In this document: positions 1 to 64,000 of the stretch, piece by piece
How the letters are laid out: the number at the start of each line of letters is the position of its first letter
How positions within the stretch are numbered: position 1 is the first letter of the stretch
Assembly: GCA_964412115.1 (NCBI GenBank)
Contig: CAYPMM010000001.1
Coordinates: forward strand, 764-64,763
Direction of reading: 5' to 3'
Origin: an uncultured Candidatus Saccharibacteria bacterium
GTDB lineage: Bacteria > Patescibacteriota > Minisyncoccia > HO2-45-28
DNA: 64,000 bases
Translations under genes and position numbers: made by a program
The notes under the pieces: generated by a model
Database searches by the model: none
Seen by the model: the letters and a program-made list of their open reading frames with translations, nothing else
Told to the model about the DNA's origin: nothing

Positions 1-95
1 ATTGTTGAATTTAGATATCCAAAACTATCGGAGCAGGGCCTAATCGTCCTGAATAAGCGCGTCGGGTCTATGTTTAATCAGTTAAAATCAAACCG

Positions 96-1610
96 ATGAA
101 GGCCTGCTTTCTGCTTCAGCGCAGATTCGCCTACGTCGGACACGCCATGGCCGTGGTCTTGCAAAACAGATACGGCGTTAAAGATTTTTGCGGATACGTG
201 TATTTGAGGGACAGTCTTAAATTTTTAAAGACGCAAAAAGAAATAAATTATTCGGAACTTCTTTTAGACGAGGACGCGCATAATCAGTATAAAAACGAGC
301 CGCTTGATATAAATTATATAAACTGGCTTGAAAAAGAATACGGCATTCCGAACCTCTGGCCTTATGTTGAAGTTGACCGCATAGTCAGACACGGCCAGTT
401 TTTAAGAGAGTACCCTTATGACCGTCCACGTTATTCCCACAACGACATGATGCGAATCCTGCAGGTCAAAGCCAAATCCATTATTAAGTTTCTTGAAAGA
501 CAGCGTCCGGATTTTATTTTGTTTTCAGTTATTGGCGACATCTCAACTCTCCTCATGTACCACATCGCCCGGAAGATGGGCATAAAAACATTATTTATTC
601 AAACCGCGCGCGTAGAAACAAGGTATTCGCTTACCGAAAACTATTGGGGGTTAAGCTACATTCAAGGCGCGTTTGCCTATTTGCAAAAAAACCCCGGGCC
701 TGAAACCGAGGAAACAAAAAGGGCCGAATTGTTTCTGGAGAATTTCAGAGCAAAGCCGCGTTCTCATGCCCCGACCGATTCGCCGAAACAAAGGCCGATC
801 GGCAGAAAAAAACAATTTAAGTTCCTGCTGCCCAAAAACATCATTCATTCGCTCGGCTGGAATTTCAAAATAATTTACGACTATATAAGAAACCGGCATA
901 AAGACGACTTTAACGCGGTAAAACCGTGGCATTATTTTATTGACCGGGTCAAAAGAAAATTAAGGGTTCTAAGAGGCTTTTACGACCTGTATGACGCTCC
1001 GAACTTAGAGGAAGAATTTGCTTTTTTCCCGATGCATCTTGAGCCCGAAATATCCATTTCTCTTTTTGCTCCTTTCTACACCGACCAGCTTTGGCTCATC
1101 AAACAAATAGCCCGTTCGCTGCCGATTGCGCACAAACTGTATGTTAAAGAGCATCCGGCCATGTTCGGATATAGAACGCGCGGTTTTTACAAAGAACTTA
1201 AGAAAATACCGAATGTTAAACTGATTAACCCGGCGCTGGAAAGTTTTCCAATAACAAACGGCGCCAAGCTCATAATCACCATAAACGGCACCGCCGGCTG
1301 GGAGGGAGTTTTACTTAAAAAACCGGTCATAACTTTCGGCAATGTGTTTTATAACGTTCTGCCAATGGTCAAAAAGTGTACGGCCATTGAAGACCTGCCG
1401 CGTATCGTCAGAGAACAGCTGGAAAATTTCAGCCACGACGAACCGGCGCTTATAAACTTGATAGCATCCATTTACAAAGAAAGCGCCGACTTAAATCTGG
1501 TCCAAATCTGGGATGTTGAGGGCGGAGCGGAAATGGAAAAGAAAAAAGAAGTGGTAACCAGATTCGTTGATTTTTTGGCGCAAAAACTCGGGCTTAGTTT
1601 GGCGCGTTAA
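96..1610 (+). CDS. capsule polysaccharide biosynthesis protein (KpsS/LpsZ-like)
   Basis: 504-aa ORF; motifs FFPMHLEPE...VKEHPAMFG...INGTAGWEG typical of Capsule_synth family. Confidence 0.5.
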   Translation: MKACFLLQRRFAYVGHAMAVVLQNRYGVKDFCGYVYLRDSLKFLKTQKEINYSELLLDEDAHNQYKNEPLDINYINWLEKEYGIPNLWPYVEVDRIVRHGQFLREYPYDRPRYSHNDMMRILQVKAKSIIKFLERQRPDFILFSVIGDISTLLMYHIARKMGIKTLFIQTARVETRYSLTENYWGLSYIQGAFAYLQKNPGPETEETKRAELFLENFRAKPRSHAPTDSPKQRPIGRKKQFKFLLPKNIIHSLGWNFKIIYDYIRNRHKDDFNAVKPWHYFIDRVKRKLRVLRGFYDLYDAPNLEEEFAFFPMHLEPEISISLFAPFYTDQLWLIKQIARSLPIAHKLYVKEHPAMFGYRTRGFYKELKKIPNVKLINPALESFPITNGAKLIITINGTAGWEGVLLKKPVITFGNVFYNVLPMVKKCTAIEDLPRIVREQLENFSHDEPALINLIASIYKESADLNLVQIWDVEGGAEMEKKKEVVTRFVDFLAQKLGLSLAR

Positions 1611-1629
1611 TATTTTTTTTTAAAATAAT

Positions 1630-2478
1630 ATGGCCATTAAACTTCCACAGGGGGCAATTTTTACGGCGATGCGCGAAAAACTTAAAAAACGCGTTAAGAG
1701 TCCGGCTCTAAGGGGGGGCGCAAAAAAGCTGGCCGGATTTGCGGCCCAAATTTTAGGCCGGGTAAAAAAAATGCAGTTTCCTGAAAAGTACGGATGGGAC
1801 TGGCGGTTTGAAATGCTTTTGGAAAAGTACGAACCCGAAACCACAGCACTGGTTAAAAAAATAGTAAAACCCGACATGGTTATAATGGATGTCGGAGCGC
1901 ATATAGGATATTACGCCAGAATTTTCTCAAGGCTCACTGGCAAAAGGGGCCAGGTGTACGCCTTTGAGCCGGACGCCGAAAATTTTAAACTGCTTGAAAA
2001 AAATACGGCCCGGATCGGAAATATTGCAATAACGGAAACGGCTCTCGGCGAAAAAGAGGGCCGGATGAGCCTTTATAGGTCCGCCAATACCGGGTGCCAC
2101 AGCTTAATTCAAAAAGATTTTCACACCGAATCAAACTTGGTTGGCGTTGAAACTCTGGATAATTTTAGGCGAAAAAATCATATTGATAAAATAGATTTAA
2201 TGAAAATAGACGTTGAGGGGGGCGAGCCGATGGTCCTGTCCGCGGGACATGAAACTCTGAAGGTCACCTCAATGATAATTATGGAGTTTACGCCCGAAAA
2301 CTTTTTAAAAAACAGCATTAGTCCGGCTTCTTTTTTTCAAAAACTTGAGGACTCTTACGGCTTTTCGGCATACGCCATAAAAAATGGCGGCGATATTGAA
2401 AAAACGGCAATTAACGACGGCGCGTTAAAAAATCTTACGGCTGGCAAAGAATCCATAAATATTTTTTTGAAGAAATGA
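1630..2478 (+). CDS. FkbM family methyltransferase
   Basis: MDVGAHIGYY...VYAFEPDAENF...KIDVEGGE motifs. Confidence 0.7.
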   Translation: MAIKLPQGAIFTAMREKLKKRVKSPALRGGAKKLAGFAAQILGRVKKMQFPEKYGWDWRFEMLLEKYEPETTALVKKIVKPDMVIMDVGAHIGYYARIFSRLTGKRGQVYAFEPDAENFKLLEKNTARIGNIAITETALGEKEGRMSLYRSANTGCHSLIQKDFHTESNLVGVETLDNFRRKNHIDKIDLMKIDVEGGEPMVLSAGHETLKVTSMIIMEFTPENFLKNSISPASFFQKLEDSYGFSAYAIKNGGDIEKTAINDGALKNLTAGKESINIFLKK

Positions 2479-3677
2479 AAGTTCTGTTTATAACCTCATA
2501 CGGTTTCAACGAGCGCATGAGAAATTTTGCCGAATACATAGCCGCGCGCGTTCTGGCCGAGCGAGGAAACGCGGTTTTCGCCGTAGCGCGCCCGGAAAAG
2601 GGTGAACCGTATTTTGAAGTCAAAGACGGCATAAAAATATACAAACCCGCTGGAGTTTTAAAAATAATTTGGCTGACGGCCAGGCTTATTTTTTATGAGC
2701 GCCCGGACAGAGTCCACATTTTCAACACCAGAAATAACCGCGCCGGAATCATTGCCGCCCTTCTTTGCTATTGGTCCGGCAGGCCGTTTATTTTTACCGA
2801 GTACGGGCTCCTGCATGATTATTATCTGGTGACGGACAGAGACGACCCGTATCCATATGAGGAAAAAATAAAATTTGACCGCCCGATTCTCGGCTTCAAA
2901 AAAGTTTTTCGGGACCTTAAATTAAAACAAAATATTAAAAATTATCTTTACCACTTTCCGCTATCCAAGGCCCGGGAAGTTGTTTTTGTTTCCAAACACA
3001 ATCTGTGGATTGCCGGAAAAATGGGCATTACCAACACAAAATATCTGCCGTACATCTATGATGACAAACGCTGGTCCTCCGAAAATGCAAACGCAGACTT
3101 AAACCTCGCGCGAAGGGCTGCGGAGAAAAAAAATAAAGGCCGAAGACTCATTTTATTTGTCGGGCAAATAAAATTAAGAAAGGGCTGGGATGTTGCGCTG
3201 GAAGCGATGGCCGAGATTAAAACCGATCTTAACGCCGAGCTTTTGTTTATCACCTCAAGTTCGCCCGGCGAAACCGAGATTGTTTTTAAACTAATTGACC
3301 GGCTGGGCATTAAAGATCGGGTAACTTTCTATGAACGGGTGGACGGAGAAACTCTTAAACGGCTTTATGAAATATCCGATGTGGTTATAGTGCCCTCGCG
3401 CTATGAAGGATTTGGCCTGGCGGTCCTTGAGGCCTGGGAAATGCGCAAACCTGTGGTGGCTTCAGACGTTATAGCCATAAATGAACATGTTTTAAACGGC
3501 GTAAACGGAATGCTTGTTCCGCCCAAAAATCCTCCGGCATTGGCCAAAGCGATTGAAGACGTTCTTAGCGACGGCATTTTGAGAGACAAAATTACCGCCG
3601 GAGGCGCCGCGTCTCTTGATTTATTGAAATCGCCTTCCGCGCGCGACCAGTGGCTTGAACTTTACTTGCGTAAATAA
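2475..3677 (+). CDS. glycosyltransferase family 4
   Basis: C-terminal VVIVPSRYEGFGLAVLEAWEMRKPVVASD (GT4 EX7E motif); 4-nt overlap with upstream gene. Confidence 0.7.
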   Translation: MKVLFITSYGFNERMRNFAEYIAARVLAERGNAVFAVARPEKGEPYFEVKDGIKIYKPAGVLKIIWLTARLIFYERPDRVHIFNTRNNRAGIIAALLCYWSGRPFIFTEYGLLHDYYLVTDRDDPYPYEEKIKFDRPILGFKKVFRDLKLKQNIKNYLYHFPLSKAREVVFVSKHNLWIAGKMGITNTKYLPYIYDDKRWSSENANADLNLARRAAEKKNKGRRLILFVGQIKLRKGWDVALEAMAEIKTDLNAELLFITSSSPGETEIVFKLIDRLGIKDRVTFYERVDGETLKRLYEISDVVIVPSRYEGFGLAVLEAWEMRKPVVASDVIAINEHVLNGVNGMLVPPKNPPALAKAIEDVLSDGILRDKITAGGAASLDLLKSPSARDQWLELYLRK

Positions 3678-3699
3678 AATTAGAATATAATATTGTTAT

Positions 3700-4962
3700 A
3701 TGAAATCAAAAAAACAAACCGGCCCGGTCAAAAAGTGCCAGATATGTTCTTATAAAAATCTGCCGAGTGTTTTAGCGCTTGGACATCAGCCTATAGTGCA
3801 GGCGTATCTTACAAAAAACCAGCTACGAGAGCCCGAAATTACCTATCCCTTAAATCTGTGCCGATGTCCGAAATGCGGTCTTTTGCAGATTGACTATATT
3901 ATCAGTCCGGAGATCGTATTCCCAAAAAATTATCCTTACCGCACCGGACTTACGGGCATGCTTGTTCGAAACTTTCGCGAGCTTGCCGCCGAGCTTGAGA
4001 AAAAACACTTCTTTAAAAAAAGTGATTTGGTCGTTGATATAGGGTCCAACGACGGAACTTTGCTTCAGGGTTTTAAAGATAGGGGCGCTAAAGTTCTTGG
4101 CGTTGAGCCGACTGACGCCGCGCGTGTTGCCGATAAAAACGGAATTGAAACTCTTCAGGAGTTTTTCACCGAAAAAACGGCGGAAAAAATATTGAAAAAA
4201 TACGGCAGGGCAAAAATTATAACCGCCGCGAATGTTTTTGCCCATATTCCCAACCCGCTTGAACTCACAAAAAACATAAAAAGAGTTTTAAGGCCGGATG
4301 GCGTTTTTGTTTCGGAGTCGCAATATTTGATGGATATTGTGGAGAAATTGGAGTTTGACACGATTTATCACGAACATCTGCGATTTTATTCCATGAAACC
4401 CCTGGCAAAACTTTTTTCTTCAGCCAAAATGAGTTTGACCGACGCCGAAAGAATAACCGCCGCCGGCGGGTCAATCAGGGTTTATGCCAGGCCCGGCCGC
4501 CATCCGATGAGCGAGCGCGCAAAAAAACTTATCGCGGCCGAAGAAAAAGCCGGTATTTATAACTCTTCGGCTTTAAATAAATTCGCCGAAAAAGTGATTG
4601 GCGCGAAAAACGACTTGGTATCTCTTCTTTTAAAATTGAAAAAGGAGGGCGCTGGCATTGCCGGTATCGGCAGTCCGGCAAGAGCCAACACGCTTTTGGG
4701 ATTTACAAAAATAAACCGGCATATTCTGGATTATGCCTGCGAAAAAAGCGGCTCGCCTAAAATAGGCCTTTTTACGCCCGGCACCCACATACCGGTCGTA
4801 GATGAAAAAGTATTATTTAAAAAACAGCCCGATTACGCTCTTGTGCTTTCTTGGCACATAGGCCCGGAGCTGATGAAGATATTCCGCAAAAACGGATATA
4901 AAGGAAAATTTATTATGCCCCTGCCGAAGCCGAAAATCTATTCCTTGGTCCCGATAAAATAA
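3700..4962 (+). CDS. NDP-sugar C-methyltransferase (Zn-ribbon + SAM MTase + C-methyltransferase C-terminal domain, TylCIII-like)
   Basis: N-terminal CxxC...CPKCGLLQ zinc ribbon, VVDIGSNDGTLL SAM motif, long C-terminal domain. Confidence 0.6.
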   Translation: MKSKKQTGPVKKCQICSYKNLPSVLALGHQPIVQAYLTKNQLREPEITYPLNLCRCPKCGLLQIDYIISPEIVFPKNYPYRTGLTGMLVRNFRELAAELEKKHFFKKSDLVVDIGSNDGTLLQGFKDRGAKVLGVEPTDAARVADKNGIETLQEFFTEKTAEKILKKYGRAKIITAANVFAHIPNPLELTKNIKRVLRPDGVFVSESQYLMDIVEKLEFDTIYHEHLRFYSMKPLAKLFSSAKMSLTDAERITAAGGSIRVYARPGRHPMSERAKKLIAAEEKAGIYNSSALNKFAEKVIGAKNDLVSLLLKLKKEGAGIAGIGSPARANTLLGFTKINRHILDYACEKSGSPKIGLFTPGTHIPVVDEKVLFKKQPDYALVLSWHIGPELMKIFRKNGYKGKFIMPLPKPKIYSLVPIK

Positions 4963-5732
4963 TAAGCATGGGCTATGTTTGAAGCAGTTTTATAACGCTT
5001 AAAAATAAAATCCAGCCAGTTTAGCGGTATAAACAAAACTATAAAAATCAGCCAAAAAATCTGATGCAAAAAAACGGAATTGAACGAAAAGAACATCGCC
5101 AGCCATTCGCGTAAAATATAGGTCATGGCGTTGGTCGGACCGACGGCGATACCCAGTTCTTTTTCGTGAAAATCTTTCAAAAGTTCCCTTAACCCTTCCG
5201 TGGTCCATCTGTAATAATCGCCGGGCGAAGAGTGATAGCCGATAATAAAGGGGGTTGAAATATAAATCATTCCGCCCGGCTTCAGCACCCTAAACATTTC
5301 AGCAACCGCGGTTTCGGGATCTTTTAAATGCTCAAGCATAAATTCAGCGACAACAGCATCGGCGGAGTTGTCGTAAAAAGGAAGATTGTGGACATCGGCG
5401 ACCACATCCACGCCTTCAAGCGGCAAGATATCAACATTAACCGCGTCTTCCCGTACGGTATGCACGCCCGAACCAAGATTTATGATAAAAGCGTCTTTGG
5501 ATAAATTCGCGACGGTTTTCTGGGCCGACTTTCCGACAAATGTCCCAAGGGTGTAATAAAGAAAAAGAAAAAACTTGGGATATTTTTTTAAAAAAAGTTT
5601 TAGTTTAAAAATAAGGTCATCCGGTCTTTCGGCGTTTTTTACCGCGGCATCGGAGTCTACGAAGAAAAATTTTCCGTCCACAAATCTATGTTCTGTATTA
5701 AAATATTTAACAAAATCTTTTTTCGGGCTCAT
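4938..5732 (-). CDS. class I SAM-dependent methyltransferase
   Basis: VNVDILPLEG...ADVHNLPFYDNSADAVVAEFMLEHL...VLKPGGMIYIS (Methyltransf_11-like). Confidence 0.65.
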   Translation of the reverse strand: MSPKKDFVKYFNTEHRFVDGKFFFVDSDAAVKNAERPDDLIFKLKLFLKKYPKFFLFLYYTLGTFVGKSAQKTVANLSKDAFIINLGSGVHTVREDAVNVDILPLEGVDVVADVHNLPFYDNSADAVVAEFMLEHLKDPETAVAEMFRVLKPGGMIYISTPFIIGYHSSPGDYYRWTTEGLRELLKDFHEKELGIAVGPTNAMTYILREWLAMFFSFNSVFLHQIFWLIFIVLFIPLNWLDFIFKRYKTASNIAHAYYFIGTKE

Positions 5733-5762
5733 TGATAATAAACTAACACAAATTCGCCAAAG

Positions 5763-5797
5763 AAAAAACCCTCTTTTTAAGAGGGTTTTTTGAGCCA
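5763..5797 (-). terminator. intrinsic terminator of tal (hairpin overlaps stop codon)
   Basis: minus-strand RNA CCCUCUUAAAAAGAGGG followed by UUUUUUCUUU. Confidence 0.6.
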
Positions 5798-6520
5798 GTT
5801 TTCAAAGTTGGCCAAAAACTCTTTAATAACTTCATTTGTTTTAAAGAGCGAAACCATCTCCGGAAAAAGTTTGGGCTGTACGGTAACGATATGAGCGCCC
5901 GAAAGTCCGGCCATTTTCACGTCATTAGCCGAACGTATGCTTCCGGCGATTATTTCAACATCGGGATAAGATGCGTCTAAAAGCGAGCGCGTCGCGTAAA
6001 CGACTTCCCATGGGTCAAAATCTTTTTGGGTAAATGACTTTTTTTCAATGCCGTCTTTCAACTCCTTTTCAAACTTTCCGCCAAAGCCCCCGTCTCGGAT
6101 CCGGCCTACAAACAAACTGACATATCGCGCCCCAGCCGCGGCTCCCATAATCGCCTGATTAACGGTCATGCAACAAGTGCAATTTACCGAAAAGCCCTTT
6201 TTCTTTAACATTTTAATTGCTTTTAGTTCGTCCCGGCCAATTTGAACCTTAATGCTCAATTGGTCATATCCAAATGTCTTCCTGAAATGTTCCGCCTGTT
6301 TAACAATTTCGTCCGGGTCGGTTGAAAATACTTCAACGCTAAGATGAATTCCGTTTTGATGTTTTTCAATTAGCTTGATTATCTTTTTAATGTGCTCTTC
6401 AAAGGCGGATTTGGGCTCTTTGGCCAAAAGCGACGGATTGGTGGTAATTCCCCGCGCAAAACCGCGCTTAAGAGTTTCTTCAATGTCTTCCAGATTGGCG
6501 GTGTCAACGAAAAGCTTCAT
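5777..6520 (-). CDS. tal: transaldolase / fructose-6-phosphate aldolase family
   Basis: MKLFVDTANLEDI...GITTNPSL signature; start taken at internal ATG (6518-6520) preceded by GGAGG RBS rather than the track start 6628. Confidence 0.75.
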   Translation of the reverse strand: MKLFVDTANLEDIEETLKRGFARGITTNPSLLAKEPKSAFEEHIKKIIKLIEKHQNGIHLSVEVFSTDPDEIVKQAEHFRKTFGYDQLSIKVQIGRDELKAIKMLKKKGFSVNCTCCMTVNQAIMGAAAGARYVSLFVGRIRDGGFGGKFEKELKDGIEKKSFTQKDFDPWEVVYATRSLLDASYPDVEIIAGSIRSANDVKMAGLSGAHIVTVQPKLFPEMVSLFKTNEVIKEFLANFENWLKKPS

Positions 6521-6524
6521 GGTC

Positions 6525-7067
6525 TTAGCCCTCCTCTTTTTCAAGGCGCGAGACAAGTTCAGCCGCTTCCAGCAAATCTCCGACACAAAAATCGCTTTTG
6601 ACACCGGTATTATAAAAAGCCCGAACAAGAATCGTCCGGCAACCGGCTGATCTTGCGGCGGCCATATCGTTTTCGGTATCCCCGACCATGAAAGAACGGC
6701 TTAAATCAATATGCCATCTTTTTTGCGCGTTAAATAGCATTCCGGGCTTTGGTTTTTTACAGCCGCAATCTTCATCCCGGCCATGCCGGCAGATAAAAAC
6801 ATCATCAAACCCGAGCCTTTCAATTTCATCCTGAATTCTCATCCATTCTGCTTCCGACAGATGGCCGTATTTAACGTCAGGCTGATTGGTGACCATAATT
6901 CTCATAAAACCGGCAAGCTTTAAAATGCATAGCGCGTCTCCCGCACCGTCAAAAATACGCAGCTCTTCAAAAGAAAACGGTGCTGTTGGCAGATTAAAAC
7001 CCGGTCTTTGCACCGGATGATTTACCACGCCGTCGCGGTCTATAAATACCGCCTTTCGGCTATTCAT
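6525..7067 (-). CDS. gmhB: D-glycero-D-manno-heptose 1,7-bisphosphate phosphatase (HAD-IIIA)
   Basis: AVFIDRDGVVN and CRHGRDEDCGCKKPKPGM Zn-motif. Confidence 0.75.
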   Translation of the reverse strand: MNSRKAVFIDRDGVVNHPVQRPGFNLPTAPFSFEELRIFDGAGDALCILKLAGFMRIMVTNQPDVKYGHLSEAEWMRIQDEIERLGFDDVFICRHGRDEDCGCKKPKPGMLFNAQKRWHIDLSRSFMVGDTENDMAAARSAGCRTILVRAFYNTGVKSDFCVGDLLEAAELVSRLEKEEG

Positions 7068-7723
7068 CTTCCGGCTCCGGTGCTATATGCCGCCTGAATC
7101 AATTCTTTCAGCCGAAAAGCTATAAGATGATGCAAAACAACATGAAACGATTCAACCAAAGCCGTTGAATCCGCCGGCACCACGACGCAGACATTGACCA
7201 AATCTTTCATCGGTCCGCCGTCAAATCCGGATAAACCGAGAGTAAGACCGCTGCGGTCTTTGATATACTGCAAACCTTTAAGCAGATTTTGCGACCATTT
7301 TCCGCCCTTATCGGCTCCGCTTCCGCCGTGAACGCTTATGCCGATTCCGATTCCGCCTTGAACGTAGTGGGTATCAAGCCAAGCCGTAAAAAGGTCTTCT
7401 TTAGGACGGTCATTTACAATAGCGCTAACAAGCGGAATATTATCCCAGGGCGTCAGGGCCTTAAGGCCTCGCCAGCCGGGCATATCGGCAATCGTTTTTG
7501 ACAGGTCGGCGGCAAAGTGAGTGGCGGTTGAAGCCGACCCGCCGTTGCCCATAATATAAATCGGCAAATCTTTTTCCCACGCGCCGAACAAAATACGGAT
7601 CATTTCGGCAATCTCGCCTTTTTGGGCAACCAGCTTTTCGGCAACATGTTTAACTTCTTGTAAATGCGATAAAACAAGCGATCTGTCTACGGCATCAAAA
7701 TCAAAAACCCGTTCCTGCGCCAT
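7064..7723 (-). CDS. gmhA: sedoheptulose-7-phosphate isomerase (SIS domain)
   Basis: IYIMGNGGSASTATHFAADL SIS motif; overlaps gmhB by 4 nt. Confidence 0.75.
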   Translation of the reverse strand: MAQERVFDFDAVDRSLVLSHLQEVKHVAEKLVAQKGEIAEMIRILFGAWEKDLPIYIMGNGGSASTATHFAADLSKTIADMPGWRGLKALTPWDNIPLVSAIVNDRPKEDLFTAWLDTHYVQGGIGIGISVHGGSGADKGGKWSQNLLKGLQYIKDRSGLTLGLSGFDGGPMKDLVNVCVVVPADSTALVESFHVVLHHLIAFRLKELIQAAYSTGAGR

Positions 7724-7821
7724 TTAAACACCTCTTTGATGTCAAGCCTATTCTGCCATTGAGTCTATCACGCCTTAAGCCGAAAAAAACTTGTAGAAAA
7801 ATTAAATTCGTGTCGTTATTA

Positions 7822-7856
7822 AATAAAAATACCCCGCAACCGCGGGGTTTTTATTT
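7822..7856 (-). terminator. intrinsic terminator after hddA
   Basis: CCCCGCGGUUGCGGGG hairpin then U-rich tract on minus strand. Confidence 0.55.
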
Positions 7857-8842
7857 TATAGAGTAATAATGTCGGTTCTGGCGCCAAGCGCATCCAAATT
7901 AAAACTCATTTCGCGCATATTGAATTTTTGCAAGGCATCGCGAACCGACCGCTTAACATGGTCAGACGGGCAATAAAACATAAAATATCCTCCGCCTCCT
8001 GCGCCCATAATCTTTCCGCCGAGAGCCCCGGCCTTACGCGCCGTTTCATAAATTTCGTCCAGCCAGTCGTTGGTCATGCCTTGAGCCATCTGTCTTTTCA
8101 AAATCCAGTGCTGGTGCATTAAATCTCCGAAGCAATCAAGGTTTGAACGCGTAAAGGCGCTCAAAATCGCTCGGCCTATTTCCTTGGTTTGATGCTTCAG
8201 CCGTAAAACTTTTTCTTCGTTTTGGCTGGATAAAATAGGTTCGCTGTCCCGACGAATGCCGGTATAGAAAAACAGAGTATTTTCAAAAAAAGCATTGACC
8301 GTTTCCGGAACAATTATCGGCTTAATCACTTCTACCGACCCGTCCGTATCAATTTCCAAAACAACAAATCCGCCCAGAGCGCAGACATACGGGTCCTGCT
8401 TGCCGTCGGGCAAACCCAGATTTTGCGTCAGAATAAACGACCGCCTTGCCGCCTCTAAATTGCTCATGGTTTGGCCTTGATAAGCCGTAAGCCCCTTCAG
8501 GAGGGCCACGGAGCAGGCTCCGGATGAACCAAGGCCGGTTCCGGCAGGCGAATCGGCGCTAAAAGATATTAAAACACGGCCGTTGACACCGGTCATTTTA
8601 AGCGCTTCTCGCCCAATGGTGTGTTTTATTTTACGCGGCGAGGACTCCGATTCATAACGCGTATAGTGCATGTGGATATAGTCGTCGGATGCCGGACGCT
8701 TAAAAAAAACATCCATATATATGTCAATAGAGGCGGCAAATATGAATCCGCCGTATTTTTGGTAATAAGACGGCATATCCGTAGAACCGCCGCCGAGAGG
8801 CAGACGAAAAGGGACCCGGCTGAAAACGACGGGCGAGGCCAT
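7856..8842 (-). CDS. hddA: D-glycero-alpha-D-manno-heptose 7-phosphate kinase (GHMP kinase)
   Basis: FRLPLGGGSTD and GLGSSGACSVALL GHMP motifs; strong AGGGAGA RBS. Confidence 0.7.
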   Translation of the reverse strand: MASPVVFSRVPFRLPLGGGSTDMPSYYQKYGGFIFAASIDIYMDVFFKRPASDDYIHMHYTRYESESSPRKIKHTIGREALKMTGVNGRVLISFSADSPAGTGLGSSGACSVALLKGLTAYQGQTMSNLEAARRSFILTQNLGLPDGKQDPYVCALGGFVVLEIDTDGSVEVIKPIIVPETVNAFFENTLFFYTGIRRDSEPILSSQNEEKVLRLKHQTKEIGRAILSAFTRSNLDCFGDLMHQHWILKRQMAQGMTNDWLDEIYETARKAGALGGKIMGAGGGGYFMFYCPSDHVKRSVRDALQKFNMREMSFNLDALGARTDIITL

Positions 8843-8896
8843 TTTATTCTCCCTAATTTTTAGAAGTTTATTTAAGAACTCTAAAAATACTCTAGT

Positions 8897-10018
8897 TTAT
8901 TTTTCCGGCGGCGTCCAGCCGTTCTGCACTTCTTTTAAAATATTTTTGGCCGCCGAAACGCAGGTTATAATTTTACCGCTCAAAACCGAAAAACACCCCC
9001 GGCCGTGGCTGACAACGTCGGTCGGACGGATATCGGCGGATTTGGCCGAAAGGTCAACCGGCAATATGACGAACATTGACTCAACATATTCGGCGCCGCG
9101 TATCGCCGGAATCCACTTTGCGCATCTGGCCCGCATTTCCGGCCAGCGAGATTTTAACATTCCCAGTTTTTTTTCCAATGATGTGGCGCTGTTTTTTTGC
9201 GAATGGATTTCATGCACCGACAAAGGAACGTCGCCGAAAGTAAAAATATTTTTTCGGGCCGTCGGAATTAAAGTCGTAAACGGCCCGTCGACGACGGTTA
9301 TGGCGTATTTTTGTTTAACATTCAATTTCACCGCGATTATTTCTTTCAACCGAAACTCCAGTTTCTTTTTGGGAAAACCCAGCCAGCCGCAAAATTCATT
9401 GTAGTTGGCGTATGTCGCGTTAATAACGCAATCAAAAGCGTATTCTTTTCTTTTCCCTCCGGATTCAACGGTCAGAACTTTTTGACCGTCTTTGGAAAAT
9501 CGCGCGCCGAGAACTTTATGGTTGGGTTTAAAATTAATCTTGCCGTTATTATTCAGCCTGTTTTTTATAAGGCGTTTTAATTTTTCGTAGTCATAAACCG
9601 CCTCTTTTGTTCGGACGCACGCGTCAACCGAATCGGGGTTTAAAAATTCGGCGGGCGGATACTCCTTTTTGTGCCAGATATTATTTTTTTTGCAGTTGAA
9701 CAAAAAATCTTTCGCTGAAATTTTGGAATCCGCTTTAGCCACGCCGTAGAAACTGGGAAAATCATAAACGATCGCGTTTTTATAAAAAGACGTAAAATCG
9801 CTTGTCGCGGCTTTTATTTCCTTTATCATTTCGGAGCTTCTGGGATAATGAAAACCGGCATGATGCCTATACTGATTTTTTCTGGAAGCTTCGGAAAGTA
9901 TGCCGGAGTGTCTCTCAAATAAAGTAACCGGGTACTTCTTTCCCAAAATAAGGGCGCAGGTCGTCCCGAAAATTCCCCCGCCGATAATAGCGATACGCGG
10001 CTTTTTAATTTCCTTCAT
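8897..10018 (-). CDS. FAD/NAD(P)-binding oxidoreductase
   Basis: N-terminal IAIIGGGIFGTTCAL Rossmann dinucleotide motif. Confidence 0.5.
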   Translation of the reverse strand: MKEIKKPRIAIIGGGIFGTTCALILGKKYPVTLFERHSGILSEASRKNQYRHHAGFHYPRSSEMIKEIKAATSDFTSFYKNAIVYDFPSFYGVAKADSKISAKDFLFNCKKNNIWHKKEYPPAEFLNPDSVDACVRTKEAVYDYEKLKRLIKNRLNNNGKINFKPNHKVLGARFSKDGQKVLTVESGGKRKEYAFDCVINATYANYNEFCGWLGFPKKKLEFRLKEIIAVKLNVKQKYAITVVDGPFTTLIPTARKNIFTFGDVPLSVHEIHSQKNSATSLEKKLGMLKSRWPEMRARCAKWIPAIRGAEYVESMFVILPVDLSAKSADIRPTDVVSHGRGCFSVLSGKIITCVSAAKNILKEVQNGWTPPEK

Positions 10019-10946
10019 TTAACTTGTTTTCTTTTATTTCGCGGATGCTGTAAGGCGGGCGATTTGTGGAAGCGTAATAAATGGGAAGCAGAATCTCCGC
10101 GAGCAATCCCATCATAAAAAGCAAAACTCCCAAAATGGCAAAAAGGGTTCCGACCACCGGCAGAGGCGTTGCCGTAAAATCTTCAATGCCAAAGAGCCGT
10201 AAAATAACAGCTGTCCCGAACGCGAGCATTGAAAGAAAAATGGAGACGGCTCCCCATCCGCCAAAAAATCTCAAAGGTCTTGAAAAATACCGAATAAAAA
10301 AAACAACGCTTAATAAATCAAATCCTGTTTTTATCATTCTGGGGATGTTGGTTTTAGACTCGCCGAATTCCCTGAATTGGTGCGAAACGACAACCTCGCA
10401 TATTTTAGCGCCTCTCTCTTTGGCGATGGCCGGAAGAGACGCTTGCGCGTCTCCCAAAAGCCGGAAATCTTTAATAAAATCGCTACGGTACGCTTTTAAA
10501 CCGCATCCAAAATCGTGAAGGGGAACATCGAGCGCCACCCGCGCGGCATAATTCGCGACGCGGGAAAAAAGAACGCGCGACCATCGGTCCTTTCTTTCCT
10601 TTCGCCAGCCGGACACCGCGCCGCATCCTTCTGATATCTTTTCAAGAAATTTAGGAATGTCGGCCGGGTCGTTTTGGAGGTCGGCGTCCAATAAAATAAT
10701 ACTATCCCCTTTTGCTTCTTGAATGCCAACATCCAAAGCGATCGTTTCTCCGCAATTTCTTCGAAGAAAAATCATTTTAAGAGGCCGGAGATTTTCCATT
10801 TCTTTACGCGTTTTGTCCGTTGACGCGTCATCAACAAAAATAATTTCATAGGGCTCCGCTTGTCCCCGCATTGCGTCAACAATCCGGCGATGAAGCTCGC
10901 GGATGGTTTTTTCTTCATTGAAAACCGGCACAACGATAGAAATCAT
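10005..10946 (-). CDS. GT2 polyprenol-phosphate glycosyltransferase (DPM1/GtrB/ArnC-like) with C-terminal TM helices
   Basis: MISIVVPVFNEE...DDASTD...LDADLQND motifs, two C-terminal TM segments. Confidence 0.7.
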   Translation of the reverse strand: MISIVVPVFNEEKTIRELHRRIVDAMRGQAEPYEIIFVDDASTDKTRKEMENLRPLKMIFLRRNCGETIALDVGIQEAKGDSIILLDADLQNDPADIPKFLEKISEGCGAVSGWRKERKDRWSRVLFSRVANYAARVALDVPLHDFGCGLKAYRSDFIKDFRLLGDAQASLPAIAKERGAKICEVVVSHQFREFGESKTNIPRMIKTGFDLLSVVFFIRYFSRPLRFFGGWGAVSIFLSMLAFGTAVILRLFGIEDFTATPLPVVGTLFAILGVLLFMMGLLAEILLPIYYASTNRPPYSIREIKENKLNEGN

Positions 10947-10957
10947 ATTATCTAATT

Positions 10958-10992
10958 AAACAAAAAAGCGAGGCTGTGTCAACCTCGCTTAA
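10958..10992 (-). terminator. intrinsic terminator after radical SAM gene
   Basis: AAGCGAGG-loop-CCUCGCUU hairpin followed by UUUUUUGUUU on minus strand. Confidence 0.55.
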
Positions 10993-10996
10993 CGGT

Positions 10997-12520
10997 TCAT
11001 TTTAATATATTTTCCGCTCTGGCGCGTATGCGTTCTTCAACATACTCTTTCGGATTCATTTCGCGCCACGCCCGGTCTCTTAACTCCACGATTCGTTCCG
11101 GCGGCACCGTCGTGTTATACATGACGGCGTTGACGAAATTCATGGAATCGGGATCAAAATCGCGGTCTAAATATCCCTCGGCGATCGCCATGTCATAAAG
11201 CTGACTGCCCGGAAAGGGAATGGGTATAAAAGGAGAGCAGTAAGCAGCCCCGGCGTCCACAAGCCTTTTTCCCAATTCAACGCTTTGAAGAATTTCTTCT
11301 TCCGTTTCGTCGGGAAAACCGATCATCATGTTGATGGGGCATTTAATCCCGAGACGGGTCGCGATGCGAACGAGCTCGACTACGTCCAAAGTGCTCAAAT
11401 TTAGTTTGGCGGTCGCGTACTTATCCAAAATGCGCTGTGAGCCGGATTCCACCGGAAAAGAAATCTCATCAAAACCGGCGTCTCGCAAAAGTTCCAGATA
11501 CTGGGCGTCAATTTCCAACTTGCCGTTTTTTCCCCGCCTTTGAAAATGAACGAGGTTCACGCCGTTGATTGCAGCTATTCGCAACCCCATGCCAAGCACA
11601 TTTTCAAATATGGTTTTTACGCGCGATTTATTCGCAAGCAGGCTGTCATCTTCAAAAAAAAGCTTATAAACCCCGAGGTCGCGCAGTCTCCTTACTTCCT
11701 CAAGCACTCTGGCAACCGACTTTATCCGATAGGCGCCGATATTTCCGCTTCCAAGCGGGTCTTCTTTTTCCTTGGAGATATGGCAATAGGCGCACCGAAA
11801 AGGGCATCCGCGAGAGGTCATAATAGGCGCGTACCTTACTTTGGGCGCAAACTCCACGCCGGATCTGGAAGAAACAATGCGGTCGTAATGCCTAAACGGC
11901 AGTTTTTCCCACGTGGGAAACGGCAGTTCGTCAAGATTCATGTGCGTATCGCACGGCGCAACCGGATTTGTAACGCGCCGCTTTTCCGCCTGATACGTGA
12001 TGCCCGAAACACGGCCGTAACCCAGCCCGGCAACCCACGCCTCAACAATCTTAACAAAAATTTTTTCTCCTTCGGTAAGGCAGATGATATCCACCGCTCC
12101 GCTCTCAAAAAAACGGCCCGGCAAATTTTTAGCGTTCGTTCCGCCGGACACAACCAAAATATCCGGATTAACGTCTTTTGCGGTTACGGCGACTTCCAGG
12201 GCCATTCTGGTTTGAGGAGTAAAGTTTGAATTGATGCCGATGATGTCGTATTTGCCGTCGGCAATGAATGTTCGAAGCCGTTCTTGAGACATCCCTATGC
12301 GCGTAAGCCCGTTCGGCTGGCGCACCGCGCGATAAAACGTGTCGTCCAAATTATCCGTCTCCGCTCCGACCGACGCGTCAAGAATATCGGCTTCGAATCC
12401 GGCCCGTTCAAGCGCGCCGGCAAGATATAAAAGACCAAGCGATCCGTCGGGTCTTGGCTGTTCAATTGACGCCAGTTGGTTTGGAGGATAAATAAGCAGA
12501 ATTTTCGGGTTTTTCCTCAC
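10997..12520 (-). CDS. B12-binding radical SAM protein (class B)
   Basis: N-terminal cobalamin-binding-like domain; CPFRCAYC radical SAM cluster motif. Confidence 0.75.
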   Translation of the reverse strand: MRKNPKILLIYPPNQLASIEQPRPDGSLGLLYLAGALERAGFEADILDASVGAETDNLDDTFYRAVRQPNGLTRIGMSQERLRTFIADGKYDIIGINSNFTPQTRMALEVAVTAKDVNPDILVVSGGTNAKNLPGRFFESGAVDIICLTEGEKIFVKIVEAWVAGLGYGRVSGITYQAEKRRVTNPVAPCDTHMNLDELPFPTWEKLPFRHYDRIVSSRSGVEFAPKVRYAPIMTSRGCPFRCAYCHISKEKEDPLGSGNIGAYRIKSVARVLEEVRRLRDLGVYKLFFEDDSLLANKSRVKTIFENVLGMGLRIAAINGVNLVHFQRRGKNGKLEIDAQYLELLRDAGFDEISFPVESGSQRILDKYATAKLNLSTLDVVELVRIATRLGIKCPINMMIGFPDETEEEILQSVELGKRLVDAGAAYCSPFIPIPFPGSQLYDMAIAEGYLDRDFDPDSMNFVNAVMYNTTVPPERIVELRDRAWREMNPKEYVEERIRARAENILK

Positions 12521-12568
12521 GCGCCTTCTCCATTCAATTTTTAACGTTCAAACGCTAAAAACAGCATA

Positions 12569-13243
12569 TCATTTTAAAAAGGGTCCGTCCATGTCTTCCG
12601 GATAACTGAAGGCGATATTTTTTGTTCCTTTTACCATAAAAACGGGGTGTTTTTTTACAAATTTATCCATCATGGACGTAAGATAGTACTCGCCATTTTT
12701 ATGTTTTACGGGTTTGTATTTAAAAATGTCGGTATTTACCGCCATCACTCCGGCAGCGACAAAATTGGACGAGAAGCGTTTGGGTTTTTCAATAACGCCG
12801 AGAATACGGCCTTCTTTAGAAATTTTAGGGATACCGGATTGGCTTGAATCCGTCATTTCGCGGCAAAGCCAGCTGAATTCGTGTTTTAAACATTTTCGCA
12901 TCTGATTTTTAGCCGGCATTTCATCTCCGTAAATAATCAAAAAACGTTCGCCTCGTTTTTTAAAAAAACTCTTAGCCAGCAAAACCGCGTAAGCCGTCCC
13001 ATTAAGTTTTTTTTGAACGACGTACTTTATTGTTTTTCCTTGATAAAAATTGCCGTATCGTTTTTTTATCTTTCCGCCCTTATAGCCGATAACAATTATA
13101 ATTTCATCCACCGATTTCGGCAAAACATCAAAGATATTATCCAGAAGTGTTTTTTTGCCTATTTTTAAAAGCGGCTTTGGCGTATCGTCGGTCAAATGGC
13201 GCATCCTTTTTCCGCGCCCCGCGGCCAAAATTACCGCTTTCAT
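12569..13243 (-). CDS. hddC: sugar-1-phosphate nucleotidyltransferase (heptose-1-P guanylyltransferase-like)
   Basis: MKAVILAAGRGKRMRHLTDDTPKPLL motif; context with gmhA/hddA/gmhB. Confidence 0.65.
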   Translation of the reverse strand: MKAVILAAGRGKRMRHLTDDTPKPLLKIGKKTLLDNIFDVLPKSVDEIIIVIGYKGGKIKKRYGNFYQGKTIKYVVQKKLNGTAYAVLLAKSFFKKRGERFLIIYGDEMPAKNQMRKCLKHEFSWLCREMTDSSQSGIPKISKEGRILGVIEKPKRFSSNFVAAGVMAVNTDIFKYKPVKHKNGEYYLTSMMDKFVKKHPVFMVKGTKNIAFSYPEDMDGPFLK

Positions 13244-14352
13244 TCCCTGCCTTCTTTATAAAATTCTATAATACTGCCGGCGATATATTTTATTTCCTCT
13301 TCTTCAAGCTCGGGAAAAATCGGCAGGGATAAAATTTCGTCAACCGCCGATTCCGCGGCAGGAAAATCGCCTTTCTTGTGGCCGAGGCCCTTATAAACCG
13401 GCTGAAGATGAATTGGAACCGGATAATGCACCAGGGTCGGGATCTTTTTTTCGCCTAAATACTCCATCAGAGCGTTTCTGTCGCGAACTCTTATGACATA
13501 CTGATGAAAAACCGGCTCGGCGTAATCGGCAACTGTCGGAATCGCTACTGAAGTTCCGCCAAGCAATTTATTATACAGTTCGGCGTTTTTTCTTCTTTTT
13601 TCGCCCCATTCTTCGAGGTGTTTCAATTTAACTCTCAATATGGCCGCTTGTATGGTGTCTAACCTGGAGTTAAATCCGATAATCTGGAATAAATCTTTTT
13701 GAGTTCTCCCGAAGTCCCTAAGAAATCTGACTTTGCCCGCCAACTCGTCGCTATTGGTAACAACAGCGCCTCCGTCTCCGTAAGCGCCCAAATTCTTGCT
13801 GGGGTAAAAACTGAACACGGCGATATCGCCAAGCCCCCCGACCCGCCTGCCTTTATGCCGCGCGCCGTGCGCTTGGCAGGCGTCTTCCAAAATTTTCAAG
13901 TTGTGTTTTTGAGCGATTGATTTAATTTCGTCCATATCCGCGGGCTGTCCGTAAAGATGAACCGGCAAAATAACTTTTGTGCGCGGGGTAATACTCGCCT
14001 CAATTTTTTTAGGGTCAATATTAAAAGTTTTCGGGTCAATGTCGGAAAAAACCGGCGTTGCGCCCAGCATTGATATGCTCGTAGACGTTGAAACGAAAGA
14101 ATGCGGAGTGGTTATGACCTCGTCTCCGGCCCCTACGCCCAGCGCATGCAAAGACAAAAAAAGAGCGTCCGTGCCGGAGGCGACTCCAACGCAATGTTTC
14201 GCCTCGCAAAAATCGGCGAAGTCTTTTTCAAAATTTTTCACCTCGTCTCCAAGAATAAATTCGTGTTTATCAAGCGCCCCTTTAACGGCGGCGTCAATTT
14301 CATCTTTATATTTGCGGTATTGGCGCCCTAAATCGACAAATTCAATCATCAA
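13240..14352 (-). CDS. DegT/DnrJ/EryC1/StrS sugar aminotransferase (PLP)
   Basis: Full-length family pattern, GDEVITTPHSFVST, SFYPSKNLGAYGDGG. Confidence 0.8.
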   Translation of the reverse strand: MMIEFVDLGRQYRKYKDEIDAAVKGALDKHEFILGDEVKNFEKDFADFCEAKHCVGVASGTDALFLSLHALGVGAGDEVITTPHSFVSTSTSISMLGATPVFSDIDPKTFNIDPKKIEASITPRTKVILPVHLYGQPADMDEIKSIAQKHNLKILEDACQAHGARHKGRRVGGLGDIAVFSFYPSKNLGAYGDGGAVVTNSDELAGKVRFLRDFGRTQKDLFQIIGFNSRLDTIQAAILRVKLKHLEEWGEKRRKNAELYNKLLGGTSVAIPTVADYAEPVFHQYVIRVRDRNALMEYLGEKKIPTLVHYPVPIHLQPVYKGLGHKKGDFPAAESAVDEILSLPIFPELEEEEIKYIAGSIIEFYKEGRE

Positions 14353-14391
14353 CGAAACATTACCATATAAAACCGAAAAATGTCCATACTT

Positions 14392-16131
14392 TTAAAATCC
14401 ATAAACCCTGATATCACCGCTCTCGTAAAGTACTGCCAGGTTTTTTACAAAGTCGGCTACCTGCGCGGGTACTTCTCCTTGAATTAAGACGTAGTCCAAT
14501 CTGTATCTCGATAATTCCGATTTAAAATCTTTTTTTAAAAAATCCCGATAGTTTTGCGGCAGTTCCGCAAGTCTTTTTTCCAATTTTTCATCGCTAAAAT
14601 CGGGAAAGTCTTTGACATTATAAATCCCTTTCCAGTTGGCGGCAAGGCGCGTTCGTGGTTCTTGTTTATTGCCGGCCATATAATCTTCAATATTTTGAGC
14701 CGTAACTCCTTTTAGGAACAGGAGCGTAAAATAATTATGCAAAATTCGCTCTTCCGGCATCAGCGAGAGCGCCGCGGTTGCTTCATATAAATTGCAGTGA
14801 GTAAAAGCCGGAATGGCGTAGTCAAAACTGCTCAATCCATCCCATTCGCTAACCGCAAGCACAACGCAGTCTTTTTCTTGCCGATTAAGCCAGTCAAACA
14901 GAGCGGAATAATTTTGCAGATCGGCATAGCGTGAAGAAAATTGCGCGTATGTTATTGCCTGCGTGTAAATACCGAACAGCACAGACGAAACCGCGGCGGC
15001 AAATACCAAGACCGCCCAAAAATACCTGCTTTTTTCGCGGATAACGTTGTGGGCCAAAACCATAAACGCGACTATGGCAATCGGTATGGTGTACTGTACA
15101 AAATGATACGGCCAGACGGTCCGGCCGGTAATGATTTGCTGGTTATAAGCCACGAGACCTCCGAGCATCATTGATAAACAAAACCAATACCAGTTTCGGT
15201 TAAAGCCTTCTTTAAATTTGTCCGCAAAAAACCAGGCGGTAATAAGATAAATCGCGATAACCGCCAGAAGAAGTTTATTAAACACGGGATAGTGGGTATA
15301 AAAAAGACCGCTTCGCAGAACCGAATCATAAAACCACGGACTAAGGCTCGCCCGCCAGGCGTTTACCCAATAAGGCAGCGAGAGCAGGGCTCCGGACAGA
15401 AGAACAGCCGACAGCCGTATCGCGGTCAAATATTCTTTTTTAAAAAAATAAAACAGAATTAAAACGCCGGTTATGGACGCCGCCAGTCCCCAGCTAAAAA
15501 AATAACTGCCGATCATCAAAGCTAGAAAAAGAGCCGCGCCCGCCGTGGCGGATCGATATCGTTTGGTGTTCTGCGTTATCGCCAAAACTAAAATCAAAAA
15601 GGAAAATAAAAAGATTGCGCCAAGAACCGGATTGACCGGACGAGACCAAATTAAAAAATCCCCGCCAATACTGCCGCGGCCGGATAAAAAATCAATAACC
15701 GAACGATAGTCCACCAAATCATATCCCAGCGTTACCAATAATGCTCCTGAAGCGGCGTTTATTTTTCCGCCCCAATCCTGCTTGACGGACAATTTCCAGA
15801 TTAAAAAATAAATCAGCAGAAAAAGCACGAACGGCAAATAAAACCGGCTGGCGAGTAAAATATTAACCGGCGAAACATCCAAAAGCATGGCGGGCAAGGC
15901 GTAAAAAAACTCGCCCGTCGGAGGAGTGACCGGCGGCTGATTTTTATATTCAAAAAAGAAAGGAGAGCCAAGAGACGGATGTCCGTCCACAATCTCCTGA
16001 ATCCTGGCCAAATACTCATCTTCGTTGGCGGTCTGCATTATCGGTATGCCGCCGTATTCGTCTCCCAACGACAGAATGAAAATAACGTTCGGCGCCGCGT
16101 AAAGAACTCCGACCAAAAACGCTATCGCCAA
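14392..16131 (-). CDS. large polytopic membrane protein (possible GT-C-like glycosyltransferase), function unknown
   Basis: 579 aa, >10 hydrophobic segments; no recognisable catalytic motif. Confidence 0.4.
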   Translation of the reverse strand: MAIAFLVGVLYAAPNVIFILSLGDEYGGIPIMQTANEDEYLARIQEIVDGHPSLGSPFFFEYKNQPPVTPPTGEFFYALPAMLLDVSPVNILLASRFYLPFVLFLLIYFLIWKLSVKQDWGGKINAASGALLVTLGYDLVDYRSVIDFLSGRGSIGGDFLIWSRPVNPVLGAIFLFSFLILVLAITQNTKRYRSATAGAALFLALMIGSYFFSWGLAASITGVLILFYFFKKEYLTAIRLSAVLLSGALLSLPYWVNAWRASLSPWFYDSVLRSGLFYTHYPVFNKLLLAVIAIYLITAWFFADKFKEGFNRNWYWFCLSMMLGGLVAYNQQIITGRTVWPYHFVQYTIPIAIVAFMVLAHNVIREKSRYFWAVLVFAAAVSSVLFGIYTQAITYAQFSSRYADLQNYSALFDWLNRQEKDCVVLAVSEWDGLSSFDYAIPAFTHCNLYEATAALSLMPEERILHNYFTLLFLKGVTAQNIEDYMAGNKQEPRTRLAANWKGIYNVKDFPDFSDEKLEKRLAELPQNYRDFLKKDFKSELSRYRLDYVLIQGEVPAQVADFVKNLAVLYESGDIRVYGF

Positions 16132-16217
16132 AGCCAGCCAGTGTTTTTTAAAAAAAATATTTGTAATGATGTTTTGCCAATTAATAAAATAACGGGTACT
16201 ATTTTAGGTATTATAGC

Positions 16218-17204
16218 ATGAAACCGACCGTACGGCTAAAAAAAATAAGATGGGGCATCATAGGTCTGGGGGCGCAGGCAAACAATATCGCGCGCTCAAT
16301 CATCGGTTCCAAAAACGGAGTCCTTTTCGCCGTAGCCGGTAAAAGTCCGCGGCGAGCAAAGCAGTTTGCGGAAAAATACGGCGCCGCCCATTCCGGCGCA
16401 ATCCGCGGTCTGCTCAATAATTCCCAAGTTGATGCCGTATTTATCGCCTCCCCCAGCTACGAACACGCCAAACATGTTTTATTGGCGTCTGCGGCAAAAA
16501 AACATATTCTTTGCGAAAAACCGCTTGCTCTCTCCGTTAAAGACGGGCGCCGAATCGCGTCTGCGGTTAAAAAAAACCGCGTGCGTCTCGCGGTCGGATT
16601 TCATTTGCGCCATCACCCGGACATTCAAAAGACAAAAGCCCTGATAAGTTCCGGAAAACTGGGGATAATTTCGCTGATCCAAGCGCAGTGGTGTGTCGGG
16701 CGTCCCGGCGCCGCAAAACTCCCCCCCTTGCCGGCACACATGAAATGGCGCGAAAATTTCAAAAAATCAGGCGGCGGGGCCGTTATCGCCCGCGGAACTC
16801 ACCTGTTTGACCTCATCTCGTATCTTACCGGAAAAGAGCCCATTTCGGTTTCGGCGCTAACCGACGGCGGAAAAAAATCAAAAATCGACACAACCGCGGT
16901 CGGAATTTTGGAATATAAAAAATTTTTTGCCACAATCATAACCAGCAGGATCATTCCGCGACTTGACGACTCAATCGGCATTTACGGGAACAAGGGCCAT
17001 ATTGAGCTTCGGGGTGTCATGGCGCCAAACGGTAAAAAAAATTTGTGGCAAATGGAAATTGAAGATTTCGGAGACGCGATTTTGCGAAAAAAAACAATGA
17101 AAAGCGCCTCTCTCAAGGACGGTCTTATGAACGTTGCGGTCACCGAAGCCTTTGTCAAGTCGGCCTACACGGGAAAAAAAACAAAAATAAAAACTATTTT
17201 TTAG
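16218..17204 (+). CDS. Gfo/Idh/MocA family oxidoreductase (WbpB-like)
   Basis: IRWGIIGLGAQANN...EKPLALS motifs. Confidence 0.75.
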   Translation: MKPTVRLKKIRWGIIGLGAQANNIARSIIGSKNGVLFAVAGKSPRRAKQFAEKYGAAHSGAIRGLLNNSQVDAVFIASPSYEHAKHVLLASAAKKHILCEKPLALSVKDGRRIASAVKKNRVRLAVGFHLRHHPDIQKTKALISSGKLGIISLIQAQWCVGRPGAAKLPPLPAHMKWRENFKKSGGGAVIARGTHLFDLISYLTGKEPISVSALTDGGKKSKIDTTAVGILEYKKFFATIITSRIIPRLDDSIGIYGNKGHIELRGVMAPNGKKNLWQMEIEDFGDAILRKKTMKSASLKDGLMNVAVTEAFVKSAYTGKKTKIKTIF

Positions 17205-18216
17205 GATTGGATGAATACCATTCGTAAGTCTTTTTAAGTCCCTCGTCCAAAGAAACTTCCGGTTTCCAGCCGGTCAAACTTTGAAGCTTGGAAATATCGG
17301 CCAGGCGTCTTTTTACGCTCCCCTCCGGCGCGGATTTGATGTCCAGTTCTTTCGGCCGCCAGCCCGCAACCTCGAACATTTTCTCAGCCAAATCTTTTAT
17401 CGTAATTTCTTGAGTATCGCCGATATGCACCGTTTCAATAGGCTGCAAATCCGTTTTTTTGGAATCCATGAGCATTCGCATCGCTCGCGCCGCGTCATCA
17501 ATGTGGCAAAAAGTGCGGGTGTCGTCGGCGCCATAAATCTGGAATGGTTCGGTTTTTCGGGCAATCCGCGCGGAAAATTCGGGAATAACATGATTATATC
17601 CGGCTCTCGGCCCGTAAAAATTATGGGGTCTTACGATTAGCGCCCGGAAATTATATTTTGACGCGTAATGAATCACAAAAAGTTCGCCGGCGAGTTTACT
17701 TGCCGCGTAAGACCAGCGGGGGTTATAGGGGTCGTCTACGACCAACGACACTTTTTCGGGTGTAGGAATTGGCAGCTTTCCAAACGCGTTCAAACCCCCG
17801 GCATAGGCCTCATTAGATGAGGTGAAACAAAATTTACCTTCGCTATTTTTATTTTTAAACCATTCAAGCATATAAACCAAAGACAGGGTATTAATTCGCA
17901 GCGTTTCGTGGGGCATATCATAAAAGTTTTTGGTGCCGTTAATTGCGGCCAAATGATAAACATGGCCATAGCCCGCGCCCAATTTTTCGAAAGACGCCGG
18001 ATTGGTTAAATCCAGTTCCAAAAAACGCACCCGGGAATCGTTTAAAAGTTTTTTAAAGTCGCTGTCGGCCCTTCCGCGCTGGAAGTTATCAACCAAAACT
18101 ATTTCGGCATCGTTGCCATATTCTTTTAAAAGATGTGTCGCCAAATGACAGCCGATAAAACCGGCCCCGCCGGTAATAAGAATTTTTTTGTTCTTTTGCG
18201 CCTCCGCACTTGACAT
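17194..18216 (-). CDS. NAD-dependent epimerase/dehydratase (extended SDR; 4,6-dehydratase-like)
   Basis: KILITGGAGFIGCHL, YAASKLAGE catalytic YxxxK. Confidence 0.75.
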   Translation of the reverse strand: MSSAEAQKNKKILITGGAGFIGCHLATHLLKEYGNDAEIVLVDNFQRGRADSDFKKLLNDSRVRFLELDLTNPASFEKLGAGYGHVYHLAAINGTKNFYDMPHETLRINTLSLVYMLEWFKNKNSEGKFCFTSSNEAYAGGLNAFGKLPIPTPEKVSLVVDDPYNPRWSYAASKLAGELFVIHYASKYNFRALIVRPHNFYGPRAGYNHVIPEFSARIARKTEPFQIYGADDTRTFCHIDDAARAMRMLMDSKKTDLQPIETVHIGDTQEITIKDLAEKMFEVAGWRPKELDIKSAPEGSVKRRLADISKLQSLTGWKPEVSLDEGLKKTYEWYSSNPKK

Positions 18217-18273
18217 AAAATTTATTTTTGATATATTTTTATAAGATTTTTGAAAAAATAGGGAGAAAAATCG

Positions 18274-18849
18274 GTGGTAAAATGGCCCAAGCCCGTCGGG
18301 GAACCTCGCGTTTTAATTAAGCCTCGCTTTAATAAAACCATGTTTAGCCAGCAATTTCAACACCCCGCGACCGGAGAAGAATATGAATTCGTGTTTTTTG
18401 GCTATACCAGACCCGAGTCTGCGGTAATTGTTTTCCCCATTACAAAAGACAACCGGGTTGTAGCCATACGCCAGTATAGGCACGGATCCCATTCGGTCAT
18501 AATTGAATTGCCTGGCGGACTGAAAAGAACCGAGGAGATGGTTGAAGACATGGCCCAAAAAGAACTTCTGGAGGAAACCGGATACCGCCCGGAGAGCATG
18601 ATTCACATGAAGCGCCACCCCGTTATTATCGCGCCCTGTAACTTTGCTATTTGTTTTGACGCCGTCTTGGCTCGAGGGTGTGAAAAAATTCAAGAACCAA
18701 GTCTGGAAGAAACGGAATACGCGGAAACGATATTAATTCCTCTGGCGAAGTGGCGGAGAATGGTTCTTAAAGGAGAAATTACGGACTTAAAGAGCATTGC
18801 GGTAACGCATTTCGCTCTTCCGTATCTCACCTCGCGATTAAGAAGTTAA
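18274..18849 (+). CDS. NUDIX hydrolase
   Basis: GGLKRTEEMVEDMAQKELLEETG Nudix box; GTG start with GGGAGA RBS. Confidence 0.6.
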   Translation: MVKWPKPVGEPRVLIKPRFNKTMFSQQFQHPATGEEYEFVFFGYTRPESAVIVFPITKDNRVVAIRQYRHGSHSVIIELPGGLKRTEEMVEDMAQKELLEETGYRPESMIHMKRHPVIIAPCNFAICFDAVLARGCEKIQEPSLEETEYAETILIPLAKWRRMVLKGEITDLKSIAVTHFALPYLTSRLRS

Positions 18850-18864
18850 ACAAGCAAACCAAGC

Positions 18865-18888
18865 CCTCTAAAAGAGGGTTTTTTTTAT
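18865..18888 (+). terminator. intrinsic terminator after NUDIX gene
   Basis: CCCTCTAAAAGAGGG hairpin followed by T8. Confidence 0.6.
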
Positions 18889-18909
18889 TAAAACAGTAGT
18901 CATTGCAAA

Positions 18910-20118
18910 TTAGTTATTTTTACGCTCCCAAAAGTTCCAAATATCCACTATTTTTTTATCCTTATATTTCCGCGTGTCAATCTCCTTGTATTGTTTGTGA
19001 GGGGCGGCAAGCACGATGATATCGGATTGTTTTAAAACTTTAGACAGCGGGTGAAAAGACGGATTTTTAATATGAAAGTCGTGGCATAAAACTTTTTTGC
19101 ATTTCGTTTCGGCGATTTTTTTAAGTTTAAAAGACAGGCTGTCCCGATGGTCGTCGCTATCCGCTTTAAAAGCCATGCCAAGTATGCCGATGGTCTTTGT
19201 TTTAATGTCCGGAAATTCTTGAGACAATTTATGCATAACGTGATTCGGCAAGCCCTCATTTACAAGCATGGCGGTATGGCCGAGGAAGAAATTATTATTA
19301 TTAAACGCGGCCAGCTGCATAGTGTCTTTTAAGAGGCACGGTCCGGCCGCAAATCCCGGCCGAGGCATATCTTTATTTCTCTCGTAGTCCTCCACCATGG
19401 CGTTGTGAATTTTTGAATAATCCAGCCCATGGTCGGAAGCCATCATAAAAAATTGATTGGCGATGGAAAAATGTATATATCTCCAGGCGTTGCAAAACAA
19501 TTTGGCCAATTCCGCCTCTATCGGCTTAACGGAGATTATTTTTCTTTTGGTCAGTTTTCCGAAAAGATCTTTGACCGCCCCGAGCGTCCCTGAATCGAAA
19601 GCGGATACGATCTGCGGTAAATTCTGAAGCTCGTGCAGGGCGTTTCCCTCTACGATTCTTTCCGGACAAAAAGCCACGCCGACTTTCTTTTTTCTTTCTT
19701 CAAAATACCGCTGGATTCTCTCGGACGTGTTGGGGTAGACGGTGCTGCGTAAAATTATAATTTGCCCGTCGCGAAAATAATCAAAATAATCGTCTAAAAC
19801 TTTAAAAATTCCCTTAATGTGGGGATTGAGATATTCATCAATAGGCGTGCCAACCACCAGAAAAATAAATTTGCTCTCCGATATCACGCCCGGGTTTTCG
19901 GAAACAAAAAGGGTTTTTTGGGATAGCGCCTTTTTCAAGCTCTTGTTTCCGTCTTTTTCTTTAAAAGGAAAATTTCCGGATTTGATTTTTTTAATACTTT
20001 CTTTGTTAATATCAAATAAAACGGTTTTTACTCCTTTGACGGCAAAAGCGACTCCCAATGGCAGACCGACATGTCCGGCTCCTCCAATAATGCAAAGTTC
20101 GCTGGTTTGTAATTTCAT
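18910..20118 (-). CDS. nucleotide-sugar 6-dehydrogenase (UDP-glucose/GDP-mannose dehydrogenase family, WbpA-like)
   Basis: CIIGGAGHVGLPLGV N-terminal NAD motif, family-typical central and C-terminal domains. Confidence 0.75.
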   Translation of the reverse strand: MKLQTSELCIIGGAGHVGLPLGVAFAVKGVKTVLFDINKESIKKIKSGNFPFKEKDGNKSLKKALSQKTLFVSENPGVISESKFIFLVVGTPIDEYLNPHIKGIFKVLDDYFDYFRDGQIIILRSTVYPNTSERIQRYFEERKKKVGVAFCPERIVEGNALHELQNLPQIVSAFDSGTLGAVKDLFGKLTKRKIISVKPIEAELAKLFCNAWRYIHFSIANQFFMMASDHGLDYSKIHNAMVEDYERNKDMPRPGFAAGPCLLKDTMQLAAFNNNNFFLGHTAMLVNEGLPNHVMHKLSQEFPDIKTKTIGILGMAFKADSDDHRDSLSFKLKKIAETKCKKVLCHDFHIKNPSFHPLSKVLKQSDIIVLAAPHKQYKEIDTRKYKDKKIVDIWNFWERKNN

Positions 20119-20183
20119 GTTATTATAGATTATATTTTATATCATAAAAATTTATTTGCAATAAGCGCTATTTTTAAATCCTG

Positions 20184-21686
20184 ATGGAACAGATAAGCAC
20201 CCTTAAGAAATCAATAGAAGGGGGCAAGTGGACATTCATCAATACCGTCTCTAAAAACGCCGTCAGCCTTCTTTCTTTTTTGATTCTCGCCCGGCTTCTA
20301 AGCCCGGAGGATTTCGGCATTCTGGCCGTTATTTTGGTTATTCCCAATTTTATGATTTTAATTTCCACCACCGGCCTGGAAACCGCTTTAATTCAAAAAA
20401 GGGAGGATCCGACGCCGTACCTAAATCCAATATGGACCATTGGAATAATAAAATCTTTTGCCATATTCTTTATTATCTTTTTTTTAGCTCCGCTGATAAC
20501 GGCTTTTTTTCAAATAGAACAGGCGGCAACGGCGGTGCGGCTAAGCGGTATTGTTGTTCTGCTGACCGGAACATCAAACGTTGCCCAGCTTTTTTTCTTC
20601 AAAAACATCGACTTCAAAAAAATCTTTATCAGGGACATTTCCGGAGCAATAGCTTATAGCGCGACTGCCGTAACATTGGCGATATACTATCGCTCTTTTT
20701 GGCCTCTTTTTATAGCAACCCTGGTCCAATATGCCGTTGGGAACGCGTCCACTTATTTTCTTCATGAATTTAGGCCGCGTTTAAGTCTGGAATTTAAAAA
20801 ATTGTTTCATCTTATCGGTTACAGCAAGTGGATATACGGACAAAATTTGGTAGACCGCCTGTCGCCGACGATTGAAAATTCTTTTATCGCCAAGATCATG
20901 GGCGCTTCAGACGTGGGACTTTTTACCAAAGCAAAAAGTTTAGTAAGCATTCCAACCGCGCCTTTTTACAACATTATTGACCGGGTCGCGTTCCCGTCAT
21001 ATGCCCGGGTGCAGGATTCATGCGAAAAAATAAAGAACGGGCTGCTTAAAAGTCTGGATATTTTATTTTTTATATCGGTCCCGATTGCGTTTATTTTCGT
21101 TATGGCCGGACGCGATATAATTTTAATATTTTTAGGAGAAAAATGGATTGGCATGGATCTGCCCTTAAGAATTGTAGCCGTGGCTTTTGCCGTTGGCGCT
21201 TTTTCTTCAAGCGCCTTGCCGATTTTTAACGCCGTCGGCAAGCCAAAAGTAAGATTCGGGATCATGCTTGTTAATTTAGGAACGCTGGTAATTTCTTTAT
21301 TGGCCCTCACTCCTCCTTATGGCGTTGCCGGGGCCGCCGCCGCGCTGCTTATTACCCATACGACAACCTCTTTTGCCTCTATTATTATGCTGAAAAAAAT
21401 TATTGGAGTTAAACTAAGCGAAATAATTAAACCCTCTTTAATACCCCTTACTGCTTCCGGCGCGATTTTAATAGTTGAGCGTCTTTGGTTGGCATCTTTC
21501 GGACCGGCAACCGGAGCGTTGTTTATTATTTTAATTTCGTTTCTCGGGATTATTTATTTGGGGCTAATCGTTTTTGCGGGAACAATGTTCAACCTGGGGC
21601 CTTACGCCACCATCAGACTCATTGTCTCAGAAGTCCTTTCGCCCTTTAAAAACAAAAATCTTGAAACCGAAAAAATTCCCGAGTAA
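20184..21686 (+). CDS. polysaccharide biosynthesis protein / oligosaccharide flippase (Wzx, MOP superfamily)
   Basis: 500 aa, ~12-14 TM helices, typical Wzx N-terminal pattern. Confidence 0.65.
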   Translation: MEQISTLKKSIEGGKWTFINTVSKNAVSLLSFLILARLLSPEDFGILAVILVIPNFMILISTTGLETALIQKREDPTPYLNPIWTIGIIKSFAIFFIIFFLAPLITAFFQIEQAATAVRLSGIVVLLTGTSNVAQLFFFKNIDFKKIFIRDISGAIAYSATAVTLAIYYRSFWPLFIATLVQYAVGNASTYFLHEFRPRLSLEFKKLFHLIGYSKWIYGQNLVDRLSPTIENSFIAKIMGASDVGLFTKAKSLVSIPTAPFYNIIDRVAFPSYARVQDSCEKIKNGLLKSLDILFFISVPIAFIFVMAGRDIILIFLGEKWIGMDLPLRIVAVAFAVGAFSSSALPIFNAVGKPKVRFGIMLVNLGTLVISLLALTPPYGVAGAAAALLITHTTTSFASIIMLKKIIGVKLSEIIKPSLIPLTASGAILIVERLWLASFGPATGALFIILISFLGIIYLGLIVFAGTMFNLGPYATIRLIVSEVLSPFKNKNLETEKIPE

Positions 21687-23384
21687 AGAAACCGGAATTA
21701 GGGCGAAAATGGCTATGTTGGCCCACAATTTTTCGTCAAATCCGGCCGGAGCGCCTATGGTGTTCACCATCAAGTGAAAAAGCAGGATATTTAAGCCGGA
21801 GGTAATGCCGGTAACCGTAAAAAATTTCGCGTACTCGGTTTTTCCGTTACCGCTGTCCGTAGCTCTAAAAGTCCAGAGCTTATTCCAAAAAAAAGCGTTG
21901 GTTGTCGTGACTACGAAAGAAACAACCAGAAAAAAATCGGCAATCCAGCCGCTGGCAACTCCGCTTAGCCAAGAAAGCAGGTTAAAAATTCCCGCGTACA
22001 TAAAAACATTAAGCCATCCGACAAGGCCGTACTTCGCGAGCTGGAAAATAACCGGATTTTTAACTCCTATTTTTCGCGCCAAAAAAATACCGGCAACGGC
22101 GCCCGCGGGCATCATAATCAGCCACAACACAAGAGCTGTGTTTAAAAAGCCGCGGTTTGCGTAAAAAACAGAATCAAACAGCGAAATATTTTTGATAGTA
22201 GGGAGGCTTAGGATGGCGGTGCCGATACCCACAAATAATGCCGGCCAAAAATCGGATTTTTCGCCAGCAAGCCGTTTTTGGGAAATAAAAGAAATTATAT
22301 TTTCGGCTCTTTTTGACCAAGTAAATCCCGCGGCTTTTTGTTTGGCCGACACTGCCTTAGACCGCATTTCATCATAATTTGCAAATGCGTATTTTATCTT
22401 ATCCGCCAAATCGCGGACATCGTCCGGCTTAAAAAATAAGGAATCACTATCGATTAATATTTCCCTGATGGACGGCAGGTCCGAGGCAATAATAGGCGTG
22501 CCCGAAGCCATATATTCAAAAAGTTTCATTGGTGAAGTAAAAGAGCGCGAAATCTCGTATTTGGCGGAATTAGGCAAAACAAGAACATCCGCCGCCTTCA
22601 GCCACAAGGGAATTTCGCGGTAAGGCTGATGTCCTTTGATTAGAATATTTTCGAAACTGGCAAAACTTTTTTTAAAATCGATAATATCTTCGTCCGCTCC
22701 GCCAATAAAAACGGTCAAAATATCTTTATCTAGGTTTTTTGCCGCTTCGGCTAAAATATTCGCCCCCTTCCAGTCGTAGAGATGGCCGGAGTATAAAATT
22801 ATTTTTTTATCCGGCGGCAAATTTAGTCTCCGGCGGCTTTCTTCTTTTGAAACAGAAATATTAAAAATATCAAAATCAACCGCGTCCGGCGCCGTTATTA
22901 TTTTCTCTTCTGATGCGCCGTGTTTAATATAAAAATCCTTAAGACCGCCGCTAATGGTTATAATGCCTTCGGCATTTTTTAACAGCCGTTTTACGGCGAG
23001 ATTTATTCTGCCTTGGTGTACTTCAAAAAAAATATTTTTCTTAAAAAAACTTAAAAAGAACAGGGGCAGCTCGTCTCGCCCGTAAATGATGTCCGTTTTT
23101 TTCAAAAGCAGATAGAGTACGGCAATTTTTGAAAAATTCAGCGACTCAAGCCAAAATCCAAAACGGCCGAATTTTACCAAATCCAAAACCGGCAGGCGTA
23201 TTATTTTAAAGTTTTTATTAACGCCGTAGTAGACAAACGGGTCGTCTTTAATCGGATTAAAACGCCTCGGCAAAATCAACTCAACGTCCGAATTCTTGGC
23301 AAACTGCCCGCACATTTTCATAATTTGCAGCCCGTGCGCCCGCTCAGTCGGAATCCTTGAATTGGCCACGTAAATAAATTTCAT
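21627..23384 (-). CDS. glycosyltransferase family 4 fused to C-terminal GtrA-like membrane domain
   Basis: N-terminal GT4-like domain, C-terminal 4 TM helices; convergent 60-nt overlap with flippase. Confidence 0.55.
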   Translation of the reverse strand: MKFIYVANSRIPTERAHGLQIMKMCGQFAKNSDVELILPRRFNPIKDDPFVYYGVNKNFKIIRLPVLDLVKFGRFGFWLESLNFSKIAVLYLLLKKTDIIYGRDELPLFFLSFFKKNIFFEVHQGRINLAVKRLLKNAEGIITISGGLKDFYIKHGASEEKIITAPDAVDFDIFNISVSKEESRRRLNLPPDKKIILYSGHLYDWKGANILAEAAKNLDKDILTVFIGGADEDIIDFKKSFASFENILIKGHQPYREIPLWLKAADVLVLPNSAKYEISRSFTSPMKLFEYMASGTPIIASDLPSIREILIDSDSLFFKPDDVRDLADKIKYAFANYDEMRSKAVSAKQKAAGFTWSKRAENIISFISQKRLAGEKSDFWPALFVGIGTAILSLPTIKNISLFDSVFYANRGFLNTALVLWLIMMPAGAVAGIFLARKIGVKNPVIFQLAKYGLVGWLNVFMYAGIFNLLSWLSGVASGWIADFFLVVSFVVTTTNAFFWNKLWTFRATDSGNGKTEYAKFFTVTGITSGLNILLFHLMVNTIGAPAGFDEKLWANIAIFALIPVSLLGNFFGFKIFVFKGRKDF

Positions 23385-23399
23385 GAATTTATGCGGTGT

Positions 23400-25238
23400 T
23401 TATATTATTTTTACGTTGTATCGTTTAGCCCATATCTGAAACGCAAGAATCGCCCAGAGAATGGTGAGATTGTATTCTTTTGAACTAAGATGCATTTTAA
23501 AAACTTCTTTTACCTCCGGCCAATTAAAAAGCGGAGCTGTTTCCAAATAATAGCCGCCCGACAATATTTCCTCGGCCCCCAAACGCACCTCATCCATTCT
23601 AAGCCATTTGGCTCCCGGAGAAAACCATCCGCGTTTGGGAAAAAAAAAAAAAAAATCCGGAATGCGCCCTTTGTAGGCGTTTTTTAAAATTATTTTAGTA
23701 TTAAACGGGCTTATTTTATATTTTAAAGGAATTCGGGCGGCGAACTCCATTAAGTCCTTATCCAAAAAAGGAACCCTGGCTTCGAGGCCCGAGGCCATAG
23801 ACATTTTGTCCGTAAGCATTAGGGCAAAATCAACCAGCCAGGTCTGCCGGTCAGCGCCCATTAAAAAGTCTTCAAATTTTGCGTCTTTGGTTATTTTGCC
23901 GAAATATTTTTTTTCAAAAAACGACTTCGATATGCCGCGGTTCAAATAATCGGAGGAGATGGTTTTTTTTAAAATATCATCTTTCTGAAACATGAAAAGC
24001 ATAAACCTTTCGATGCCCGCCGGCGTATTTAATTTTTTAAGCTTTGCGCTTAAGTTAAGAGGGGTCCTCAAAAGTTCCGGCAATTTCTGAATTAGGCTTG
24101 CGGCCAGACTTAAGCGGTATCTGTCGTATCCTCCAAAAAGCTCGTCTCCCCCGTCTCCGGCCAAAACCACATCAACTTTATTTTTGGCAAAACGCGACAA
24201 TTTAAGCATGGCGAGCGCCGTCGGATTGGATATCGGCTCATCCATCTGCCACGCCACCTCTTCAAAAAACCCCCGGACCTCCCCCGGTCCAAGAACGACT
24301 TCGTTGTGGCTGGTACCAAAAAAGTTCGCCGTTTTTTTGGCCAAATTAAAATCAAAATTAAACTTTTCTTTTTGTTCTTCGTTTTTCAAATCAAAGCCGA
24401 CCGAAAAAGTGTCAATTTTTCCCCGTTCTTTAGCCATATGAGAAAGAATGATTGAGGAGTCCATCCCGCCGGACAAATAAAGTCCCAAAGGACGGTCTGA
24501 AATGAGCTGGGATTTAACCGCTCCGTGTATTCGGCCTCTTAATTCCTCTTCAAGGTGGGTTTTGGAAATGTTTAAATGGCTGCCGGGTTCATGCGACCAG
24601 TATTTTTCTATTTTAAGTTCCCCGTTGTTATAAAATCCCCTGCTTGCCTGAGGAAATTTATAAATGCCCTCAAACATGGTTAACGGCTCCGGAACGTATA
24701 AAACCCGCAAGTAGTGATTAAAAGCGTCCTGATTCAGGCGTCGGGGCATGCCATGCTCTAAAATGGCTTTAATTTCGGAAGCGAATATGAACTTATTCCC
24801 ATTCAAGTAATAATAAAGCGGTTTTACGCCCGCGTGGTCGCGCGCCAAAAAGAGCCCGCGTTTTGCCCGGTCCCAAATTGCGAAGGCAAAAATGCCGTTA
24901 AACTTTTTGACGCAATCGGGGCCCCATTTTCTATACGCGGCCAAAATCAGCTCGGTGTCGCTTTCGCTTTTAAACGGGTAGAAATTTTTTAGTTCGTCTT
25001 TAAGGTCTTTGAAATTATAAATTTCTCCGTTAAAAACAACAACTTCGCGCTCGTCAAAACTTTTCATGGGCTGCGAAGCATTTTCCGAAAGGTCAATTAT
25101 TTTAAGCCGGTTGTGGGCCAGGGTTATCCCTTCTTCGGTGAAAATTCCATTGGCATCGGGCCCGCGATGCCGGGTTGCCAGATTCATGCGCGAGGCAAGC
25201 TCGCGGTCTAAAAAATTAAATCCGTTTATTGAGCACAT
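23400..25238 (-). CDS. asparagine synthase (glutamine-hydrolysing), AsnB/WbpS-like amidotransferase
   Basis: MCSINGF N-terminal Ntn Cys, SGGMDSS PP-loop motif; contains internal T16 tract coding FFFFF. Confidence 0.8.
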   Translation of the reverse strand: MCSINGFNFLDRELASRMNLATRHRGPDANGIFTEEGITLAHNRLKIIDLSENASQPMKSFDEREVVVFNGEIYNFKDLKDELKNFYPFKSESDTELILAAYRKWGPDCVKKFNGIFAFAIWDRAKRGLFLARDHAGVKPLYYYLNGNKFIFASEIKAILEHGMPRRLNQDAFNHYLRVLYVPEPLTMFEGIYKFPQASRGFYNNGELKIEKYWSHEPGSHLNISKTHLEEELRGRIHGAVKSQLISDRPLGLYLSGGMDSSIILSHMAKERGKIDTFSVGFDLKNEEQKEKFNFDFNLAKKTANFFGTSHNEVVLGPGEVRGFFEEVAWQMDEPISNPTALAMLKLSRFAKNKVDVVLAGDGGDELFGGYDRYRLSLAASLIQKLPELLRTPLNLSAKLKKLNTPAGIERFMLFMFQKDDILKKTISSDYLNRGISKSFFEKKYFGKITKDAKFEDFLMGADRQTWLVDFALMLTDKMSMASGLEARVPFLDKDLMEFAARIPLKYKISPFNTKIILKNAYKGRIPDFFFFFPKRGWFSPGAKWLRMDEVRLGAEEILSGGYYLETAPLFNWPEVKEVFKMHLSSKEYNLTILWAILAFQIWAKRYNVKII

Positions 25239-26601
25239 AAAACAAACGATCTTTTAAATACCAAAATCCCGGAGCCGCGAGTAAAAATACGAACGGGTCA
25301 AACGGGACCCGGTATCTGGTGGTCCAGGCCGGTATGGAAATAGCCAAAAAATATCCCAAAACCAATAAAATAAAAACGATCGATTTTCCGTCGGCTCTGA
25401 ATTTCTTCCAATTCCACAGCAAAAATCCGGCAAGAAAATAAATGGCCGCCCAAACAACTTTGTCAATTATCCATGTAAAAAGCAAAACTGGCGGCTTGTT
25501 TTTAATAATGGATAAAATGTCCGATCCGCCGTTAGCCAAAGAGTCAATAATAGTCAAAGGCGCCTTGGAACATTTATGTTCGCAGAGCCAATTTCCAAAT
25601 TCTATAAATCCGCCGTTAAAAAGATACCTCACTGAACCCAGAGAGACATATTTGAAAATGACCGGCGGGCTTATTTTGGAAAGAATCGGCAAATAAAGCT
25701 CCCGCAACTGCGGACTTACGCACCAGCCGTGAAAATCTTCCCTGACCTCCGAGGGCGCGCAAAATTTACTCAGCTCTCCAATGGCGTCGTGAAGCTCGAG
25801 ACCGTTCTGCCATCCGTATAACTGGCCGAGATGCATATAATAAGCGTTAATCAGGTCGGATGAAGTAAAATGCCAATCGTTAAAAATTATTCTGTTTCGC
25901 AAAAACCACGGAAATAAGATTATTAAAAATATCACCGCGAAAACGGCGGTATTTACGGCCAGTTTTCTGGGATTAAAACGCGTCAAAACGGAATACAAAA
26001 AAACAAAAAATAGAAAATAGAGCACCGCCGGCCTTACCAGCGCGTTTAAAGAAAAAAGAGCCATTGATGCCGCAAAAGACGAAACCGATTCTGATTTTAA
26101 ATGCAGTAAAAAATAATAGGCGCCGAAGATAAGCAGCAGTAAAAAAAGAGTTTCGGACATGAAGCTGTTGACTAATAAAAATGCTACCGGGTTGAAAATA
26201 AACGCCAGCGAGGCCGTGAGCGCGGCTTGTTTTGAGTTCCACAACAGGTCGGCAATGCGATATATGCCGATTGCGCTTACAAAAAACAAGAAGAACTGAA
26301 AGATATAAACCGCGGCGATTCCGCCGAAAACTTTGAGCATCGCTCCGGCAACAAAAGGATAGAGCGGCGTGCGAAAACGGTCCGGTATGAAAGGCGGCTC
26401 GGTCATGCGTGAAAAAACGCCGTGGTCGTATAAATTGACCGCGGAAGCGTAATATTCAAGCGAATCGGAAGTTAAAATATCGGCATTTATGTTTCCGCGG
26501 CTGTATTCGGTTAAAAAAAGAATACCCCAAAGCGCGAACCACAAGCAAAAGATGACCGCAAAATGCCGGTATTTAGTTAAAGCGCCGGGAATATCAACCA
26601 T
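25216..26601 (-). CDS. GT-C fold glycosyltransferase (GT39/GT83, ArnT/PMT-like)
   Basis: Multi-TM; SDSLEYY...RTPLYPF loop motif shared with two paralogs. Confidence 0.55.
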   Translation of the reverse strand: MVDIPGALTKYRHFAVIFCLWFALWGILFLTEYSRGNINADILTSDSLEYYASAVNLYDHGVFSRMTEPPFIPDRFRTPLYPFVAGAMLKVFGGIAAVYIFQFFLFFVSAIGIYRIADLLWNSKQAALTASLAFIFNPVAFLLVNSFMSETLFLLLLIFGAYYFLLHLKSESVSSFAASMALFSLNALVRPAVLYFLFFVFLYSVLTRFNPRKLAVNTAVFAVIFLIILFPWFLRNRIIFNDWHFTSSDLINAYYMHLGQLYGWQNGLELHDAIGELSKFCAPSEVREDFHGWCVSPQLRELYLPILSKISPPVIFKYVSLGSVRYLFNGGFIEFGNWLCEHKCSKAPLTIIDSLANGGSDILSIIKNKPPVLLFTWIIDKVVWAAIYFLAGFLLWNWKKFRADGKSIVFILLVLGYFLAISIPAWTTRYRVPFDPFVFLLAAPGFWYLKDRLFYVLNKRI

Positions 26602-27316
26602 GCCTTAAAAGTTTTTTTTCGAAAAAACAATAAAAAACGGTGAAAAGATAAATTGGAGCCAGTTTTTGAACATTAAAATTGGATTTGCCGGCTTTTCTGT
26701 TGGTCCAGCTATTCGGCACAACAGCGAAAGTATAGCCGCGATTGACCGCCTTAAGCGCCAGTTCCGCGCTAAAGTTAAAATGCCGGCTTAAATACGGCCC
26801 AGTCCCTTCAATTACCCCGCGTCTATAGAGTTTAAAGCCATTCGTAATGTCGTTATACTCAAATCCAAATAAAAACCGTATAAAATTATTGAATGTCCGA
26901 TTTAAAAAATATTTAAACGGCGGATAATCTATCGTCTTTCCGCCCTTTATAAAGCGCGAGCCGAACACGCAATCCACGCCCTCTTTTTCCATTGTCCTGA
27001 AGAAAAGAACCAAATCATCAGGCGAATCGGAAGCATCCGAAGTGTAAAAAACGGCGGCATCGCCCGAAAAGATTTCGAGTCCCCGGCGCAAAGCCAGTCC
27101 GAATCCCTTCGGCGGCCGCTTATGCTCAAGACGAAGAGTGGGGATAACAAGAACAAGTTTTTCCAATATCTCCCACGTCCGGTCGGAAGAATCGTCATAT
27201 ACGATAAGAATTTCGTGTTCTATATTCTCCTCGGAAAGTTTCCTATAAAGGGCGCGGACGGTTGATTCAATGCAGCCCTCTTCGTTGTAGGCCGGGATAA
27301 TAACGGATAGTTTCAT
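26594..27316 (-). CDS. glycosyltransferase family 2
   Basis: MKLSVIIPAYNEE...DDSSD...TSDASD. Confidence 0.7.
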   Translation of the reverse strand: MKLSVIIPAYNEEGCIESTVRALYRKLSEENIEHEILIVYDDSSDRTWEILEKLVLVIPTLRLEHKRPPKGFGLALRRGLEIFSGDAAVFYTSDASDSPDDLVLFFRTMEKEGVDCVFGSRFIKGGKTIDYPPFKYFLNRTFNNFIRFLFGFEYNDITNGFKLYRRGVIEGTGPYLSRHFNFSAELALKAVNRGYTFAVVPNSWTNRKAGKSNFNVQKLAPIYLFTVFYCFFEKKLLRHG

Positions 27317-27342
27317 TATCGCTTATTTTAAATCGGCTGGCG

Positions 27343-28659
27343 TTAATAATCAACGCCGGAAAAAAACTTTCGCGAAATGAAAATAACGCCGAGGCCAGCC
27401 AAAAAGAAAAGTGTCGGCAAAAGAATCAGATGATGGCGTCCTCCGGCCATGCCGAAATTTATAAAAGTGCTGAAAAAAATCGGCGCGCCGAGCAAACCGG
27501 CCGCGGCCCATTCCCTTTTCTTATGCAAAAAAACAAGTCCAAAAGCCGCTAAAGCCAGCATGATTATTATAAAAAACGCGTAGGCTCTGTATGAGATATC
27601 AACAAACAAAATCCACGCCCGCGACGCAACTGTTTCGGCGCCGAATAAAGTATTATGCGCGATGCTAAAAATATCTTTGTAGTCGTTTGGCGTCCAAAAA
27701 TGATACGCGCCTGTTAAATTTTGTTTTAAGGCCGAAACGGTGGAAATGTTCGCGCCCAAACCATCGGCCAATTTTTCCACGTCATAAAAACCATCCGAAG
27801 TAAAACTGCGAAACAGGCAGACCTCTCTGCCTTTTGAATCGCTGATGTAGCCATAGCACCCGGCCGTGATGTCGCTTGGCTCGCCCTGAAAACCCAAGGC
27901 ATAATTTACGGTCCCGCTTGAAGACAGCATGACTCGCCCAACAAGCCGGTAATTGCGCCATAACCACGGCAAAACGATAAAGCCGACCATGGCCGTAAAA
28001 CCAAAAAGCATAAAAATGTTTTTCTTAACGTTTCCGCGGTAAAACATAAAAAATAAGACAAAGCCGGGAATCAACAGCAATCCCGACGGACGCGTTAAAA
28101 CGGCCAAGCCGAACAGGACCGCCGCGCCCGCGGCGCGCCGCCAATTGACATTCTCCGCGGAAATAAGAGTAAACAGCGCGGATACCGCCAAAAATATAAA
28201 AAATGTTTCGGTCATTGTTTCCAGCGACCAAAACCAAATACGCGGGTCAATCAGCAAAACGGCGGAAAAAAGAGCGACGATAATCTTGTGCCGTCCCCCG
28301 TTATAACGGTCAAACATCTTCCAAAGCATCCGGAAGGACGCAAATAACATCAACTGCTGTAAAAATATCGCCAGATAGCCGGATTTGTCAAAAAGAAACG
28401 TAATGGCCAGAAAAATGGGGTACATTGGCGTTCTTAAAAGATCGGGGACGTAGGGCGGATTTTGCGCCATGCTGAAAGAATTTCCTTCCAAAATATTAAT
28501 GGCCAGATTCCTGTATTCCAAAGGGTCCTGGACCGGCGACGGAGAAACATGCTTGGCGTACAACACGGCGACCGTAATAATCCTGCCGAAAATAATCACG
28601 GCAACGAGCAGAATCAAAAAGGAATATAGGGCGGATTCATTATCCTTCAAAAAACGCAT
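27343..28659 (-). CDS. GT-C fold glycosyltransferase (GT39/GT83, ArnT/PMT-like) paralog
   Basis: DPLEYRNL...RTPMYPIFLA motif, multi-TM. Confidence 0.55.
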   Translation of the reverse strand: MRFLKDNESALYSFLILLVAVIIFGRIITVAVLYAKHVSPSPVQDPLEYRNLAINILEGNSFSMAQNPPYVPDLLRTPMYPIFLAITFLFDKSGYLAIFLQQLMLFASFRMLWKMFDRYNGGRHKIIVALFSAVLLIDPRIWFWSLETMTETFFIFLAVSALFTLISAENVNWRRAAGAAVLFGLAVLTRPSGLLLIPGFVLFFMFYRGNVKKNIFMLFGFTAMVGFIVLPWLWRNYRLVGRVMLSSSGTVNYALGFQGEPSDITAGCYGYISDSKGREVCLFRSFTSDGFYDVEKLADGLGANISTVSALKQNLTGAYHFWTPNDYKDIFSIAHNTLFGAETVASRAWILFVDISYRAYAFFIIIMLALAAFGLVFLHKKREWAAAGLLGAPIFFSTFINFGMAGGRHHLILLPTLFFLAGLGVIFISRKFFSGVDY

Positions 28660-28666
28660 AATATAA

Positions 28667-29857
28667 TTAACGCGAAATTTTATTAACGGCCTCTAATACG
28701 ACGGCATCCATTTTTTCTCTGGAAAACAGTTTTTTTGACAAAATGACCGAATTTTCGGAAAGTTTGCGCCGCAAACCCGCGTCGCGAAGCTCCAGCAATA
28801 AATCCGGAAATTCTTCGATACTATCGGCTATAAGCGCGTGTTCGCGATGCCGAAAAGGATATCCGGCAAGACCTCTTGAAGAAACAACGGCCGGAATTCC
28901 GCGGCAAAGCGGTTCAAATATCTTTTGCTGCATTCCGGCCCCAAAAAGAGACGGCACTACGGCAATATCCATATCGGCCAAAAAATCGTCAAATTCATTT
29001 TGGTCTTTGCGTCCGGAATAAATAACATCTTCTCCAAAAAATCTTTTTAAATCTTCGGGGATTTTGCCGCCGGAAATATAAAACTTAAATTGGCCGGGAT
29101 ATTTTTCGCGCACCGATGGCGCTATTTTTTTTAAAATGACTTCAAGTGCCGCCAAATTATGATGAACATTATAGGTGGAACCCATGAAAACCACTTTTAG
29201 CGTTTCCCTTTCGCGGATAAACGAATTTTTACCCAAGCAAACAGGCAGACCCCTCAAGGGCAGAACGGATAGGTTTTTTACGCCGAATTTTTTATAAATC
29301 TTTTCTTCTTTTGGAGTTATGGCGAAAACAAAATCGCTTTTTTGGCTTGCGATAAGCTCGCTTACTAATTTAGAAATAAACTTTACCAAATTAATAACAC
29401 TCCACCCGTCCTCCTGCAAAAAGTGCGATGGTTCAAAATTAATAGAACGGGTTATTATCGGCATGTTTCTTTTTTTTGCCAAACCGTAAAGCGGCCAGAG
29501 ATAAGTATAATCAAACCAAACCAAATCCGGACTCCACTCATCCAGAATAACTTCAACCGGTTTTTTTGCCGACTCGTGAGAATACTCATACGCAGCCCCA
29601 TCCCAATAAAAAGGATTTAAAATCTTTTTAATTCCGGACTTGTTCTCATATTCAAGAAGCTCGACTTTTATGCCGGAATCTCGGGAAAAACGCCCGATCT
29701 GTTCTTTGTCTTGAAAAGAAAAAACTTTTGCCGCCACCCGCACATCAAAACCAAGCCTTTTTAATTGCTTCATGCCTTCAAGGCGGTCTTTTTCATCGGC
29801 GCCGATGTCCGGCAATGGAAAGCGGGGCGTTACGATTAATATTTTTTTAGGCGGCAT
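28667..29857 (-). CDS. glycosyltransferase family 4
   Basis: C-terminal GT4 domain with EPLCRGIPAVVS motif. Confidence 0.6.
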   Translation of the reverse strand: MPPKKILIVTPRFPLPDIGADEKDRLEGMKQLKRLGFDVRVAAKVFSFQDKEQIGRFSRDSGIKVELLEYENKSGIKKILNPFYWDGAAYEYSHESAKKPVEVILDEWSPDLVWFDYTYLWPLYGLAKKRNMPIITRSINFEPSHFLQEDGWSVINLVKFISKLVSELIASQKSDFVFAITPKEEKIYKKFGVKNLSVLPLRGLPVCLGKNSFIRERETLKVVFMGSTYNVHHNLAALEVILKKIAPSVREKYPGQFKFYISGGKIPEDLKRFFGEDVIYSGRKDQNEFDDFLADMDIAVVPSLFGAGMQQKIFEPLCRGIPAVVSSRGLAGYPFRHREHALIADSIEEFPDLLLELRDAGLRRKLSENSVILSKKLFSREKMDAVVLEAVNKISR

Positions 29858-29865
29858 ATCGCGGT

Positions 29866-31200
29866 TTATCTGCCAAAAATCTGATTAAGCTTTAAAATAA
29901 CTTTTTCGTAATCCATGTACGCGCTGATGGCGGCGATAGATAAAACAACCGCTCCGGAGACGAGAAAATACCGGAAATATTCTTTTGGCGCAAAATAAAA
30001 GCGGCTTAAAGCAAGGCCTGAAAACATGGCCAAAAAGGGATAAACCGGAAAGCGATAGCGGGTCTCGTAGAGTATGGGCACGAGGGATAGGGCGGTCAAC
30101 AAAATAAAAAAGAAAAAATATCCCAGAAGCCGATTTTCTCTTTCTTTTTTAAACCAGACAAAAATTCCCGCAAAACCGGTCCAAAATAAAATTAGGGATC
30201 CCAAAACGGAGCTGGCGACGAAAACAAATTGTCCCCATCCTTGCTGATAAAACCAAAATCCCATGGGACGAGCAAAACTAAAATATTTAATCGTCCTTGA
30301 AGCTGTTAAATTTATGTATTGAAACGGGTGCGCTGAAACAAATTCTTTAAACTGTTCTACCGCGTAGTAGTTCGCGCCAATGGAGCCGTATTTTTTCTGA
30401 GCCTCGGCGAGCTCAGGGGTATTTCCCCCCTCGCCATCTCCGCCCTCATGGTTTCCAACCCAAAAGTTGTATCCAAAATTGGCCATCGTGGGGATAAATT
30501 CTCCATAAACCTTATAGTTTCTGGCGGTCCACGGAATCATCACCAAAAAAAGCATAAATAAAAATAAAACAAGTCTTGCGTAGTCTTTGCGGGAAACAAA
30601 GTAAAAAACAAACGGCAAAAGAAAAATGCCGACACTTGACCTGCCCAAAATTGCAAGGCCAAACGCAATGCCCATAATTGCGGTTTTAAAAAAAGTCGGC
30701 TTGGTAAAAAGCTCCGCAAAAATATAAACCGCTAAAACCGATAAAAATATAAACAGGGTCTCGGTCATAAGCATCGCCCCTATTTCAATAAGGTCGGGAT
30801 GAAATCCGAATACCGCGGCCGCTATCCATCCGATTCGTTTCCCCTCCTCGCCAAAAATTTTAACCGCAATCAGATATAAAAGCAGGGCCGTAATTGCCCT
30901 AAGCAATGCCTGAATAATCCAGACCGCGGCCAGGCTGTGGCCGAAAATTAAGTAAATTCCGGCCAAAAAATATTGATAAAGCGGGCCCTGAAAAGTAATT
31001 ATTTCATCTTCAGCCAGGGACGCTGAGCGATCAAACCTAAAGCCGTAGCCCTCAACTATATTTACCGCCGTCCGGTCGTAAACTCCGGCGTCTACCGCCG
31101 GACTTATTTGATAATAAAAGGCGTATCCGGCGCTAAAAACAAAAACAAGAAAAATAACAACAAGAACGGCGCGATTTTTTTTAACCAAATCTAAAAACAT
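29866..31200 (-). CDS. GT-C fold glycosyltransferase (GT39/GT83-like) paralog
   Basis: Multi-TM, conserved periplasmic loop ...FQGPLYQYF... Confidence 0.55.
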   Translation of the reverse strand: MFLDLVKKNRAVLVVIFLVFVFSAGYAFYYQISPAVDAGVYDRTAVNIVEGYGFRFDRSASLAEDEIITFQGPLYQYFLAGIYLIFGHSLAAVWIIQALLRAITALLLYLIAVKIFGEEGKRIGWIAAAVFGFHPDLIEIGAMLMTETLFIFLSVLAVYIFAELFTKPTFFKTAIMGIAFGLAILGRSSVGIFLLPFVFYFVSRKDYARLVLFLFMLFLVMIPWTARNYKVYGEFIPTMANFGYNFWVGNHEGGDGEGGNTPELAEAQKKYGSIGANYYAVEQFKEFVSAHPFQYINLTASRTIKYFSFARPMGFWFYQQGWGQFVFVASSVLGSLILFWTGFAGIFVWFKKERENRLLGYFFFFILLTALSLVPILYETRYRFPVYPFLAMFSGLALSRFYFAPKEYFRYFLVSGAVVLSIAAISAYMDYEKVILKLNQIFGR

Positions 31201-31212
31201 ATATCCATTATA

Positions 31213-32295
31213 TCAGTTTTTGAGTTTTTTGATTAAGTTCGGAATCAGGTTGCCCAAAGAGTGGTTTTTTGCAACAATCTCGCGAAGTTCTTCGTTCGGC
31301 CTTCGCTCTCCGGCCAATTCTTGTATTTTCTCCGCTAATTTTTCCGGCGTTTTTTCCGCCAAAAAATATCTTGAGGGCAAGATGTTTTGGAACGCCTCGT
31401 TTGAAGTAATGACCGAAAGCCCGCTCGCCATCGCTTCAAGGACGGCCTTGTCCACACTTCCGGTTTCGCTTAAGTTCACGAAGATGTCGCTTTCGGCATA
31501 AAAATCCTGAATTCGCGGATACGGAATCGGCCCGGGGAAACTAACATTGTTTCTTAGATTTTTTTGGTCAACGGCCGATCCTAGTTTCTCAAAATATTTT
31601 TTATCCGATACGGTCATCGGGCCTCCCGCAATTTTAATTTCGAAATCAATATTTTTGTTTTTTAAAATCTCCACGGCTTCAAGCAAAATTTCCAGATTTT
31701 TCACCGGCGCAATTCTCCCCGCCGTAATTATCGTTAGTTTTGGGTTTTGAGTTGTTGTTTTGAGCTTTTCGTTTTGAATTTTAAATTTATCTATGTCAAT
31801 TCCGTGCCCGACAATTTCAATTTTTTTTGAGGGCAGTCTAAAACTTTCACGAGATGCCGTAAAAATTTTATCGACGAGCTTTTCGGCAAGACGCAGTTTT
31901 AAATCTACGGATTTATGCGTGTACCACAAAGCAATTTTTTTGCCCAAAATTTTCCATTCAGCCCAGCCCAAAATGACGTACTCCGGATTCATGTGAACGA
32001 ATACGGCGTCATAATTCTTGCGCTCGCGCCAAATATATTTATAGAAATTAAAAATTACCCCCGTTTTTGCAAATAATCTTCCCCCGCCCGAGGCGGGCCA
32101 GCCTTGGGCTGGTTTTCCAAGCGACAAAATTTTTACGTTTTCTGGCAAACGATACTCCCCTTTCTCAAGGCAAATAACCGTAAGTTTTTCGGTATTTTTA
32201 GCTAATTCCTCCAGCCACCGGTGAAAGAACCCCAAAATCGGGTCGTTTCGATCAACTTTTTGAGTGATTATCAGGAGTTTTAGCATTTTTGCCAA
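31213..32295 (-). CDS. glycosyltransferase family 4
   Basis: GT4 C-terminal domain ...NLSETGSVDKAVLEAMASG. Confidence 0.65.
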   Translation of the reverse strand: MAKMLKLLIITQKVDRNDPILGFFHRWLEELAKNTEKLTVICLEKGEYRLPENVKILSLGKPAQGWPASGGGRLFAKTGVIFNFYKYIWRERKNYDAVFVHMNPEYVILGWAEWKILGKKIALWYTHKSVDLKLRLAEKLVDKIFTASRESFRLPSKKIEIVGHGIDIDKFKIQNEKLKTTTQNPKLTIITAGRIAPVKNLEILLEAVEILKNKNIDFEIKIAGGPMTVSDKKYFEKLGSAVDQKNLRNNVSFPGPIPYPRIQDFYAESDIFVNLSETGSVDKAVLEAMASGLSVITSNEAFQNILPSRYFLAEKTPEKLAEKIQELAGERRPNEELREIVAKNHSLGNLIPNLIKKLKN

Positions 32296-33407
32296 GATTC
32301 AACAATTTTTTGATAATATTCCTCTGCAGACGGTAACCCTCGGGTCTTTTTTACCGCTTCTTCAATCAAACCGCCCCGCAACTCGTCATTTTCCAAAATG
32401 CGTAAAATTGCGCCAATCAGTGCGTTTTTATCGCCTACGGACACAATAAGACCGTTTTTTCCGTCTTCAATAAGTTCTCCCGCAAGACCGACATCGGTCA
32501 TTATAACAGCCGCGCCATATTGCATGGCCTCAACCACGCTCACCCCCCAGCCCTCATATAAACTAGTTAAAAGAAAAACATCGGCGCCTTTGTAATATGA
32601 AGCAGTATTTTTCTGCCATCCTTCAAATCTTATATTAGCTGTTAATTGATAGTTTTTGGATTTTATCTCAAGAGCTTTTCGTTCGGGTCCGTCGCCAACT
32701 ATTATCAAACCGGTTTTGGGATGTTTTTTAACCACTTCAGCCATTGCGTCAAGTGCTAACCCGATGTTTTTTTCTGAGGTAAGGCGCGAGACCATTAAAA
32801 TCGTTTTACTAAATTCGGGGAAACGCTTTGGTTCAATATTTAAATCTGCCGATTCGGCTAAAATCGGCAAAACCACGACTTTGGGGCCGGGGGCTTGGGG
32901 CTGGGGGCTTGGAATAGACCGCCTGATGCGTTCCGACACGACACGGATACATGACGCCCGTGGAATCAAAAATTTTGCGAGCGTTGCCCTCATTTTATTA
33001 AATACCGAGTGTCTAATAAAAAACGGAATAAAAATATCGGCATGAATCTGCATCTGCCAAGGCGTGCCAAATCTTAAAGACAAAAGCCAGCAGATTTTGG
33101 CATGCTCGATATCCTGCGCGACCAGTAAATTATGTTTATTTTTCGCAATCAACCGCCATGCCAGAAAAAAACCTGAAAAAAATCTCCAAAAAATCCCGCC
33201 CTTGGCATACACAAAAAGATTCCCCTGATTATTCCCATGAATTTTCCCGGGAATTTTTCTTGCAAGCACAACAACATCAAGCCGTTCCAGGCGCTTCGCG
33301 TATTCTCCCACTCTTTTTGCTGCGGCTGAATCCTTGTCTAAAATATTCGGATCAGCCGAAAACATCAGTATTTTCATAACAATTCTTTCTGATAGCACTC
33401 TTTGCAT
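32280..33407 (-). CDS. glycosyltransferase family 4
   Basis: TSLYEGWGVSVVEAMQYGAAVIMTDVG (EX7E motif). Confidence 0.7.
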   Translation of the reverse strand: MQRVLSERIVMKILMFSADPNILDKDSAAAKRVGEYAKRLERLDVVVLARKIPGKIHGNNQGNLFVYAKGGIFWRFFSGFFLAWRLIAKNKHNLLVAQDIEHAKICWLLSLRFGTPWQMQIHADIFIPFFIRHSVFNKMRATLAKFLIPRASCIRVVSERIRRSIPSPQPQAPGPKVVVLPILAESADLNIEPKRFPEFSKTILMVSRLTSEKNIGLALDAMAEVVKKHPKTGLIIVGDGPERKALEIKSKNYQLTANIRFEGWQKNTASYYKGADVFLLTSLYEGWGVSVVEAMQYGAAVIMTDVGLAGELIEDGKNGLIVSVGDKNALIGAILRILENDELRGGLIEEAVKKTRGLPSAEEYYQKIVESWQKC

Positions 33408-35080
33408 AAAATATACGGGGTTTCGTTTTCCGGATGCGAGGTTTCAAAACCGGCGCTGCATTTGGAGCATTTGCGCTTAAAAATACGCAGGTTTTTGACC
33501 CAGATGGCGAATTTTTCGTTGATTCGGCAGAAAGGGCACTCGCGAGGCAACGGCAGATTCATCTCCCGCAAAAACTTAAGCTCCATCGGGATGATTTTAT
33601 ACCCTCGACCACACTTTTTACATTCAACGACTTCTTGTAAAACATTATCCGGTGCGTCTTTGATGTTATCGGGCAAGTCATTAGCCTTTTTGGTTGTCTG
33701 ATATTCTTTTTTGTCCTCATCCCGCCACCAATAACCCCGTTCTTCGGCCTCTTCTTTAGTCAAAGGAAAGAAGTTTTGGGCAACTGTTTCATTATAAGCA
33801 TAGGGCTGGATTTCTGTAGGGAAAAACTCGCCGTATCTATACACTCGGCCATTTTTGTCTACATAAGGCATATCATTCATGTGCTCAATAATTTCGGCGC
33901 GAAGTTTTTCAAACTCTTCTTTTTCGTAGCGTTTGTTCAAAATTACATAATCTCCTTTTTTCATAGAAACGCATCCGAAATGGTTTGACCCGCCGGCTGA
34001 AAGCTTGCAGTATTCAGCATTAAAAAGATTGATGCCCGCCTCTTGGCAAAATCTCATATTTGAGGAGTTTTCTCCAATAATAGCTCCCTCGTAAGAGAAT
34101 GTTAGATTTTGGCCCCAGTTAGTAATATCATAGCAATCTTTAATTGGGGGATCTGCTACCAAAAACATATATTTACAGTCCTCCGCGCCTACAGTCTCAA
34201 AACATTCTTTGCAATTTTTGGATTGAAAAACATAATTTCCGGAAGAATTAACAGAAAGAGTGTCATAATACGGCCTTGGCGAAAATTTTTTCCAATATTC
34301 TTCGGCCAATTTCTTGACCTCCTGATAAGTTCTATATGAACCCAAATCCCATTTGGAAATTTCTTTAAAATAACCTTCTTTTGAGTATTGTTTATTGAAA
34401 ATATGGTATTTTTTGTTTCGCAAGTTGGCCGACGCAAAACAATTTTGGGAATTATGCACATCACGGCAGAAAAAACATTCAAACGACTCCGTCATATCAA
34501 AATGAGAGCCAACACACTTATTACATTTAAAAGAATGTGTACAGTCATAAAGAAGTTCATTTGTATGAATAAAAGAGGAATCAAAACAGGATTTGCTATG
34601 CAATAAAACCAAACCATAGGCAGAATCCTCACAAAAAGAGCCGTGAAATATCAAATAACAATTTTTAAGATAATCGTTATGATTGGTATAGGGAGATGTT
34701 GCCATTGACTCTTTGCCGATTGAAAGTCCGAGAAGCGGGACCTCTCGCCACATTTCTTTTAACTGCTCAAAAAAAGGACGCGAAAAATCGTAGTCGCGTC
34801 CGTATTCGTGGGGGTCCCAGTTATCAGACCACCAGCAAGTTGGGCAGTAGGCCTTAACAGGCGCTTCCGGCGCATACATAGAAATTGAGTCCTTTCCGCA
34901 TAAATCACACTTCCTTTTATAAAGATTCACCAAATTCTGAAAAGAAAGACGTCTCTGGAAACGGCATTTGGGGCACCACGTCGGCGCGGGAACTTTTATT
35001 TTTTCGTAAAACTCAAAATCCTCCGGCTCAATTGTGAACTCGTTTCTACAATTCTGACAATTTTTAATTTCTTTTTGCAT
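33374..35080 (-). CDS. Cys-rich zinc-ribbon protein, paralog 1 of 3 (unknown family)
   Basis: 568 aa; N-terminal CQNC...CPKC...CDLC...CPTC and C-terminal CKKC...CPFC...CSKC...CKEC ribbons; central region rich in Cys/Asn/aromatics; paralogs at 46043-47749 and 48277-49959. Confidence 0.6.
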   Translation of the reverse strand: MQKEIKNCQNCRNEFTIEPEDFEFYEKIKVPAPTWCPKCRFQRRLSFQNLVNLYKRKCDLCGKDSISMYAPEAPVKAYCPTCWWSDNWDPHEYGRDYDFSRPFFEQLKEMWREVPLLGLSIGKESMATSPYTNHNDYLKNCYLIFHGSFCEDSAYGLVLLHSKSCFDSSFIHTNELLYDCTHSFKCNKCVGSHFDMTESFECFFCRDVHNSQNCFASANLRNKKYHIFNKQYSKEGYFKEISKWDLGSYRTYQEVKKLAEEYWKKFSPRPYYDTLSVNSSGNYVFQSKNCKECFETVGAEDCKYMFLVADPPIKDCYDITNWGQNLTFSYEGAIIGENSSNMRFCQEAGINLFNAEYCKLSAGGSNHFGCVSMKKGDYVILNKRYEKEEFEKLRAEIIEHMNDMPYVDKNGRVYRYGEFFPTEIQPYAYNETVAQNFFPLTKEEAEERGYWWRDEDKKEYQTTKKANDLPDNIKDAPDNVLQEVVECKKCGRGYKIIPMELKFLREMNLPLPRECPFCRINEKFAIWVKNLRIFKRKCSKCSAGFETSHPENETPYILCKECYQKELL

Positions 35081-35119
35081 ATTAATCTATTCTCAAATTC
35101 TCAAGAATATTAGAATAGT

Positions 35120-35692
35120 TTATATTTTATCTATCCTTTCTCCACGGCCAAGTAAAAGCGCCGGATAGCCGCTATGATTTATTTCTAAGGTTCCGCACCC
35201 TAAATTCTTAAGAAACGACACCATTTCTTCCATTATTTTTTTGTGGTCGTCATGATACCTTTTGCCATAATACTCAATTTCAACGAAATCACCGAGATCT
35301 TTTACCGAATCAACCGATATTTCATAATCTTTGTATTTCCATATTTTCCGTTTTTTGTCCACAACAACTACCGGCTTAAAATCAAGTTTTTCTAAAATTT
35401 TCCGCATTGTTTCAATGTTCTCTATTTTTGTTTCGTGCTCATCCGCGTAAAGCCCTCTGCCCTCTTTGTCAAAATGCCACTTTTTGTAATTTATTGAGTA
35501 TTTTCCATTTGAGTCGCGAATCCTTAACCATTCTTGAATGAGTCTTGGCTCCAAAAAGTCGCGATGCTCCGGTGTAAAATATTCGTCAATTTGATGGTTC
35601 TCCGATTCAAAATCGGCCTCTTTTTCCAAAAAATCCAAAAGGGGCTCAGTGTGTTCAACTTTTGCCTGCAATTCAATTTCAGTTTCTTTCAT
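35120..35692 (-). CDS. CYTH domain protein (class IV adenylyl cyclase / triphosphate tunnel metalloenzyme-like)
   Basis: N-terminal EIELQAKV (ExExK) motif, ~190 aa. Confidence 0.5.
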   Translation of the reverse strand: MKETEIELQAKVEHTEPLLDFLEKEADFESENHQIDEYFTPEHRDFLEPRLIQEWLRIRDSNGKYSINYKKWHFDKEGRGLYADEHETKIENIETMRKILEKLDFKPVVVVDKKRKIWKYKDYEISVDSVKDLGDFVEIEYYGKRYHDDHKKIMEEMVSFLKNLGCGTLEINHSGYPALLLGRGERIDKI

Positions 35693-35714
35693 GTTTTTTT
35701 ATATTTTATCTATT

Positions 35715-36821
35715 CTACCATTCGCGCGAATTAGAGATATGTTTTAAGACCTTTAATGTTTCCTCTATCATATTCTGGCCGGTAAATTTTGAAACGTCGC
35801 GACGGGCAGTTTCGGCTAAGTTTTTGGCAAGTACCAAATTGTCCAGAAGTTCTAAAATCGCGGGAACCCAGGCGTTTTTTTCATTATAACCCGCGATAAG
35901 CGAATTTTCTCGGTCTTTTAGAATTTCCTTGTTTCCGCCGGCCGACGTACTTATAATAGGCGCACCGACCGCCATCGCCTCCAGAATTTGGTGCGAAAAT
36001 CCTTCATAACCGGTGTTGAGCAAAAATATGTCGGCTGCCTTCAAATACTTCAGGACTTCTTCATGAGGCCGAGAATTGATAATAAACAAACTTGCGTCAG
36101 GATATTTTCTTTTAACTTCGGGCATTATCTCGTCCAGCATTTCAAATCCTTTCCACGGCACAGAGCGCCCGACGCTTACCAAAATTTTTCCGTTCAAACC
36201 CAGTTCTTTTCTTAGTTCCTCTTTGCCTTTGGAAATTTCCGGAATGCTAACCGAGTTATAAATAAACTTTATTTTTTCGGGTCTAACACCCCATTTTTCA
36301 ATCACGAATTTTAGATATTGACTGGGAACAATTATGGCCCCGGCCGACCTCGCCACAAATCTTTCAACCCGGCGCAAAAATTCAACTCTAAAACCGTACT
36401 TCTTATCTAAAAATTCATCCAGCAGCTCCTTAACGCCGAAGCGGTTAACTCCCTGCTCCCAGGCGTAGTCGCCCACCACCTTTAAAACGAACGGCTTTCG
36501 TAAAATTAAAGACGCGACACATGGAGCCAGCCCAAAAACAGGATCCTGCGCGTAAATCAAATCCGCGCCAAACGCTCGCTTAAAAATTTTAAGAAAATAA
36601 AATAAATAACGAAAAATTTTAGGCGCCTCGGGACTGATAAAACCGTAAGATAAAACATCCACTTCAACTCCGCGTTTAGGCAATTCGTCCGAAAGTAGTT
36701 TCGAGTATGTCGCCGGACCCCCGATGTCAGGCGGAAAAAGAGGTGTTGCAATTAAAATCCTCATTTGAAATTTATTAACCGATAAAAAATTCCGCCCATA
36801 GTGACCGCGATTTTGTCCCAA
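35715..36821 (-). CDS. glycosyltransferase family 4
   Basis: NTGYEGFSHQILEAMAVGAPIISTSAGG. Confidence 0.7.
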   Translation of the reverse strand: MGQNRGHYGRNFLSVNKFQMRILIATPLFPPDIGGPATYSKLLSDELPKRGVEVDVLSYGFISPEAPKIFRYLFYFLKIFKRAFGADLIYAQDPVFGLAPCVASLILRKPFVLKVVGDYAWEQGVNRFGVKELLDEFLDKKYGFRVEFLRRVERFVARSAGAIIVPSQYLKFVIEKWGVRPEKIKFIYNSVSIPEISKGKEELRKELGLNGKILVSVGRSVPWKGFEMLDEIMPEVKRKYPDASLFIINSRPHEEVLKYLKAADIFLLNTGYEGFSHQILEAMAVGAPIISTSAGGNKEILKDRENSLIAGYNEKNAWVPAILELLDNLVLAKNLAETARRDVSKFTGQNMIEETLKVLKHISNSREW

Positions 36822-37939
36822 GAATAATTTTCATAAACAAGTTTTTTGGCATTTTGGCCTATTTTTTTTCTAAAATCCGGGTCGTGTAAAAACCTTTTTA
36901 TCTTTATCGCCAAATCTTGCGGGTCGTCAACTTCCGAGAGGAGCCCTGTTTCGTTGTGACGCAAAAAATCGGGAATACCGCCTACGTTTGTGCCAACTAT
37001 AGGCAGTCCGGCGCCCATTGCCTCCAAAAAGGCCGATCCCAGGCCTTCGGAGCGCGATGGACGCGCGAAAACATGGGCTATGGCGTAATATTTTGAAAGC
37101 GCGCCGTGGGACATATTGCCCATAAAATGGATGCGTTTTTCAAGTTTAAGAAGCCTTGCCAGCTCTTTTAATTTTTTTTCTTCTGGGCCGGCGCCGGCGA
37201 TGAAAAGATGCGCGTCTGGAATTTCGGCGACAGACTTAATTAAAACATCAACCGCGTTTTTGCGGACCAAACGAGACGCGGTAATCACTACTTTTTGCTT
37301 GTCGGTTATGCCGTGCCTGATTTTTAACTCGCGCAACTCTTCAGAGGTAATATCTTTATTAAAAATATTTAAGTCGGCTCCGTTTGGAACAACAACTATT
37401 TTTTCGGCAGACGCGCCCATGCGCGCGGAGAAATCGCGAAGAAAACGGCTGATAACCTGAATCTTATCGGCCAGGCGAACCGCCATCATCCACGAAAGAC
37501 CGGTTAATCCAAGATTAGAAAACTTCAAATGATTTTCAGAATCCCCCTCCTGCAAGGTGAGCAGAATGGGAACGCCCTTATTCAGGCCTAAAATTTTTAA
37601 TATAAACGGCGCCCCGCTGGTATATGTCGCCATCATGCTCCAAAAAAGAGCGATTTTATTTTTTTTTATCAATTTACGCGCAAAGTACGCTCCGGCAAAA
37701 GGAGAAAGCAGTTTGTCCAAGAAAGGAATGATTCCGAAACCAAATCGAAAAACATCAACAGCGCCTAGACGTTCGTGTTTGGGCAATGAATGTTTTAATC
37801 TGGCTGTAAACAAAACAAAATTAAAGTCTTGCCCCAGACGGTCTGTAATTTCTTTAATCGCCAGCTCCGCTCCGCCGACCATCGGCAGGTAGGCCGTTGA
37901 AAAAATAAGAACGGTTGGCTTAGGTTGAAATTCGTCCAT
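36761..37939 (-). CDS. glycosyltransferase family 4
   Basis: ARPSRSEGLGSAFLEAMGAGLPIVGTNVGG. Confidence 0.7.
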   Translation of the reverse strand: MDEFQPKPTVLIFSTAYLPMVGGAELAIKEITDRLGQDFNFVLFTARLKHSLPKHERLGAVDVFRFGFGIIPFLDKLLSPFAGAYFARKLIKKNKIALFWSMMATYTSGAPFILKILGLNKGVPILLTLQEGDSENHLKFSNLGLTGLSWMMAVRLADKIQVISRFLRDFSARMGASAEKIVVVPNGADLNIFNKDITSEELRELKIRHGITDKQKVVITASRLVRKNAVDVLIKSVAEIPDAHLFIAGAGPEEKKLKELARLLKLEKRIHFMGNMSHGALSKYYAIAHVFARPSRSEGLGSAFLEAMGAGLPIVGTNVGGIPDFLRHNETGLLSEVDDPQDLAIKIKRFLHDPDFRKKIGQNAKKLVYENYSWDKIAVTMGGIFYRLINFK

Positions 37940-37963
37940 TTTCAGCTTATTATGTAATAAAAT

Positions 37964-39136
37964 TTGTTTATGGTCAATCGCAAAAAAATTCTATATTTAA
38001 TCACCAAATCCAACTGGGGCGGGGCGGGAAAGTATGTTTATGAGCTGGCGATTTGGGCAAAAGAGCGCGGTTTTGATGTCGCGGTTGCGGCCGGAGGACA
38101 AGGTGCGCTTGCGCAAAAATTACAGGAAAAAAACATCCGATATTTTGACGTTGCGGGACTCCAAAAAGATGTGGCTTTTTTAAAGCCGTTTATTTCGGGA
38201 TTTGTTTTATTAAAAATCCTATTTAAATTCGGGCCGGATATTGCGCATGCAAATAGTCCTCAAGCGGCGGGCATAGGCGGAGTTGCTGTTTTGATTTATC
38301 GCCTATTTACTTGGAAACGCCGTGTCCAAGCGGTTTACACGATTCACGGCTGGTCGTTTCATGAAGCGCGTCCGGGGCGGCAAAATTTTTTGATACGGCT
38401 TTTTTCAAAAATAACTTGTCTTTTTTATCAAAAAATAATCTGCGTTTCGGAATATGACTGCCGGTCTGCTTTAAAATTCAAAATCGCGCCCTCGCGCAAA
38501 CTCACGATCATACATAACGGCATTGACCCGCAAGATTTAAATTTTTTGTCCCGCGAAGAAGCGCGTGTTTTTTTGGGATCGAATCCCAAAACGCCGCGGA
38601 GATTCGATCCCGACGAGCTAATAATCGGCACAATAGGAGAATTCACTAAAAACAAGGGACAAAAATATTTAATAGAGGCGCTCGGTTTACTTGAAAACAG
38701 GGGTGGGAAATTTAAGAGTTTAATAATTGGCTGGGGAGAGGAGGGTGAAAAGTTAAAAGAACAAAGTTCAAAATTAAAATTAGAAAATGTTGTTTTTATT
38801 GAAAATCTTTCGCCGGCAGCGCCGCATCTTAAAGCTTTTGATATTTTCGTTTTGCCGTCAATTAAAGAGGGTTTGCCTTATACTTTGTTGGAAGCAGGGC
38901 TTGCCGAACTTCCGGTAGTTGCGACGAGTGTCGGCGGAAATCCCGAAATAATAGAACACGAAAAAAACGGCTTGCTTGTAGGGCCGGCTGATTCTGAAAA
39001 ACTAGCCAAAAATATCGCGCGTTTAATTCAAGACGAGGCGCTAAGAAAAAACCTTGGCCGAAACTTGCGTCAAAAAATAGTTAAAGATTTTTCTAAAGAA
39101 AAAATGCTAGAGCGAACTTTTGCGCTTTACAAATAA
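37964..39136 (+). CDS. glycosyltransferase family 4
   Basis: LPSIKEGLPYTLLEAGLAELPVVATSVGG. Confidence 0.7.
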   Translation: MFMVNRKKILYLITKSNWGGAGKYVYELAIWAKERGFDVAVAAGGQGALAQKLQEKNIRYFDVAGLQKDVAFLKPFISGFVLLKILFKFGPDIAHANSPQAAGIGGVAVLIYRLFTWKRRVQAVYTIHGWSFHEARPGRQNFLIRLFSKITCLFYQKIICVSEYDCRSALKFKIAPSRKLTIIHNGIDPQDLNFLSREEARVFLGSNPKTPRRFDPDELIIGTIGEFTKNKGQKYLIEALGLLENRGGKFKSLIIGWGEEGEKLKEQSSKLKLENVVFIENLSPAAPHLKAFDIFVLPSIKEGLPYTLLEAGLAELPVVATSVGGNPEIIEHEKNGLLVGPADSEKLAKNIARLIQDEALRKNLGRNLRQKIVKDFSKEKMLERTFALYK

Positions 39137-40417
39137 GTAGCCGATGGCCGACAAAACACCCAGAACCAGCGCCGACAAAAACCAAAATGTTGATGAGCCC
39201 GTAAACGATGACGCGCCCACGGCGGCGGTTTGAGTGTTGTTTGCCGAAAACTCGATTTCATCAACCGCGGCTTGAGCCTCTGACGGACCTTCCTGGGGTT
39301 TAACCTCAGGGCGCGCAAAACTCACCCTTGCCGTAAACCTTCCGTTTCCGGGACTTTCGACACCAATTTTTGTCACGCCGTCAGCGTCGTGGAAACTTTC
39401 GTCCGGCCTTAATGCTCCAGAATACGCCAGCTCGCCAGCAACGTCGCCTCTGGGATATAAAAGATAAGAAGATCCGGACGAAAAAAATTCAATTCCAGAA
39501 ATTTCCTCCGGAATAATCAAATATGTCTCTGCATCTATTAAGGTGTTTTTCGGAAAATAAAACGCTTCGTTTCCGTTGGAAAGCGCCCAGTACGAAATGT
39601 CAATTTTAAAATCCGTGGTATTTGCGATCTCAACCCATCCGCCCTTACCCGGTTTTACTTCGGAAATTTTTACTCCGTTTGAAATAACATTTACGGCTAC
39701 GGAAGCGCTCACCGAAATGCCGGAAATAGCCGAGTTGAAATAAACAATATACTTGCCCGGATAATTATACGAGTGGCTCGCAAGCCTTCCTCGAGCCGTC
39801 GTTCCGTCGCCGAATGTCCACAAAAAATCAGCGCTTTCAATCGGTTTGTTTTCCAAACCAAAAAGAACCCCTTCAAAATTTATTTGCGCGCCTGTTATGG
39901 CGACTCTGTCTCCTCCGATTATTTTCGCGCTAAATTCGTTTTTTGAAATACTTGCCGCTGGCGCGACTGGCCCTAAATCTTCCGACGAAGACTGGCTCTG
40001 GCCTTCTTGCTGACTTTCCTCTTCTTGCTCGCCAACAACAATTTGTTGCGCAACCTGCCAAGATTGCCCCGACTCTCTTCCAACCGCCCTTACGGTCAAA
40101 GTATAAATGCCGGCAGTTGAATCACGATAATAAAAAGTGCGATTGGCCGTATTTTTACTCATTACCGTGCTTGCCGGATTTCCTGATGAATTCAAAAATT
40201 CACCGGTTGACGAAGTTGAAGAAAATTCCAAGTCAATTGTTTCGGTTGTGTTTGTTTTCTCTCCGCTTGCGTTCTGAGACTGGATTGTTAAAGACCCCGA
40301 AATCTCATTCGGCAAAATAGTCTGCTGTTCGGTCGTGAAAACAAATTTGGCAGTAGGGTCTGCGGCAAAAATAATTGCCGGTAAAATAAAAGCTAAAATA
40401 AAAACCACGAGCTTCAT
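39107..40417 (-). CDS. secreted/cell-surface protein with PKD-like and lamin-tail (LTD) domains and C-terminal TM anchor
   Basis: Signal peptide MKLVVFILAFILPAIIFA; FTFGDGTTARG...HSYNYPGKY (PKD); WVEIANTTDFKIDISYWAL (LTD); C-terminal hydrophobic helix + KRKSSL. Confidence 0.55.
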   Translation of the reverse strand: MKLVVFILAFILPAIIFAADPTAKFVFTTEQQTILPNEISGSLTIQSQNASGEKTNTTETIDLEFSSTSSTGEFLNSSGNPASTVMSKNTANRTFYYRDSTAGIYTLTVRAVGRESGQSWQVAQQIVVGEQEEESQQEGQSQSSSEDLGPVAPAASISKNEFSAKIIGGDRVAITGAQINFEGVLFGLENKPIESADFLWTFGDGTTARGRLASHSYNYPGKYIVYFNSAISGISVSASVAVNVISNGVKISEVKPGKGGWVEIANTTDFKIDISYWALSNGNEAFYFPKNTLIDAETYLIIPEEISGIEFFSSGSSYLLYPRGDVAGELAYSGALRPDESFHDADGVTKIGVESPGNGRFTARVSFARPEVKPQEGPSEAQAAVDEIEFSANNTQTAAVGASSFTGSSTFWFLSALVLGVLSAIGYLFVKRKSSL

Positions 40418-40457
40418 ATAAAATTAGAGTAAAACAGACGTTGTAAATTTAAAAGAC

Positions 40458-40485
40458 TTGTAGTTTTGGCTGAATCATGTATAAT
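40458..40485 (+). promoter_or_regulatory. sigma70-like promoter for small plus-strand gene
   Basis: TTGTAG-16nt-TATAAT, followed by AAGGAG RBS and ATG at 40520. Confidence 0.5.
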
Positions 40486-40519
40486 ATATCCAGTTTGTTC
40501 CGCCAAAAAAGGAGAAGGA

Positions 40520-40780
40520 ATGGGCCTCAGGAGAATCTCAAAAGAAGTTGCAAACCGACATCCCAGCAAGACCGCCGATGAAGTTTTTGTAGGAAACCAT
40601 AGTTTTGAAGATTTTAAGCGCTTGCGATGGGCCACGAAAAGAGTGTCAGCCGATATCCCTTACGAAGCAAACGGCCATCCAAGCGACCGCCACGTCTCTC
40701 CAGTGTACGTAAAGAGCTGGGAGATTAAAGAAGACCCGCTCCTTACCCCCGAAGAGAAAAGAGCGTATCTCAACTCCTGA
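40520..40780 (+). CDS. hypothetical small protein (86 aa)
   Basis: ATG at 40520 7 nt after AAGGAG; only plus-strand gene inside a 14-kb minus-strand block. Confidence 0.4.
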   Translation: MGLRRISKEVANRHPSKTADEVFVGNHSFEDFKRLRWATKRVSADIPYEANGHPSDRHVSPVYVKSWEIKEDPLLTPEEKRAYLNS

Positions 40781-40790
40781 AAACGTCTTC

Positions 40791-42803
40791 CTAGAATTTT
40801 AAGCTCTCGCCCGGTTTTAAAATCTTGCCCTTGCCCGCCTCAATGCTTTTGCTTTGGGCGGGTTTTTTTTCTTCATCTTTTGCCGGTAATTTTTCGTCCG
40901 TTTTCATTGTTTCTTTAAGAGCTTCGCGAAGCTCGTCTAACTGCGATTTTTTATCTTTTTTCATTTCCTGCCACGCCTTGGCTTTTAACTCGTCAAGCGA
41001 CAAGGTTTTTTCGGGCGCCTGCCTTCTCACTACCGGCTCACCTCCTTGCAGAGGAGCCGGACGCGGAACAAATTGCCGCGCTGGCGCCTGACGCGTAGGA
41101 CGTTCGGCGCGCTCAGGCGGACGGGCTGGAAATTCGGAACGAGGCCTGTTTGCGGCGGCAACATTTGTGCTTGCGGGTCTATCTGCGTTTGCGGGTCTGC
41201 CTGCGCCTGAAGGCGCGCTTGGGCGAGGGGTTCTGGAAGTGTTTGAAGAAAACTCAATACCCAAAAGTTCAAGGCCTCCGCCAAACTCTTCCCTATGGCC
41301 TTCGGTTGAGGGAAGCGGTCTCAACGGACGCAGTTCACCGGCCTCAATTTTTTTCAAACAATCAGAGCAGTAAACCGGCCTTCGGCCGTCCGGCTTGAAC
41401 GGCAGAGAGGCCGTTTTCTGGCAAATCCAGCAGGGTGTTTCAAATTTTTCTCCTTTTGAAAATGCCGTAGCCGAACCTACCGCTACTTCTATTTCCGACT
41501 CTTGGGCCCCAGGCAAAGAACTGGCCCATTTTTTAATGTCGGCCTCGACATCCAGCGCGGGCCTGGCATATTGTTTACGCGAAACCTCGATTATTTCTTC
41601 CGGCGGCGCCATTTCGGCGGTAATCGCGAGCGGAGGCAGGGTTGCCGCCGAAAAAGGCCGGCTGGCCACGCCATTTACCATCAGCTTCAGATAAATCGCG
41701 TAATTAGGAAGATCCACCAAATCCTGGATTTCAAATTCGGGCGTTACCTCTTTTTCCAAAAACTCGGCATCAGTTGCCCCCACCCGAAAAAAAATCATGG
41801 TACCCACGTTTCCAAAAACCGCATCGCGAACCCTGGTGGAAGTTTCGGTCACAAGCTGTCCCACATACTGGTGGGCAAGAACCAAATTAAGGCGGTATTT
41901 TCTGGCTTCGGAAAGAATGGAAGCAAAAGCTTCGGTGGTAAAATTCTGAAACTCGTCAACATAAAGATAAAAATCCTTGCGCTCCTCCTCCGGAATCCTT
42001 ACCCGCTCCATGGCCGCCAGCTGAACTTTGGTAATGAGCATCGCGCCCAAAAGCGCGGAATTATCTTCGCCTATTCTTCCTTTAGAAATGTTAGCCAGAA
42101 GTATTTTTCCCTGATTCATCAACTCAAAAACTTCAAAGCTTGATTTCGGCTGTCCGACAATGTTGCGGATGAGCGAGGTGGAAAGAAACTGCCCGACTTT
42201 GTTTTGAATCGGCACAATCGCCTCATTCCTGAATCTCGGTTCCCACACTTCGTATTCATTGAGCCAAAAAGCGCGCACAACCGGGTCGGTGACGTTGGCG
42301 ACAATTTTTTGACGATAGTCCCTGTCGGTTAAAATTCTTTGGATGCCGAGAAGCGTGGTGCCCGGAGTTTCAACCAAAGCCAAAATGCAATTTTGCAAAA
42401 TGTATTCCATTCTAGCCGACCATACATTCGCCCAGATTTTGGTGAAAATTCCAATTAAACCTTGCGCCACAAGGTGCTTGTATTTTTTGTCGGGAACTTC
42501 CAAAACATTAAAACCGAGCGGATAATCGGTATCAGCCGGATTGAAGTAGATAACATCTTTGGCCCGTTCTTTCGGAATTTTGGTCAAAAGGTCTTCAACG
42601 GTCTCGCCGTGCGGGTCAACGAAACAAAGCCCGCGCCCGGAGTTGATGTCTTGGATGGCCAAATTTTTAATAAGCACCGATTTTCCGGTGCCGGTTTTTC
42701 CGACAACATACATATGCTGGCGGCGATCGGGAACAGAGATGCCAAAAATTTTATTTTCGCCCCTGAAATTGGTCTTTGCGAAATACGCGGTATCACGAGC
42801 CAT
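40791..42803 (-). CDS. VirD4/TraG/TraD-like coupling ATPase (type IV secretion DNA-binding domain protein) with C-terminal zinc ribbon and disordered P/R/A- and K/E-rich tail
   Basis: Walker A VVGKTGTGKS, Walker B LYVDEFQ; CWICQ...CSDC ribbon; paralog at 43986-45476. Confidence 0.6.
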   Translation of the reverse strand: MARDTAYFAKTNFRGENKIFGISVPDRRQHMYVVGKTGTGKSVLIKNLAIQDINSGRGLCFVDPHGETVEDLLTKIPKERAKDVIYFNPADTDYPLGFNVLEVPDKKYKHLVAQGLIGIFTKIWANVWSARMEYILQNCILALVETPGTTLLGIQRILTDRDYRQKIVANVTDPVVRAFWLNEYEVWEPRFRNEAIVPIQNKVGQFLSTSLIRNIVGQPKSSFEVFELMNQGKILLANISKGRIGEDNSALLGAMLITKVQLAAMERVRIPEEERKDFYLYVDEFQNFTTEAFASILSEARKYRLNLVLAHQYVGQLVTETSTRVRDAVFGNVGTMIFFRVGATDAEFLEKEVTPEFEIQDLVDLPNYAIYLKLMVNGVASRPFSAATLPPLAITAEMAPPEEIIEVSRKQYARPALDVEADIKKWASSLPGAQESEIEVAVGSATAFSKGEKFETPCWICQKTASLPFKPDGRRPVYCSDCLKKIEAGELRPLRPLPSTEGHREEFGGGLELLGIEFSSNTSRTPRPSAPSGAGRPANADRPASTNVAAANRPRSEFPARPPERAERPTRQAPARQFVPRPAPLQGGEPVVRRQAPEKTLSLDELKAKAWQEMKKDKKSQLDELREALKETMKTDEKLPAKDEEKKPAQSKSIEAGKGKILKPGESLKF

Positions 42804-43050
42804 ACTTTAATTATCTCAAATTTATGTCAATTAATAAAATGTTAGACCCCCTTCCGTAGAAGGGGGTCTTGATACGTGGAGCGGCCAGCCGCCTTGGCGA
42901 AACCAACTTGGTTTTTCCCCAAGGGTTTTCGAAAATTCTCGACCGGCCGCCCCGAAACAAAAAGAACAAATGATTGCGGGGGCTATCGCTTGACCTGGCA
43001 TAGCCTCGCCCCTTTTCAATGTCGGTTACGATCCAGGTCCCGACTTATGC
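42804..43050 (-). ncRNA. candidate structured GC-rich 5' leader / cis-regulatory RNA upstream of VirD4-like gene
   Basis: ORF-free, GC-rich vs ~40% flanks; long-range helix GCGGCCGG/CUGGCCGC enclosing three hairpins; terminator-like hairpin GACCCCCUUCUACGGAAGGGGGUC + U-rich 35 nt before start codon. Confidence 0.35.
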
Positions 43051-43053
43051 TTG

Positions 43054-43081
43054 TATTGTAGCAAATACACAGGATTTGTCA
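43054..43081 (-). promoter_or_regulatory. near-consensus sigma70 promoter driving the structured leader
   Basis: minus strand TTGACA-16nt-TACAAT. Confidence 0.55.
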
Positions 43082-43202
43082 AGTCCTTGTAATGGTTCAA
43101 TAGCTTGTAACCACCCAAAAAGCCAAAAAATGGCTTAAAATAAGGAGTTTTGGGTTAATTAAAATTACTAAAATTAAAACAAAATTAAAGTTAAGACAAC
43201 AA

Positions 43203-43238
43203 GATAACAAAACATTGCGATAGCAACGTTTTGTTATC
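43203..43238. repeat. palindromic element A (GATAACAAAAC-N14-GTTTTGTTATC, core GCGATAGC); possible bidirectional terminator/operator
   Basis: 11-bp perfect inverted arms, A-tract before and T-tract after; near copy at 43869-43904. Confidence 0.5.
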
Positions 43239-43284
43239 TTTTGTGTTTTTAGCCCTGTCCACTATTTTTGGCTCTATTCACTTT

Positions 43285-43854
43285 TTAAAAAAGTTCAAAC
43301 TTCTCTTTAAGTTCGGCCTCATTGGTAATATATTTTGCCTTTATATAGCGAACGTATCTCGAAACTTCGAAAAATTCAGCCACAAAGTCAATTTCGTCTT
43401 CACATTCGTAAGGAGAAACAAAAACGCTTCTTTGAAACTCCAGCAAACCCAATTCTTTGACTTTTTTACGAAATGCCTCGCGCGCCGGTTTATTTTTTTC
43501 GGGGATATCATAAATCACAATATGCCAATCGCCTTTCCATGCTTTCGGTTTTTTAACTTTCATACTTTCAAATTCATATTGTAAAACTCTCTTTTTTCCA
43601 TCTTCTGTAAGAACAATCGTGGTCGTGTCGTCATCGTTATCCCTGAAATCCACTAACCTGTCTTCATAAAATTCGCGGATTTTGGACCAAAGATAACTTT
43701 TATTAATTTCTTTCCAGTCATGCGCACAGGCTCTTAAAATTTTAAAATATCCGTTTGGCGAAGGCGAAAAGCCGAGCATAATGCCGGTTGTCAGACGAAG
43801 CAAAATTCTTTGTTTTAAAAACGCTGTTTTGTTCATAAACCAATCATAAATCAA
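43285..43854 (-). CDS. hypothetical protein with Cas2-like (PaaX-C-like) ferredoxin-fold segment
   Basis: WHIVIYDIPEKNKPAREAFRKKVKELGLLEFQRSVFVSPYE resembles Cas2 beta1-alpha1-beta2 (YDI...K.L...G.R.Q.SVF); TTG or downstream ATG start uncertain. Confidence 0.4.
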   Translation of the reverse strand: MIYDWFMNKTAFLKQRILLRLTTGIMLGFSPSPNGYFKILRACAHDWKEINKSYLWSKIREFYEDRLVDFRDNDDDTTTIVLTEDGKKRVLQYEFESMKVKKPKAWKGDWHIVIYDIPEKNKPAREAFRKKVKELGLLEFQRSVFVSPYECEDEIDFVAEFFEVSRYVRYIKAKYITNEAELKEKFELF

Positions 43855-43868
43855 TCATGGTGTAAAAA

Positions 43869-43904
43869 GATAACAAAATCAAGCGATAGCATAATCTTGT
43901 TATC
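43869..43904. repeat. palindromic element B (GATAACAA-N20-TTGTTATC, core GCGATAGC) immediately upstream of Cas2-like gene
   Basis: same orientation and core as element A. Confidence 0.5.
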
Positions 43905-43926
43905 ATTTTTAAAATATATGTTTTAG

Positions 43927-43970
43927 GTGTGTTCTAAATGTGTTTTAAATATTTTAAGTGTGTTTTAAAA
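43927..43970. repeat. three imperfect direct repeats GTGTGTTYTAAA (iteron-like)
   Basis: copies at 43927, 43939, 43958 between element B and upstream gene stop. Confidence 0.4.
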
Positions 43971-43985
43971 CAAAATATCATGTTT

Positions 43986-45476
43986 TTACACAATAGGCTC
44001 GGGGGGCGAGTCGGAAGGCTCGGCGGCCAGCTCCTTGTTCGCGTCCTCCTCAACACTCGGTGTTGGGATCCCGGAAACACCGAGTGTTTTCCTGGGCGCA
44101 GGAGAAAGTCCCAAAAGCTCGTTTTCTACTTCGATTATTTTTTTCTTTACCTCGTCAACAGGGGCGGCAAAATTTTTACGGCTGAACTCAATTATTTCGT
44201 CCTTAAACGATGCGTGCGCCGGCGGCAGAACTTTCAAAGTTTCGGCAGAAAACGGGTCGGCGGTATCTCCGTCAATCGTCATTTTTATATAAAATTGCTG
44301 CATCCCGAGATTAACCATATCTTTAGCCTTAAACACCGGCGTCATTTCGTTTTCAAGTTTGGCGGCATCATCCCCGCCCACTCTAAATACAACAATCGTC
44401 CCGACATTTCCCAAAACCGATTCTCTGACATGGGGAATCAATTGGCCCATAAACTGGTGGGCCACGGTAAGATTGATGCCGTATTTTCGCGCCTCCGAAA
44501 AAATATTTACGAAAGTGGTCGTAACCAGATTATGAAACTCGTCGACGTAAAGATAAAAGTCCTTTCTTGACTCTTCGGGCATCGCCGCCCTGGCCATTCC
44601 GGCCTGTTTTATTTTGGTGATGAACATGGAGCCGAAAAAACTGGAGTTCTCCTCGCCCATTTTGCCCTTCGAAAGGTTTATCAAAATAATTTTTTTCTCG
44701 TTCATTATATTCTCAAGGTCAATCTTGTTTTCCTGCTGTCCAAAAATATAGCGCAAGTACGGATTGGCCAAAAATTGCCCCAATTTATTTACAAGCGGAA
44801 TTATGGCGTCGGTATCAAACTTTTCAGACCAGTCGGCAAACTCAATCGCCCAGAACCGCTTGACCATTTCGTCTTCAATATATTCAATAACTTTTTGGCG
44901 GTATTTACGGTCGGTAAGCATTGAAATCATCCCGCGCATTGTCGCCATCGGAAAATCAAGAAGGGCGAGCACGGTGAAGCGAAACACATGCTCAAGGCGA
45001 GGCGTCCAGTTCGCGCCGAATTGCTTTTCCATTACCTCAATTAACCCCTGCGCCACCTGATGTTTAAGGTCGGGATTTACGTTTTGCAGAGGATTGAAAG
45101 AAATCGGCCATTCGGTGTCCGACGGGTCAACAATTATTGTATCTTTGACGCGTTCCTCCGGGATGAAGTTCAAAACCTCTTCAATTACGTCTCCGTGCGG
45201 GTCCATCAGGCAAATCCCGTGGCCGAATTGAATGTCCTGGCGAAGCATAAGTTCCAGAAGTTTTGATTTGCCCACGCCGGATTTCCCGACGATATACATA
45301 TGCCGCCTGCGATCGCGGCGTTTTATGCCGAAAATAAATTTTTTTTCTTCAAGCCCGGCGACATAGTTAGTACGCCCGAAAAAAACGACTTCTTTCGGGT
45401 CAAATTGCTTATATATCGGGAGTTCCGGAGGAGGCGGCGCGTATTTTATTATTTGTATCTTTCCTTCTCGCGCCAT
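43986..45476 (-). CDS. VirD4/TraG/TraD-like coupling ATPase paralog (short form)
   Basis: Walker A IVGKSGVGKS, Walker B LYVDEFHN; same family pattern as 40791-42803. Confidence 0.6.
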   Translation of the reverse strand: MAREGKIQIIKYAPPPPELPIYKQFDPKEVVFFGRTNYVAGLEEKKFIFGIKRRDRRRHMYIVGKSGVGKSKLLELMLRQDIQFGHGICLMDPHGDVIEEVLNFIPEERVKDTIIVDPSDTEWPISFNPLQNVNPDLKHQVAQGLIEVMEKQFGANWTPRLEHVFRFTVLALLDFPMATMRGMISMLTDRKYRQKVIEYIEDEMVKRFWAIEFADWSEKFDTDAIIPLVNKLGQFLANPYLRYIFGQQENKIDLENIMNEKKIILINLSKGKMGEENSSFFGSMFITKIKQAGMARAAMPEESRKDFYLYVDEFHNLVTTTFVNIFSEARKYGINLTVAHQFMGQLIPHVRESVLGNVGTIVVFRVGGDDAAKLENEMTPVFKAKDMVNLGMQQFYIKMTIDGDTADPFSAETLKVLPPAHASFKDEIIEFSRKNFAAPVDEVKKKIIEVENELLGLSPAPRKTLGVSGIPTPSVEEDANKELAAEPSDSPPEPIV

Positions 45477-45477
45477 A

Positions 45478-46014
45478 TTAAATCGCGGATAATTCCTCTA
45501 AAGCTTTTCTATAGGCGCCGAGGCTTTTCATTGTTTCCTCGTGGCTCGGGCGGAAATTCGGCTCATGCGCTATGCTGTTTCTTAGTTTGTGCGCTTCCCA
45601 GATATCGTTTAAGACGGGTAACTCTCCTGGAGCAAGAGACCTAAGCCGTTCGGCCAGATTTTTACCCAAAAAACCGAGCCGGCCCATCGTTTCTTCAAGA
45701 AGAATGTCGGCCTCAATGATAGCCATGGCGTAACCCTGCGGGCCGGAAGTTTTGATTTTATTTACAATCGAGTCCCAGCGGCGTCTTGTTCTTAGTTTTA
45801 CCTCTTCTTCAAAATTAGCCTGTTTTTGAGGCGCTTGGTAAGCCCTGCGTCCTTCAAGAACGTATAATTTTTTCCTTAAGGGAAATGTTTTTATAAAGAC
45901 CCATGCCGAGAGCGCGAGAAGCGTCGGACCCAAAAAAATCAGGATAATTCTGATTCCGGAGTAAAGCCTTACCCAAAAACCCGCGTCAAACAAAAACCAA
46001 TCCGGAAAGTTCAT
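45478..46014 (-). CDS. membrane-anchored protein with HEPN-like Rx4H motif (DUF4145-like)
   Basis: Start set at internal ATG 46012-46014 to avoid overlap with upstream gene; one TM helix; C-terminal ...HKLRNSIAHEP. Confidence 0.35.
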   Translation of the reverse strand: MNFPDWFLFDAGFWVRLYSGIRIILIFLGPTLLALSAWVFIKTFPLRKKLYVLEGRRAYQAPQKQANFEEEVKLRTRRRWDSIVNKIKTSGPQGYAMAIIEADILLEETMGRLGFLGKNLAERLRSLAPGELPVLNDIWEAHKLRNSIAHEPNFRPSHEETMKSLGAYRKALEELSAI

Positions 46015-46042
46015 ATATTTATGATAATCAATAACACCGGTT

Positions 46043-47749
46043 TTATCCAACCTCGCGATTATAACATTCCTCGCAGTATAAAATATCCGGCTTTTCGGGC
46101 GAAAACGGGCTTGTAACTTCTTTTTCGCATTTAGCGCATTTACGGTTATAAAATTTAGGCGGATTGGTTTGGGCGAGCCGGTCCAAATGACGGCATTCCT
46201 GGCACTTTCGGGGTAATGGAAAATTCCACTTACGCAAAAGCGCGAGCTCTCCTGAAACAATTCTGAATCCCTTACCGCAAGCAGCACATCCGATAATTTC
46301 TTTGAGAATGTCGTCAGAAACGTCTTTAATGTCGTCCGGCAAGTCTTCGGATTTTTTTGTTATTTTATATTTTTGCGGTTCGTCGTCTTTCCACCGCCAG
46401 CCGGAGGCCAAAACTTCGTTTTTGGTTTTCGGAAAATAATACATCGCCCACGATTCGTTGTAATCAAAAAAACTCAAATTATACGGCAAAAACTCGCCGT
46501 ATTTCCAAACCTTTCCTTTTGAGTCCGTATAAGGATTTTTGTTCATGTCTTCAATAATCCGCGCGCGCAATTTCAAGTAATCCTCTTTTGAATACTGCTT
46601 ATTTAAAATACAATAAGATTTTTTAAAAAGGCCGACGCATCCGAAAATGTGCTGGCAAAAACCGGTCATCATTGAATAATCAATATCCAAGGTGCCCGAC
46701 AAAACACAGCCGAAACTAAATCTGACCGAATCCGCGCCTTCGCCCACGGTTATACATTCATAAATCCGCTGAGCATTGTTGCCCCATTCGGTATAGTCAT
46801 AGCAATCTTTTGTGGGACCCATTGAAATGAATTGTGCGAATCGGCAGTCCTCCGCCCCGGAAACTATATAGCTGTCTTTTACATTTTTAGACCAATAAAT
46901 ATAATCGCCCGAAGAATTTACGGCGTTTTGGCTGTGCATAAATTTTTTGGGGTAACGAAGCCAAAATTCTTTGGTTTTTTGTTTCAGTTTCTCAATTTCG
47001 CCGTATGAAGAAAGTTTGAATTTTGATAGTTCTTTTTGATAATCTTCTTTTGAATATGATTCGTTAAAAATATGATATTTCTTGCGCCTTAGACCGACAC
47101 AGCCGAAACAATCCGAGCATCCGGCCAAATCGCGAGAAAAATAAACATTAAAACAGTCTTCGCAGTCATCAGAAAAATGAACATTTGAATTTCTGGATGA
47201 ATTTATGTTTTCATAACAAAGCTGAATTTCTTCGGCAGAATAACAATCCATGGAATCTTTTGAATAATTTATAGTGTTGGAGTAGTAGCAATTTTCGTCA
47301 AAGTCGGCATCAAAAATCATATAGCAATTTTTTAGGTTTCCGGCGTGATTTACATATTCGCTGTTCACAAGCGTTGAGTGGTTGTTAAAAAGACCCGGGT
47401 AAGGTACTTTAAGCGATAATTCTTTTAATTGTTCAAAAAAACTGCGATTCGGGTCATAGTCCTGCCCGAATTCCATTCCGTCCCACTTGTCCGACCACCA
47501 GCACTTGGTGCAATAAACCTTAAACGGCTTGTCGGGAGAAATGTTGGAGAGTATGTCCTTGGCGCATAAACCGCATTTTCTTTTGTAAAGTTTCCGCGCG
47601 TTTCTGAACATCATTCTCCTTTGCATCCTGCACTCCGGGCAAAAAGTCGGCGCGGGGACTTTTATGCGCGCGTAAAATTCAAAATCCGCGGGTTCAATCG
47701 TGAACTCGGCTTTGCAATTCTGACAGGTTTTTGTTTCGGATTTATTCAT
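46043..47749 (-). CDS. Cys-rich zinc-ribbon protein, paralog 2 of 3
   Basis: 568 aa; N-terminus ~70% identical to paralogs; ATGA start/stop overlap with upstream RelE-like toxin gene. Confidence 0.6.
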   Translation of the reverse strand: MNKSETKTCQNCKAEFTIEPADFEFYARIKVPAPTFCPECRMQRRMMFRNARKLYKRKCGLCAKDILSNISPDKPFKVYCTKCWWSDKWDGMEFGQDYDPNRSFFEQLKELSLKVPYPGLFNNHSTLVNSEYVNHAGNLKNCYMIFDADFDENCYYSNTINYSKDSMDCYSAEEIQLCYENINSSRNSNVHFSDDCEDCFNVYFSRDLAGCSDCFGCVGLRRKKYHIFNESYSKEDYQKELSKFKLSSYGEIEKLKQKTKEFWLRYPKKFMHSQNAVNSSGDYIYWSKNVKDSYIVSGAEDCRFAQFISMGPTKDCYDYTEWGNNAQRIYECITVGEGADSVRFSFGCVLSGTLDIDYSMMTGFCQHIFGCVGLFKKSYCILNKQYSKEDYLKLRARIIEDMNKNPYTDSKGKVWKYGEFLPYNLSFFDYNESWAMYYFPKTKNEVLASGWRWKDDEPQKYKITKKSEDLPDDIKDVSDDILKEIIGCAACGKGFRIVSGELALLRKWNFPLPRKCQECRHLDRLAQTNPPKFYNRKCAKCEKEVTSPFSPEKPDILYCEECYNREVG

Positions 47750-48042
47750 TTTTGTTTTCGCAATAATCGCTTATAGATATTATCGCGCGCGTCAGCAATA
47801 AGCAATTTAATGGTGTGATTGGCAACAAATTTAAAGCCGACTCGATAATCACGGGTGATACGAAAAGAAAGCACGCCATGAAGCGGAGCCCCAAGACGTT
47901 TGGTATGCAATCTAGAATCAAAAGGATTTTTTCGAAGAATTTCTATAAGAGCCCCTAATTTATCTTGAACCTTACTTGGCAGATTATAGACATCTTTTTT
48001 GAAATCCGCCTCATAAATTATCTCATTTGACGGAACGGACAT
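47746..48042 (-). CDS. type II toxin, RelE/ParE family
   Basis: ...LHGVLSFRITRDYRVGFKFVANHTIKLLIADARDNIYK; start at internal ATG overlapping antitoxin by 20 nt (track start 48069). Confidence 0.6.
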   Translation of the reverse strand: MSVPSNEIIYEADFKKDVYNLPSKVQDKLGALIEILRKNPFDSRLHTKRLGAPLHGVLSFRITRDYRVGFKFVANHTIKLLIADARDNIYKRLLRKQK

Positions 48043-48247
48043 GGCGCAAAAATGCTTCCTTTGTGGCAAAGTGATACATTGTGCCTCGAGAAGACATTCG
48101 TTTGAGCATTTTTTTTACGAAAGCGGGTTTGTATTCACCTTCGGGGTCGCGATATCCCGCGAGAAGCAGATTTTTAACAACCTCCATATCCTTTCGGAGA
48201 ACAGAAACATCTTTATTAAGTTTTTTTACCAGAGTTTGGGTGGTCAT
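48023..48247 (-). CDS. putative antitoxin (74 aa) of RelE/ParE pair
   Basis: small ORF immediately upstream, overlapping the toxin. Confidence 0.4.
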   Translation of the reverse strand: MTTQTLVKKLNKDVSVLRKDMEVVKNLLLAGYRDPEGEYKPAFVKKMLKRMSSRGTMYHFATKEAFLRHVRSVK

Positions 48248-48276
48248 ATAACTTTATAATAACAAAAATACAAATT

Positions 48277-49959
48277 TTACGCAATTTCTTGTTTATAACA
48301 TTCCTCGCAGTAAATATACGGAAACTCGTCGGCGGCGTAAACTGAATCCACAGCTTTGTTGCACTTTTCGCACGCGCGAGAATAGAACTTTAAATGGTCA
48401 GCGATGAACCGAAGGCGTTGTTTATGCCGCTCAAAGGGGGCGAGCCGTGGAATTGGGATGTTAAAACGGCGGTAAAACGCAAGCTCTATCGGTATAATCC
48501 TATACCCATTCCCCGACGCTTTACATTTCAAAACTTTTTCTAAGATGTCGTCCTTAACATCACTAATGTCATCCGGAATGACGTAATCAGAAAAGACAGG
48601 CGACTCGGCTTTATATCTACTCCAAGCCAAGCCGGTCTTTTCGGCGTCATCCTCGTTGAGAGGGAAATACTCATAAGCAACTGTTTCGTTGTACGCAAAT
48701 GGAGATAACTCAAACGGCAAAAATTCTCCGTACCGATATTGCCGACCCGCCTTATCCACATACGGCATGTCATTCATGTGTTTGCGAATTTTCGTCGTAA
48801 GATTTTCGTATTCTTCTTTTGTGTATCGTTTGTTTAAAATACAATAGTCCTGTTTTTTCAAATTCATTGAGCCGAAACAATTATGACTTGCGGAAATGAA
48901 ATAGGAATATTCAATATTCGTACATCCCTCAAGTACTCCAATCGAAAACCTAACGTTGGCAATCTGATGTACTCCCCCCATCAATTCATATAAGAGTTCG
49001 CCACCCCACACGGATGTTGTGTCATAAGCGTCTTTAACCTGAAGAGTAAACAAAATATACTTTGAATCCTCAGTCTTTTCGGTAAGCCAACAAAAACTGC
49101 AACGTTTTGATTCATTGATGAAGTTGCCTTTTGAATTAACAGAACGTTCTATAAAAACGGCTCTCTGCGGCCGTGACTTCCAAAAGTCAAGGACCCGTTT
49201 TTTTACTTCTTCCAACCGAGAATACGACCCGTTTAGGTTCTCCCTTAGAAAACGCTCAAATTCATCTTTTGAAACCGGTTTGTTGAATATATGGTATTGT
49301 TTGTTCCGCAAACCGCTACAACCAAAAACATTAGAACAATTTCTGCAGTCAAAACAGAAGTATGAGTCGTGACAATCATAACAAAGCTTTGAATAAAAAA
49401 CCTTGTAGCAATTTTCGGAAAGCGTCGCTTCATATCCAAACTCCCCTTGTTGAAACCAGTATGTGTCAAAAGTGTCTTTGGTTTTAAGCGCATATTGGTT
49501 ATATGCGCCGTCCTCATTATCATGGCCACCAAAATTAAGATAGCAATTTTTTTCGTCTGTTTCGTAGTTGCACCATGGGCTATTCACCATATTTACCTGA
49601 AACAAAGCGAGGTGAGGAATATCGCGCTGTAGTTCTTGAAATTGAAGCAGGAACGATTTTGAAAAATCATAATTTCTGCCATATTGCATCGGATCCCACT
49701 TGTCCGAATAAAAACAGGTTGGGCAATATACCTTAAACGGCTTATCCGGCGAATACATTGTGATAACGCTTTTATGACAAAGATCACATGACCGTTTATA
49801 GAGCGTGCGTTCATTTCGCCACGCAAGCCGTCTTTGCAGTCTGCACTCCGGGCAAAAAGTCGGCGCGGGGACTTTTATGCGCGCGTAAAATTCAAAATCC
49901 TCGGGTTCGATTGCGAACTCTTGTTTGCAATTCTGACAAATTTTAATCTCTTTTTGCAT
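48277..49959 (-). CDS. Cys-rich zinc-ribbon protein, paralog 3 of 3
   Basis: 560 aa; 60-nt stretch (49841-49900) identical to 47628-47687. Confidence 0.6.
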   Translation of the reverse strand: MQKEIKICQNCKQEFAIEPEDFEFYARIKVPAPTFCPECRLQRRLAWRNERTLYKRSCDLCHKSVITMYSPDKPFKVYCPTCFYSDKWDPMQYGRNYDFSKSFLLQFQELQRDIPHLALFQVNMVNSPWCNYETDEKNCYLNFGGHDNEDGAYNQYALKTKDTFDTYWFQQGEFGYEATLSENCYKVFYSKLCYDCHDSYFCFDCRNCSNVFGCSGLRNKQYHIFNKPVSKDEFERFLRENLNGSYSRLEEVKKRVLDFWKSRPQRAVFIERSVNSKGNFINESKRCSFCWLTEKTEDSKYILFTLQVKDAYDTTSVWGGELLYELMGGVHQIANVRFSIGVLEGCTNIEYSYFISASHNCFGSMNLKKQDYCILNKRYTKEEYENLTTKIRKHMNDMPYVDKAGRQYRYGEFLPFELSPFAYNETVAYEYFPLNEDDAEKTGLAWSRYKAESPVFSDYVIPDDISDVKDDILEKVLKCKASGNGYRIIPIELAFYRRFNIPIPRLAPFERHKQRLRFIADHLKFYSRACEKCNKAVDSVYAADEFPYIYCEECYKQEIA

Positions 49960-49975
49960 GTTCTCTTATTCGCAC

Positions 49976-50033
49976 GCCTGCCTGTCGGTAGGCAGGAATT
50001 AGGGATATATTAAAACGTGTTGATATATCAACA
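49976..50033. promoter_or_regulatory. hairpin CCTGCC-N8-GGCAGG and 16-bp perfect palindrome TGTTGATATATCAACA upstream of paralog 3
   Basis: palindrome overlaps a possible TTGATA-16-TATATC promoter on minus strand. Confidence 0.4.
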
Positions 50034-50049
50034 TATTTTGTTTTAAGAA

Positions 50050-51393
50050 TTATTTCTTTTCTTTCGGCTCCGCGTCCGGTATTTTCAGACCGGGGACTTC
50101 CGATTCCTCGCCGAAAATGGGAAGGCCCGCTGGCGGGCCCATGCGTTTGGCCTCCATCCTTTTGATAAAGGGCGCTGTCAGCACAAGAAAAGACGGCGGA
50201 TGAAAAAGGGTGGCAATGCCTTCGGAGGTAATAATCGCCGGTTTTGACTTTTTGTCAAAATAGAAAAATTGCGATTCTATGATACTGCCAATTTTCGTCT
50301 CCGGCGGCATGGCTCTTTTTATGAAATTAATAAGGATTCTTTGTTTTCTGGCCTCCTCGCGTTTTTTGTAGAAAAAGTGCGGAAACTTCAGCCAATTAAC
50401 CATGGTTCTGGTCGGAATTACCGGAATAAACCAATTTTGAGTCGGAATGGAATACTGGGCGAAGGCCCCCCTTACTCCGCGGTAAGGAGTCTGGCGGTTA
50501 AAAATGGCGCGGGGAGCCAAATAAATGTAGCGTATTATTGTTTCAAAAGGCGCGTTGGAGGCGTTTTTGCCGACCGCTTTCATCACTTCTTCTTCCCCCG
50601 GAGAACGGAAAAGAGTAAGCGCCTCCATGCTTGCGGCGCCCTGAATCCTTTTTGAAGCCGATTTTTCTTTCAACTCCGCGGTGAGCGCGTTGTTTATTTT
50701 CTGCCATTCGACCGGATCGGCCGGCCTTATTAAAATCTGGAGCCACAGATGCTCTTCTTTTTTCAGTTTCGCCAAAACCTCAACCAAAACCGACATCGGG
50801 TCAAGAGATTTTTCTTCTTCAATCGCTTCAAAAAACGGATATGTTTTAAAAGGATAGGCGTTGTTTCGGCCGAGAGACAATTCGAGTCCGAAAAGATCCA
50901 AACCCATTTTGTAAAGGTCGGTTGTCTTGGCCGGCAGGCGTTTTACGTAGTCATCAACCTCAATCATTTCTATTTCTTTGTAGTTGCCGTAAAAAGCGGC
51001 CTCCACTATGTTTTTGTATTTGGCCGGCGTCTTGACGTAAAAATGCGTTTCGCCGTTAAGCTGGGCAATCTCCAAAGACCACCATTCAGTCACCTCCCCC
51101 TCCCAATATTTTTCAATAAAATTTTCGGGACTATTCCGGAGGCTGTAAAGCTTATTTAAAATCTGTTCCATGGCTTTGGGCGATTTGCGTATTTCGCGCG
51201 GTATTCTTATCTCCAGAAGCGACCAGCGCATTTTGTCTTTGTAAATCATCATCCGGTAATACATCCAAATGTTCTTCAATAAAACCGCCGAAAACACAAA
51301 AAGCCAAAGCCACCAAAGCCTGGCTACAATCGTAAAGCCGGGTATTAACGCCGTCTTATATAAGATTTGAAGGGTTTCCCTTACTTCCGGCAT
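50050..51393 (-). CDS. hypothetical protein (447 aa, N-terminal TM helix)
   Basis: long ORF with typical codon usage, no recognisable motif. Confidence 0.5.
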   Translation of the reverse strand: MPEVRETLQILYKTALIPGFTIVARLWWLWLFVFSAVLLKNIWMYYRMMIYKDKMRWSLLEIRIPREIRKSPKAMEQILNKLYSLRNSPENFIEKYWEGEVTEWWSLEIAQLNGETHFYVKTPAKYKNIVEAAFYGNYKEIEMIEVDDYVKRLPAKTTDLYKMGLDLFGLELSLGRNNAYPFKTYPFFEAIEEEKSLDPMSVLVEVLAKLKKEEHLWLQILIRPADPVEWQKINNALTAELKEKSASKRIQGAASMEALTLFRSPGEEEVMKAVGKNASNAPFETIIRYIYLAPRAIFNRQTPYRGVRGAFAQYSIPTQNWFIPVIPTRTMVNWLKFPHFFYKKREEARKQRILINFIKRAMPPETKIGSIIESQFFYFDKKSKPAIITSEGIATLFHPPSFLVLTAPFIKRMEAKRMGPPAGLPIFGEESEVPGLKIPDAEPKEKK

Positions 51394-51401
51394 TACTTAC
51401 A

Positions 51402-52427
51402 TTATGCCAGATGAAAGCGCCCGTCGGAAAGCTTTTTAAAGTGAGTTCTGTTTTGAAGGTTTATGGCGATGGTGTTGTCTTTTACGTGGCGCTCCTGCTT
51501 GACAAATTTAATAAGCTCGTCTTTGGACATCGGGCCGCGTTTCTCAAGCACCGCTTTGACTATGTCTTTGACCGTCCCCGCCTGATAGCCCCAGCTGGAC
51601 AAGGCGTAAAGACCACGTCCGACAAGAACAAAGCGCTCGTCTTTAATAAGCTCGTTGTGAACCGTCTGCACGTGGGCGTGTTTTGAAGCCAGTTTCTCAA
51701 TGGATGAAGCCACTTCGCGAAAGTGCAGAGGAGAGCCGTGTTTTTTTAAAACAAGGTAGGCAAAATCGCGCATACCAGAAGGTCTGACTAAAGACGAGGA
51801 AGCAAGGCCCCACTCGCCAAAATTATTGGAAGTAATATTCTTTGAAATGCCGAGCCGCGCGAAAACGGCCTCCTTGCCGAGCGTATGGCCAAATTCGGAT
51901 TCAACGTGGGAACGAAATCTTTTTTCCATTTCGTCTTTAATTAAAGGTTCGTCTCCCAAATTGGCGCAAAAATTAGCTATTGATTTATGGGCGTCTTTTG
52001 ACGCTTTAAAATCGCTTGTCCAGCGGTGGTAAAAATCGGTATCGGCTCCGAGACGCTCAAACGGCCCGCCAAGAGACAAAAAGAAATAAACGTAGTTTTT
52101 TCCGTCTTCATCTGATGCAAAATGCGCCAGCGCCTCGTTTTCACGCCAGACACCGCCCCTTAATTCAAACTCTTTGGCAAGCTCTCCGAAAATCTGATCA
52201 GACGCTCCGAAACCCGGGCTTTGGCGCATTTTATTTATAGCCGCGGCTTCAATCTGGCGCACCCGCTCGCGGGTAATCTTATAGGTCTGGCCTATTGATT
52301 CCAAAGTCTGCCTTTTAGAGCGGGCTCCGATGCCAAACCGGCGCTCAACAACGTCGCGCGCTCGGCCTGAAATTTCTTTTAAAAGCGTTTTGGCTAAATC
52401 TTCAAAATTATTTGCGGTCTTGACCAT
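51402..52427 (-). CDS. sigma-70 region 4 domain protein with two C-terminal HARE-HTH-like winged helices
   Basis: LESIGQTYKITRERVRQIEAAAINKMR (region 4.2); RFVLVGRGLYALSSWG and KKLSDGRFHLA HARE-HTH-like. Confidence 0.5.
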   Translation of the reverse strand: MVKTANNFEDLAKTLLKEISGRARDVVERRFGIGARSKRQTLESIGQTYKITRERVRQIEAAAINKMRQSPGFGASDQIFGELAKEFELRGGVWRENEALAHFASDEDGKNYVYFFLSLGGPFERLGADTDFYHRWTSDFKASKDAHKSIANFCANLGDEPLIKDEMEKRFRSHVESEFGHTLGKEAVFARLGISKNITSNNFGEWGLASSSLVRPSGMRDFAYLVLKKHGSPLHFREVASSIEKLASKHAHVQTVHNELIKDERFVLVGRGLYALSSWGYQAGTVKDIVKAVLEKRGPMSKDELIKFVKQERHVKDNTIAINLQNRTHFKKLSDGRFHLA

Positions 52428-52510
52428 ATAATTTAACTTGAGCCTAGCTTACATTAAATAAAAAATATGTCAACTAGGTCAAATCAATGATAAAACATTA
52501 TAAAACAAAA

Positions 52511-52565
52511 CGCAAAAAAAGGCAAATGAAATGAAAAGGCCCCGCGCTCTCTACGAGCGGGGGCC
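52511..52565 (-). terminator. intrinsic terminator ending the GC-rich island (110 nt upstream of sigma-r4 gene)
   Basis: minus RNA GGCCCCCGCUC-GUAGA-GAGCGCGGGGCC followed by UUUUCAUUUCAUUUGCCUUUUUUU. Confidence 0.5.
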
Positions 52566-52862
52566 GGTACTGCGGGGTGGATCAGGCGTAGATGGTAATT
52601 TCGCGCAAGTGACCCGCGCGATTCGGATCGCTGGAGATAACGATTCGTCTCGTCTCCCAGCCGATCTGATTCTTGGGCCGACGGCTCGGGTGCAGGAGTT
52701 CTTTCTCGCCCCTACTGCCACGACGATGCTCGGCCATCTCTTGCGCCCTGTCGGCATAGTCCACCGTGGTGCCTTTGAACCCATCCCTTCCGTGCCCGTT
52801 TTCACTCACTGCCTCTCTCCTTCCGTTCTGGTTGATGGGCGGAAAAACTAACTTATTTTCAA
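52566..52862 (-). ncRNA. candidate ~330-nt GC-rich structured RNA (unclassified; independent ncRNA or long regulatory leader)
   Basis: GC far above window mean, only R/G-rich spurious ORFs, flanked by consensus promoter and terminator on the minus strand; no match recognised to RNase P CR-I, tmRNA or 6S. Confidence 0.35.
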
Positions 52863-52870
52863 ACACCTAC

Positions 52871-52899
52871 ATTATATATCAAAATGTAGTGTTTGTCAA
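52871..52899 (-). promoter_or_regulatory. consensus sigma70 promoter with embedded inverted repeat CTACAT...ATGTAG
   Basis: minus strand TTGACA-17nt-TATAAT. Confidence 0.55.
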
Positions 52900-53879
52900 G
52901 CACGCCAAAGTATACTCGGCTTTTCCTTGAAACGCCTTAAGCCATATTTCGCCCTCTGCCAAAACGGGCCGAATATGAGATAAACCGCCCCGCTCTTGAT
53001 AAGTCCTGTTGTCCCGCCAACAAGTTCAACGCGCAAAAACGGCAAAAGAACCGAATCAATCTCTTTCCTGCCGTGAAGCATATGGATCTCCGGCTTGCCG
53101 TACTCTTTAAGTTTGCAAAGCCCGATAACTTTCTTAACCATCGTATGGCTGGCGCAAACGGTCTGAACTCCGCGGCCTAAACACATATCCATTATTTCAA
53201 TGAATTGCTTCTCGGTTTCTTCGGAGGTCAGCTCGGCGTCTTTTTTGTAAGTCCCCCGGCAGACCCCTATTTTTACATCGCCGGCCGAAATGCCGTGCCG
53301 CGGATCGGAGAGCAGTATTGAGTCATCATCCGTAATCCAGCCCATGAACTTCGCGGCTCGGGCTCTTCCCTGCCTCGTATAGGCGCGAACGCGTATGGCA
53401 AGGCCCCGATATCCGCGATTCAAAACGATTTCTTCAATCGCGGGATCAACCCATTCAAGTGTTTCCGTTTTTTCCTCGTCAAGCCAGAGCCATCTTTTGC
53501 GTTTTGATTTTGAAACTCGCCCTAAAAGCGCCTCAAGCGCGTCCAAAAATTTTCTCTGTTTACAGCAAACGCAATCGTCCGCGTTTACAAAAGAAGTCGG
53601 TTTAACCGAAATGTCCCCGTTGATACCTTCTTCATCCATTTTTTCCAGAAGTTTCAGATATATTTCAAGCGGATTTTCTCCCGCTCCTTTTATGTCTTCT
53701 AAAGCGTAATTTATCAGGACTTTCAAACCAAGAGAATTATAATATTTCGCTTCTTCAACTGCGTCCTCAATATAGCTTCCGCAGGTAAACTTCTCCAATA
53801 GGTAAAAAAGCCGTAAAAATATGGCGAGGGCGAGCATCACTGCCAGCCCCGCTCCAACGTAGAGCAGAAGCTCCGGCAT
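52896..53879 (-). CDS. hypothetical membrane-anchored protein
   Basis: 327 aa, N-terminal TM helix; downstream of secF. Confidence 0.45.
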   Translation of the reverse strand: MPELLLYVGAGLAVMLALAIFLRLFYLLEKFTCGSYIEDAVEEAKYYNSLGLKVLINYALEDIKGAGENPLEIYLKLLEKMDEEGINGDISVKPTSFVNADDCVCCKQRKFLDALEALLGRVSKSKRKRWLWLDEEKTETLEWVDPAIEEIVLNRGYRGLAIRVRAYTRQGRARAAKFMGWITDDDSILLSDPRHGISAGDVKIGVCRGTYKKDAELTSEETEKQFIEIMDMCLGRGVQTVCASHTMVKKVIGLCKLKEYGKPEIHMLHGRKEIDSVLLPFLRVELVGGTTGLIKSGAVYLIFGPFWQRAKYGLRRFKEKPSILWRA

Positions 53880-53950
53880 TGCCCGCCCCTTTATAAAAAA
53901 TCTCTACCTTAATAAAAGTCCTCCAACAGAAGTTTGTCAACCGGCGCGTT

Positions 53951-54850
53951 TTATTTCCTCCCCCATTTTTGCCACGAAACCAAAAGGGGGCTGGCAAGAC
54001 AGATTGAAGAATATGTTCCGGCGATAACGCCGATAAGCAGGGTTAAAGCGAAATAGCGGGTAGTGTCGGCGCCGAACCAAAAAAGAGACGCCAGCACCAA
54101 AAATATGGCAAATGACGTCGCGAGCGACCGTCCGTAAGTCTCATTAAGACTTTTGCCGACTATGGATTCAAAATTACCCGCGCCATCGGCCTTGCGCAGA
54201 TTCTCGCGGATTCGGTCAAAAACAACTATGGTATCGTGCACCGAAAATCCGAGAATAGTTAAAAGCGCGGTCACAAAAAGCGCATCCACTTCCGCCCCAT
54301 AAAATCGGCCGAGATAGGCGAAAAGCCCAGCCGGAATTAAAATGTCATGCATTAAAGCAACGATGGCCACAACGCCGTATTTCCAAGAAGACACCGGCTT
54401 TGACACATGGCGGAATGCCCAGCTGACGAAAGCCAAAATCAAAACTATTACCAGCGCTATGGATACAAACGCGTTTCGGCGAAGTTCGCGCCCTATGGTC
54501 GGCCCTATTGAATCAAATCTTTTCTCAATCAAAACTTTTTCCGGCTCGTCGTTGCCGGCCAAAGCTTTAATCAAATCCTGGCGGCCTTCGGCCGCAAGCT
54601 CGCCGACCCTTACGATAAAACCGTTGTCCCCCGTTGGTTGTATACGGTAAGAAGACAGATTCAGGGCGGAGAGTTTTTGGTCGGCAAGCGCGATATCGGG
54701 GCGCTCGCCCAGAAATTCCACCTCCAAAATTGAACCGCCGGAAAAGTCAACGCCCAAACTAAATCCGTAAAACAAAATCCCGAAAATACTTGCCGCCAAA
54801 ACCGCCGCCGAAAACGCATATAAAATTTTTCTTAGCCGTATTATTATCAT
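53951..54850 (-). CDS. secF: protein translocase subunit SecF
   Basis: LGVDFSGGSILEVEF motif, 6 TM. Confidence 0.8.
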   Translation of the reverse strand: MIIIRLRKILYAFSAAVLAASIFGILFYGFSLGVDFSGGSILEVEFLGERPDIALADQKLSALNLSSYRIQPTGDNGFIVRVGELAAEGRQDLIKALAGNDEPEKVLIEKRFDSIGPTIGRELRRNAFVSIALVIVLILAFVSWAFRHVSKPVSSWKYGVVAIVALMHDILIPAGLFAYLGRFYGAEVDALFVTALLTILGFSVHDTIVVFDRIRENLRKADGAGNFESIVGKSLNETYGRSLATSFAIFLVLASLFWFGADTTRYFALTLLIGVIAGTYSSICLASPLLVSWQKWGRK

Positions 54851-56172
54851 ATTTTTCTTTTGGCGCCGTAAAGAATAAACGAGAACATATTATTTCTTAG
54901 TCCTGAGGCCAAAACAAACACTTTCGTAACCACAAGAGCCGAAAAAATGCTCGCGAGCACGCCTACGCCCAAAGTCAGGGCAAATCCGCGAATAATGCTT
55001 GTGCCGAACCAGTAAAGTATGGTGGAGGTAATCAGGGTTGAAATGTTTGAATCGCGAATTGAGGGCCACGCGCGCTTAAAACCGGTCTCAAGAGCGTTTT
55101 CAAGCTCTGCTCCCCATCTCACTTCTTCGCGCATGCGCTCAAATATCAAAATATTGGCGTCAACCGCCATTCCGACGGACAAAAGAAATCCGGCGATGCC
55201 CGCGGCAGTCAGTGTTACCGGCAAAATTTTAAAAACGCTTAAAACCAAAATCACGTAAAAAGCGAGGCCAAAAACGGCGATAAGCCCCGGAAGGCGATAG
55301 CGTAAAATTAAAAACAAAGCGACGGCCAAAATGCCGTAGAGTCCCGCAAATATTCCTTTAACCAGCGATTCTTCGCCCAAAGACGCGCCTACGCTTTGCT
55401 GAGCTATGAGTTTGACCGGCACGGGTAAAGCGCCTGAATTTAGCCGGCGGACAAGGGTTCTGGCTTCATCCGGCGTAAATTGGCCGGTAATCTGGGCACT
55501 GCCGGATGTAATTTCCGATTGCACCACGGGCGCGCTTATCGGCAAACCGTCAAGATAAATCGCAACTTGTCTGCCGATATTACTTTTGGTAATTTCGCCG
55601 AAAATTTTCGCTCCCTCGTCGTTGAATTCCAAGAGCACGGCGGGTTCGTTGGTCGTCAAATCAAAATCCAGAATTGCCTTTTTAAGAAATCGTCCGGTCA
55701 ATTCGGACTTGATGAAATAAGGGTCTTCCAAGATAATTTCGCCGGCCTCCTGTTTTTTTAAAATCGCGTCCCGCTCCGTTTCCGGACGTTCGGTTTTGAA
55801 TTCCAGATACGGCGTCTGGCCTATCATCAAAATGGCCTGGTTGGTGTCAAAAACACCGGCAAGCTCAACTATCAGACGGTTTTCGCCCCCAGATTTTTGG
55901 ACCTGCACCACGGGTTCGGTCACGCCAAAGGCATTGACCCTTCGCTCAATGACATCACGAAGCCCCTCCATTGACTCGCTTATTTCAAATGAGTCAATTG
56001 CCGAAACGTCAGCTTCGTAAACCAAATGCGCCCCTCCCTGCAAATCAAGCCCGAGGCGATATCCGATATTGCCCAAAAACCAGTCGGGCTTTACGAAATT
56101 CGCGCCGGCAAAATAAGCGAGAAAAACGCCCGCCAAAAGCAAAGATATGGCCATAAGCCGTATTTTTAACAT
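54847..56172 (-). CDS. secD: protein translocase subunit SecD
   Basis: LGLDLQGGAHLVYEAD motif, C-terminal TM bundle; 4-nt overlap with secF. Confidence 0.8.
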   Translation of the reverse strand: MLKIRLMAISLLLAGVFLAYFAGANFVKPDWFLGNIGYRLGLDLQGGAHLVYEADVSAIDSFEISESMEGLRDVIERRVNAFGVTEPVVQVQKSGGENRLIVELAGVFDTNQAILMIGQTPYLEFKTERPETERDAILKKQEAGEIILEDPYFIKSELTGRFLKKAILDFDLTTNEPAVLLEFNDEGAKIFGEITKSNIGRQVAIYLDGLPISAPVVQSEITSGSAQITGQFTPDEARTLVRRLNSGALPVPVKLIAQQSVGASLGEESLVKGIFAGLYGILAVALFLILRYRLPGLIAVFGLAFYVILVLSVFKILPVTLTAAGIAGFLLSVGMAVDANILIFERMREEVRWGAELENALETGFKRAWPSIRDSNISTLITSTILYWFGTSIIRGFALTLGVGVLASIFSALVVTKVFVLASGLRNNMFSFILYGAKRKI

Positions 56173-56211
56173 GGCTTGAATTATAAGCTTGAGAGTTTTT
56201 TAAATCAAATA

Positions 56212-56670
56212 CTAGTGAAGACGCTTCAAAAGCTCTTCCGGGTCGGAGACGATGTCGTGAATGAATTTCCGGCTGGAGGGTTCTTCGTAAAGGTCGTGGG
56301 GATAGGAGCCCATAAGGGTTTTATCTTCAAGGGCATAAATGGTTTTGCCGAGCACTGCCGCCGCAAAAAGCTCGCCATGGGTGTTCGCGCCGATATAGCC
56401 GTCTTTATTGAAAACAAAACAAACGTCGGCAACCATTACTTTTCTGAAAAGATGGTCGTATACTTTTCCCGCGACGGTTGCGCGATAAAGGCTGTTTTGC
56501 AAGCGGTCTTTTTCCTGCATTTTGGCAAATTGCGGGTCGTCTTCTTCAAAATTGGGCGTAAGCACATGAACGTGCTGGCCGTTTTTGGCGGCTTGGGCTT
56601 TTAGGCGGTTCACAAAATCTGCCAGCTCGTCTCTAAACCTTACGCTGGTGCAAAAAACAATGGATCTCAT
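56212..56670 (-). CDS. nucleoside 2-deoxyribosyltransferase-like protein
   Basis: MVADVCFVFNKDGYIGANTHGELFAAAVLGKTIYAL resembles PF05014 core. Confidence 0.4.
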   Translation of the reverse strand: MRSIVFCTSVRFRDELADFVNRLKAQAAKNGQHVHVLTPNFEEDDPQFAKMQEKDRLQNSLYRATVAGKVYDHLFRKVMVADVCFVFNKDGYIGANTHGELFAAAVLGKTIYALEDKTLMGSYPHDLYEEPSSRKFIHDIVSDPEELLKRLH

Positions 56671-56726
56671 TTTTTAACTTTAAACCCGCCGTCAGCGCCT
56701 GGCAAATTTGGGTGTGTATAAACCCT

Positions 56727-56760
56727 AAAAAAACGCCCCCGAAGCACTTCGGGGGTATCT
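56727..56760 (-). terminator. intrinsic terminator after NUDIX gene
   Basis: CCCCCGAAGUGCUUCGGGGG then CGUUUUUUU on minus strand. Confidence 0.65.
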
Positions 56761-56762
56761 TT

Positions 56763-57296
56763 TTAAATTATTCCGAGTTTCTTTAAGATATAATACCAAA
56801 TCGGCTCAAGGCCCGGTTCGGCTTTCCATTCCGGATCGGTGGCTTTTTCAGCCGGGTTTTTGCCGAAAATGGCGATTGTTAGCTCCCCGACCCCATCATA
56901 AGATACGCCGTATTTCTTCATAAAATATTCCGTCCGCGCGGCTATTTTTTGCAACTCGGCAGGCGAAAACCAACCAGCCCTTTTGGCATCGCTTCCGGCC
57001 TTAAGTTCTCCCGACCAACTTAGCGCTTCATAAACTTTCCACAAATGATGCGTCCCGCCTTCGCGTTTGCAGGGATTGTCTATGTCGCTCTCAAAAACAA
57101 GTTTGTTTTCTTCAACTTTCAGTCCCGCCTCTTCCTCCAGCTCCCTTGTCATCGCGTCATAAAAATTCTGGTCGCCATCCACGTGTCCCGCGGGCAGCGC
57201 GAATGCTTCGGGATAGTTCGCCCGTTCAATTACGACGATTTTTTCTCCGTCGCGGATTATTTGTCCGACCGAAGTGTTATCGCAAACCTTGGCCAT
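56763..57296 (-). CDS. NUDIX hydrolase
   Basis: GHVDGDQNFYDAMTRELEEEAGL Nudix box. Confidence 0.65.
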   Translation of the reverse strand: MAKVCDNTSVGQIIRDGEKIVVIERANYPEAFALPAGHVDGDQNFYDAMTRELEEEAGLKVEENKLVFESDIDNPCKREGGTHHLWKVYEALSWSGELKAGSDAKRAGWFSPAELQKIAARTEYFMKKYGVSYDGVGELTIAIFGKNPAEKATDPEWKAEPGLEPIWYYILKKLGII

Positions 57297-57298
57297 TT

Positions 57299-58357
57299 TT
57301 ATCCCCTATTTTTAGAACCTTTTTTATTTTTAGCCAATTTTTCTGATTTTCGCAAGCTCCCGCCCTTCTCCCCTAAAAATTTAAATAGTTCTTCCGGTCC
57401 CCTGAAAATCATGTTTGAGTAATAAGTCAGAAACGGGCTCATCGAAACGCCTTTGGGATAGACAAGCCACGCTTCTTTGCTCGTCTCATGCGCCTCGCGA
57501 AGCTCGTTGATGACGCCCGGGGAAGAAACTGCGCGCGGAAAATAAGCAATGACTCTATCCACCTGCTTGATAAGCCAGTATAAATCTCGGTTCACAATCT
57601 GATTCAAGACATCTTCGGTCATCATGGACGGCTTCCACTGTTCAACCAGCTCAATTTCGCGCGGGTCAAAAATTATAAAATGTTTTTCAAGCCGTTTTAT
57701 GAATTTATCCACTATCGCCTGGTCTTTTGGGCTTGAAAAATGCGTCAAAGGCATCGCCACGTAGATTTTTTCAACATTTGGTTCAAAAAGAAGGCGATAT
57801 AAAAGTTTTACGTTTGACTGCGAAGGAATTATGGAAAATTGCTTGCGGTTCATTTCGGCCCAGGACGCGGTCATTTCAACATCCACGTTTCTCCATAAAA
57901 GTATTTCGTTAAAAGAAAGATTTTCTTTTTTCCATTGCTTACGGATTTTGAGATGGTCGTGAATACTTATGACATCGTCCACGAAAGCCAAAAACAAGTC
58001 GGGATTCAGCTGGCTCACGTAATAATTGTCCCACGCGCGTAAAAATACGTTTTTCCAGTAAAAGAAAGCGTGTATGTTTATGAAAACGGCATCATAAGTT
58101 TTCATCACTTTCGGAAGCTCGCCCGCTATTCGCTCAAAAACGGCGGAGCGAACCGCTCCTATTACCGCGGGCGGAGCGTTTAAGACGTTTTCCGCGCTTA
58201 AATTAACTCCTATGTCTTTGGAGTGGTCCAGCATCATCTGCCCCACATGGTAGATTTTTATTTTTTTTCCGCTTGCTTTCGCTCGCTCTTCAAGTTTTTC
58301 CAAATATTCCTTTCTGCGGGAGCCCGAAATAGCCGTGGTTATAATTAACTTTGACAT
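57299..58357 (-). CDS. hypothetical protein
   Basis: 352-aa ORF, no confident motif. Confidence 0.45.
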   Translation of the reverse strand: MSKLIITTAISGSRRKEYLEKLEERAKASGKKIKIYHVGQMMLDHSKDIGVNLSAENVLNAPPAVIGAVRSAVFERIAGELPKVMKTYDAVFINIHAFFYWKNVFLRAWDNYYVSQLNPDLFLAFVDDVISIHDHLKIRKQWKKENLSFNEILLWRNVDVEMTASWAEMNRKQFSIIPSQSNVKLLYRLLFEPNVEKIYVAMPLTHFSSPKDQAIVDKFIKRLEKHFIIFDPREIELVEQWKPSMMTEDVLNQIVNRDLYWLIKQVDRVIAYFPRAVSSPGVINELREAHETSKEAWLVYPKGVSMSPFLTYYSNMIFRGPEELFKFLGEKGGSLRKSEKLAKNKKGSKNRG

Positions 58358-58399
58358 ATTTATATGGTAGCAAAAAATTAAAAAAGAGGCCAGTGGCCT

Positions 58400-59083
58400 C
58401 TATTTCTTTTTTCTAACAACAATCTGCCAGGGAAGCAAATCCAGTTCTACGGTTTCGGGACTTCGCTTAAGCGCGACTTCCTGATGCCCAACGACTTTGC
58501 CATCTTCGTCCACAAGCTCAATAACTTTCATACAAAACGGGGTATCATAAGCATCACCGCTTTTCAAAATCTGCGCGATCTCATAAGCCCTGTTTACTTT
58601 CCATTTATATTCGTCCTTGACGTCTTCAAAAACGCCGTCAATATCTATTCCCAGTATCTCTGTTCTTCGGGAAGCGCGCGTTAAAGCAGAAATGGTTGAG
58701 GCATAAAGCCAGTAACGAAATTCGTCCGTGTCTTTCCATTCTCCTCTTGCCACTTTAATCTGTGGAACACGCTGGATTAATCTGGTAATTGAATAATTCA
58801 ATTCTCCCTCATGCGCGCCCCAGTAGCCGTATTTCTGACTTACATCATAAATCGCCTCCGCCAAAGATCTTTCACGGCTTGAACCCGGAGTTTTCTTGCC
58901 GGAAAGCATGAGGTCTCTTAACAAAACTCCGATTTTATAAAAACTCTCGGCATAGGTTTTTGAGAGCGTTTTGTTGTCGGTAATTTTTTGCGCGAGGTCT
59001 TGAGCAAGCGCGTCAATAAATGGATCCAGAATGTCTCTGTCCTCTGCCGGCGGATTCGTTTTTTTGCTTGGCACGTACGGCAT
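58400..59083 (-). CDS. hypothetical protein
   Basis: 227-aa ORF. Confidence 0.45.
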   Translation of the reverse strand: MPYVPSKKTNPPAEDRDILDPFIDALAQDLAQKITDNKTLSKTYAESFYKIGVLLRDLMLSGKKTPGSSRERSLAEAIYDVSQKYGYWGAHEGELNYSITRLIQRVPQIKVARGEWKDTDEFRYWLYASTISALTRASRRTEILGIDIDGVFEDVKDEYKWKVNRAYEIAQILKSGDAYDTPFCMKVIELVDEDGKVVGHQEVALKRSPETVELDLLPWQIVVRKKK

Positions 59084-59141
59084 TTTGTTTCTCCTTTTTC
59101 AAATAAACTCCGAACACATCTTAACAAAAAACCCCTTGCGG

Positions 59142-59633
59142 TCAAGAGGTTTTTTTATCGTAAACAAAAAACGTGTGCCGGTGGGCGTTTTTCTCATCCG
59201 GTTCTCTGGTTTCCCGGCTTACTTCAATCCAAGAGTTTAAATCCATCGGCGGAAAAAATGAGTCCCCGTCAAAATCGGAATCCACGCGCGTCAAATAAAT
59301 TCTTGAAGCCTGCGGAAGAAACTGGCCGTAAACAGATTCTCCTCCGATTATCATGATTTCATCTTGGTCCGCGACCATCTGCAGGGCCTCTTCCGGCGAA
59401 TTAACTATAGCTACGCCTTCAGCGTTAAAGTCGGAGTTTCTTGTTAAAATTATGTTGATTCTGCCGGCAAGCGGCTTGCCTATTGACTCAAAAGTTTTTC
59501 GTCCCATTATAACCGGCTTGCCAATGGTCAGCTCTTTGAATTTTTTCATGTCTGACGGCAATTTCCACGGCAAAGAATTATTTTTGCCGATTACTCCGTT
59601 TTTTGAGACAGCCGCGATGATTGATATTCGCAT
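59142..59633 (-). CDS. folA: dihydrofolate reductase
   Basis: MRISIIAAVSKNGVIGKNNSLPWKLPSDMKKFKELT; start at internal ATG with GGAGG RBS (track start 59723). Confidence 0.75.
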   Translation of the reverse strand: MRISIIAAVSKNGVIGKNNSLPWKLPSDMKKFKELTIGKPVIMGRKTFESIGKPLAGRINIILTRNSDFNAEGVAIVNSPEEALQMVADQDEIMIIGGESVYGQFLPQASRIYLTRVDSDFDGDSFFPPMDLNSWIEVSRETREPDEKNAHRHTFFVYDKKTS

Positions 59634-59643
59634 AGTTTTCCTC

Positions 59644-60489
59644 CTACACCGCCATATCGGCTTTAATCGGGGGGTGATATTGGTAATTTTCCAACCGCAT
59701 ATCGTCCATCGTGAATTTATCAATATCTTTTATTTCTGGATTAAGCCATAGTTTTGGCAATGGATAAGGCGCGCGGGAACACTGCTCGCGAACTTGGTCA
59801 AAATGGTTGTGGTAAATATGGGCGTCGTTCAGCGTAAGTATTACTTCGTCGGGCTCCAAATCCGTCACTTGCGCCACCATATTCAGTAAAAGAGCGTATG
59901 AGGCAATATTAAAAGGAACGCCTAAAAACATATCGCACGACCTCTGGGTCATGGCCAGAGACAATTTACCGCGAGCCACAAAAAACTGAAAAAGCATGTG
60001 ACAGGGAGGCAAAGCCATCTGGTCAATCTCGGCCGGATTCCAGGCAGAAACAATTAGCCGGCGGTCATAAGGGTCGCGCTTGATGCGCTCTATAATGTTT
60101 TTTAACTGGTCAATCTCGCTTCCATCGGGAGACTTCCAGCTTCTCCACTGAACTCCATATACTCTGCCAAGATCGCCTTCAAAGCGCGCTTTCGGCTTCC
60201 AAAATGAGGCTTCGGCGTTTGCCGTCCATATCGTTGTTTTTTCGGGATGGCGGGTGCCGTGAAGGATTTCAGCAAGGCGTCTCTCATCGCTTGAACCCTC
60301 AATAAACCATAAAAGCTCGCTTGCCACACTCTTCCAGGCGAGCTTTTTCGTGGTCATTGCCGGAAATCCGTCAGACATTTTGAACCTTAACGGCAAAGCA
60401 AAAACAGCCCGCGTATCTATGCCGGTCCTATTCGGCTTGTCCACGCCGTTTTCCATAACATATTTAAGAGCGTCTAAATACGTTTTCAT
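59644..60489 (-). CDS. thyA: thymidylate synthase
   Basis: MKTYLDALKYVMENG...DRRLIVSAWNP...CHMLFQFFV. Confidence 0.85.
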   Translation of the reverse strand: MKTYLDALKYVMENGVDKPNRTGIDTRAVFALPLRFKMSDGFPAMTTKKLAWKSVASELLWFIEGSSDERRLAEILHGTRHPEKTTIWTANAEASFWKPKARFEGDLGRVYGVQWRSWKSPDGSEIDQLKNIIERIKRDPYDRRLIVSAWNPAEIDQMALPPCHMLFQFFVARGKLSLAMTQRSCDMFLGVPFNIASYALLLNMVAQVTDLEPDEVILTLNDAHIYHNHFDQVREQCSRAPYPLPKLWLNPEIKDIDKFTMDDMRLENYQYHPPIKADMAV

Positions 60490-60567
60490 ACTGTCCTCAT
60501 TTTAAGGTTTCCGACTTTATTTTACAAAAAAATTCCCCAATCGCTTGGGGATAAGTATTAAAAATAT

Positions 60568-61191
60568 TTATTCTTGTTTTGGCAATAGAGGCTCCGTGTG
60601 CATTTTTACATCCGTGTATATCTGGTCAATGCTTCGGGATGCGTCAAGCACGCGCCATTTATCTGGTTTTTCTTCGGCCTGCTCCAAAAACGACTTCCTG
60701 ACCCTGTGGTGAAAATCCATTCCCAGTTTTTCAAAGCGGGTCAGCGTCTCTCCCCGCATTTTTGCCCTGTCTTGCAAAATTTCGGGGTCGCAATCCATCA
60801 GCATCACCAAATCCGGTTCAATTCCGCCCCGAGCCTCGCCGGATTTGCGCTTTATTTCGGCAACATCATAACCCCTTCCCGCGCCTTGATAAGCAATCGT
60901 GGAATATTCGGTCCTGTCGCATATAACCACAGCGCCCCTTTCAAGAGCGGGACGAATAACTTTTCTGTAATGTATTTCGCGGTCTTGGCAAAAAAGGCCC
61001 AGTTCTTCTTCGGGCGTTATGTTTCCATGCAAAAGTTTCTGCCTTATTTCAAGACCTTCGGGCGTTCCTCCCGGCTCTTTCGTCCAGACGACATCAAGCC
61101 CGAGCGCCTTCAGTTCTTCAAAAAGCCGTTTAGACTGCGTTGTTTTTCCGCAAAAATCTCCGCCTTCAAAAACGATGAAAATCCCGCGCAT
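60568..61191 (-). CDS. tmk: thymidylate kinase
   Basis: GIFIVFEGGDFCGKTTQ P-loop. Confidence 0.8.
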   Translation of the reverse strand: MRGIFIVFEGGDFCGKTTQSKRLFEELKALGLDVVWTKEPGGTPEGLEIRQKLLHGNITPEEELGLFCQDREIHYRKVIRPALERGAVVICDRTEYSTIAYQGAGRGYDVAEIKRKSGEARGGIEPDLVMLMDCDPEILQDRAKMRGETLTRFEKLGMDFHHRVRKSFLEQAEEKPDKWRVLDASRSIDQIYTDVKMHTEPLLPKQE

Positions 61192-61322
61192 ATAACGCCT
61201 CCATTATAGCAAAGAAATCTGTCTTAAGTTTAACTTTTGAGTTTTTTTGTTAAATATTGACTATCTCAAATCTAAATGTTACCATACTTTTGGATTAAAT
61301 CGACTCTCCGAAGGAGGACAGA

Positions 61323-61874
61323 ATGACAAAGCTCATGTTTGAACTGGCGGACACGGATGAAGGTAAAGAAACCGCGCTTGCCGCCGTAAACATAATAAAG
61401 CCCGCGCTAAAAGATATTTTGTCCGAAAAGTTGAGAAACATGCGTATTGACAAAATGACCGCGAAAGAATACGAAGCAGTAAAGCTAACAAAAAAAAATT
61501 TTGTGTCTTCGTTTCTAAAGCTCTGCTGGTTGTGGGAAGGGTTATCCATAGCGCAAATTGCAGCCCTTTTAAAGGAAGACGAAGGTTATATGCAAGAACT
61601 TAGCAGGGTCGTTTACGAGCGGGCAAGAAAAAAAGTTTTATTTTTACGGACAATATCCTGTTTCACTTTAATCGGCATACCATTTGTAATATTTTTTTCA
61701 AAAAATCCGCAAATGGATAACGGCTGCAGAGAAAGCGAGGCCGCGCAGTATTATGCCTGCCGGAAAATCCTTAAACAAAAATACGGAGAAAATTACTTTC
61801 CTGCAGAAGAGCTTGAAATATTGATTAAAGAATGGCGGGATAATCCCGGAATTTCCAGGAGATATAATCCGTAG
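61323..61874 (+). CDS. hypothetical protein
   Basis: 183 aa; GGAGG RBS 7 nt upstream. Confidence 0.45.
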   Translation: MTKLMFELADTDEGKETALAAVNIIKPALKDILSEKLRNMRIDKMTAKEYEAVKLTKKNFVSSFLKLCWLWEGLSIAQIAALLKEDEGYMQELSRVVYERARKKVLFLRTISCFTLIGIPFVIFFSKNPQMDNGCRESEAAQYYACRKILKQKYGENYFPAEELEILIKEWRDNPGISRRYNP

Positions 61875-61908
61875 CGGCAAAAACGCAGGCCTTTCAGGCC
61901 GGCGTTTT

Positions 61909-62334
61909 TTAATCGCTTACTTCTATACCCATACTTCTTGCCGTTCCTTTAATTATCTTTTCAGCGCCTTCAACATCGTTAGCGTTTAAGTCCTCCATTT
62001 TTTGTTCGGCAATTTCCCGAACTTTGGCTCTAGAGACCTTGCCGACCTTGCCGGTCAAAGGGTTAGCCGCTCCTTTTTCAACACCGGCCGCTTTTCTAAG
62101 CAAGTCGGATGCCGGCGGAGTTTTTAATTTAAAATCAAAACTCCTGTCTTCGTAGACGGTTAAAACAACCGGAATAATACTATCGCCCTTGTCGCGGGTG
62201 GCTTCATTGAATTTGCTTACGAATTCGCCGATATTTATTCCTTGCGGGCCCAAAGCGGTGCCGACCGGAGGCGCGGGGGTGGCTTTGCCCGCGGGAATCT
62301 GAAGTTTTACCACTGCTTTAATTTTTTTCGCCAT
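61909..62334 (-). CDS. rplK: 50S ribosomal protein L11
   Basis: [34 protein letters not shown]. Confidence 0.9.
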
Positions 62335-62384
62335 TTTTGCTTAAATTTTAGAATGATTAATGAATAAAATTTAACTTGTTGAAA

Positions 62385-62930
62385 TTATAGTTTTTTTATC
62401 TGTAAAAAGTCCAGCTCCACCGGAGTTTCGCGCCCGAAAATTGAAACAAGCACTTTAACCTTGCCCCTGGCCTCATCCACCTCGGAAACCTTGCCTTCAT
62501 ACTCTTTAAACGGCCCGTCGTTTATCCTTACCGTATCGCCCGCCGAAATATCAATGATATATTTGGGCTCGTCGGTCTGCATTCTTTTAAAAAGCGTGTC
62601 CACCTCTTCTCTGGAAAGCGGGGTCGGCGTTATGCCCGAGCCGACAAAGCCGGTAACGCGCGGAGTGTTGCGGACAATATACCACGAATCGTCGGTCACG
62701 ATCATTTCAACCAAAACATAGCCCGGATATATTTTTTCTTCCTCAACCCTGCGTTTTCCGCCTTTTATTTTTATCTTTTTTTCTTTAGGAACCAGCACGT
62801 TAAAAATCTTATCCTCGTATCCCAAGGACTCGACGCGCTGTTTTAAGTTGCGGGCAACGGCGTCTTCGTAGCCTGAATAAGTATGCACCGCGTACCAATT
62901 TTTTCCCAATTCTCCAGTCTGTTTTGCCAT
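62385..62930 (-). CDS. nusG: transcription termination/antitermination factor NusG
   Basis: WYAVHTYSGYE NGN domain and C-terminal KOW. Confidence 0.85.
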   Translation of the reverse strand: MAKQTGELGKNWYAVHTYSGYEDAVARNLKQRVESLGYEDKIFNVLVPKEKKIKIKGGKRRVEEEKIYPGYVLVEMIVTDDSWYIVRNTPRVTGFVGSGITPTPLSREEVDTLFKRMQTDEPKYIIDISAGDTVRINDGPFKEYEGKVSEVDEARGKVKVLVSIFGRETPVELDFLQIKKL

Positions 62931-63016
62931 AATTTTTAAAAATTTTAAATTAAAATTTTTGTAAAATTATGAGCGTCCGCCGAAGCTTAAGCGAAGGCGG
63001 GGCGCCCACATTTTCT

Positions 63017-63208
63017 TTAAAGCACAAACCTTTCTAAAATATTAATAAAAATAAAATCCAAAAAACCGAGATAAGCCGCGACTCCGACCGATACCGCGAT
63101 GACCAGCAATGTAAAACGAACCGTTTCCTGCCTGGTCGGCCAGTTCACGTTTTTTACCTCAAGTTTTGTGAGTTTTAAGTAGTCGGCAAGTTTTTGAAAA
63201 AAGTCCAT
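63017..63208 (-). CDS. secE: preprotein translocase subunit SecE
   Basis: 63 aa, single C-terminal TM, conserved secE-nusG-rplK order. Confidence 0.75.
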   Translation of the reverse strand: MDFFQKLADYLKLTKLEVKNVNWPTRQETVRFTLLVIAVSVGVAAYLGFLDFIFINILERFVL

Positions 63209-63212
63209 ATTT

Positions 63213-63240
63213 TGAAAAACCCCCTCAAGGGGTTTATTTT
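63213..63240 (-). promoter_or_regulatory. terminator-like leader hairpin between promoter and secE start (possible attenuator)
   Basis: minus RNA AAACCCCUUGAGGGGGUUUUUC, 8 nt before secE ATG. Confidence 0.4.
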
Positions 63241-63243
63241 TCC

Positions 63244-63271
63244 ATTATAGCAGAGTTAAAATCTCCGTCAA
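63244..63271 (-). promoter_or_regulatory. sigma70 promoter of secE-nusG-rplK
   Basis: minus strand TTGACG-16nt-TATAAT; 14-bp palindrome ATGTGCGAGCACAT just upstream. Confidence 0.5.
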
Positions 63272-63550
63272 TAGGCCCTTAGGGTAATGTGCGAGCACAT
63301 ATGGCGGTTTTAAAAGCGAGGCAATGTTTGCTTTCGGAGAACTTTCGGAGGCGAAAATGCAGGGTTCCAAACTGCGAAAACCTCCAAACTAAGTTTTGGT
63401 TTAACTAAAACTTAGTTTGAAACCCCGTTTTCGCAGTTTGGGAATTTTCGCCGAGAACGTAGGCCGGCCCCGCTCGCTGGAGCGGGGAACGGCCGGTCGG
63501 AGAAAGCAATCTTGCCGAGCAAAAACCGCCAAATATGGTTGCTTAAAACA

Positions 63551-64000
63551 CTAGATGTCCAAATTCTGAACGTATTTTGCCTGCGACTGGATAAAAGCTT
63601 TTCGCGGCTCAACTACCGAACCCATCAAAGTGTCAAAAGTTTTGTTTGCCTCCTCGGCGTCTTCAACCGCCACTTTTTTCAAAGATCTTGTCTGTGGATC
63701 CATGGTTGTTTCCCAAAGCTGTTCGGGATTCATCTCGCCCAAACCTTTATATCTTTGGATGTTCGCGCCTTCAAGTCCTTTGCTTTTGAGCAATTTTTCT
63801 TTTTCCTCTTCGGAATAAACATAGTTCACTTCCCGACCCTTTTGAATTCTATACAAAGGCGGCTGGGCTATGTAAAGAAAGCCCTGTTCAATTGCCGGTT
63901 TAAAATAGCGGTAAAAAAGAGTCAGGAGCAGAGTTCTGATGTGCGCGCCGTCAACGTCGGCGTCGGTCATTAAAATTATTTTATGATAGCGAAGGCGGCT
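63551..64000 (-). CDS. gyrB: DNA gyrase subunit B, C-terminal part (gene continues beyond window)
   Basis: ...[19 protein letters not shown]...[14 protein letters not shown]; reading frame open to window edge. Confidence 0.8.

What the first reader, a model, noticed from the sequence alone, without database searches (positions are those of the whole stretch)
5777..18216. Complete GDP-D-glycero-alpha-D-manno-heptose pathway plus tailoring enzymes predicting a modified heptose glycan
gmhA (SIS), hddA (GHMP kinase), gmhB (HAD phosphatase) and hddC (nucleotidyltransferase) together specify the GDP-D,D-heptose route known from S-layer/capsule systems. A transaldolase immediately upstream could supply sedoheptulose-7-P. 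In the same cluster are an extended-SDR dehydratase-like enzyme, a TylCIII-type sugar C-methyltransferase, a DegT aminotransferase, a class-B (B12) radical SAM enzyme and further methyltransferases. These families normally act on NDP-4-keto-6-deoxy sugars, so the cluster plausibly makes a 6-deoxy, C-methylated and/or aminated heptose. That chemistry is not well described and is not reported for CPR bacteria.
Basis: partly seen in the sequence, partly recalled or inferred. Interest (0 to 1): 0.6.

Follow-up and report, generated by a model that had tools for sequence, protein, structure and literature searches.

The report
Transaldolase-started sugar-nucleotide surface glycosylation module
The genes are real, but they form a conserved, uncharacterised pathway in which a dedicated transaldolase starts a 7- or 8-carbon activated sugar that is passed to a lipid carrier and then to the cell surface, so calling it the classical GDP-manno-heptose route is only partly justified.

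Summary
The C-methyltransferase and a second methyltransferase lie just outside the stated coordinates. Four genes were overlooked: a flavoprotein, a GT2, a 579-aa membrane protein and a GFO oxidoreductase.

None of the four "heptose" proteins reaches its NCBIfam equivalog cutoff. The nucleotidyltransferase resembles UDP/dTDP-type enzymes more than HddC. The SIS isomerase has Asp/Glu where GmhA has Glu65/Gln172, plus an insertion in the phosphate loop.

The transaldolase is an integral pathway enzyme, not a housekeeping helper.
- Module-linked transaldolases separate from 60 housekeeping ones in 200/200 bootstraps.
- They accompany two non-homologous activation modules.
- Some relatives are fused to a GHMP kinase or to a nucleotidyltransferase.

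The only characterised pathway I could name with this five-enzyme set is the lincosamide GDP-octose route; the known hygromycin heptose cluster has no transaldolase. Chain length (C7 or C8) is unresolved.

Verdict: a new variant of a known kind, of moderate to high interest.

The parts
5777..6520 (-). Module-specific transaldolase (TalC type), the proposed first committed step
   Evidence: Pfam TAL_FSA 132 bits, but TIGR00875 136 vs cutoff 246. The catalytic Asp6, Glu63, Lys91, Asn113, Thr115, Ser135, Phe137, Arg140, Ser194 and Arg196 are conserved. Phe137 and Glu63 mark the transaldolase type rather than the FSA type. Module-linked TALs separate from 60 housekeeping TALs in 200/200 NJ bootstraps. 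Relatives are fused to a GHMP kinase (P0439) and to a nucleotidyltransferase (P0384).
6525..7067 (-). HAD-IIIA sugar bisphosphate phosphatase (GmhB-like)
   Evidence: Best PDB hits are GmhB (3l8e, 2gmw; 68 bits). The DxDG, TNQ, K and GDxxxD motifs and the CxH...CxC zinc loop are present. NCBIfam GmhB 106 vs cutoff 178. Present in 13/14 related loci.
7064..7723 (-). SIS-domain ketose/aldose phosphate isomerase (GmhA/HygP-like, subtype A)
   Evidence: Best PDB hit is C. jejuni GmhA 1tk9, E 7e-18. TIGR00441 64 vs 209 bits. It has Asp at the GmhA Glu65 position and Glu at the Gln172 position, and a 9-aa insertion in the phosphate loop. Both features are found in 22/22 aligned TAL-linked SIS proteins and in the L089 sequence.
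7856..8842 (-). GHMP anomeric sugar-phosphate kinase (HddA/WcbL-like)
   Evidence: Best PDB hits are the heptokinases 4usk, 3k85 and 4n3o (104-120 bits). The GHMP motifs PAGTGLGSS, GAGGGG and GKQDPY are present. NF049969 121 vs 600 bits. It belongs to a large Patescibacteria clade at 50-79% identity.
8897..10018 (-). FAD-dependent dehydrogenase/oxidase of the glycine-oxidase/GlpD fold, function unknown
   Evidence: Pfam DAO. AF2 model pLDDT 92.5. Foldseek top hits are glycine oxidase and glycerol-3-phosphate dehydrogenase, TM 0.70-0.77. Homologs occur fused to GFO_IDH_MocA or to GT2. Found in 7/14 related loci. Its stop overlaps the GT2 gene.
10005..10946 (-). Polyprenyl-phosphate glycosyltransferase (GT2, ArnC/GtrB type)
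   Evidence: Glycos_transf_2 101 bits. Best NCBIfam hits are ArnC (158) and PgfS (120). The sequence shows two C-terminal hydrophobic helices. Found in 13/14 related loci.
10997..12520 (-). Cobalamin-binding-domain radical SAM enzyme (class B)
   Evidence: B12-binding 54 bits and Radical_SAM 65 bits, both above gathering. CPFRCAYC motif. Best NCBIfam hit is a P-methyltransferase family, 125 vs 575 bits. Best PDB hits are AprD4 and TokK. Orthologs at 58-67% identity in 7/14 related loci.
12569..13243 (-). Sugar-1-phosphate nucleotidylyltransferase, nucleotide not established
   Evidence: NTP_transferase 81 bits. Arch_glmU 144, AglF 120, HddC 71.5 vs cutoff 300. PDB best hit is ST0452; Yersinia HddC scores only 34 bits. 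LAAGRGKRM and Q-x4-GTA motifs.
13240..14352 (-). DegT/PseC-type sugar aminotransferase
   Evidence: PF01041 428 bits; PseC 281 and ArnB 223 bits, both below cutoff. Orthologs at 62-64% identity in L003 and L005, weaker in L009 and L014.
14392..16131 (-). New GT-C-fold glycosyltransferase family (CPR-restricted, no Pfam)
4938..5732 (-). Membrane-anchored class I SAM methyltransferase, last gene of the block
   Evidence: Methyltransf_11 59 bits. Hydrophobic C-terminus. Orthologs in 8/14 related loci.
16218..17204 (+). GFO/IDH/MocA NAD-dependent sugar oxidoreductase (divergently transcribed; loosely associated)
   Evidence: Only weak counterparts in the CPR type I loci (28-32% identity). However, the GFO family recurs beside GHMP in L006, L007, L064 and L089.
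17194..18216 (-). Extended SDR (epimerase, decarboxylase or dehydratase not resolved); probably not part of the core module
   Evidence: PDB: UDP-Glc 4-epimerase-like, UXS and RmlB all at about 100 bits. Conserved only in L008. It sits beside a UGDH-family gene at 18910-20118.
3700..4962 (+).
   Evidence: Methyltransf_13 and Methyltransf_14 domains. Counterparts in L001 (46%) and L009 (38%) only.
18274..18849 (+). Nudix NDP-sugar/ADP-compound hydrolase
   Evidence: NUDIX 33 bits; NudE-like 55 bits. A Nudix gene lies inside the module in L003.

Best explanation
The minus-strand block 16131->4938 is one functional module. It builds a nucleotide-activated higher-carbon (C7 or C8) sugar and delivers it to the cell surface through a lipid carrier.

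Proposed steps (all inferred from family, synteny and fold):
1. A dedicated transaldolase joins a C3 unit from F6P or S7P to an aldose phosphate. E4P would give sedoheptulose-7-P. R5P would give octulose-8-P, as LmbR does.
2. The SIS isomerase converts the ketose phosphate to an aldose phosphate.
3. The HddA-like GHMP kinase phosphorylates C1.
4. The GmhB-like HAD phosphatase removes the terminal phosphate.
5. The nucleotidyltransferase makes the NDP-sugar. The nucleotide is not established and looks more UDP/dTDP-like than GDP-like.
6. The sugar is tailored by the B12-radical SAM enzyme, and in this genome also by the DegT aminotransferase, the flavoprotein and a membrane methyltransferase.
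7. The ArnC/GtrB-like GT2 transfers it to polyprenyl phosphate.
8. After flipping, the new GT-C enzyme transfers it to an extracytoplasmic acceptor.

Shown here: gene content, conservation, the specialised transaldolase clade, the gene fusions and the GT-C fold.
Inferred: every substrate and product.

I put heptose and octose at roughly equal odds (about 40% each).
For: - Families and motifs of the five core enzymes.
- The set TAL+HAD+SIS+GHMP+NTP+GT2 recurs in 14 other CPR loci. It also occurs in Micrarchaeota, Marinimicrobia and a cultured Rhizobium jaguaris.
- Module-linked TALs separate from 60 housekeeping TALs in 200/200 bootstraps. They carry subfamily-specific changes next to catalytic residues.
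- The same TAL clade also serves a non-homologous activation module (RpiB~cytidylyltransferase-like fusion + PfkB + cupin) in Acidobacteria and Saccharibacteria.
- A second TAL lineage has been recruited to the same module in L007 and L089.
- TAL-GHMP and TAL-nucleotidyltransferase fusion proteins exist.
- The hygromycin-B-type heptose cluster has GHMP, SIS, HAD and a nucleotidyltransferase but no TAL.
- The lincosamide octose pathway uses transaldolase LmbR, isomerase LmbN, kinase LmbP, phosphatase LmbK and guanylyltransferase LmbO (PMC4351081).
- The GT2 is ArnC-like.
- Flavoprotein-GT2 and flavoprotein-GFO fusions exist.
- Genes are tightly spaced or overlapping.
Against: - No enzyme activity is known for any member of these clades.
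- All four 'heptose' proteins are far below their equivalog cutoffs, so even the reaction types are inferred by analogy.
- I could not compare them with Lmb proteins because no sequences were available. I found no LmbR-like actinobacterial protein among 20 G+C-rich candidates drawn from the 150 best TAL representatives.
- The B12-radical SAM, flavoprotein, DegT and GT-C genes are each present in only 4-8 of 14 related loci, so part of the tailoring and export scheme may be lineage-specific.
- Two terminator-like hairpins lie inside the block.
- No stand-alone flippase gene lies in the block.
Confidence: 0.65

Rival explanations
1. This is a classical GDP-D-glycero-alpha-D-manno-heptose pathway (GmhA/HddA/GmhB/HddC). 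The transaldolase only boosts S7P supply. SDR, C-methyltransferase, DegT and radical SAM enzymes then convert GDP-heptose to a 6-deoxy, C-methyl and/or amino heptose.
For: - The best solved relatives of the SIS, GHMP and HAD proteins are GmhA, HddA/WcbL and GmhB.
- S7P is the canonical transaldolase product, and all catalytic residues are retained.
- Heptoses are far commoner in glycans than octoses (general knowledge).
- KEGG-style annotation already calls a heptose module in Paceibacteria (PMC9166423).
Against: - All equivalog cutoffs are missed by a wide margin.
- The nucleotidyltransferase is not HddC-like.
- The SIS protein has Asp/Glu instead of Glu65/Gln172 and an enlarged phosphate loop in every TAL-linked homolog examined, while the five TAL-less SIS proteins examined have the canonical loop.
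- S7P is made by transketolase, so a dedicated, diverged, sometimes fused transaldolase is unexplained, including in Acidobacteria and Rhizobium, which (general knowledge, not checked here) have a full pentose phosphate pathway.
- The known hygromycin heptose cluster lacks a TAL.
- There is no GMD-type dehydratase. The SDR is not conserved with the module.
Confidence: 0.25
2. An octose pathway. The transaldolase acts like LmbR (R5P + C3 donor -> octulose-8-phosphate). The module makes an NDP-octose that is oxidised, aminated and methylated, giving a cell-surface counterpart of the lincosamine pathway.
For: - The five-enzyme gene set matches LmbR/N/P/K/O, and downstream classes (epimerase, oxidoreductases, aminotransferase) match LmbM/L/Z/S (PMC4351081; PMC12945683).
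- The TAL clade is specialised and sometimes fused.
- Type II modules carry an RpiB domain and, in L048, an AraD-like class II aldolase/epimerase. These suggest a pentose-phosphate supply.
- The SIS phosphate-loop insertion correlates with TAL linkage.
Against: - There is no sequence comparison with Lmb proteins.
- No LmbR-like protein was found among the candidates checked from the nearest 150 TAL representatives, so the module TAL is probably not an LmbR ortholog.
- RpiB could itself be the ketose/aldose isomerase.
- Octoses other than Kdo-type acids are very rare in bacterial glycans (general knowledge).
Confidence: 0.3
3. A mosaic of unrelated modules. UGDH + SDR + DegT + ArnC-like GT2 + GT-C form an Arn-like aminopentose lipid-carrier system. 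The heptose genes feed a different glycosyltransferase elsewhere in the island.
For: - A UGDH-family gene lies at 18910-20118.
- The SDR scores as UXS/ArnA-like as well as it scores as RmlB.
- DegT hits ArnB (223 bits) and the GT2 hits ArnC (158 bits).
- The GT-C fold includes ArnT among its matches.
Against: - GT2, DegT and the GT-C gene travel with TAL/SIS/GHMP/HAD/NTP in loci that lack the UGDH and this SDR (L003, L005).
- GT2 overlaps the flavoprotein gene, which lies 54 nt upstream of the kinase gene.
- The SDR lies beyond a divergent gene.
Confidence: 0.1
4. A hexose bypass. The transaldolase yields F6P, and the SIS/GHMP/HAD/NTP enzymes make NDP-mannose (or another hexose) through a 1,6-bisphosphate, replacing phosphomannomutase in a reduced genome.
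For: The chemistry is analogous. CPR genomes lack many standard enzymes, and PMC7143001 shows gaps in CPR sugar metabolism.
Against: - The same module occurs in Rhizobium and Acidobacteria, which need no such bypass.
- The nearest solved kinases are heptokinases.
Confidence: 0.05

Closest known systems
GDP-D-glycero-alpha-D-manno-heptose pathway (GmhA, HddA, GmhB, HddC) of S-layer and capsule systems
   Same: The four reaction types, and the protein superfamilies for three of the four enzymes, are the same. The nearest solved structures of the SIS, GHMP and HAD proteins are these enzymes.
   Different: - All scores are far below the equivalog cutoffs.
- The SIS catalytic pair is Asp/Glu, not Glu/Gln, and the phosphate loop is enlarged.
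- The nucleotidyltransferase is nearer to GlmU-N/ST0452.
- A dedicated transaldolase, a B12-radical SAM enzyme, a GT2 and a GT-C are integral here. To my knowledge they are absent from the classical clusters.
[quoted passage not shown]
   Same: As far as I know, it is the only characterised pathway that combines a dedicated transaldolase with a GmhA-like isomerase, GHMP kinase, HAD phosphatase and nucleotidyltransferase, followed by epimerase, oxidoreductase and aminotransferase steps (PMC4351081, PMC12945683).
   Different: - It is a secondary-metabolite pathway of Streptomyces; here the module sits in a surface-glycan island with a lipid-carrier GT2 and a GT-C.
- Orthology could not be tested.
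- No LmbR-like sequence was found among the candidates checked from the nearest TAL relatives.
- Lmb has no B12-radical SAM enzyme in the sugar branch (my own recollection).
Hygromycin B heptose genes (an SIS isomerase presumed to be HygP, a GHMP kinase, a HAD phosphatase, a GalT-like nucleotidyltransferase)
   Same: The SIS protein of the hygromycin-type cluster (L090) shares the Asp/Glu pair. Its GHMP kinase is 34% identical to the window protein. HygP acts on S7P (PMC10948575).
   Different: It has no transaldolase, a canonical phosphate loop and a different nucleotidyltransferase family.
Three-component lipid-carrier glycosylation (GtrB/ArnC GT2 + flippase + GT-C such as ArnT, PMT, YfhO)
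   Same: An ArnC-like GT2 with C-terminal hydrophobic helices sits with a GT-C-fold enzyme in one block.
   Different: - The GT-C enzyme belongs to an undescribed CPR-restricted family with no Pfam model.
- There is no stand-alone GtrA in this block.
- A flavoprotein is translationally coupled to the GT2, and in some organisms fused to it.

Membership tests
GDP-D-glycero-alpha-D-manno-heptose pathway | GmhA: scores as a sedoheptulose-7-phosphate isomerase equivalog | tested here: not met
   TIGR00441 63.9 bits vs cutoff 209.45. The other GmhA models score 33-50 bits vs cutoffs of 265-320.
GDP-D-glycero-alpha-D-manno-heptose pathway | GmhA catalytic/metal residues Glu65, Gln172 and His180 (E. 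coli numbering, from my own knowledge) | tested here: not met
   The His residues are kept. Glu65 is Asp and Gln172 is Glu in the window protein and in all 22 aligned TAL-linked SIS proteins. The same pair is present in the hygromycin-cluster SIS.
GDP-D-glycero-alpha-D-manno-heptose pathway | HddA: GHMP kinase motifs, with heptokinases as nearest characterised relatives | tested here: met
   Motifs are present. Best PDB hits are WcbL 4usk, 3k85 and 4n3o at 104-120 bits, against fucokinase at 54-58 bits.
GDP-D-glycero-alpha-D-manno-heptose pathway | HddA: equivalog score | tested here: not met
   NF049969 120.8 bits vs cutoff 600.
GDP-D-glycero-alpha-D-manno-heptose pathway | GmhB: HAD-IIIA motifs and the CxH...CxC zinc loop | tested here: met
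   DRDG, TNQ, KKPKPG, GDTEND and C-R-H...C-G-C are present. The equivalog cutoffs are nevertheless not reached: 106 vs 178, and the alpha-specific model 65 vs 250.
GDP-D-glycero-alpha-D-manno-heptose pathway | HddC: a guanylyltransferase specific for heptose-1-phosphate | tested here: not met
   NF049965 71.5 vs 300 bits. Arch_glmU (144), AglF (120) and ST0452 score higher, and Yersinia HddC scores 34 bits. A Gln precedes the GTA motif, as in U/T-specific enzymes (motif interpretation from my own knowledge).
GDP-D-glycero-alpha-D-manno-heptose pathway | Substrate S7P and product GDP-D,D-manno-heptose | not testable with these tools
   Needs enzyme assays.
Lincosamide-type NDP-octose pathway (LmbR/N/P/K/O) | A dedicated transaldolase encoded with the isomerase, kinase, phosphatase and nucleotidyltransferase | tested here: met
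   Synteny in 14 CPR loci plus Micrarchaeota, Marinimicrobia and Rhizobium. The TAL clade separates in 200/200 bootstraps. TAL-GHMP and TAL-NT fusions exist.
Lincosamide-type NDP-octose pathway (LmbR/N/P/K/O) | Sequence orthology to the Lmb/Ccb proteins | tested here: inconclusive
No Streptomyces or LmbR-like entry was found among 20 G+C-rich candidates drawn from the 150 nearest TAL representatives.
Lincosamide-type NDP-octose pathway (LmbR/N/P/K/O) | Ribose-5-phosphate as acceptor and octulose-8-phosphate as product | not testable with these tools
   There is only indirect evidence: RpiB and AraD-like genes in type II modules.
Polyprenyl-phosphate GT2 + GT-C surface glycosylation | A GT-A GT2 of the ArnC/GtrB/DPMS type with C-terminal membrane helices | tested here: met
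   Best NCBIfam hits are ArnC (158), PgfS (120) and AglJ (79 bits), all below equivalog cutoffs. Two hydrophobic C-terminal segments are visible in the sequence.
Polyprenyl-phosphate GT2 + GT-C surface glycosylation | GT-C fold of the final transferase | tested here: met
Polyprenyl-phosphate GT2 + GT-C surface glycosylation | A GtrA-type flippase | tested here: inconclusive
   None lies in the block. A GtrA domain is fused to a GT4 at 21627-23384. Stand-alone GtrA genes lie inside the module in L003 and L005.
Class B (cobalamin-dependent) radical SAM methyltransferase | An N-terminal B12-binding domain plus a CX3CX2C radical SAM core | tested here: met
   PF02310 54.2 bits (cutoff 32.1), PF04055 65.4 bits (cutoff 29.5), and a CPFRCAYC motif.
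Class B (cobalamin-dependent) radical SAM methyltransferase | Methyl transfer to the sugar | not testable with these tools
   The best NCBIfam families are methyltransferases but far below cutoff (125 vs 575). The best solved relative, AprD4, is a diol dehydratase.
   YAASK is present. The motif reads S-N-E (Asn for Asp), by motif alignment from my own knowledge of RmlB. PDB hits for epimerase, UXS and RmlB are all at about 100 bits. TIGR01181 140 vs 365 bits.

The most novel reading that the evidence does not exclude
The module-specific transaldolase is an octulose-8-phosphate (or other non-S7P ketose phosphate) synthase. Patescibacteria, and also some DPANN archaea, Marinimicrobia, Acidobacteria and Rhizobium, would then decorate their surfaces with a radical-SAM-modified or aminated octose, delivered through polyprenyl phosphate by a previously unrecognised GT-C family. 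That would be a widespread primary-metabolism counterpart of the lincosamine pathway.
Probability: 0.3. Interest if true: 0.85.

Novelty: new variant of a known kind. Interest (0 to 1): 0.6.

Why it matters
- CPR bacteria are episymbionts, so their surface glycans probably mediate host contact, yet none has been chemically defined.
- This module is conserved across many Paceibacteria-type genomes and reaches into other phyla. It includes three uncharacterised protein families: a transaldolase subclade, a GlpD-fold flavoprotein that is sometimes fused to GT2 or GFO, and a GT-C family with no Pfam model.
- If the transaldolase makes something other than S7P, automated "heptose biosynthesis" calls in CPR metabolic reconstructions, and counts of this gene as the pentose-phosphate-pathway transaldolase, would be wrong.
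- A related module (with a different transaldolase lineage, 28% identical to the window's) exists in cultivable Rhizobium jaguaris, so the question is directly testable.

Tried and rejected
- Exact look-up of the window kinase and its 100% match P0001 found no contig.
- The two JACS papers on LmbR/N and LmbK/O are not held. Their content is cited through PMC4351081 and my own recollection.
- I looked for LmbR among the relatives of the window transaldolase. This used a full representative search plus two cluster look-ups on 20 G+C-rich candidates. It found only environmental 'transaldolase' entries, such as Dehalococcoidia. Orthology to LmbR is therefore neither shown nor likely.
- I first read the Glu65->Asp / Gln172->Glu swap in the SIS protein as evidence against S7P. 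I dropped this when the hygromycin-cluster SIS (S7P-using HygP type) showed the same pair.
- I considered that the flavoprotein might be a UDP-galactopyranose-mutase-like pyranose/furanose mutase. Its model matches glycine oxidase and GlpD instead, so I rejected this.
- I considered an Arn-like aminopentose reading. I kept it only as a minor rival because UGDH and the SDR do not travel with the module.
- No tRNA genes are present.
- Promoter and terminator counts are not above the shuffled expectation.

Full report
**Observation.** On the minus strand, a tightly packed block runs from 16131 to 4938, with overlaps of 4-14 nt or gaps of 4-132 nt. In transcription order it encodes:
- a 579-aa membrane protein (14392-16131);
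- DegT (13240-14352);
- NTP_transferase (12569-13243);
- a B12-binding/radical SAM enzyme (10997-12520);
- an ArnC-like GT2 (10005-10946);
- a DAO-family flavoprotein (8897-10018);
- a GHMP kinase (7856-8842);
- a SIS protein (7064-7723);
- a HAD-IIIA phosphatase (6525-7067);
- a transaldolase (5777-6520; the ATG at 6520 is the plausible start);
- a membrane-anchored methyltransferase (4938-5732).

The SDR (17194-18216) lies beyond a divergently transcribed GFO/IDH/MocA gene (16218-17204). The TylCIII-type C-methyltransferase (3700-4962) is outside the stated interval. The block sits in a roughly 39-kb glycosylation island with many GT4, PMT_2 and GT2 genes. The island lies in a chromosomal context that includes SecDF, ThyA and Tmk. 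Homologs show the organism is a Patescibacteria (Paceibacteria/Parcubacteria-type) bacterium.

**Are the four genes the GDP-D,D-heptose pathway?** The reaction types fit.
- The nearest solved structures of the SIS, GHMP and HAD proteins are GmhA, the heptokinases WcbL/HddA, and GmhB.
- The GHMP motifs, the HAD motifs and the GmhB/HisB zinc loop are intact.

But none of the four reaches its NCBIfam equivalog cutoff: 64/209, 121/600, 106/178 and 71.5/300 bits.
- The nucleotidyltransferase scores better against archaeal GlmU-N (144), AglF (120) and the UDP/dTDP enzyme ST0452. Against Yersinia HddC it scores only 34 bits.
- It carries LAAGRGKRM and a Gln before GTA. From my own knowledge of GlmU and RmlA, these fit pyrimidine nucleotides better than GTP. 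So 'GDP' is not supported.

The SIS protein differs from GmhA in two ways.
- It has Asp and Glu where GmhA has Glu65 and Gln172.
- It has a 9-residue insertion in the phosphate-binding loop.

Both features are present in all 22 aligned TAL-linked SIS proteins, which fall into two subtypes, and in the Rhizobium jaguaris one. The Asp/Glu pair also occurs in the SIS gene of a hygromycin-B-type cluster (L090, identified by APH(7'')-Ia). HygP turns S7P into an altro-heptose derivative (PMC10948575). The pair therefore does not exclude S7P, but it weakens the 'manno' assignment. The loop insertion is absent from the five TAL-less SIS proteins I examined: C. jejuni and B. pseudomallei GmhA, L090, L091 and L088.

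**The transaldolase is the key.** Contexts of kinase homologs always showed a TAL_FSA gene with the HAD, SIS, GHMP and NTP genes. I then scanned species-representative genomes with a transaldolase alignment and ran tblastn of the window proteins on the 80 resulting loci.
- Every transaldolase at least 54% identical to the window protein sits with HAD, SIS, GHMP, NTP and GT2.
- Sixty transaldolases at 27-40% identity (mostly 27-36%) have none of these neighbours. They come from Thaumarchaeota, Gemmatimonadota, Acidobacteriota and a Microgenomates CPR genome, among others.
- In a neighbour-joining analysis the module-linked transaldolases separate from all 60 in 200/200 bootstraps.
- The catalytic residues are identical in both groups and are of the transaldolase type, not the FSA type.
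- The module clade has fixed substitutions beside them: V114C, F118M, P136L, A193G, H200D, D210H and L227K.

Transaldolases 44-49% identical to the window protein serve a different, non-homologous activation module in two Acidobacteria and one Saccharibacteria genome. That module comprises an RpiB~cytidylyltransferase-like fusion, a PfkB kinase and a cupin/PMI-like protein. L048 also has an AraD-like class II aldolase.

A second transaldolase lineage (60% identical between L007 and L089, 28% to the window protein) occupies the same position in GFO-GHMP-NTP-SIS-HAD-TAL modules. These occur in a CPR genome and in Rhizobium jaguaris.

Among the 150 nearest representatives in 1.8 billion proteins, one protein fuses the transaldolase to a GHMP kinase and another fuses it to a cytidylyltransferase-like domain.

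Together these results show that a transaldolase reaction is a built-in step of the pathway.

**Heptose or octose?** S7P is produced by transketolase (textbook knowledge), so a dedicated transaldolase is hard to justify as an S7P supply. This holds especially in Acidobacteria and Rhizobium. The hygromycin heptose cluster lacks one, and to my knowledge so do the capsule and S-layer heptose clusters.

As far as I know, the only characterised pathway with the same five enzymes is the lincosamide amino-sugar branch. [quoted passage not shown] LmbM, LmbL, LmbZ/CcbZ and LmbS/CcbS then act on it (PMC4351081; PMC12945683). From my recollection of Sasaki et al. 2012, LmbR uses F6P or S7P as donor and ribose-5-phosphate as acceptor.

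The RpiB and AraD-like genes of the type II modules would fit a pentose-phosphate acceptor. Against this, I could not obtain Lmb sequences, and I found no LmbR-like protein among the candidates I checked from the nearest transaldolase relatives. RpiB could also be the isomerase itself. I therefore leave chain length open, at roughly 40% heptose, 35-40% octose and the rest other.

**Which tailoring and export genes belong?** Across 14 related CPR loci (with Pfam-called genes):

| Gene | Loci with an ortholog | Identity |
|---|---|---|
| GT2 | 13 | varies |
| Membrane methyltransferase | 8 | not summarised |
| B12-radical SAM | 7 | 58-67% |
| Flavoprotein | 7 | not summarised |
| 579-aa protein | 4-6 | 25-53% |
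| DegT | 4 | 33-64% |
| C-methyltransferase | 2 | 38-46% |
| This SDR | 1 | 76% |
| This GFO | 2 (weak) | 28-32% |

- *Flavoprotein.* Its model (pLDDT 92.5) has the glycine-oxidase/GlpD fold. It occurs fused to GT2 or to GFO domains elsewhere, which ties it to the same substrate. Its reaction is unknown.
- *Radical SAM enzyme.* It has a genuine B12-binding domain and a CX3CX2C motif. Its nearest solved relative is the dehydratase AprD4, and its best family models are methyltransferases far below cutoff. C-methylation is plausible but not established.
- *SDR.* It scores alike as epimerase, UXS or RmlB. It has Asn where RmlB has the catalytic Asp, and it sits next to a UGDH-family gene. It more likely belongs to a uronic-acid or pentose branch of the island.

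**Comparison and novelty.** The logic (ketose phosphate -> aldose phosphate -> 1,omega-bisphosphate -> 1-phosphate -> NDP-sugar) is known from the GDP-heptose and GDP-octose pathways. Lipid-carrier delivery is known from the Arn, Gtr and PMT systems. The following appear to be undescribed:
- the conserved combination;
- the specialised transaldolase clade and its fusions;
- the SIS subtypes;
- the coupled flavoprotein;
- the B12-radical SAM partner;
- the GT-C family.

I rate the finding a new variant of a known kind, interest 0.6.

Noticed in passing
L018:7182-10669, L020:7227-10669, L048:6337-10726: A second, non-homologous 'type II' module surrounds the same transaldolase clade in two Acidobacteria and one Saccharibacteria genome. 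It comprises an RpiB~cytidylyltransferase-like fusion, a PfkB kinase, a cupin/PMI-like protein and a conserved ~124-aa unknown protein. L048 also has an AraD-like class II aldolase.
   Followed up: partly
P0439 (562 aa), P0384 (357 aa): Natural fusion proteins exist: transaldolase + GHMP kinase, and transaldolase + cytidylyltransferase-like domain.
   Followed up: partly
L089 (Rhizobium jaguaris CCGE525 plasmid pRCCGE525c, 967539-986507): 8040-12528: A cultured alphaproteobacterium carries GFO-GHMP-NTP-SIS-HAD-TAL. Its transaldolase is 60% identical to that of CPR locus L007. This part of the record has no annotation.
   Followed up: partly
L088 (Rhizobium bangladeshense plasmid p4) and more than 50 other Rhizobium plasmids: A related cluster without a transaldolase: SIS, GT2, SDR, a 650-aa HAD-IIIA fusion, a GHMP kinase, an NAD(P) oxidoreductase and a 510-aa FAD oxidoreductase. 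Its function is apparently unassigned.
   Followed up: no
window 10966-10990 and 7831-7848 (- strand): Two terminator-like hairpins lie in intergenic gaps inside the block: an 11-bp stem plus T-run between the radical SAM and GT2 genes, and a 7-bp GC-rich stem between GHMP and SIS. They may split the block into three transcription units or act as attenuators. Overall terminator counts are not above chance.
   Followed up: no
window 40791-42803, 43986-45476, 46043-47749 (- strand): Two of these large genes encode TrwB/TraG/VirD4-like coupling ATPases. The first and third carry a treble-clef zinc-finger domain; the third has no ATPase hit.
   Followed up: no
window 23400-31200: An AsnB-type amidotransferase is followed by three PMT_2 GT-C genes, a GT2 and a GT4. 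The AsnB and GT4-GtrA genes are also neighbours of the module in L001, and AsnB also in L006.
   Followed up: no
window 39107-40417; 35120-35692; 33374-35080; 48277-51393: A PKD + lamin-tail-domain protein (likely at the surface), a CYTH-domain protein, and several large ORFs with no Pfam match.
   Followed up: no
L005:4314-5840 and 8331-9863; L003:6415-7932 and 14919-16418: Some related loci carry two B12-radical SAM genes in the module. L007 carries two GHMP kinases plus teichoic-acid-type Glyphos_transf genes.
   Followed up: no
P0251, P0256, P0265, P0267, P0269 (GFO~DAO); P0275, P0278 (DAO~GT2): The flavoprotein family occurs as fusions with a GFO/IDH/MocA domain or with a GT2 domain. Unfused homologs extend to Omnitrophica, Dehalococcoidales, Elusimicrobiota and SAR324.
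   Followed up: partly

Follow-up and report, generated by a model that had tools for sequence, protein, structure and literature searches.

What is a pair of T4CP-like ATPases doing among the minus-strand genes at positions 40,791 to 52,427 of a 64,000-nucleotide stretch from an uncultured Candidatus Saccharibacteria bacterium (the whole stretch is called the window here), and is the locus an accessory, defence-associated block, as an earlier note made from the sequence proposed, or a fixed part of the chromosome? Of 3,035 Patescibacteria genomes, 2,918 have VirD4-type T4CP homologues, at about two each, and only 148 of 5,713 lie near virB4 (PMC12102498). The T4SS loci of these bacteria usually lack a T4CP (PMC12102498, PMC10633639), and stand-alone TrsD-like N-domain proteins are common (PMC12102498).

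Gene content of the locus

The reported gene content is confirmed. An ORF check and profile searches of the window placed the listed genes at their coordinates on the minus strand (Table 1). In the direction of transcription the order is secD-secF-(327-aa insertion)-sigma_r4/HARE-HTH-DUF8128, two Cys-rich genes between which a RelE-like TA pair is inserted, then TM/HEPN-short T4CP-like ATPase-(PaaX/Cas2-like insertion)-long T4CP-like ATPase. The earlier note had described the block as co-directional, but this does not set it apart; the minus-strand run reaches past secDF as far as nusG, to 62.9 kb, and is interrupted only by 61323-61874(+). The small plus-strand ORF, 40466-40780(+), is probably not a gene; it is 33% identical in locus L001, against 49-93% for the adjacent genes and 88-93% for both ATPases. 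The locus is bordered by secDF, NUDIX, DHFR, thyA, tmk, L11 and nusG and, at its opposite end, by a glycosylation island.

Table 1. Features of the locus in window coordinates
Feature	Coordinates (strand)	Description
secF and secD	53951-54850 and 54847-56172 (-)	conserved upstream neighbours anchoring the cluster in the chromosome; 40/55 loci
promoter-like TTGACA-17-TATAAT	52871..52899 (-)	upstream of sigma-r4/HARE gene; 12/12 consensus matches
sigma-r4/HARE protein, 341 aa, DNA-binding	51402..52427 (-)	Sigma70 region 4 aa 15-69; HARE-HTH aa 220-279
DUF8128 protein, 447 aa	50050..51393 (-)	N-terminal hydrophobic helix aa ~15-40; cytoplasmic alpha/beta body
Cys-rich paralog, 560 aa	48277..49959 (-)	paired zinc ribbons at both ends; Cys-rich beta-solenoid core
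putative antitoxin, 74 aa	48023..48247 (-)	overlaps toxin gene; DUF2683 E 9e-4, weak; local insertion
RelE/YoeB/Gp49-superfamily toxin-like gene	47746..48069 (-)	stop codon overlaps start codon of the 568-aa Cys-rich gene (ATGA); local insertion
Cys-rich paralog, 568 aa	46043..47749 (-)	zf_Tbcl N-terminus; CxxC-x17-CxxC ribbon C-terminus
HEPN-like membrane-anchored protein, 178 aa from ATG	45478..46014 (-)	TM aa 17-44; cytoplasmic helical domain, RNxxxH
short T4CP-like ATPase, 496 aa	43986..45476 (-)	soluble; Walker A and B
PaaX_M/Cas2-like small protein	43285..43854 (-)	insertion between both ATPase genes; absent from earlier gene list
terminator-like hairpin, 18-bp stem	43201..43240 (-)	3' of PaaX-like gene; conserved in L001
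promoter-like TTGACA-16-(TG)TACAAT	43055..43082 (-)	for long ATPase; conserved in L001
GC-rich hairpin and T-run	42844..42869 (-)	in ~250-nt leader of long ATPase gene
long T4CP-like ATPase, 670 aa	40791..42803 (-)	nucleotide-binding domain, CxxC-x17-CxxC ribbon, ~185-aa low-complexity tail
third Cys-rich paralog, 568 aa	33374..35080 (-)	outside block; CYTH, glycosyltransferase and PKD genes between

The stop codon of the HEPN gene is separated by 1 nt from the start codon of the short ATPase gene; the run also contains, at other junctions, an ATGA overlap and a gap of 8 nt. The promoter-like site upstream of the sigma-r4/HARE gene, a perfect match to the sigma-70 type, marks the probable start of the transcription unit. 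The stem of the hairpin in the leader of the long ATPase gene is retained in L001 despite altered sequence, and no Rfam family matched it. The protein of the first gene matches Sigma70_r4 (E 3e-11) and one HARE-HTH (E 2e-9) as claimed, but the second HARE-HTH of the earlier description is weak (E 0.026), with a weak second winged-helix at aa 285-328.

The membrane-anchored, HEPN-like protein has a single hydrophobic segment and the motif RNSIAH, which fits Rx4-6H with a polar residue after the Arg. Matches to HEPN families come from its orthologues; the window protein itself matched no database family and no PDB sequence. HEPN_Swt1 is matched by 10 of 24 orthologues (best E 2.5e-5), and others match RiboL-PSP, Cthe2314, DUF4145, Ymh and HepT. 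The 24 all share H72, R75 and N76, and at least 90% of them have H80. A few orthologues lack the His or the Arg. The RelE-like toxin of the proposed TA pair matches phrog_1213, 'RelE-like toxin' (E 2.4e-7), and Gp49 (E 2e-3), but its match to TIGR02116 (25.8 bits, E 9e-6) falls under the cut-off of 51.8; the 74-aa ORF upstream overlaps it.

Conservation of the gene order

Gene neighbourhoods were compared in 80 loci, one per GTDB species, the best 80 of 150 by similarity to the short ATPase; the fractions are conditional on that gene and refer to Parcubacteria-like genomes only. The TM/HEPN gene is directly upstream of the short ATPase gene in 70 of 78 loci and is tightly coupled to it. DUF8128 follows upstream in 69 of 74 loci and the sigma-r4/HARE gene in 55 of 63, straight after secF in most genomes. 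Where upstream sequence is sufficient (55 loci), secDF is present in 40 and the exact five-gene order in 34, and independent gene calls also bear out this order. Of 67 loci, 50 have a Cys-rich gene and 10 the long ATPase gene in the next downstream place; usually one to seven Cys-rich paralogs and often the second ATPase complete the conserved order. Genes past secDF and past the arrays are not conserved among loci.

Only the TA pair and the PaaX/Cas2-like, 327-aa and PKD genes are variable, each being found in 1-5 of the 80 loci, and these are local insertions. The PaaX/Cas2-like gene is present in four loci, the 74-aa antitoxin gene in one and the RelE-like gene in L021 alone. Identity of the short ATPase remains at 68-93% across Niyogi-, Giovannoni-, Jorgensen-, Lipton-, Ryan-, Nomura-, Sung- and Brennerbacteria; such evolution is far slower than is typical of defence or mobile genes.

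The core of the region is a chromosomal cluster fixed across the Parcubacteria/Paceibacteria lineage and not an accessory island. The accessory reading fails because the order secD-secF-sigma_r4/HARE-DUF8128-TM/HEPN-ATPase is kept beside secDF across the 80 species-level genomes. This is the outcome of the neighbourhood comparison that the earlier note had itself named as contrary to its view, and the same fixed order, with the identity of the short ATPase across candidate phyla, speaks against a defence-associated block. The statement that relaxase, integrase and transposase are absent was borne out by profile searches of the 64-kb window, and tRNA searches found no tRNA. Flanking signatures of a mobile element were likewise not found in the window, and the locus is not patchy, its position being kept in dozens of species. 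The shared order within one class, chiefly that of secDF and sigma/HARE, could partly reflect descent and not function.

The two Cys-rich proteins of the block are paralogs as claimed (46043-47749 and 48277-49959; 42% identity, E 1e-155). Such proteins carry four zinc ribbons at a uniform length of ~567 aa, and no signal peptide or recognisable secretion signal was found in them. The C-terminal ribbon of 46043-47749 is of the same CxxC-x17-CxxC type as that of the long ATPase. Copy number ranges from 0 to 7 per locus. Their place also varies: in the window, L002, L004 and L005 they precede HEPN, elsewhere they come after the ATPase, and the third copy in the window sits about 8 kb from the cluster. 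For 97% of the paralogs the closest relative is in another genome and not in the same array. The Cys-rich genes form ancient paralog groups, and their zinc-ribbon type is that of the long ATPase.

The ATPases and the DUF8128 protein

That the two ATPases are T4CP-like paralogs holds. They are 45% identical over 434 aa (40791-42803 and 43986-45476; E 1e-136) and match the Pfam families TrwB_AAD_bind, TraG-D_C and T4SS-DNA_transf, the first two near full-length (TrwB_AAD_bind E 7e-10 and 4e-13, the alignment covering profile positions 11-318 of 387). Walker A (GKSGVGKS in the short paralog, GKTGTGKS in the long) and Walker B (YLYVDEF in both) are intact, and are aligned in TrwB, the best PDB match by sequence. 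The T4CP of a conjugative locus on an actinobacterial (Embleya) plasmid shares ~30% identity (E 1e-56) with the short ATPase; that locus has the order PrgI-VirB4-like ATPase-T4CP-relaxase-NlpC/P60. The zinc ribbon and disordered tail ascribed to one ATPase were found in the long paralog, as a ribbon at aa 453-485 (zf_Tbcl_2 E 2e-10, TIGR04272 E 5e-11) followed by ~185 aa that are P/R/A- then K/E-rich. Ribbon and tail are retained in 22 of 25 orthologues.

By sequence, both ATPases are homologues of genuine coupling proteins and share the nucleotide-binding domain of VirD4, TrwB and TraD, but they differ from these in domain structure and setting. Neither has a hydrophobic segment, and thus the N-terminal TM domain of T4CPs is missing; hydrophobic helices are confined to the separate DUF8128 and HEPN proteins. 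Relaxase and mating-pair-formation genes were absent from the 64-kb window in profile searches, and none is annotated within 10 kb on either side in L083 according to precomputed Pfam assignments. In the 80 loci, for 79 of which (all but L083) the window's own proteins were the only queries, no relaxase or T4SS gene lies nearby, and the position by secDF is fixed. Two paralog lineages are conserved here, only one of which has the ribbon and tail.

The statement that T4SS structural genes are lacking needs qualifying, as the 447-aa DUF8128 protein has a fold like that of the VirB4/TrwK N-terminal domain. Its profile had no match among PDB sequences and no sequence-level similarity to VirB4. DUF8128 and the ATPase reproduce the two-domain order of VirB4, but here the halves are separate genes (50050-51393 and 43986-45476) with the HEPN gene between them, and DUF8128 bears its own membrane helix. 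Both ATPases score higher on VirD4/TraD than on VirB4 profiles, and the VirB4-type models CD1110 and TrbE match the short one weakly (E ~1e-4). For this reason 'split VirB4' describes an architecture and not a proven origin.

Counterparts of the two halves are joined in a phage protein. In the family phrog_5156, DUF8128 matches profile positions 45-212 (E 2.4e-8), and both ATPases match positions 386-811 (E 2e-58 and 4e-56). In gp156 of Bacillus phage G, a single protein of 825 aa, aa 31-256 align with the DUF8128 profile (hhalign probability 96.4%) and aa 381-758 with the short ATPase (E 1e-42). Because such halves are fused in gp156, DUF8128 and the ATPase are taken as halves of one machine, and DUF8128 is proposed to anchor the ATPase in the membrane and to supply its N-terminal half. 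The phage version differs from the cluster in being phage-encoded and fused and in lacking HEPN and Cys-rich partners, and identity is only 20-28%. A match to EccE-EccC of the ESX/type VII system was weak, and EccB, EccC and EccD genes and WXG100 substrates are absent here.

Alternative explanations and a proposed mechanism

The best explanation overall, which we hold to be somewhat better than an even bet, is a conserved cluster encoding a split VirB4/VirD4-like motor. It is very improbable that the locus is an accessory island for defence or conflict, gained horizontally, in which a HerA/FtsK-type ATPase is the sensor or motor, a HEPN RNase is the effector, and sensing falls to the TA pair, the Cas2-like protein and the variable Cys-rich proteins. 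Such an island would account for the matches of both ATPases to the PADLOC model mad8 (E 3e-14 and 4e-16, the same ATPase superfamily) and weakly to HerA models, for the HEPN-like domain, the RelE-like and Cas2-like genes inside the block, the GT4-conflict matches of the neighbouring glycosyltransferases and the varying Cys-rich copy number. However, the synteny largely refutes it. The locus is conserved as core with a slowly diverging short ATPase, insertions of the TA and Cas2-like genes are rare (1-4 of 80 loci), the Cys-rich paralogs are ancient orthologous groups and not recent expansions, and mobility genes, tRNA and flanking signatures are lacking. PADLOC returned nothing beyond generic Cas2 and sigma models for the remaining block proteins, with no match for the HEPN, DUF8128 or Cys-rich proteins and no other MADS component. 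Also improbable, if less so, is that no functional module exists and that unrelated housekeeping genes (a transcription factor, a membrane protein, an RNase and a DNA pump such as an FtsK substitute) stay adjacent only through slow rearrangement of small genomes. All loci do come from one class-level lineage, secDF and sigma/HARE have no obvious mechanistic tie to a T4CP, and the Cys-rich genes shift position, with one copy well outside the cluster. Against this, the phage fusion ties at least two of the genes functionally, the 1-nt and 8-nt spacing and the overlaps of start with stop codons indicate units of co-translation, one rare zinc-ribbon type occurs in both the long ATPase and the Cys-rich proteins, and the flanks are not conserved.

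An unlikely reading, though the strongest of the alternatives, makes both ATPases the missing T4CPs of the oriC-proximal VirB4/VirB6/pilin system of Patescibacteria. DUF8128 would dock them on the inner-membrane complex as the VirB4 N-terminal domain does, and the Cys-rich paralogs would be secreted effectors, or adaptors, delivered to a host cell. The homology to genuine T4CPs, the scarcity of T4CPs in Patescibacteria T4SS loci (PMC12102498, PMC10633639), the paralog arrays adjoining the ATPases, the gene annotated 'VirB-like' next to gp156 in phage G and the likeness of DUF8128 to a VirB4 domain that contacts VirB3 and VirB8 in R388 are all consistent with it. However, T4CP homologues are in more genomes than VirB4 (2,918 against 2,417 of 3,035), and in Saccharibacteria the t4cp homologue is reported as non-essential and the T4SS as essential (PMC12102498). 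No T4SS gene was found within 10 kb in the 80 loci with the window proteins as queries, and the Cys-rich proteins, without secretion signal, with four ribbons, of uniform length and in ancient groups, are unlike typical effector repertoires.

For the split motor, the function would most likely be that of a membrane-docked, ATP-driven module for the recruitment or translocation of a substrate, probably nucleic acid. The earlier view of a DNA-translocation-like module and not a conjugative element is still the best general reading, and that note as a whole is partly supported. Past the point that the two halves belong together, we infer every step. The split motor also has points against it: a few HEPN orthologues have lost the His or the Arg, and the reported dispensability of the Saccharibacteria t4cp homologue (PMC12102498) counts here too. 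DUF8128 would hold a hexamer of the soluble short ATPase at the cytoplasmic side of the membrane, and the two together would restore a two-domain motor of the VirB4 type. Beside it, the membrane-anchored HEPN protein may be a dimeric adaptor or an RNase that acts on the cargo. The adaptor has a possible parallel in Agrobacterium VBP, a protein with nucleotidyltransferase and HEPN domains that recruits VirD2-T-DNA to VirD4 and works physically with the coupling ATPase (PMC3953389). VBP is soluble, has the nucleotidyltransferase domain and is encoded away from virD4, whereas the window protein has a membrane anchor and, of the two domains, only a HEPN-like one with RNxxxH kept, and shows no detected sequence similarity to VBP. 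The zinc-ribbon/beta-solenoid proteins and the ribbon-bearing long ATPase would bind a common partner, most likely nucleic acid, and may be the cargo or adaptors for it. With ATP hydrolysis, the polymer would then be recruited or moved to a membrane channel, which may be the oriC-proximal T4SS, whose locus usually has no coupling protein, or some other channel. The cluster supplies candidate partners for the unexplained 'orphan' coupling ATPases of ultra-small bacteria.

Gene content and conserved order of the cluster

The genes described here are predicted from an ORF map (Table), and the map and domain matches confirm the gene content listed in an earlier note on this DNA. One detail of that list is only partly retained: the "double HARE-HTH" protein does contain HARE-HTH, but the second copy is weakly supported (E 0.026). 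The run of minus-strand genes is unbroken from the PKD gene through the block. The co-directionality is thus real, but it is not specific to the block because it extends via secDF to nusG. Two small ORFs are unlikely to be real genes. The plus-strand ORF is 33% identical to its counterpart in the comparison locus L001, whose neighbouring genes have 49-93% identity and whose two ATPases have 88-93%. The 62-aa ORF was rejected since it sits in the leader of the long ATPase, between promoter and hairpin.

Features of the cluster and its surroundings in the window
Feature	Coordinates	Strand	Remark
Polysaccharide and glycosylation island	1-39136		about 39 kb
Third Cys-rich paralog	33374-35080	minus	568 aa
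PKD/LTD surface protein	39107-40417	minus	ORF map
Small ORF	40466-40780	plus	probably not a gene
Long ATPase	40791-42803	minus	670 aa; ORF map
Leader of long ATPase	42804-43082	minus	promoter-like site and hairpin
62-aa ORF	42831-43019	minus	probably not a gene
PaaX_M/Cas2-like protein	43285-43854	minus	ORF map; absent from the earlier list
Short ATPase	43986-45476	minus	496 aa; ORF map
TM/HEPN protein	45478-46014	minus	membrane segment and RNSIAH motif; ORF map
Cys-rich protein	46043-47749	minus	ORF map
RelE-like toxin	47746-48069	minus	
Small partner of the toxin	48023-48247	minus	
Cys-rich protein	48277-49959	minus	ORF map
DUF8128 protein	50050-51393	minus	447 aa, unknown; ORF map
Sigma70_r4 and HARE-HTH (sigma/HARE) protein	51402-52427	minus	ORF map
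Sigma-70 promoter match	52871-52899	minus	TTGACA-17-TATAAT
327-aa protein	52896-53879	minus	unknown; then secF, secD

A scan with the short ATPase, using one genome per GTDB species, found 150 relatives, of which the best 80 were taken as comparison loci. These share 68-93% identity with the short ATPase and come from many Parcubacteria candidate phyla, the nearest being a Niyogibacteria MAG. The loci were picked by ATPase similarity and all are Parcubacteria-like; "Saccharibacteria" in some record titles may be a default label. Every window protein was compared with the 80 loci by tblastn. Counting only loci whose contig reaches far enough, the TM/HEPN gene is immediately 5' of the short ATPase in 70/78 loci and DUF8128 is among the next upstream genes in 69/74. 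The sigma/HARE gene lies upstream in 55/63, as do secD and secF in 40/55. The exact order secD-secF-sigma/HARE-DUF8128-HEPN is kept in 34/55 loci. The gene next downstream of the short ATPase is Cys-rich in 50 of the 67 loci (arrays of 1-7) and the long ATPase in 10. Orthologues of the long ATPase were identified in 25 of the 80 loci. The same gene order was recovered in a 729-kb contig with independent gene calls and precomputed Pfam labels.

The earlier note had called this block accessory and DNA-translocation- or defence-associated, and had itself set such labels against a gene order conserved beside secDF. That order is what we find, so that neither "accessory" nor "defence" can be maintained. 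We conclude with high confidence that the cluster is core. The view that it is not a conjugative element stands, as the 64-kb window contains no integrase, relaxase or transposase. The window has no tRNA either. The cluster is flanked by the glycosylation island on one side and by NUDIX, DHFR, thyA, tmk, L11 and nusG on the other.

Only a few genes vary between loci, namely the RelE-like pair (1/80 loci by tblastn), the PaaX/Cas2-like gene (4/80), the 327-aa gene (2/80) and the PKD gene (5/80, close relatives only). The G+C content is ~0.50 over the long ATPase gene vs ~0.40 in the stretch that runs from the PaaX-like gene up to where the short ATPase begins, consistent with insertion of the PaaX-like gene together with its flanks. 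The RelE-like/antitoxin pair lies inside the operon and the stop codon overlaps the start of the Cys-rich gene (ATGA). The antitoxin-toxin-Cys-rich arrangement is shared with just one of the 80 loci, the Ryanbacteria locus L021 (13419-14858). The pair could travel with the Cys-rich gene, or this could be coincidence. The 327-aa protein, between secF and sigma/HARE, carries a hydrophobic segment at its N-terminus and matches no family; among the loci it recurs, at ~31% identity, in L004 and L006 alone, both Niyogibacteria.

In the window, as in its closest relatives (L002, L004 and L005), the Cys-rich genes lie between DUF8128 and HEPN, whereas elsewhere they follow the ATPase; this position is a local rearrangement. 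The long-ATPase orthologue of locus L079 (6466-8031) is found between sigma/HARE and DUF8128 and not downstream of the Cys-rich array. Two further loci (L014 and L017) have a long-type paralog on the opposite strand that lacks the ribbon.

The island beside the cluster encodes many GT4/GT2 transferases, three PMT_2-type membrane glycosyltransferases, a B12-radical SAM enzyme, a C-methyltransferase, a DegT aminotransferase, an asparagine synthase and a flippase. Several of its transferases match the "GT4-conflict" model. The ~39 kb are a large share of a genome that is probably under 1 Mb.

The ATPases and their probable DUF8128 partner

The short and long ATPases share 45% identity (E 1e-136). 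Each matches TrwB_AAD_bind, TraG-D_C and T4SS-DNA_transf, retains the Walker A and B motifs, and lacks any hydrophobic segment. The long paralog alone carries the zinc ribbon (CxxC-x17-CxxC; zf_Tbcl_2 E 2e-10, TIGR04272 E 5e-11) and a ~185-aa low-complexity tail, as the earlier note had proposed for one of the pair. Ribbon and tail are present in 22 of its 25 orthologues. By sequence, the top match in the PDB is TrwB, and the two Walker motifs align. The short ATPase also finds type IV coupling proteins (T4CPs) in plasmids at 25-38% identity, including an Embleya locus with the order PrgI-ATPase-T4CP-relaxase-NlpC/P60. Small Bacillus plasmids encode a soluble DUF87 ATPase after a 272-aa hypothetical gene and near a relaxase-like gene. 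On sequence grounds, the window ATPases are homologues of genuine coupling proteins. Two other functions were considered and not adopted: FtsK-like chromosome pumping, as the FtsK_SpoIIIE profiles are unmatched, and type VII-like secretion, for which the Ecc profiles are unmatched and EccE3 is a weak structural match.

Searches of Pfam, NCBIfam and PADLOC gave no match when the DUF8128, HEPN and 560-aa Cys-rich proteins of the window themselves were the queries. The 447-aa protein is recognisable as DUF8128 only through the precomputed PF26449 labels of its homologues. A profile search of a representative library places the family in 3,046 clusters at 50% identity; the best 150 of these are all stand-alone proteins of ~230-550 aa with no added fusions. 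The AlphaFold model is confident (pLDDT 82.7, pTM 0.79) and has a hydrophobic N-terminal helix (aa ~15-40) followed by alpha/beta domains. At E<=1e-3, an independent Foldseek search with this model yields TrwK chains and nothing else. The rmsd values are large and the TM-scores low, so the likeness is at the level of the domain fold and the hinge angles differ. The DUF8128 profile has no match among PDB sequences.

The two proteins are joined in phage. In phrog_5156 (824 positions) DUF8128 matches the N-terminal part (positions 45-212, E 2.4e-8) and both ATPases match the C-terminal part (positions 386-811, E 2e-58 and 4e-56). In gp156 of Bacillus phage G (825 aa), a member of this family, the DUF8128 profile aligns with aa 31-256 (hhalign probability 96.4%, E 1.2e-9) and the short ATPase with aa 381-758 (28% identity, E 1e-42). 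Of the evidence for joint action of the two window genes, this fusion is the strongest. It also shows that the DUF8128 and ATPase pair follows the VirB4 layout of N-domain plus ATPase. The two probably form one machine. At the phage G locus (87999-97132) the "VirB-like" gp155 lies upstream of gp156, and an HNH endonuclease follows. CP-51-like Bacillus phages encode related ATPases that are mis-annotated as MsbA-like permeases.

The pair nevertheless departs from both known families. The window ATPases lack the membrane domain and the relaxase or T4SS linkage that define T4CPs. The DUF8128 and ATPase pair is not the single polypeptide of VirB4 and lies outside VirB4 as defined by sequence. For these reasons we class the pair as a variant inside the VirB4/VirD4 ATPase superfamily that belongs to neither family.

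The HEPN-like and Cys-rich proteins and expression signals

The stop codon of the TM/HEPN gene is 1 nt from the start codon of the short ATPase. In an alignment of 24 orthologues W10, A32, D33, G47, H72, R75 and N76 (alignment numbering) are invariant, and H80 of the RNxxxH motif is kept in at least 90%. HEPN_Swt1 is matched by 10 of the 24 (best E 2.5e-5), and further orthologues match RiboL-PSP, Cthe2314, DUF4145, Ymh and HepT. A search with the window protein found 23 close relatives only, with no family label, and its profile gave chance-level matches only among PDB sequences. Positive charges follow the membrane segment, and the HEPN domain is accordingly predicted to be cytoplasmic by the positive-inside rule.

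The two Cys-rich proteins of the block are 42% identical. Their family has >6,000 matches, every one from Patescibacteria and annotated as "hypothetical", with lengths of about 567 aa. In the model (pLDDT 80.8) a Cys-rich beta-solenoid core is flanked on both sides by paired zinc ribbons, and the structural matches of this model are to generic beta-helices only. The C-terminal ribbon is of the same type as that of the long ATPase. Among 105 copies compared, 97% are closer to a copy in another genome than to their own array (median identity 59% vs 43%). The paralogs are thus ancient, maintained groups and not recent expansions. A third full-length paralog, 43-45% identical to the block pair, is separated from the cluster by CYTH, glycosyltransferase and PKD genes. 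A Cys-rich gene stands at the equivalent site in L001, after the glycosyltransferases of that locus.

The expression signals are consensus matches only. Directly after the 327-aa gene and upstream of sigma/HARE lies a perfect match to the sigma-70 promoter consensus, and the genes from there to the short ATPase have short or overlapping intergenic gaps. A strong hairpin is found 3' of the PaaX-like gene. The long ATPase has a separate promoter-like site and a ~250-nt leader, which ends in a GC-rich hairpin and T-run 40 nt 5' of the start codon. In L001 (2964-3431) this hairpin is kept and the stem sequence differs (CCCCCTTC/GAAGGGGG vs CCGCCTTC/GAAGGCGG). Rfam has no family at gathering scores in the whole window, and only chance matches at E<=1 in the leader. 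The hairpin may be an attenuator or other leader RNA.

A proposed mechanism and its channel

What the cluster does we infer from its conserved order, the fold and phage fusion of DUF8128, the T4CP homology, the common ribbon type, and the membrane segments found in DUF8128 and HEPN and in neither ATPase. DUF8128 would tether a hexamer of the soluble short ATPase at the cytoplasmic face of the membrane and so rebuild a VirB4-type motor. The HEPN protein beside it would be an adaptor or an RNase that processes cargo. A precedent for an adaptor is Agrobacterium VBP: its HEPN domain serves for dimerisation, and the protein both binds VirD2 and VirD4 and acts as recruiter of the T-complex (PMC3953389). 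The ribbons of the long ATPase and Cys-rich proteins would bind a common partner, most likely nucleic acid, and ATP hydrolysis would recruit or move this polymer to a channel. In this wording, the translocation or recruitment mechanism is tentative, at somewhat less than even odds.

The channel may be the oriC-proximal T4SS, in whose loci a coupling protein is usually missing (PMC12102498, PMC10633639). However, T4CP homologues occur in 2,918 and VirB4 in 2,417 of 3,035 genomes, and in Saccharibacteria the T4CP homologue is dispensable while the T4SS is essential (PMC12102498). The cluster might instead be an unrecognised, near-universal membrane machine of Parcubacteria, independent of the canonical T4SS. 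In such a machine a split motor of VirB4 architecture would move nucleic acid across or to the membrane, the HEPN RNase would process cargo, and the ancient zinc-ribbon paralogs would be cargo-specific adaptors. One example of such cargo would be RNA or DNA that comes from the host and serves nucleotide salvage. We regard this reading, cargo included, as unlikely.

That Patescibacteria abound in orphan VirD4-type genes is already published. A phylum-wide survey from 2025 reported that 96% of genomes encode VirD4-type ATPases, with about two in each; it analysed the neighbourhoods of virB4 only and left open the role of the orphan genes (PMC12102498). Within the literature accessible to us, no paper mentioning "DUF8128" was found, and searches for DUF8128 and for CPR with coupling protein and zinc ribbon returned no description of this neighbourhood. 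Comparison of the window with 80 other genomes gives the orphan ATPases a defined and conserved set of candidate partners: DUF8128 (VirB4-N-domain-like, and fused to the ATPase in some phages), a membrane-anchored HEPN-like protein, a ribbon-bearing second ATPase and Cys-rich arrays. The question of the orphan ATPases can now be tested on named genes. A block with accessory-looking content (a TA pair, HEPN, a Cas2-like gene and ATPases) can nonetheless belong to the core of a lineage, and a near-universal, unexplained ATPase pair of a major uncultivated lineage has been given testable partners.

Follow-up and report, generated by a model that had tools for sequence, protein, structure and literature searches.

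A gene for a protein of DNA-binding type, flanked on both sides by copies of a 40-bp palindrome, in an uncultured ultra-small bacterium

In iteron plasmids the gene of a winged-helix initiator, such as RepA of pPS10, follows an inverted-repeat operator that lies over the promoter, with direct repeats near it. In REP/RAYT units and pdif modules a gene lies between matching palindromic or recombination sites, and such units are found in variable genomic contexts. One of the systems most like the one described here is PaaX of E. coli and Pseudomonas, a repressor that responds to phenylacetyl-CoA (PDB 8a39; Rv0674, 3kfw, is PaaX-like). The operator of E. coli PaaX is TGATTC-N27-GAATCA and the protein represses its own promoter (PMC9493321). 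We analysed a stretch of 64,000 nucleotides (the window) from an uncultured ultra-small bacterium, in which a gene for a protein of DNA-binding type has a copy of a 40-bp palindrome on either side.

The longest open reading frame at this locus runs from 43285 to 43854 on the minus strand and codes for 189 amino acids, starting with a TTG at 43854. The homologs are mostly 181-183 amino acids long and their alignment begins at the ATG at 43836, so the product is probably a protein of 183 amino acids (43285-43836). This mini-PaaX-like protein consists of a putative winged-helix N-terminal domain and a PaaX_M/Cas2-like C-terminal domain. Residues 104-179 match the Pfam family PaaX_M (PF20803) with E=4e-21 and 75 bits (cutoff 24), and the same family was matched in 121 of 121 homologs tested. 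The preliminary description had recognised a Cas2-like signature in the C-terminal half of the reading frame, which was borne out by Pfam, NCBIfam and structural matches. CRISPR_Cas2 (PF09827) matches the first ~40 residues of the PaaX_M domain with E=4.6e-5 and 24.0 bits, barely over the cutoff of 23.8, and was also found in 97 of the homologs; the NCBIfam model cas2 (TIGR01573) gave 5.5e-6 and 26.5 bits compared to a cutoff of 24.5. TIGR02277 reached 24 bits, its cutoff being 264. In the structural comparison with Cas2, VapD and PaaX that had been proposed at the outset, the best match of the 183-aa protein was E. coli PaaX, and the matches on the Cas2 side were 3exc, 8ia4, 5xvn and 2ivy. 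The Foldseek alignment to 8a39 spans 133-140 columns, exceeding the length of the C-terminal domain by itself. The PaaX-C domain named in the preliminary description is absent: Pfam detected no PaaX_C, the protein stops after the Cas2-like domain at residue 183 and the domain present is the PaaX middle domain.

The residues G80, W100, W104, D110, P112, R119, R123 and Q135 (183-aa numbering) are invariant, and the junction motif P-x-WDGKW is common to the mini-PaaX family and E. coli PaaX. The Asp at the Cas2-type catalytic position, in the motif FDIPE, is invariant, and the acidic and polar residues close to it hardly vary. This Asp is lost in E. coli PaaX, and its conservation hints at a role beyond dimerisation. 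In the homolog alignment neither His nor Tyr is invariant at any position, and a transposase, integrase or HUH/Tyr motif is absent.

The pattern GATAACAA-N{10,30}-TTGTTATC was found exactly twice in the 64 kb, at 43203-43238 and 43869-43904 and both times with a spacer of N20, compared to no occurrence in 100 shuffles. Both copies carry the centre GCGATAGC, equally oriented, and have an A-run ahead and a T-run behind, just as had been described. Their order has to be reversed, however: the gene lies on the minus strand and its upstream element is the one at 43869-43904, not the one at 43203-43238. The upstream element extends over 40-45 bp (43865-43909) with outer arms at 43869-43876 and 43897-43904 and its core GCGATAGC at 43883-43890. 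Its distance to the start codon, previously given as about 15 nt, holds for the TTG and becomes 33 nt for the likely ATG. The downstream twin (43198-43242, core GCGATAGC at 43217-43224) starts 43 nt past the stop codon. It is near-perfect, with 18-nt arms that are 94% complementary, whereas the upstream element on the plus strand is symmetric only in the 8-bp outer arms and the core. The gene-proximal arm of the upstream element reads TGTTATCTT on the sense strand (43875-43867) and resembles an extended -10 box. Further 5' in gene orientation there are direct repeats of ~11-12 nt, GTGTGTTYTAAA (43919-43969), for which TRF reported a period of 11 and 4.8 copies; the three copies noted before were found again at 43927, 43938 (one mismatch) and 43958. 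These repeats are short, locus-specific and present at only ~30% of the loci, and a relative with 88% identity carries only ~2 copies. We use the term iteron for them as a descriptive label only.

In order to place the two elements in a wider context we surveyed 81 homologous genes from Patescibacteria genomes. The element was found upstream of 59 and downstream of 65 genes; 69 had at least one copy and 55 had both. In control windows the rate was 1.1%. Bracketing by twin elements is a rule of the family, and hundreds of relatives are arranged in this way. Strict hairpins numbered 1.87 per kb next to the gene and 0.029 per kb in the rest of the same loci, a ~65-fold enrichment. The elements are built alike over ~40 bp, with the invariant core C[G/T]AT[C/A]G at the centre, then a spacer of poor symmetry and, outermost, arms that are symmetric. 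Following the symmetry outwards from the invariant core, we observed that it falls to 0.52-0.68 at positions 3-5 and lies at 0.71-0.89 across most of positions 6-18, a profile which suits a protein site better than a stem. The arms match within a locus with 71% identity and between loci with 36%, and in 51 of the 55 loci the within-locus identity exceeded the 99th percentile of random values. Between paralogs of one genome the arms differ, with a mean identity of 0.50. Across the family the two arms are equally conserved (0.72 vs 0.71). The divergence of the arms follows that of the N-terminal domain when the C-terminal domain is controlled for (partial r 0.127, p 0.002); in the reverse test there was no such relation (p 0.14). 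The upstream core mostly lies 25-70 nt ahead of the start codon and TANNNT boxes are most frequent at arm position +13 and slightly further out.

The family is large, with 477 clusters at 50% identity (E<=1e-30), and certain genome bins hold two or three paralogs. In about 520 kb we counted 124 gene-flanking elements and only 6 orphans, the latter adjoining unrelated genes. A wider search for the element had also been suggested. The metagenome scan with GCTATCGC-N4-TTTTGTTATC returned the orthologous locus and 27 isolated single matches on contigs without a homolog of the protein, which we take to be chance matches. We discarded a regulon or REP-like spread of the element.

Taken together we favour a mini-PaaX repressor that regulates its own gene through twin operators and is carried on an insulated, transposed cassette, and we put the probability of this reading at roughly 0.55. 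The protein would be a short PaaX-like regulator whose N-terminal domain is of winged-helix type and whose Cas2-like domain serves dimerisation; the effector-binding C-terminal domain is lacking. As a dimer it would bind both ~40-bp tripartite palindromes around its own gene, the two N-terminal domains reading the locus-specific outer arms about three helical turns apart and the conserved Cas2-like dimer sitting over the invariant core GC[G/T]AT[C/A]GC. The upstream site is predicted to overlap the promoter of the gene, and binding would then repress the gene's own transcription like PaaX at Px. The downstream site may be a second operator that pairs with the first or serves as a roadblock; its A/T-flanked dyad may also insulate the cassette from adjacent transcription. 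An autoregulator with operator sites had already been offered as one interpretation. Apart from its PaaX-C domain that interpretation is supported by the family evidence and by the known operator and autorepression of PaaX.

Several observations speak against a repressor. The N-terminal domain matches no winged-helix family of Pfam, PF07848 included, in any of the 121 members. The first AF2 model of this domain shows an H-H-H-b-b topology, but the second fuses two of the helices and the pLDDT ranges from 40 to 88. The putative recognition helix LWxKIREFYEDRLV is near-constant across proteins of 62-88% identity despite wholly different arms, and a simple co-evolution in which the helix reads the arm therefore fails as an explanation. 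No promoter upstream of the mini-PaaX-like gene passed the sigma-70 scan, and helical phasing of the spacing between the two sites, which we sought as a signature of looping, was not seen. Many loci have perfect arms of 18-21 bp, more than an operator requires. Furthermore no role past self-regulation is evident, and orphan sites are rare. The hint given by the invariant Cas2-type Asp counts on this side too.

The genomic setting bears on the cassette part of the preferred reading. Upstream of the gene there is a conserved TrwB/VirD4-like ATPase gene (43986-45476, minus strand, 496 aa) and downstream a paralogous TrwB/VirD4-like ATPase gene (40791-42803, minus strand, 670 aa). In relatives the second gene directly follows the first at a distance of 26-31 nt, with the empty site seen in L120-L123. 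Therefore the block in between (42804-43985, minus strand) is an insertion, and as the palindrome is absent from the empty sites the elements travel with the gene. The small cassette suggested earlier is supported by this, and the gene with both sites would be a self-contained cassette that was inserted in this lineage between two co-transcribed ATPase genes. The block has a GC content of 0.30-0.38 compared to 0.45-0.53 in the flanks. It also contains a near-consensus sigma-70 promoter (43055-43082, minus strand; TTGACA-16-TACAAT with TG), which faces the downstream ATPase gene and is kept in L081. A candidate structured leader or small RNA of ~220 nt follows (42830-43050, minus strand), with a terminator-like hairpin at 42869-42844 just 5' of the ATPase start; it is uncertain whether this part belongs to the cassette. 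Rfam gave nothing credible. The neighbours across 80 loci are assorted unrelated housekeeping genes, with no conserved operon partner among them.

An insertion of this kind could also be an autonomous mobile or selfish element, in which the palindromes are the functional ends and the protein nicks or cleaves the CGATCG core, or pairs the ends, and so moves itself. We consider this unlikely, though a number of findings agree with it: a single-gene unit recurs with two matching ~40-bp repeats across very different genomic contexts, a homolog with 77% identity lacks the ATPase gene that follows here, the empty sites between the same ATPase genes are free of the palindrome and the GC content of the block is below that of its flanks. 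The multiple copies in some genome bins, the invariant Asp at the Cas2 catalytic position and the perfect, fast-evolving arms that are still matched at both ends point in the same direction. The protein, however, shows no motif of a transposase or integrase and no HUH/Tyr motif, the lack of any invariant His or Tyr also eliminates a HUH or rolling-circle enzyme, and catalysis of integration by Cas2 itself is not known. We found no convincing target-site duplication. The 12-nt repeat TTAAAACAAAAT (43174-43185 and 43965-43976) is asymmetrically placed and lost in the 88% relative, and the elements are not themselves a duplicated target, given that the palindrome is missing at the empty sites. 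Near-identical copies of the cassette at different sites were not seen, and the cores of the two ends are in direct orientation in some loci and inverted in others. Among the viral contigs of IMG/VR there are no relatives and PHROG has no family for the protein, so that carriage by phages was rejected too. The more specific proposal that Patescibacteria harbour a new kind of minimal mobile or selfish element with a single gene, whose Cas2-like domain nicks, cleaves or synapses the CGATCG core ends, is in our judgement quite unlikely; if it were true, Cas2-fold proteins would have a Cas1-independent role in handling DNA ends.

It is equally improbable that the palindromes are purely bidirectional intrinsic terminators or insulators which shield the inserted gene and are not bound by the protein. 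Both are stable hairpins that follow an A-run and precede a T-run, and the terminator scan flagged the downstream element as terminator-like on the minus strand. The insertion also lies within an operon-like gene pair and a new consensus promoter follows it, which a polar cassette would lead one to expect, and at the downstream element G.T pairs on the sense strand slightly exceed A.C pairs (71 vs 44, p 0.015). Terminators do not need a loop and closing pairs that stay invariant over hundreds of divergent loci, though, and the arms of two terminators of one gene need not be identical. The weakest pairing adjoins the loop, only about two T's are conserved 3' of the dyad, and across the family the hairpins are equally stable in sense and antisense. 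The stems are AT-rich, compared to the GC-rich stem and U-tract of intrinsic terminators. The remaining hairpins of the window have the GC-rich make-up of ordinary terminators, a different and unrelated design. These, together with the strong enrichment at the mini-PaaX gene family, do not agree with the generic bidirectional terminator family that had been considered in the preliminary description.

Even less probable is a protein that binds RNA, recognising conserved hairpins with (G/U)AU(C/A) tetraloops in both UTRs of its own mRNA, controlling stability or translation and perhaps cleaving it. The Cas2/VapD fold is of the ferredoxin-like kind that binds nucleic acids, several of its members are RNases, and the PDB matches include 3exc ('RNase SSO8090'), VapD and BPSL1038. 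The two window elements also fold better on the sense strand: we computed -18.0 and -25.3 kcal/mol (z -6.9 and -8.2) compared to -11.1 and -22.8 kcal/mol for the antisense strand, and for both elements pooled over the family the sense strand has 122 G.T and 83 A.C pairs. However, the family as a whole shows no difference in folding energy between the strands (p 0.55 and 0.65), the non-Watson-Crick positions are mostly transversion-type mismatches rather than wobbles and the pairing dips directly beside the loop. A shared arm sequence would be needless if only the RNA structure mattered. With the energies symmetric and the G.T excess weak, a strand-selected RNA hairpin was rejected. An IS200/IS605 or REP-RAYT element (no HUH/Tyr motif, two undispersed palindrome copies in 64 kb) and a mini-CRISPR (no array or cas genes in the window) were dismissed likewise.

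If the repressor reading is right, the mini-PaaX family offers ready pairs of proteins and sites, in which the core is fixed and the arms have diversified; such pairs are well suited to experiments on the specificity of DNA recognition. To our knowledge recognisable regulators are very scarce in Patescibacteria, and for none of them has an operator been defined. Our literature search found no paper that combines PaaX and Cas2, and among the papers listed none connects PaaX with these phyla or refers to GCGATCGC in them. A Cas2-type domain with its Asp intact would here apparently provide both the dimerisation and the central DNA contact of a protein resembling a transcription factor, which bears on the relationship between Cas2 and PaaX. 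The empty sites indicate that insulated cassettes can enter conserved operons, a plasticity so far undescribed for these reduced genomes.

REP/RAYT units differ in having a HUH-Tyr transposase and in being dispersed in high copy, and the Xer sites of pdif modules have the reverse design, the core being conserved and the arms variable here. The likeness to RepA of pPS10 is a functional analogy only, as the mini-PaaX genes are chromosomal with many paralogs, show no sign of a replicon and encode a different fold. VapD and BPSL1038 are stand-alone Cas2-fold nucleases, and like them the protein encoded here has a Cas2 fold and stands alone outside CRISPR loci. The structural matches to them are weak, and the mini-PaaX protein has no VapX-like partner, carries a fused putative DNA-binding domain and is flanked by twin palindromes. 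With the Cas2 of CRISPR adaptation it shares the Y/F-D-I/V...Q-x-S-V-F signature and the Asp at the catalytic position, and many members are labelled 'CRISPR-associated endonuclease Cas2' in public sources. For the mini-PaaX family this name is a misannotation and many entries of that name in these phyla have no part in CRISPR. The absence of a CRISPR array and of cas1 from the window, as stated in the preliminary description, was confirmed: TRF found no array, there is no Cas1 or other Cas protein among the 56 ORFs of at least 150 aa in the window and none among the neighbours in the 80 loci. The protein also has an extra N-terminal domain, and the marginal scores of the Cas2 models extend over its first ~40 domain residues only.

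With PaaX the WDGKW junction motif is shared. The PaaX operator consists of short inverted repeats ~30 bp apart in a site of ~39-40 bp, compared to 8-N20-8 here and a total of ~40 bp across the family, a likeness of geometry only. PaaX, however, has 316 amino acids including the PaaX_C effector domain, whereas mini-PaaX has 183 and no PaaX_C, its N-terminal domain is not matched by the PaaX N-terminal model and there are no paa genes near it. Where PaaX has Ser-Glu-Gly, mini-PaaX keeps the Cas2-type Asp. The central core of its sites is invariant and the gene has such a site at either side; the family itself has expanded greatly and only within Patescibacteria, with several paralogs in some bins.

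The region 43186-43985 lies between two TrwB/VirD4-like ATPase genes on the minus strand, the upstream one at 43986-45476 (496 aa) and the downstream one at 40791-42803, and contains a single gene on the same strand. The longest ORF starts with TTG and encodes 189 aa (43285-43854, minus). Because the homologs are mostly 181-183 aa long and align from an ATG at 43836, we took the gene, referred to here as mini-PaaX, as 43285-43836 (183 aa). The preliminary description had placed a Cas2-like gene between twin palindromes, and this was borne out: GATAACAA-N20-TTGTTATC occurs at just two sites in the 64-kb window, 43203-43238 and 43869-43904, and in none of 100 shuffles. Its upstream and downstream labels have to be read on the minus strand, where the upstream palindrome is that at 43869-43904 and the downstream one that at 43203-43238. 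Both palindromes are centred on GCGATAGC in identical orientation, with an A-run on the 5' side and a T-run on the 3' side. In the downstream copy the arms are complementary to 94% over 18 nt; in the upstream copy the symmetry on the plus strand is limited to the outer 8 bp and the core. The claim that the window holds neither a CRISPR array nor cas1 also stood, as TRF found no array and there was no Cas1 or other Cas protein among the 56 ORFs. Neither tRNA genes nor Rfam matches at gathering score were found in the window.

In the window protein Pfam detected PaaX_M ('PaaX central Cas2-like domain') with E=4e-21, whereas the Cas2 match was marginal and restricted to the first ~40 residues of the domain; NCBIfam and PADLOC gave the same partial Cas2 signal. 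All 121 homologs carry PaaX_M and 97 of them Cas2, while no homolog matched the models of the N- and C-terminal PaaX domains or had a convincing hit to another family. Two AlphaFold2 models reached a mean pLDDT of 66.5 and 77.2, with the N-terminal 95 residues less certain than the rest: in one model these form a winged-helix-like helix-helix-helix-strand-strand-helix arrangement, and in the second two of the helices are fused. The Asp of the IVIFDIPEK motif is invariant across the family. Judged from these profiles, the protein is a short PaaX relative with a more Cas2-like core and without an effector domain.

At 50% identity the family comprises 477 clusters (E<=1e-30) or 2697 clusters (E<=1e-10). 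GTDB species genomes contain at least 565 family loci, and we fetched 80 loci (81 genes) for the analysis; all 80 came from Patescibacteria or unclassified bacterial bins, some of which gave two or three. The family is already in the databases, under the names Cas2, PaaX, phaN or hypothetical, and is often misnamed Cas2. NCBI/JGI tag many of the homologous proteins (P0001, P0007, P0027, P0028, P0034 and others) as 'CRISPR-associated endonuclease Cas2' despite there being no CRISPR-Cas locus, and such members would push up CRISPR counts for Patescibacteria.

Across the 80 loci we found long palindromes close upstream and close downstream of the gene, with a centre that is always C[G/T]AT[C/A]G and with locus-specific arms. 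Strict hairpins (arms of 8 or more with no more than 1 mismatch and this tetranucleotide centre) occurred at 1.87 per kb in the gene-flank zone of 200 nt upstream and 150 nt downstream, compared to 0.029 per kb in the remainder of these loci. Under a relaxed score (12 or more of 20 positions around the core symmetric) 59 of the 81 genes had an upstream element, 65 a downstream element, 55 both and 69 at least one; only 1.1% of random windows of the same loci were positive. The cores lie mostly 25-70 nt 5' of the start codon and 8-65 nt 3' of the stop codon, and they are 604-810 bp apart (median 648 bp; 666 bp in the window). Symmetry holds in 92-100% of the elements at positions 1-2, counted from the central tetranucleotide, in only 52-68% at positions 3-5 and mostly in 71-89% at positions 6-18, with a decay beyond. 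This tripartite profile indicates a unit of ~40 bp consisting of outer arm, spacer, GC[G/T]AT[C/A]GC, spacer and outer arm.

Many arms fit a loose AAAnGnTRC...GYAnCnTTT pattern. Arm identity was 71% between the upstream and downstream elements of one locus but 36% between loci, and in 51/55 loci the own-locus value exceeded the 99th percentile of random pairs; conservation favoured neither arm. The arms change fast, as seen in the closest relatives: beside the gene for the 88%-identical protein both sites retain TGCTATCGC-N4-TTTTGTTATCTT, the 77% relative has the arms AACTTATCAGATAA, and the 64% and 62% relatives have different arms again, with the TGCTATCGC core common to all four. Paralogs within one genome bin (45-74% protein identity) have only ~50% of arm positions in common. 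Orphan elements, which have this core and long symmetric arms, were rare (L043:5185-5228, L069:4809-4852, L054:4556-4599, L062:5742-5785, L018:3620-3663). They are intergenic, adjoin unrelated genes (prepilin peptidase, EF-G, PEBP, GatB), and those of L043 and L069 have partial similarity to the arms of the cassette nearby; they may serve as extra targets or be what is left of lost cassettes.

The three GTGTGTTYTAAA repeats of the preliminary description were confirmed (TRF: period 11, 4.8 copies). On average 2.3 matching 10-mer pairs precede the upstream element across the family (shuffles: 0.24). Three or more pairs were found in 17 of 58 loci, and the repeated units are particular to each locus. 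Such repeats, present in ~30% of loci and parallel to those of the window, include 11-16 nt direct repeats within 90 nt 5' of the upstream palindrome (loci L021, L049, L031, L033 and L001), for example two copies each of GTCTTTCCTCGCAT and GCCGAAAAGATAGAGT.

The 81 genes have unrelated housekeeping genes in either orientation as neighbours (RNase III, DNA polymerase III alpha, tRNA synthetases, ribosomal protein S12 and others). For the 77%, 64%, 62% and 55% homologs the downstream ATPase of the window was not found 3' of the gene, nor was one found 5' where the contig extends. The 496-aa ATPase itself is conserved, with many homologs at 70-84% identity. In Paceibacteria a conserved gene cluster (40791-45476 in the window) encodes, in this order, proteins of ~567 aa and 189 aa, a tandem pair of paralogous TrwB/VirD4-like ATPases and an LTD/PKD surface protein; the second ATPase carries a C-terminal zf_Tbcl_2 zinc finger as well as a low-complexity tail. 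Four relatives at 77-84% identity (L120-L123) have this same order, and their ATPase-ATPase gap is 26-31 nt (160 nt in L120) and free of palindromes, compared to 1182 nt in the window and its 88% relatives (L081-L088). The block 42804-43985 is therefore an insertion, in which the elements came together with the gene and not as a duplicated target. The inserted block is also AT-richer, with a GC content of 0.30-0.38 compared to 0.45-0.53 in the flanks.

Behind the cassette lies a near-consensus sigma-70 promoter, TTGACA-16-TACAAT with TG (43082-43055, minus), followed by a putative structured, GC-rich leader of ~220 nt (42830-43082 region, minus; MFE -90 kcal/mol, z -4.7). It ends in a terminator-like hairpin (42869-42844, minus) ~40 nt 5' of the start codon of the second ATPase. 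The RNA, for which Rfam gave no match, may be a small RNA or act as a leader/attenuator. Promoter and leader are conserved only in the close (88%) relatives, and this part possibly evolved to re-establish expression of the ATPase gene behind it. In the 77% relative (L087:780-830) a consensus promoter, TTGACA-17-TAAGAT, lies ~80 nt 3' of the downstream element, a parallel which suggests that an outward promoter immediately after the cassette may recur. The core together with 4 nt (GCTATCGCTTGA, reverse complement of 43879-43890) occurs a third time at 42982-42993, inside the leader; this copy lacks symmetric arms, is missing in L081 and is probably coincidental. A perfect 12-nt direct repeat, TTAAAACAAAAT at 43174-43185 and 43965-43976, brackets the cassette; its position is asymmetric to the palindromes and it is partly deleted in the 88% relative, so that it is probably due to chance and not a target-site duplication. 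We found no recombinase gene at the cassette, no convincing target duplication, no viral relatives of the protein and no dispersed element copies.

Our preferred reading, to which we give a probability of roughly 0.55, is a mini-PaaX repressor that is autoregulated, has twin operators and sits on an insulated, transposed cassette. It is hard to reconcile with three observations: the putative recognition helix hardly varies where the arms are entirely different, in many loci the arms are perfect across 18-21 bp, and the Cas2-type Asp is invariant. They keep alive a second explanation, unlikely as we consider it, in which the palindromes are element ends on which the protein acts. Weaker still is the idea that the palindromes act as terminators only. 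As RNA both window elements fold stably, with lower energies for the sense than for the antisense strand (-18.0 vs -11.1 and -25.3 vs -22.8 kcal/mol), but across the family there is no such difference between the strands (p 0.55, 0.65). Non-Watson-Crick positions are mostly transversion-type mismatches, with a modest excess of sense-strand G.T over A.C (51 vs 39 upstream, 71 vs 44 downstream), and pairing is weakest adjoining the 'loop', the wrong place for a stem under selection. Together, energies, mismatch type and loop-proximal pairing favour the predicted recognition of duplex DNA, and make a protein that binds RNA, for which the good sense-strand folding would also speak, the least probable explanation.

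For the repressor reading we compared arm divergence with protein divergence in partial Mantel tests. Arm divergence tracks N-terminal divergence with the C-terminal domain controlled (r 0.127, p 0.002), and in the reverse test no association was detected (r 0.046, p 0.14). This is suggestive of variable N-terminal domains reading the variable arms with a conserved Cas2-like dimer over the core, though shared ancestry confounds such tests. TANNNT boxes peak at position +13 in every arm and in upstream elements also at +21 and +26, beyond the proximal arm; nine upstream elements, including that of the window (TGTTATCTT at 43875-43867), have TG two bases 5' of the box. A -10 box would be expected at this place if promoter and site overlapped. 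Upstream of the window gene, no full sigma-70 match passed the promoter scan.

Our literature search found no paper linking PaaX or Cas2-like regulators to Patescibacteria or describing twin elements, and neither the architecture of twin elements nor their invariant core nor the behaviour as a cassette seems to have been described so far. The P-x-W-D-G-K-W junction is common to E. coli K-12 PaaX and the family in a profile comparison in which only 45 columns align. E. coli PaaX has LLLLSEGLDK where the family has IVIFDIPEK, and the Asp of the latter aligns with that of Cas2 SSO8090. In E. coli the PaaX operator, TGATTC-N27-GAATCA, spans 39 bp, and the protein represses Px, the promoter of its own gene, by excluding RNA polymerase (review PMC9493321); in their geometry the elements resemble this operator.
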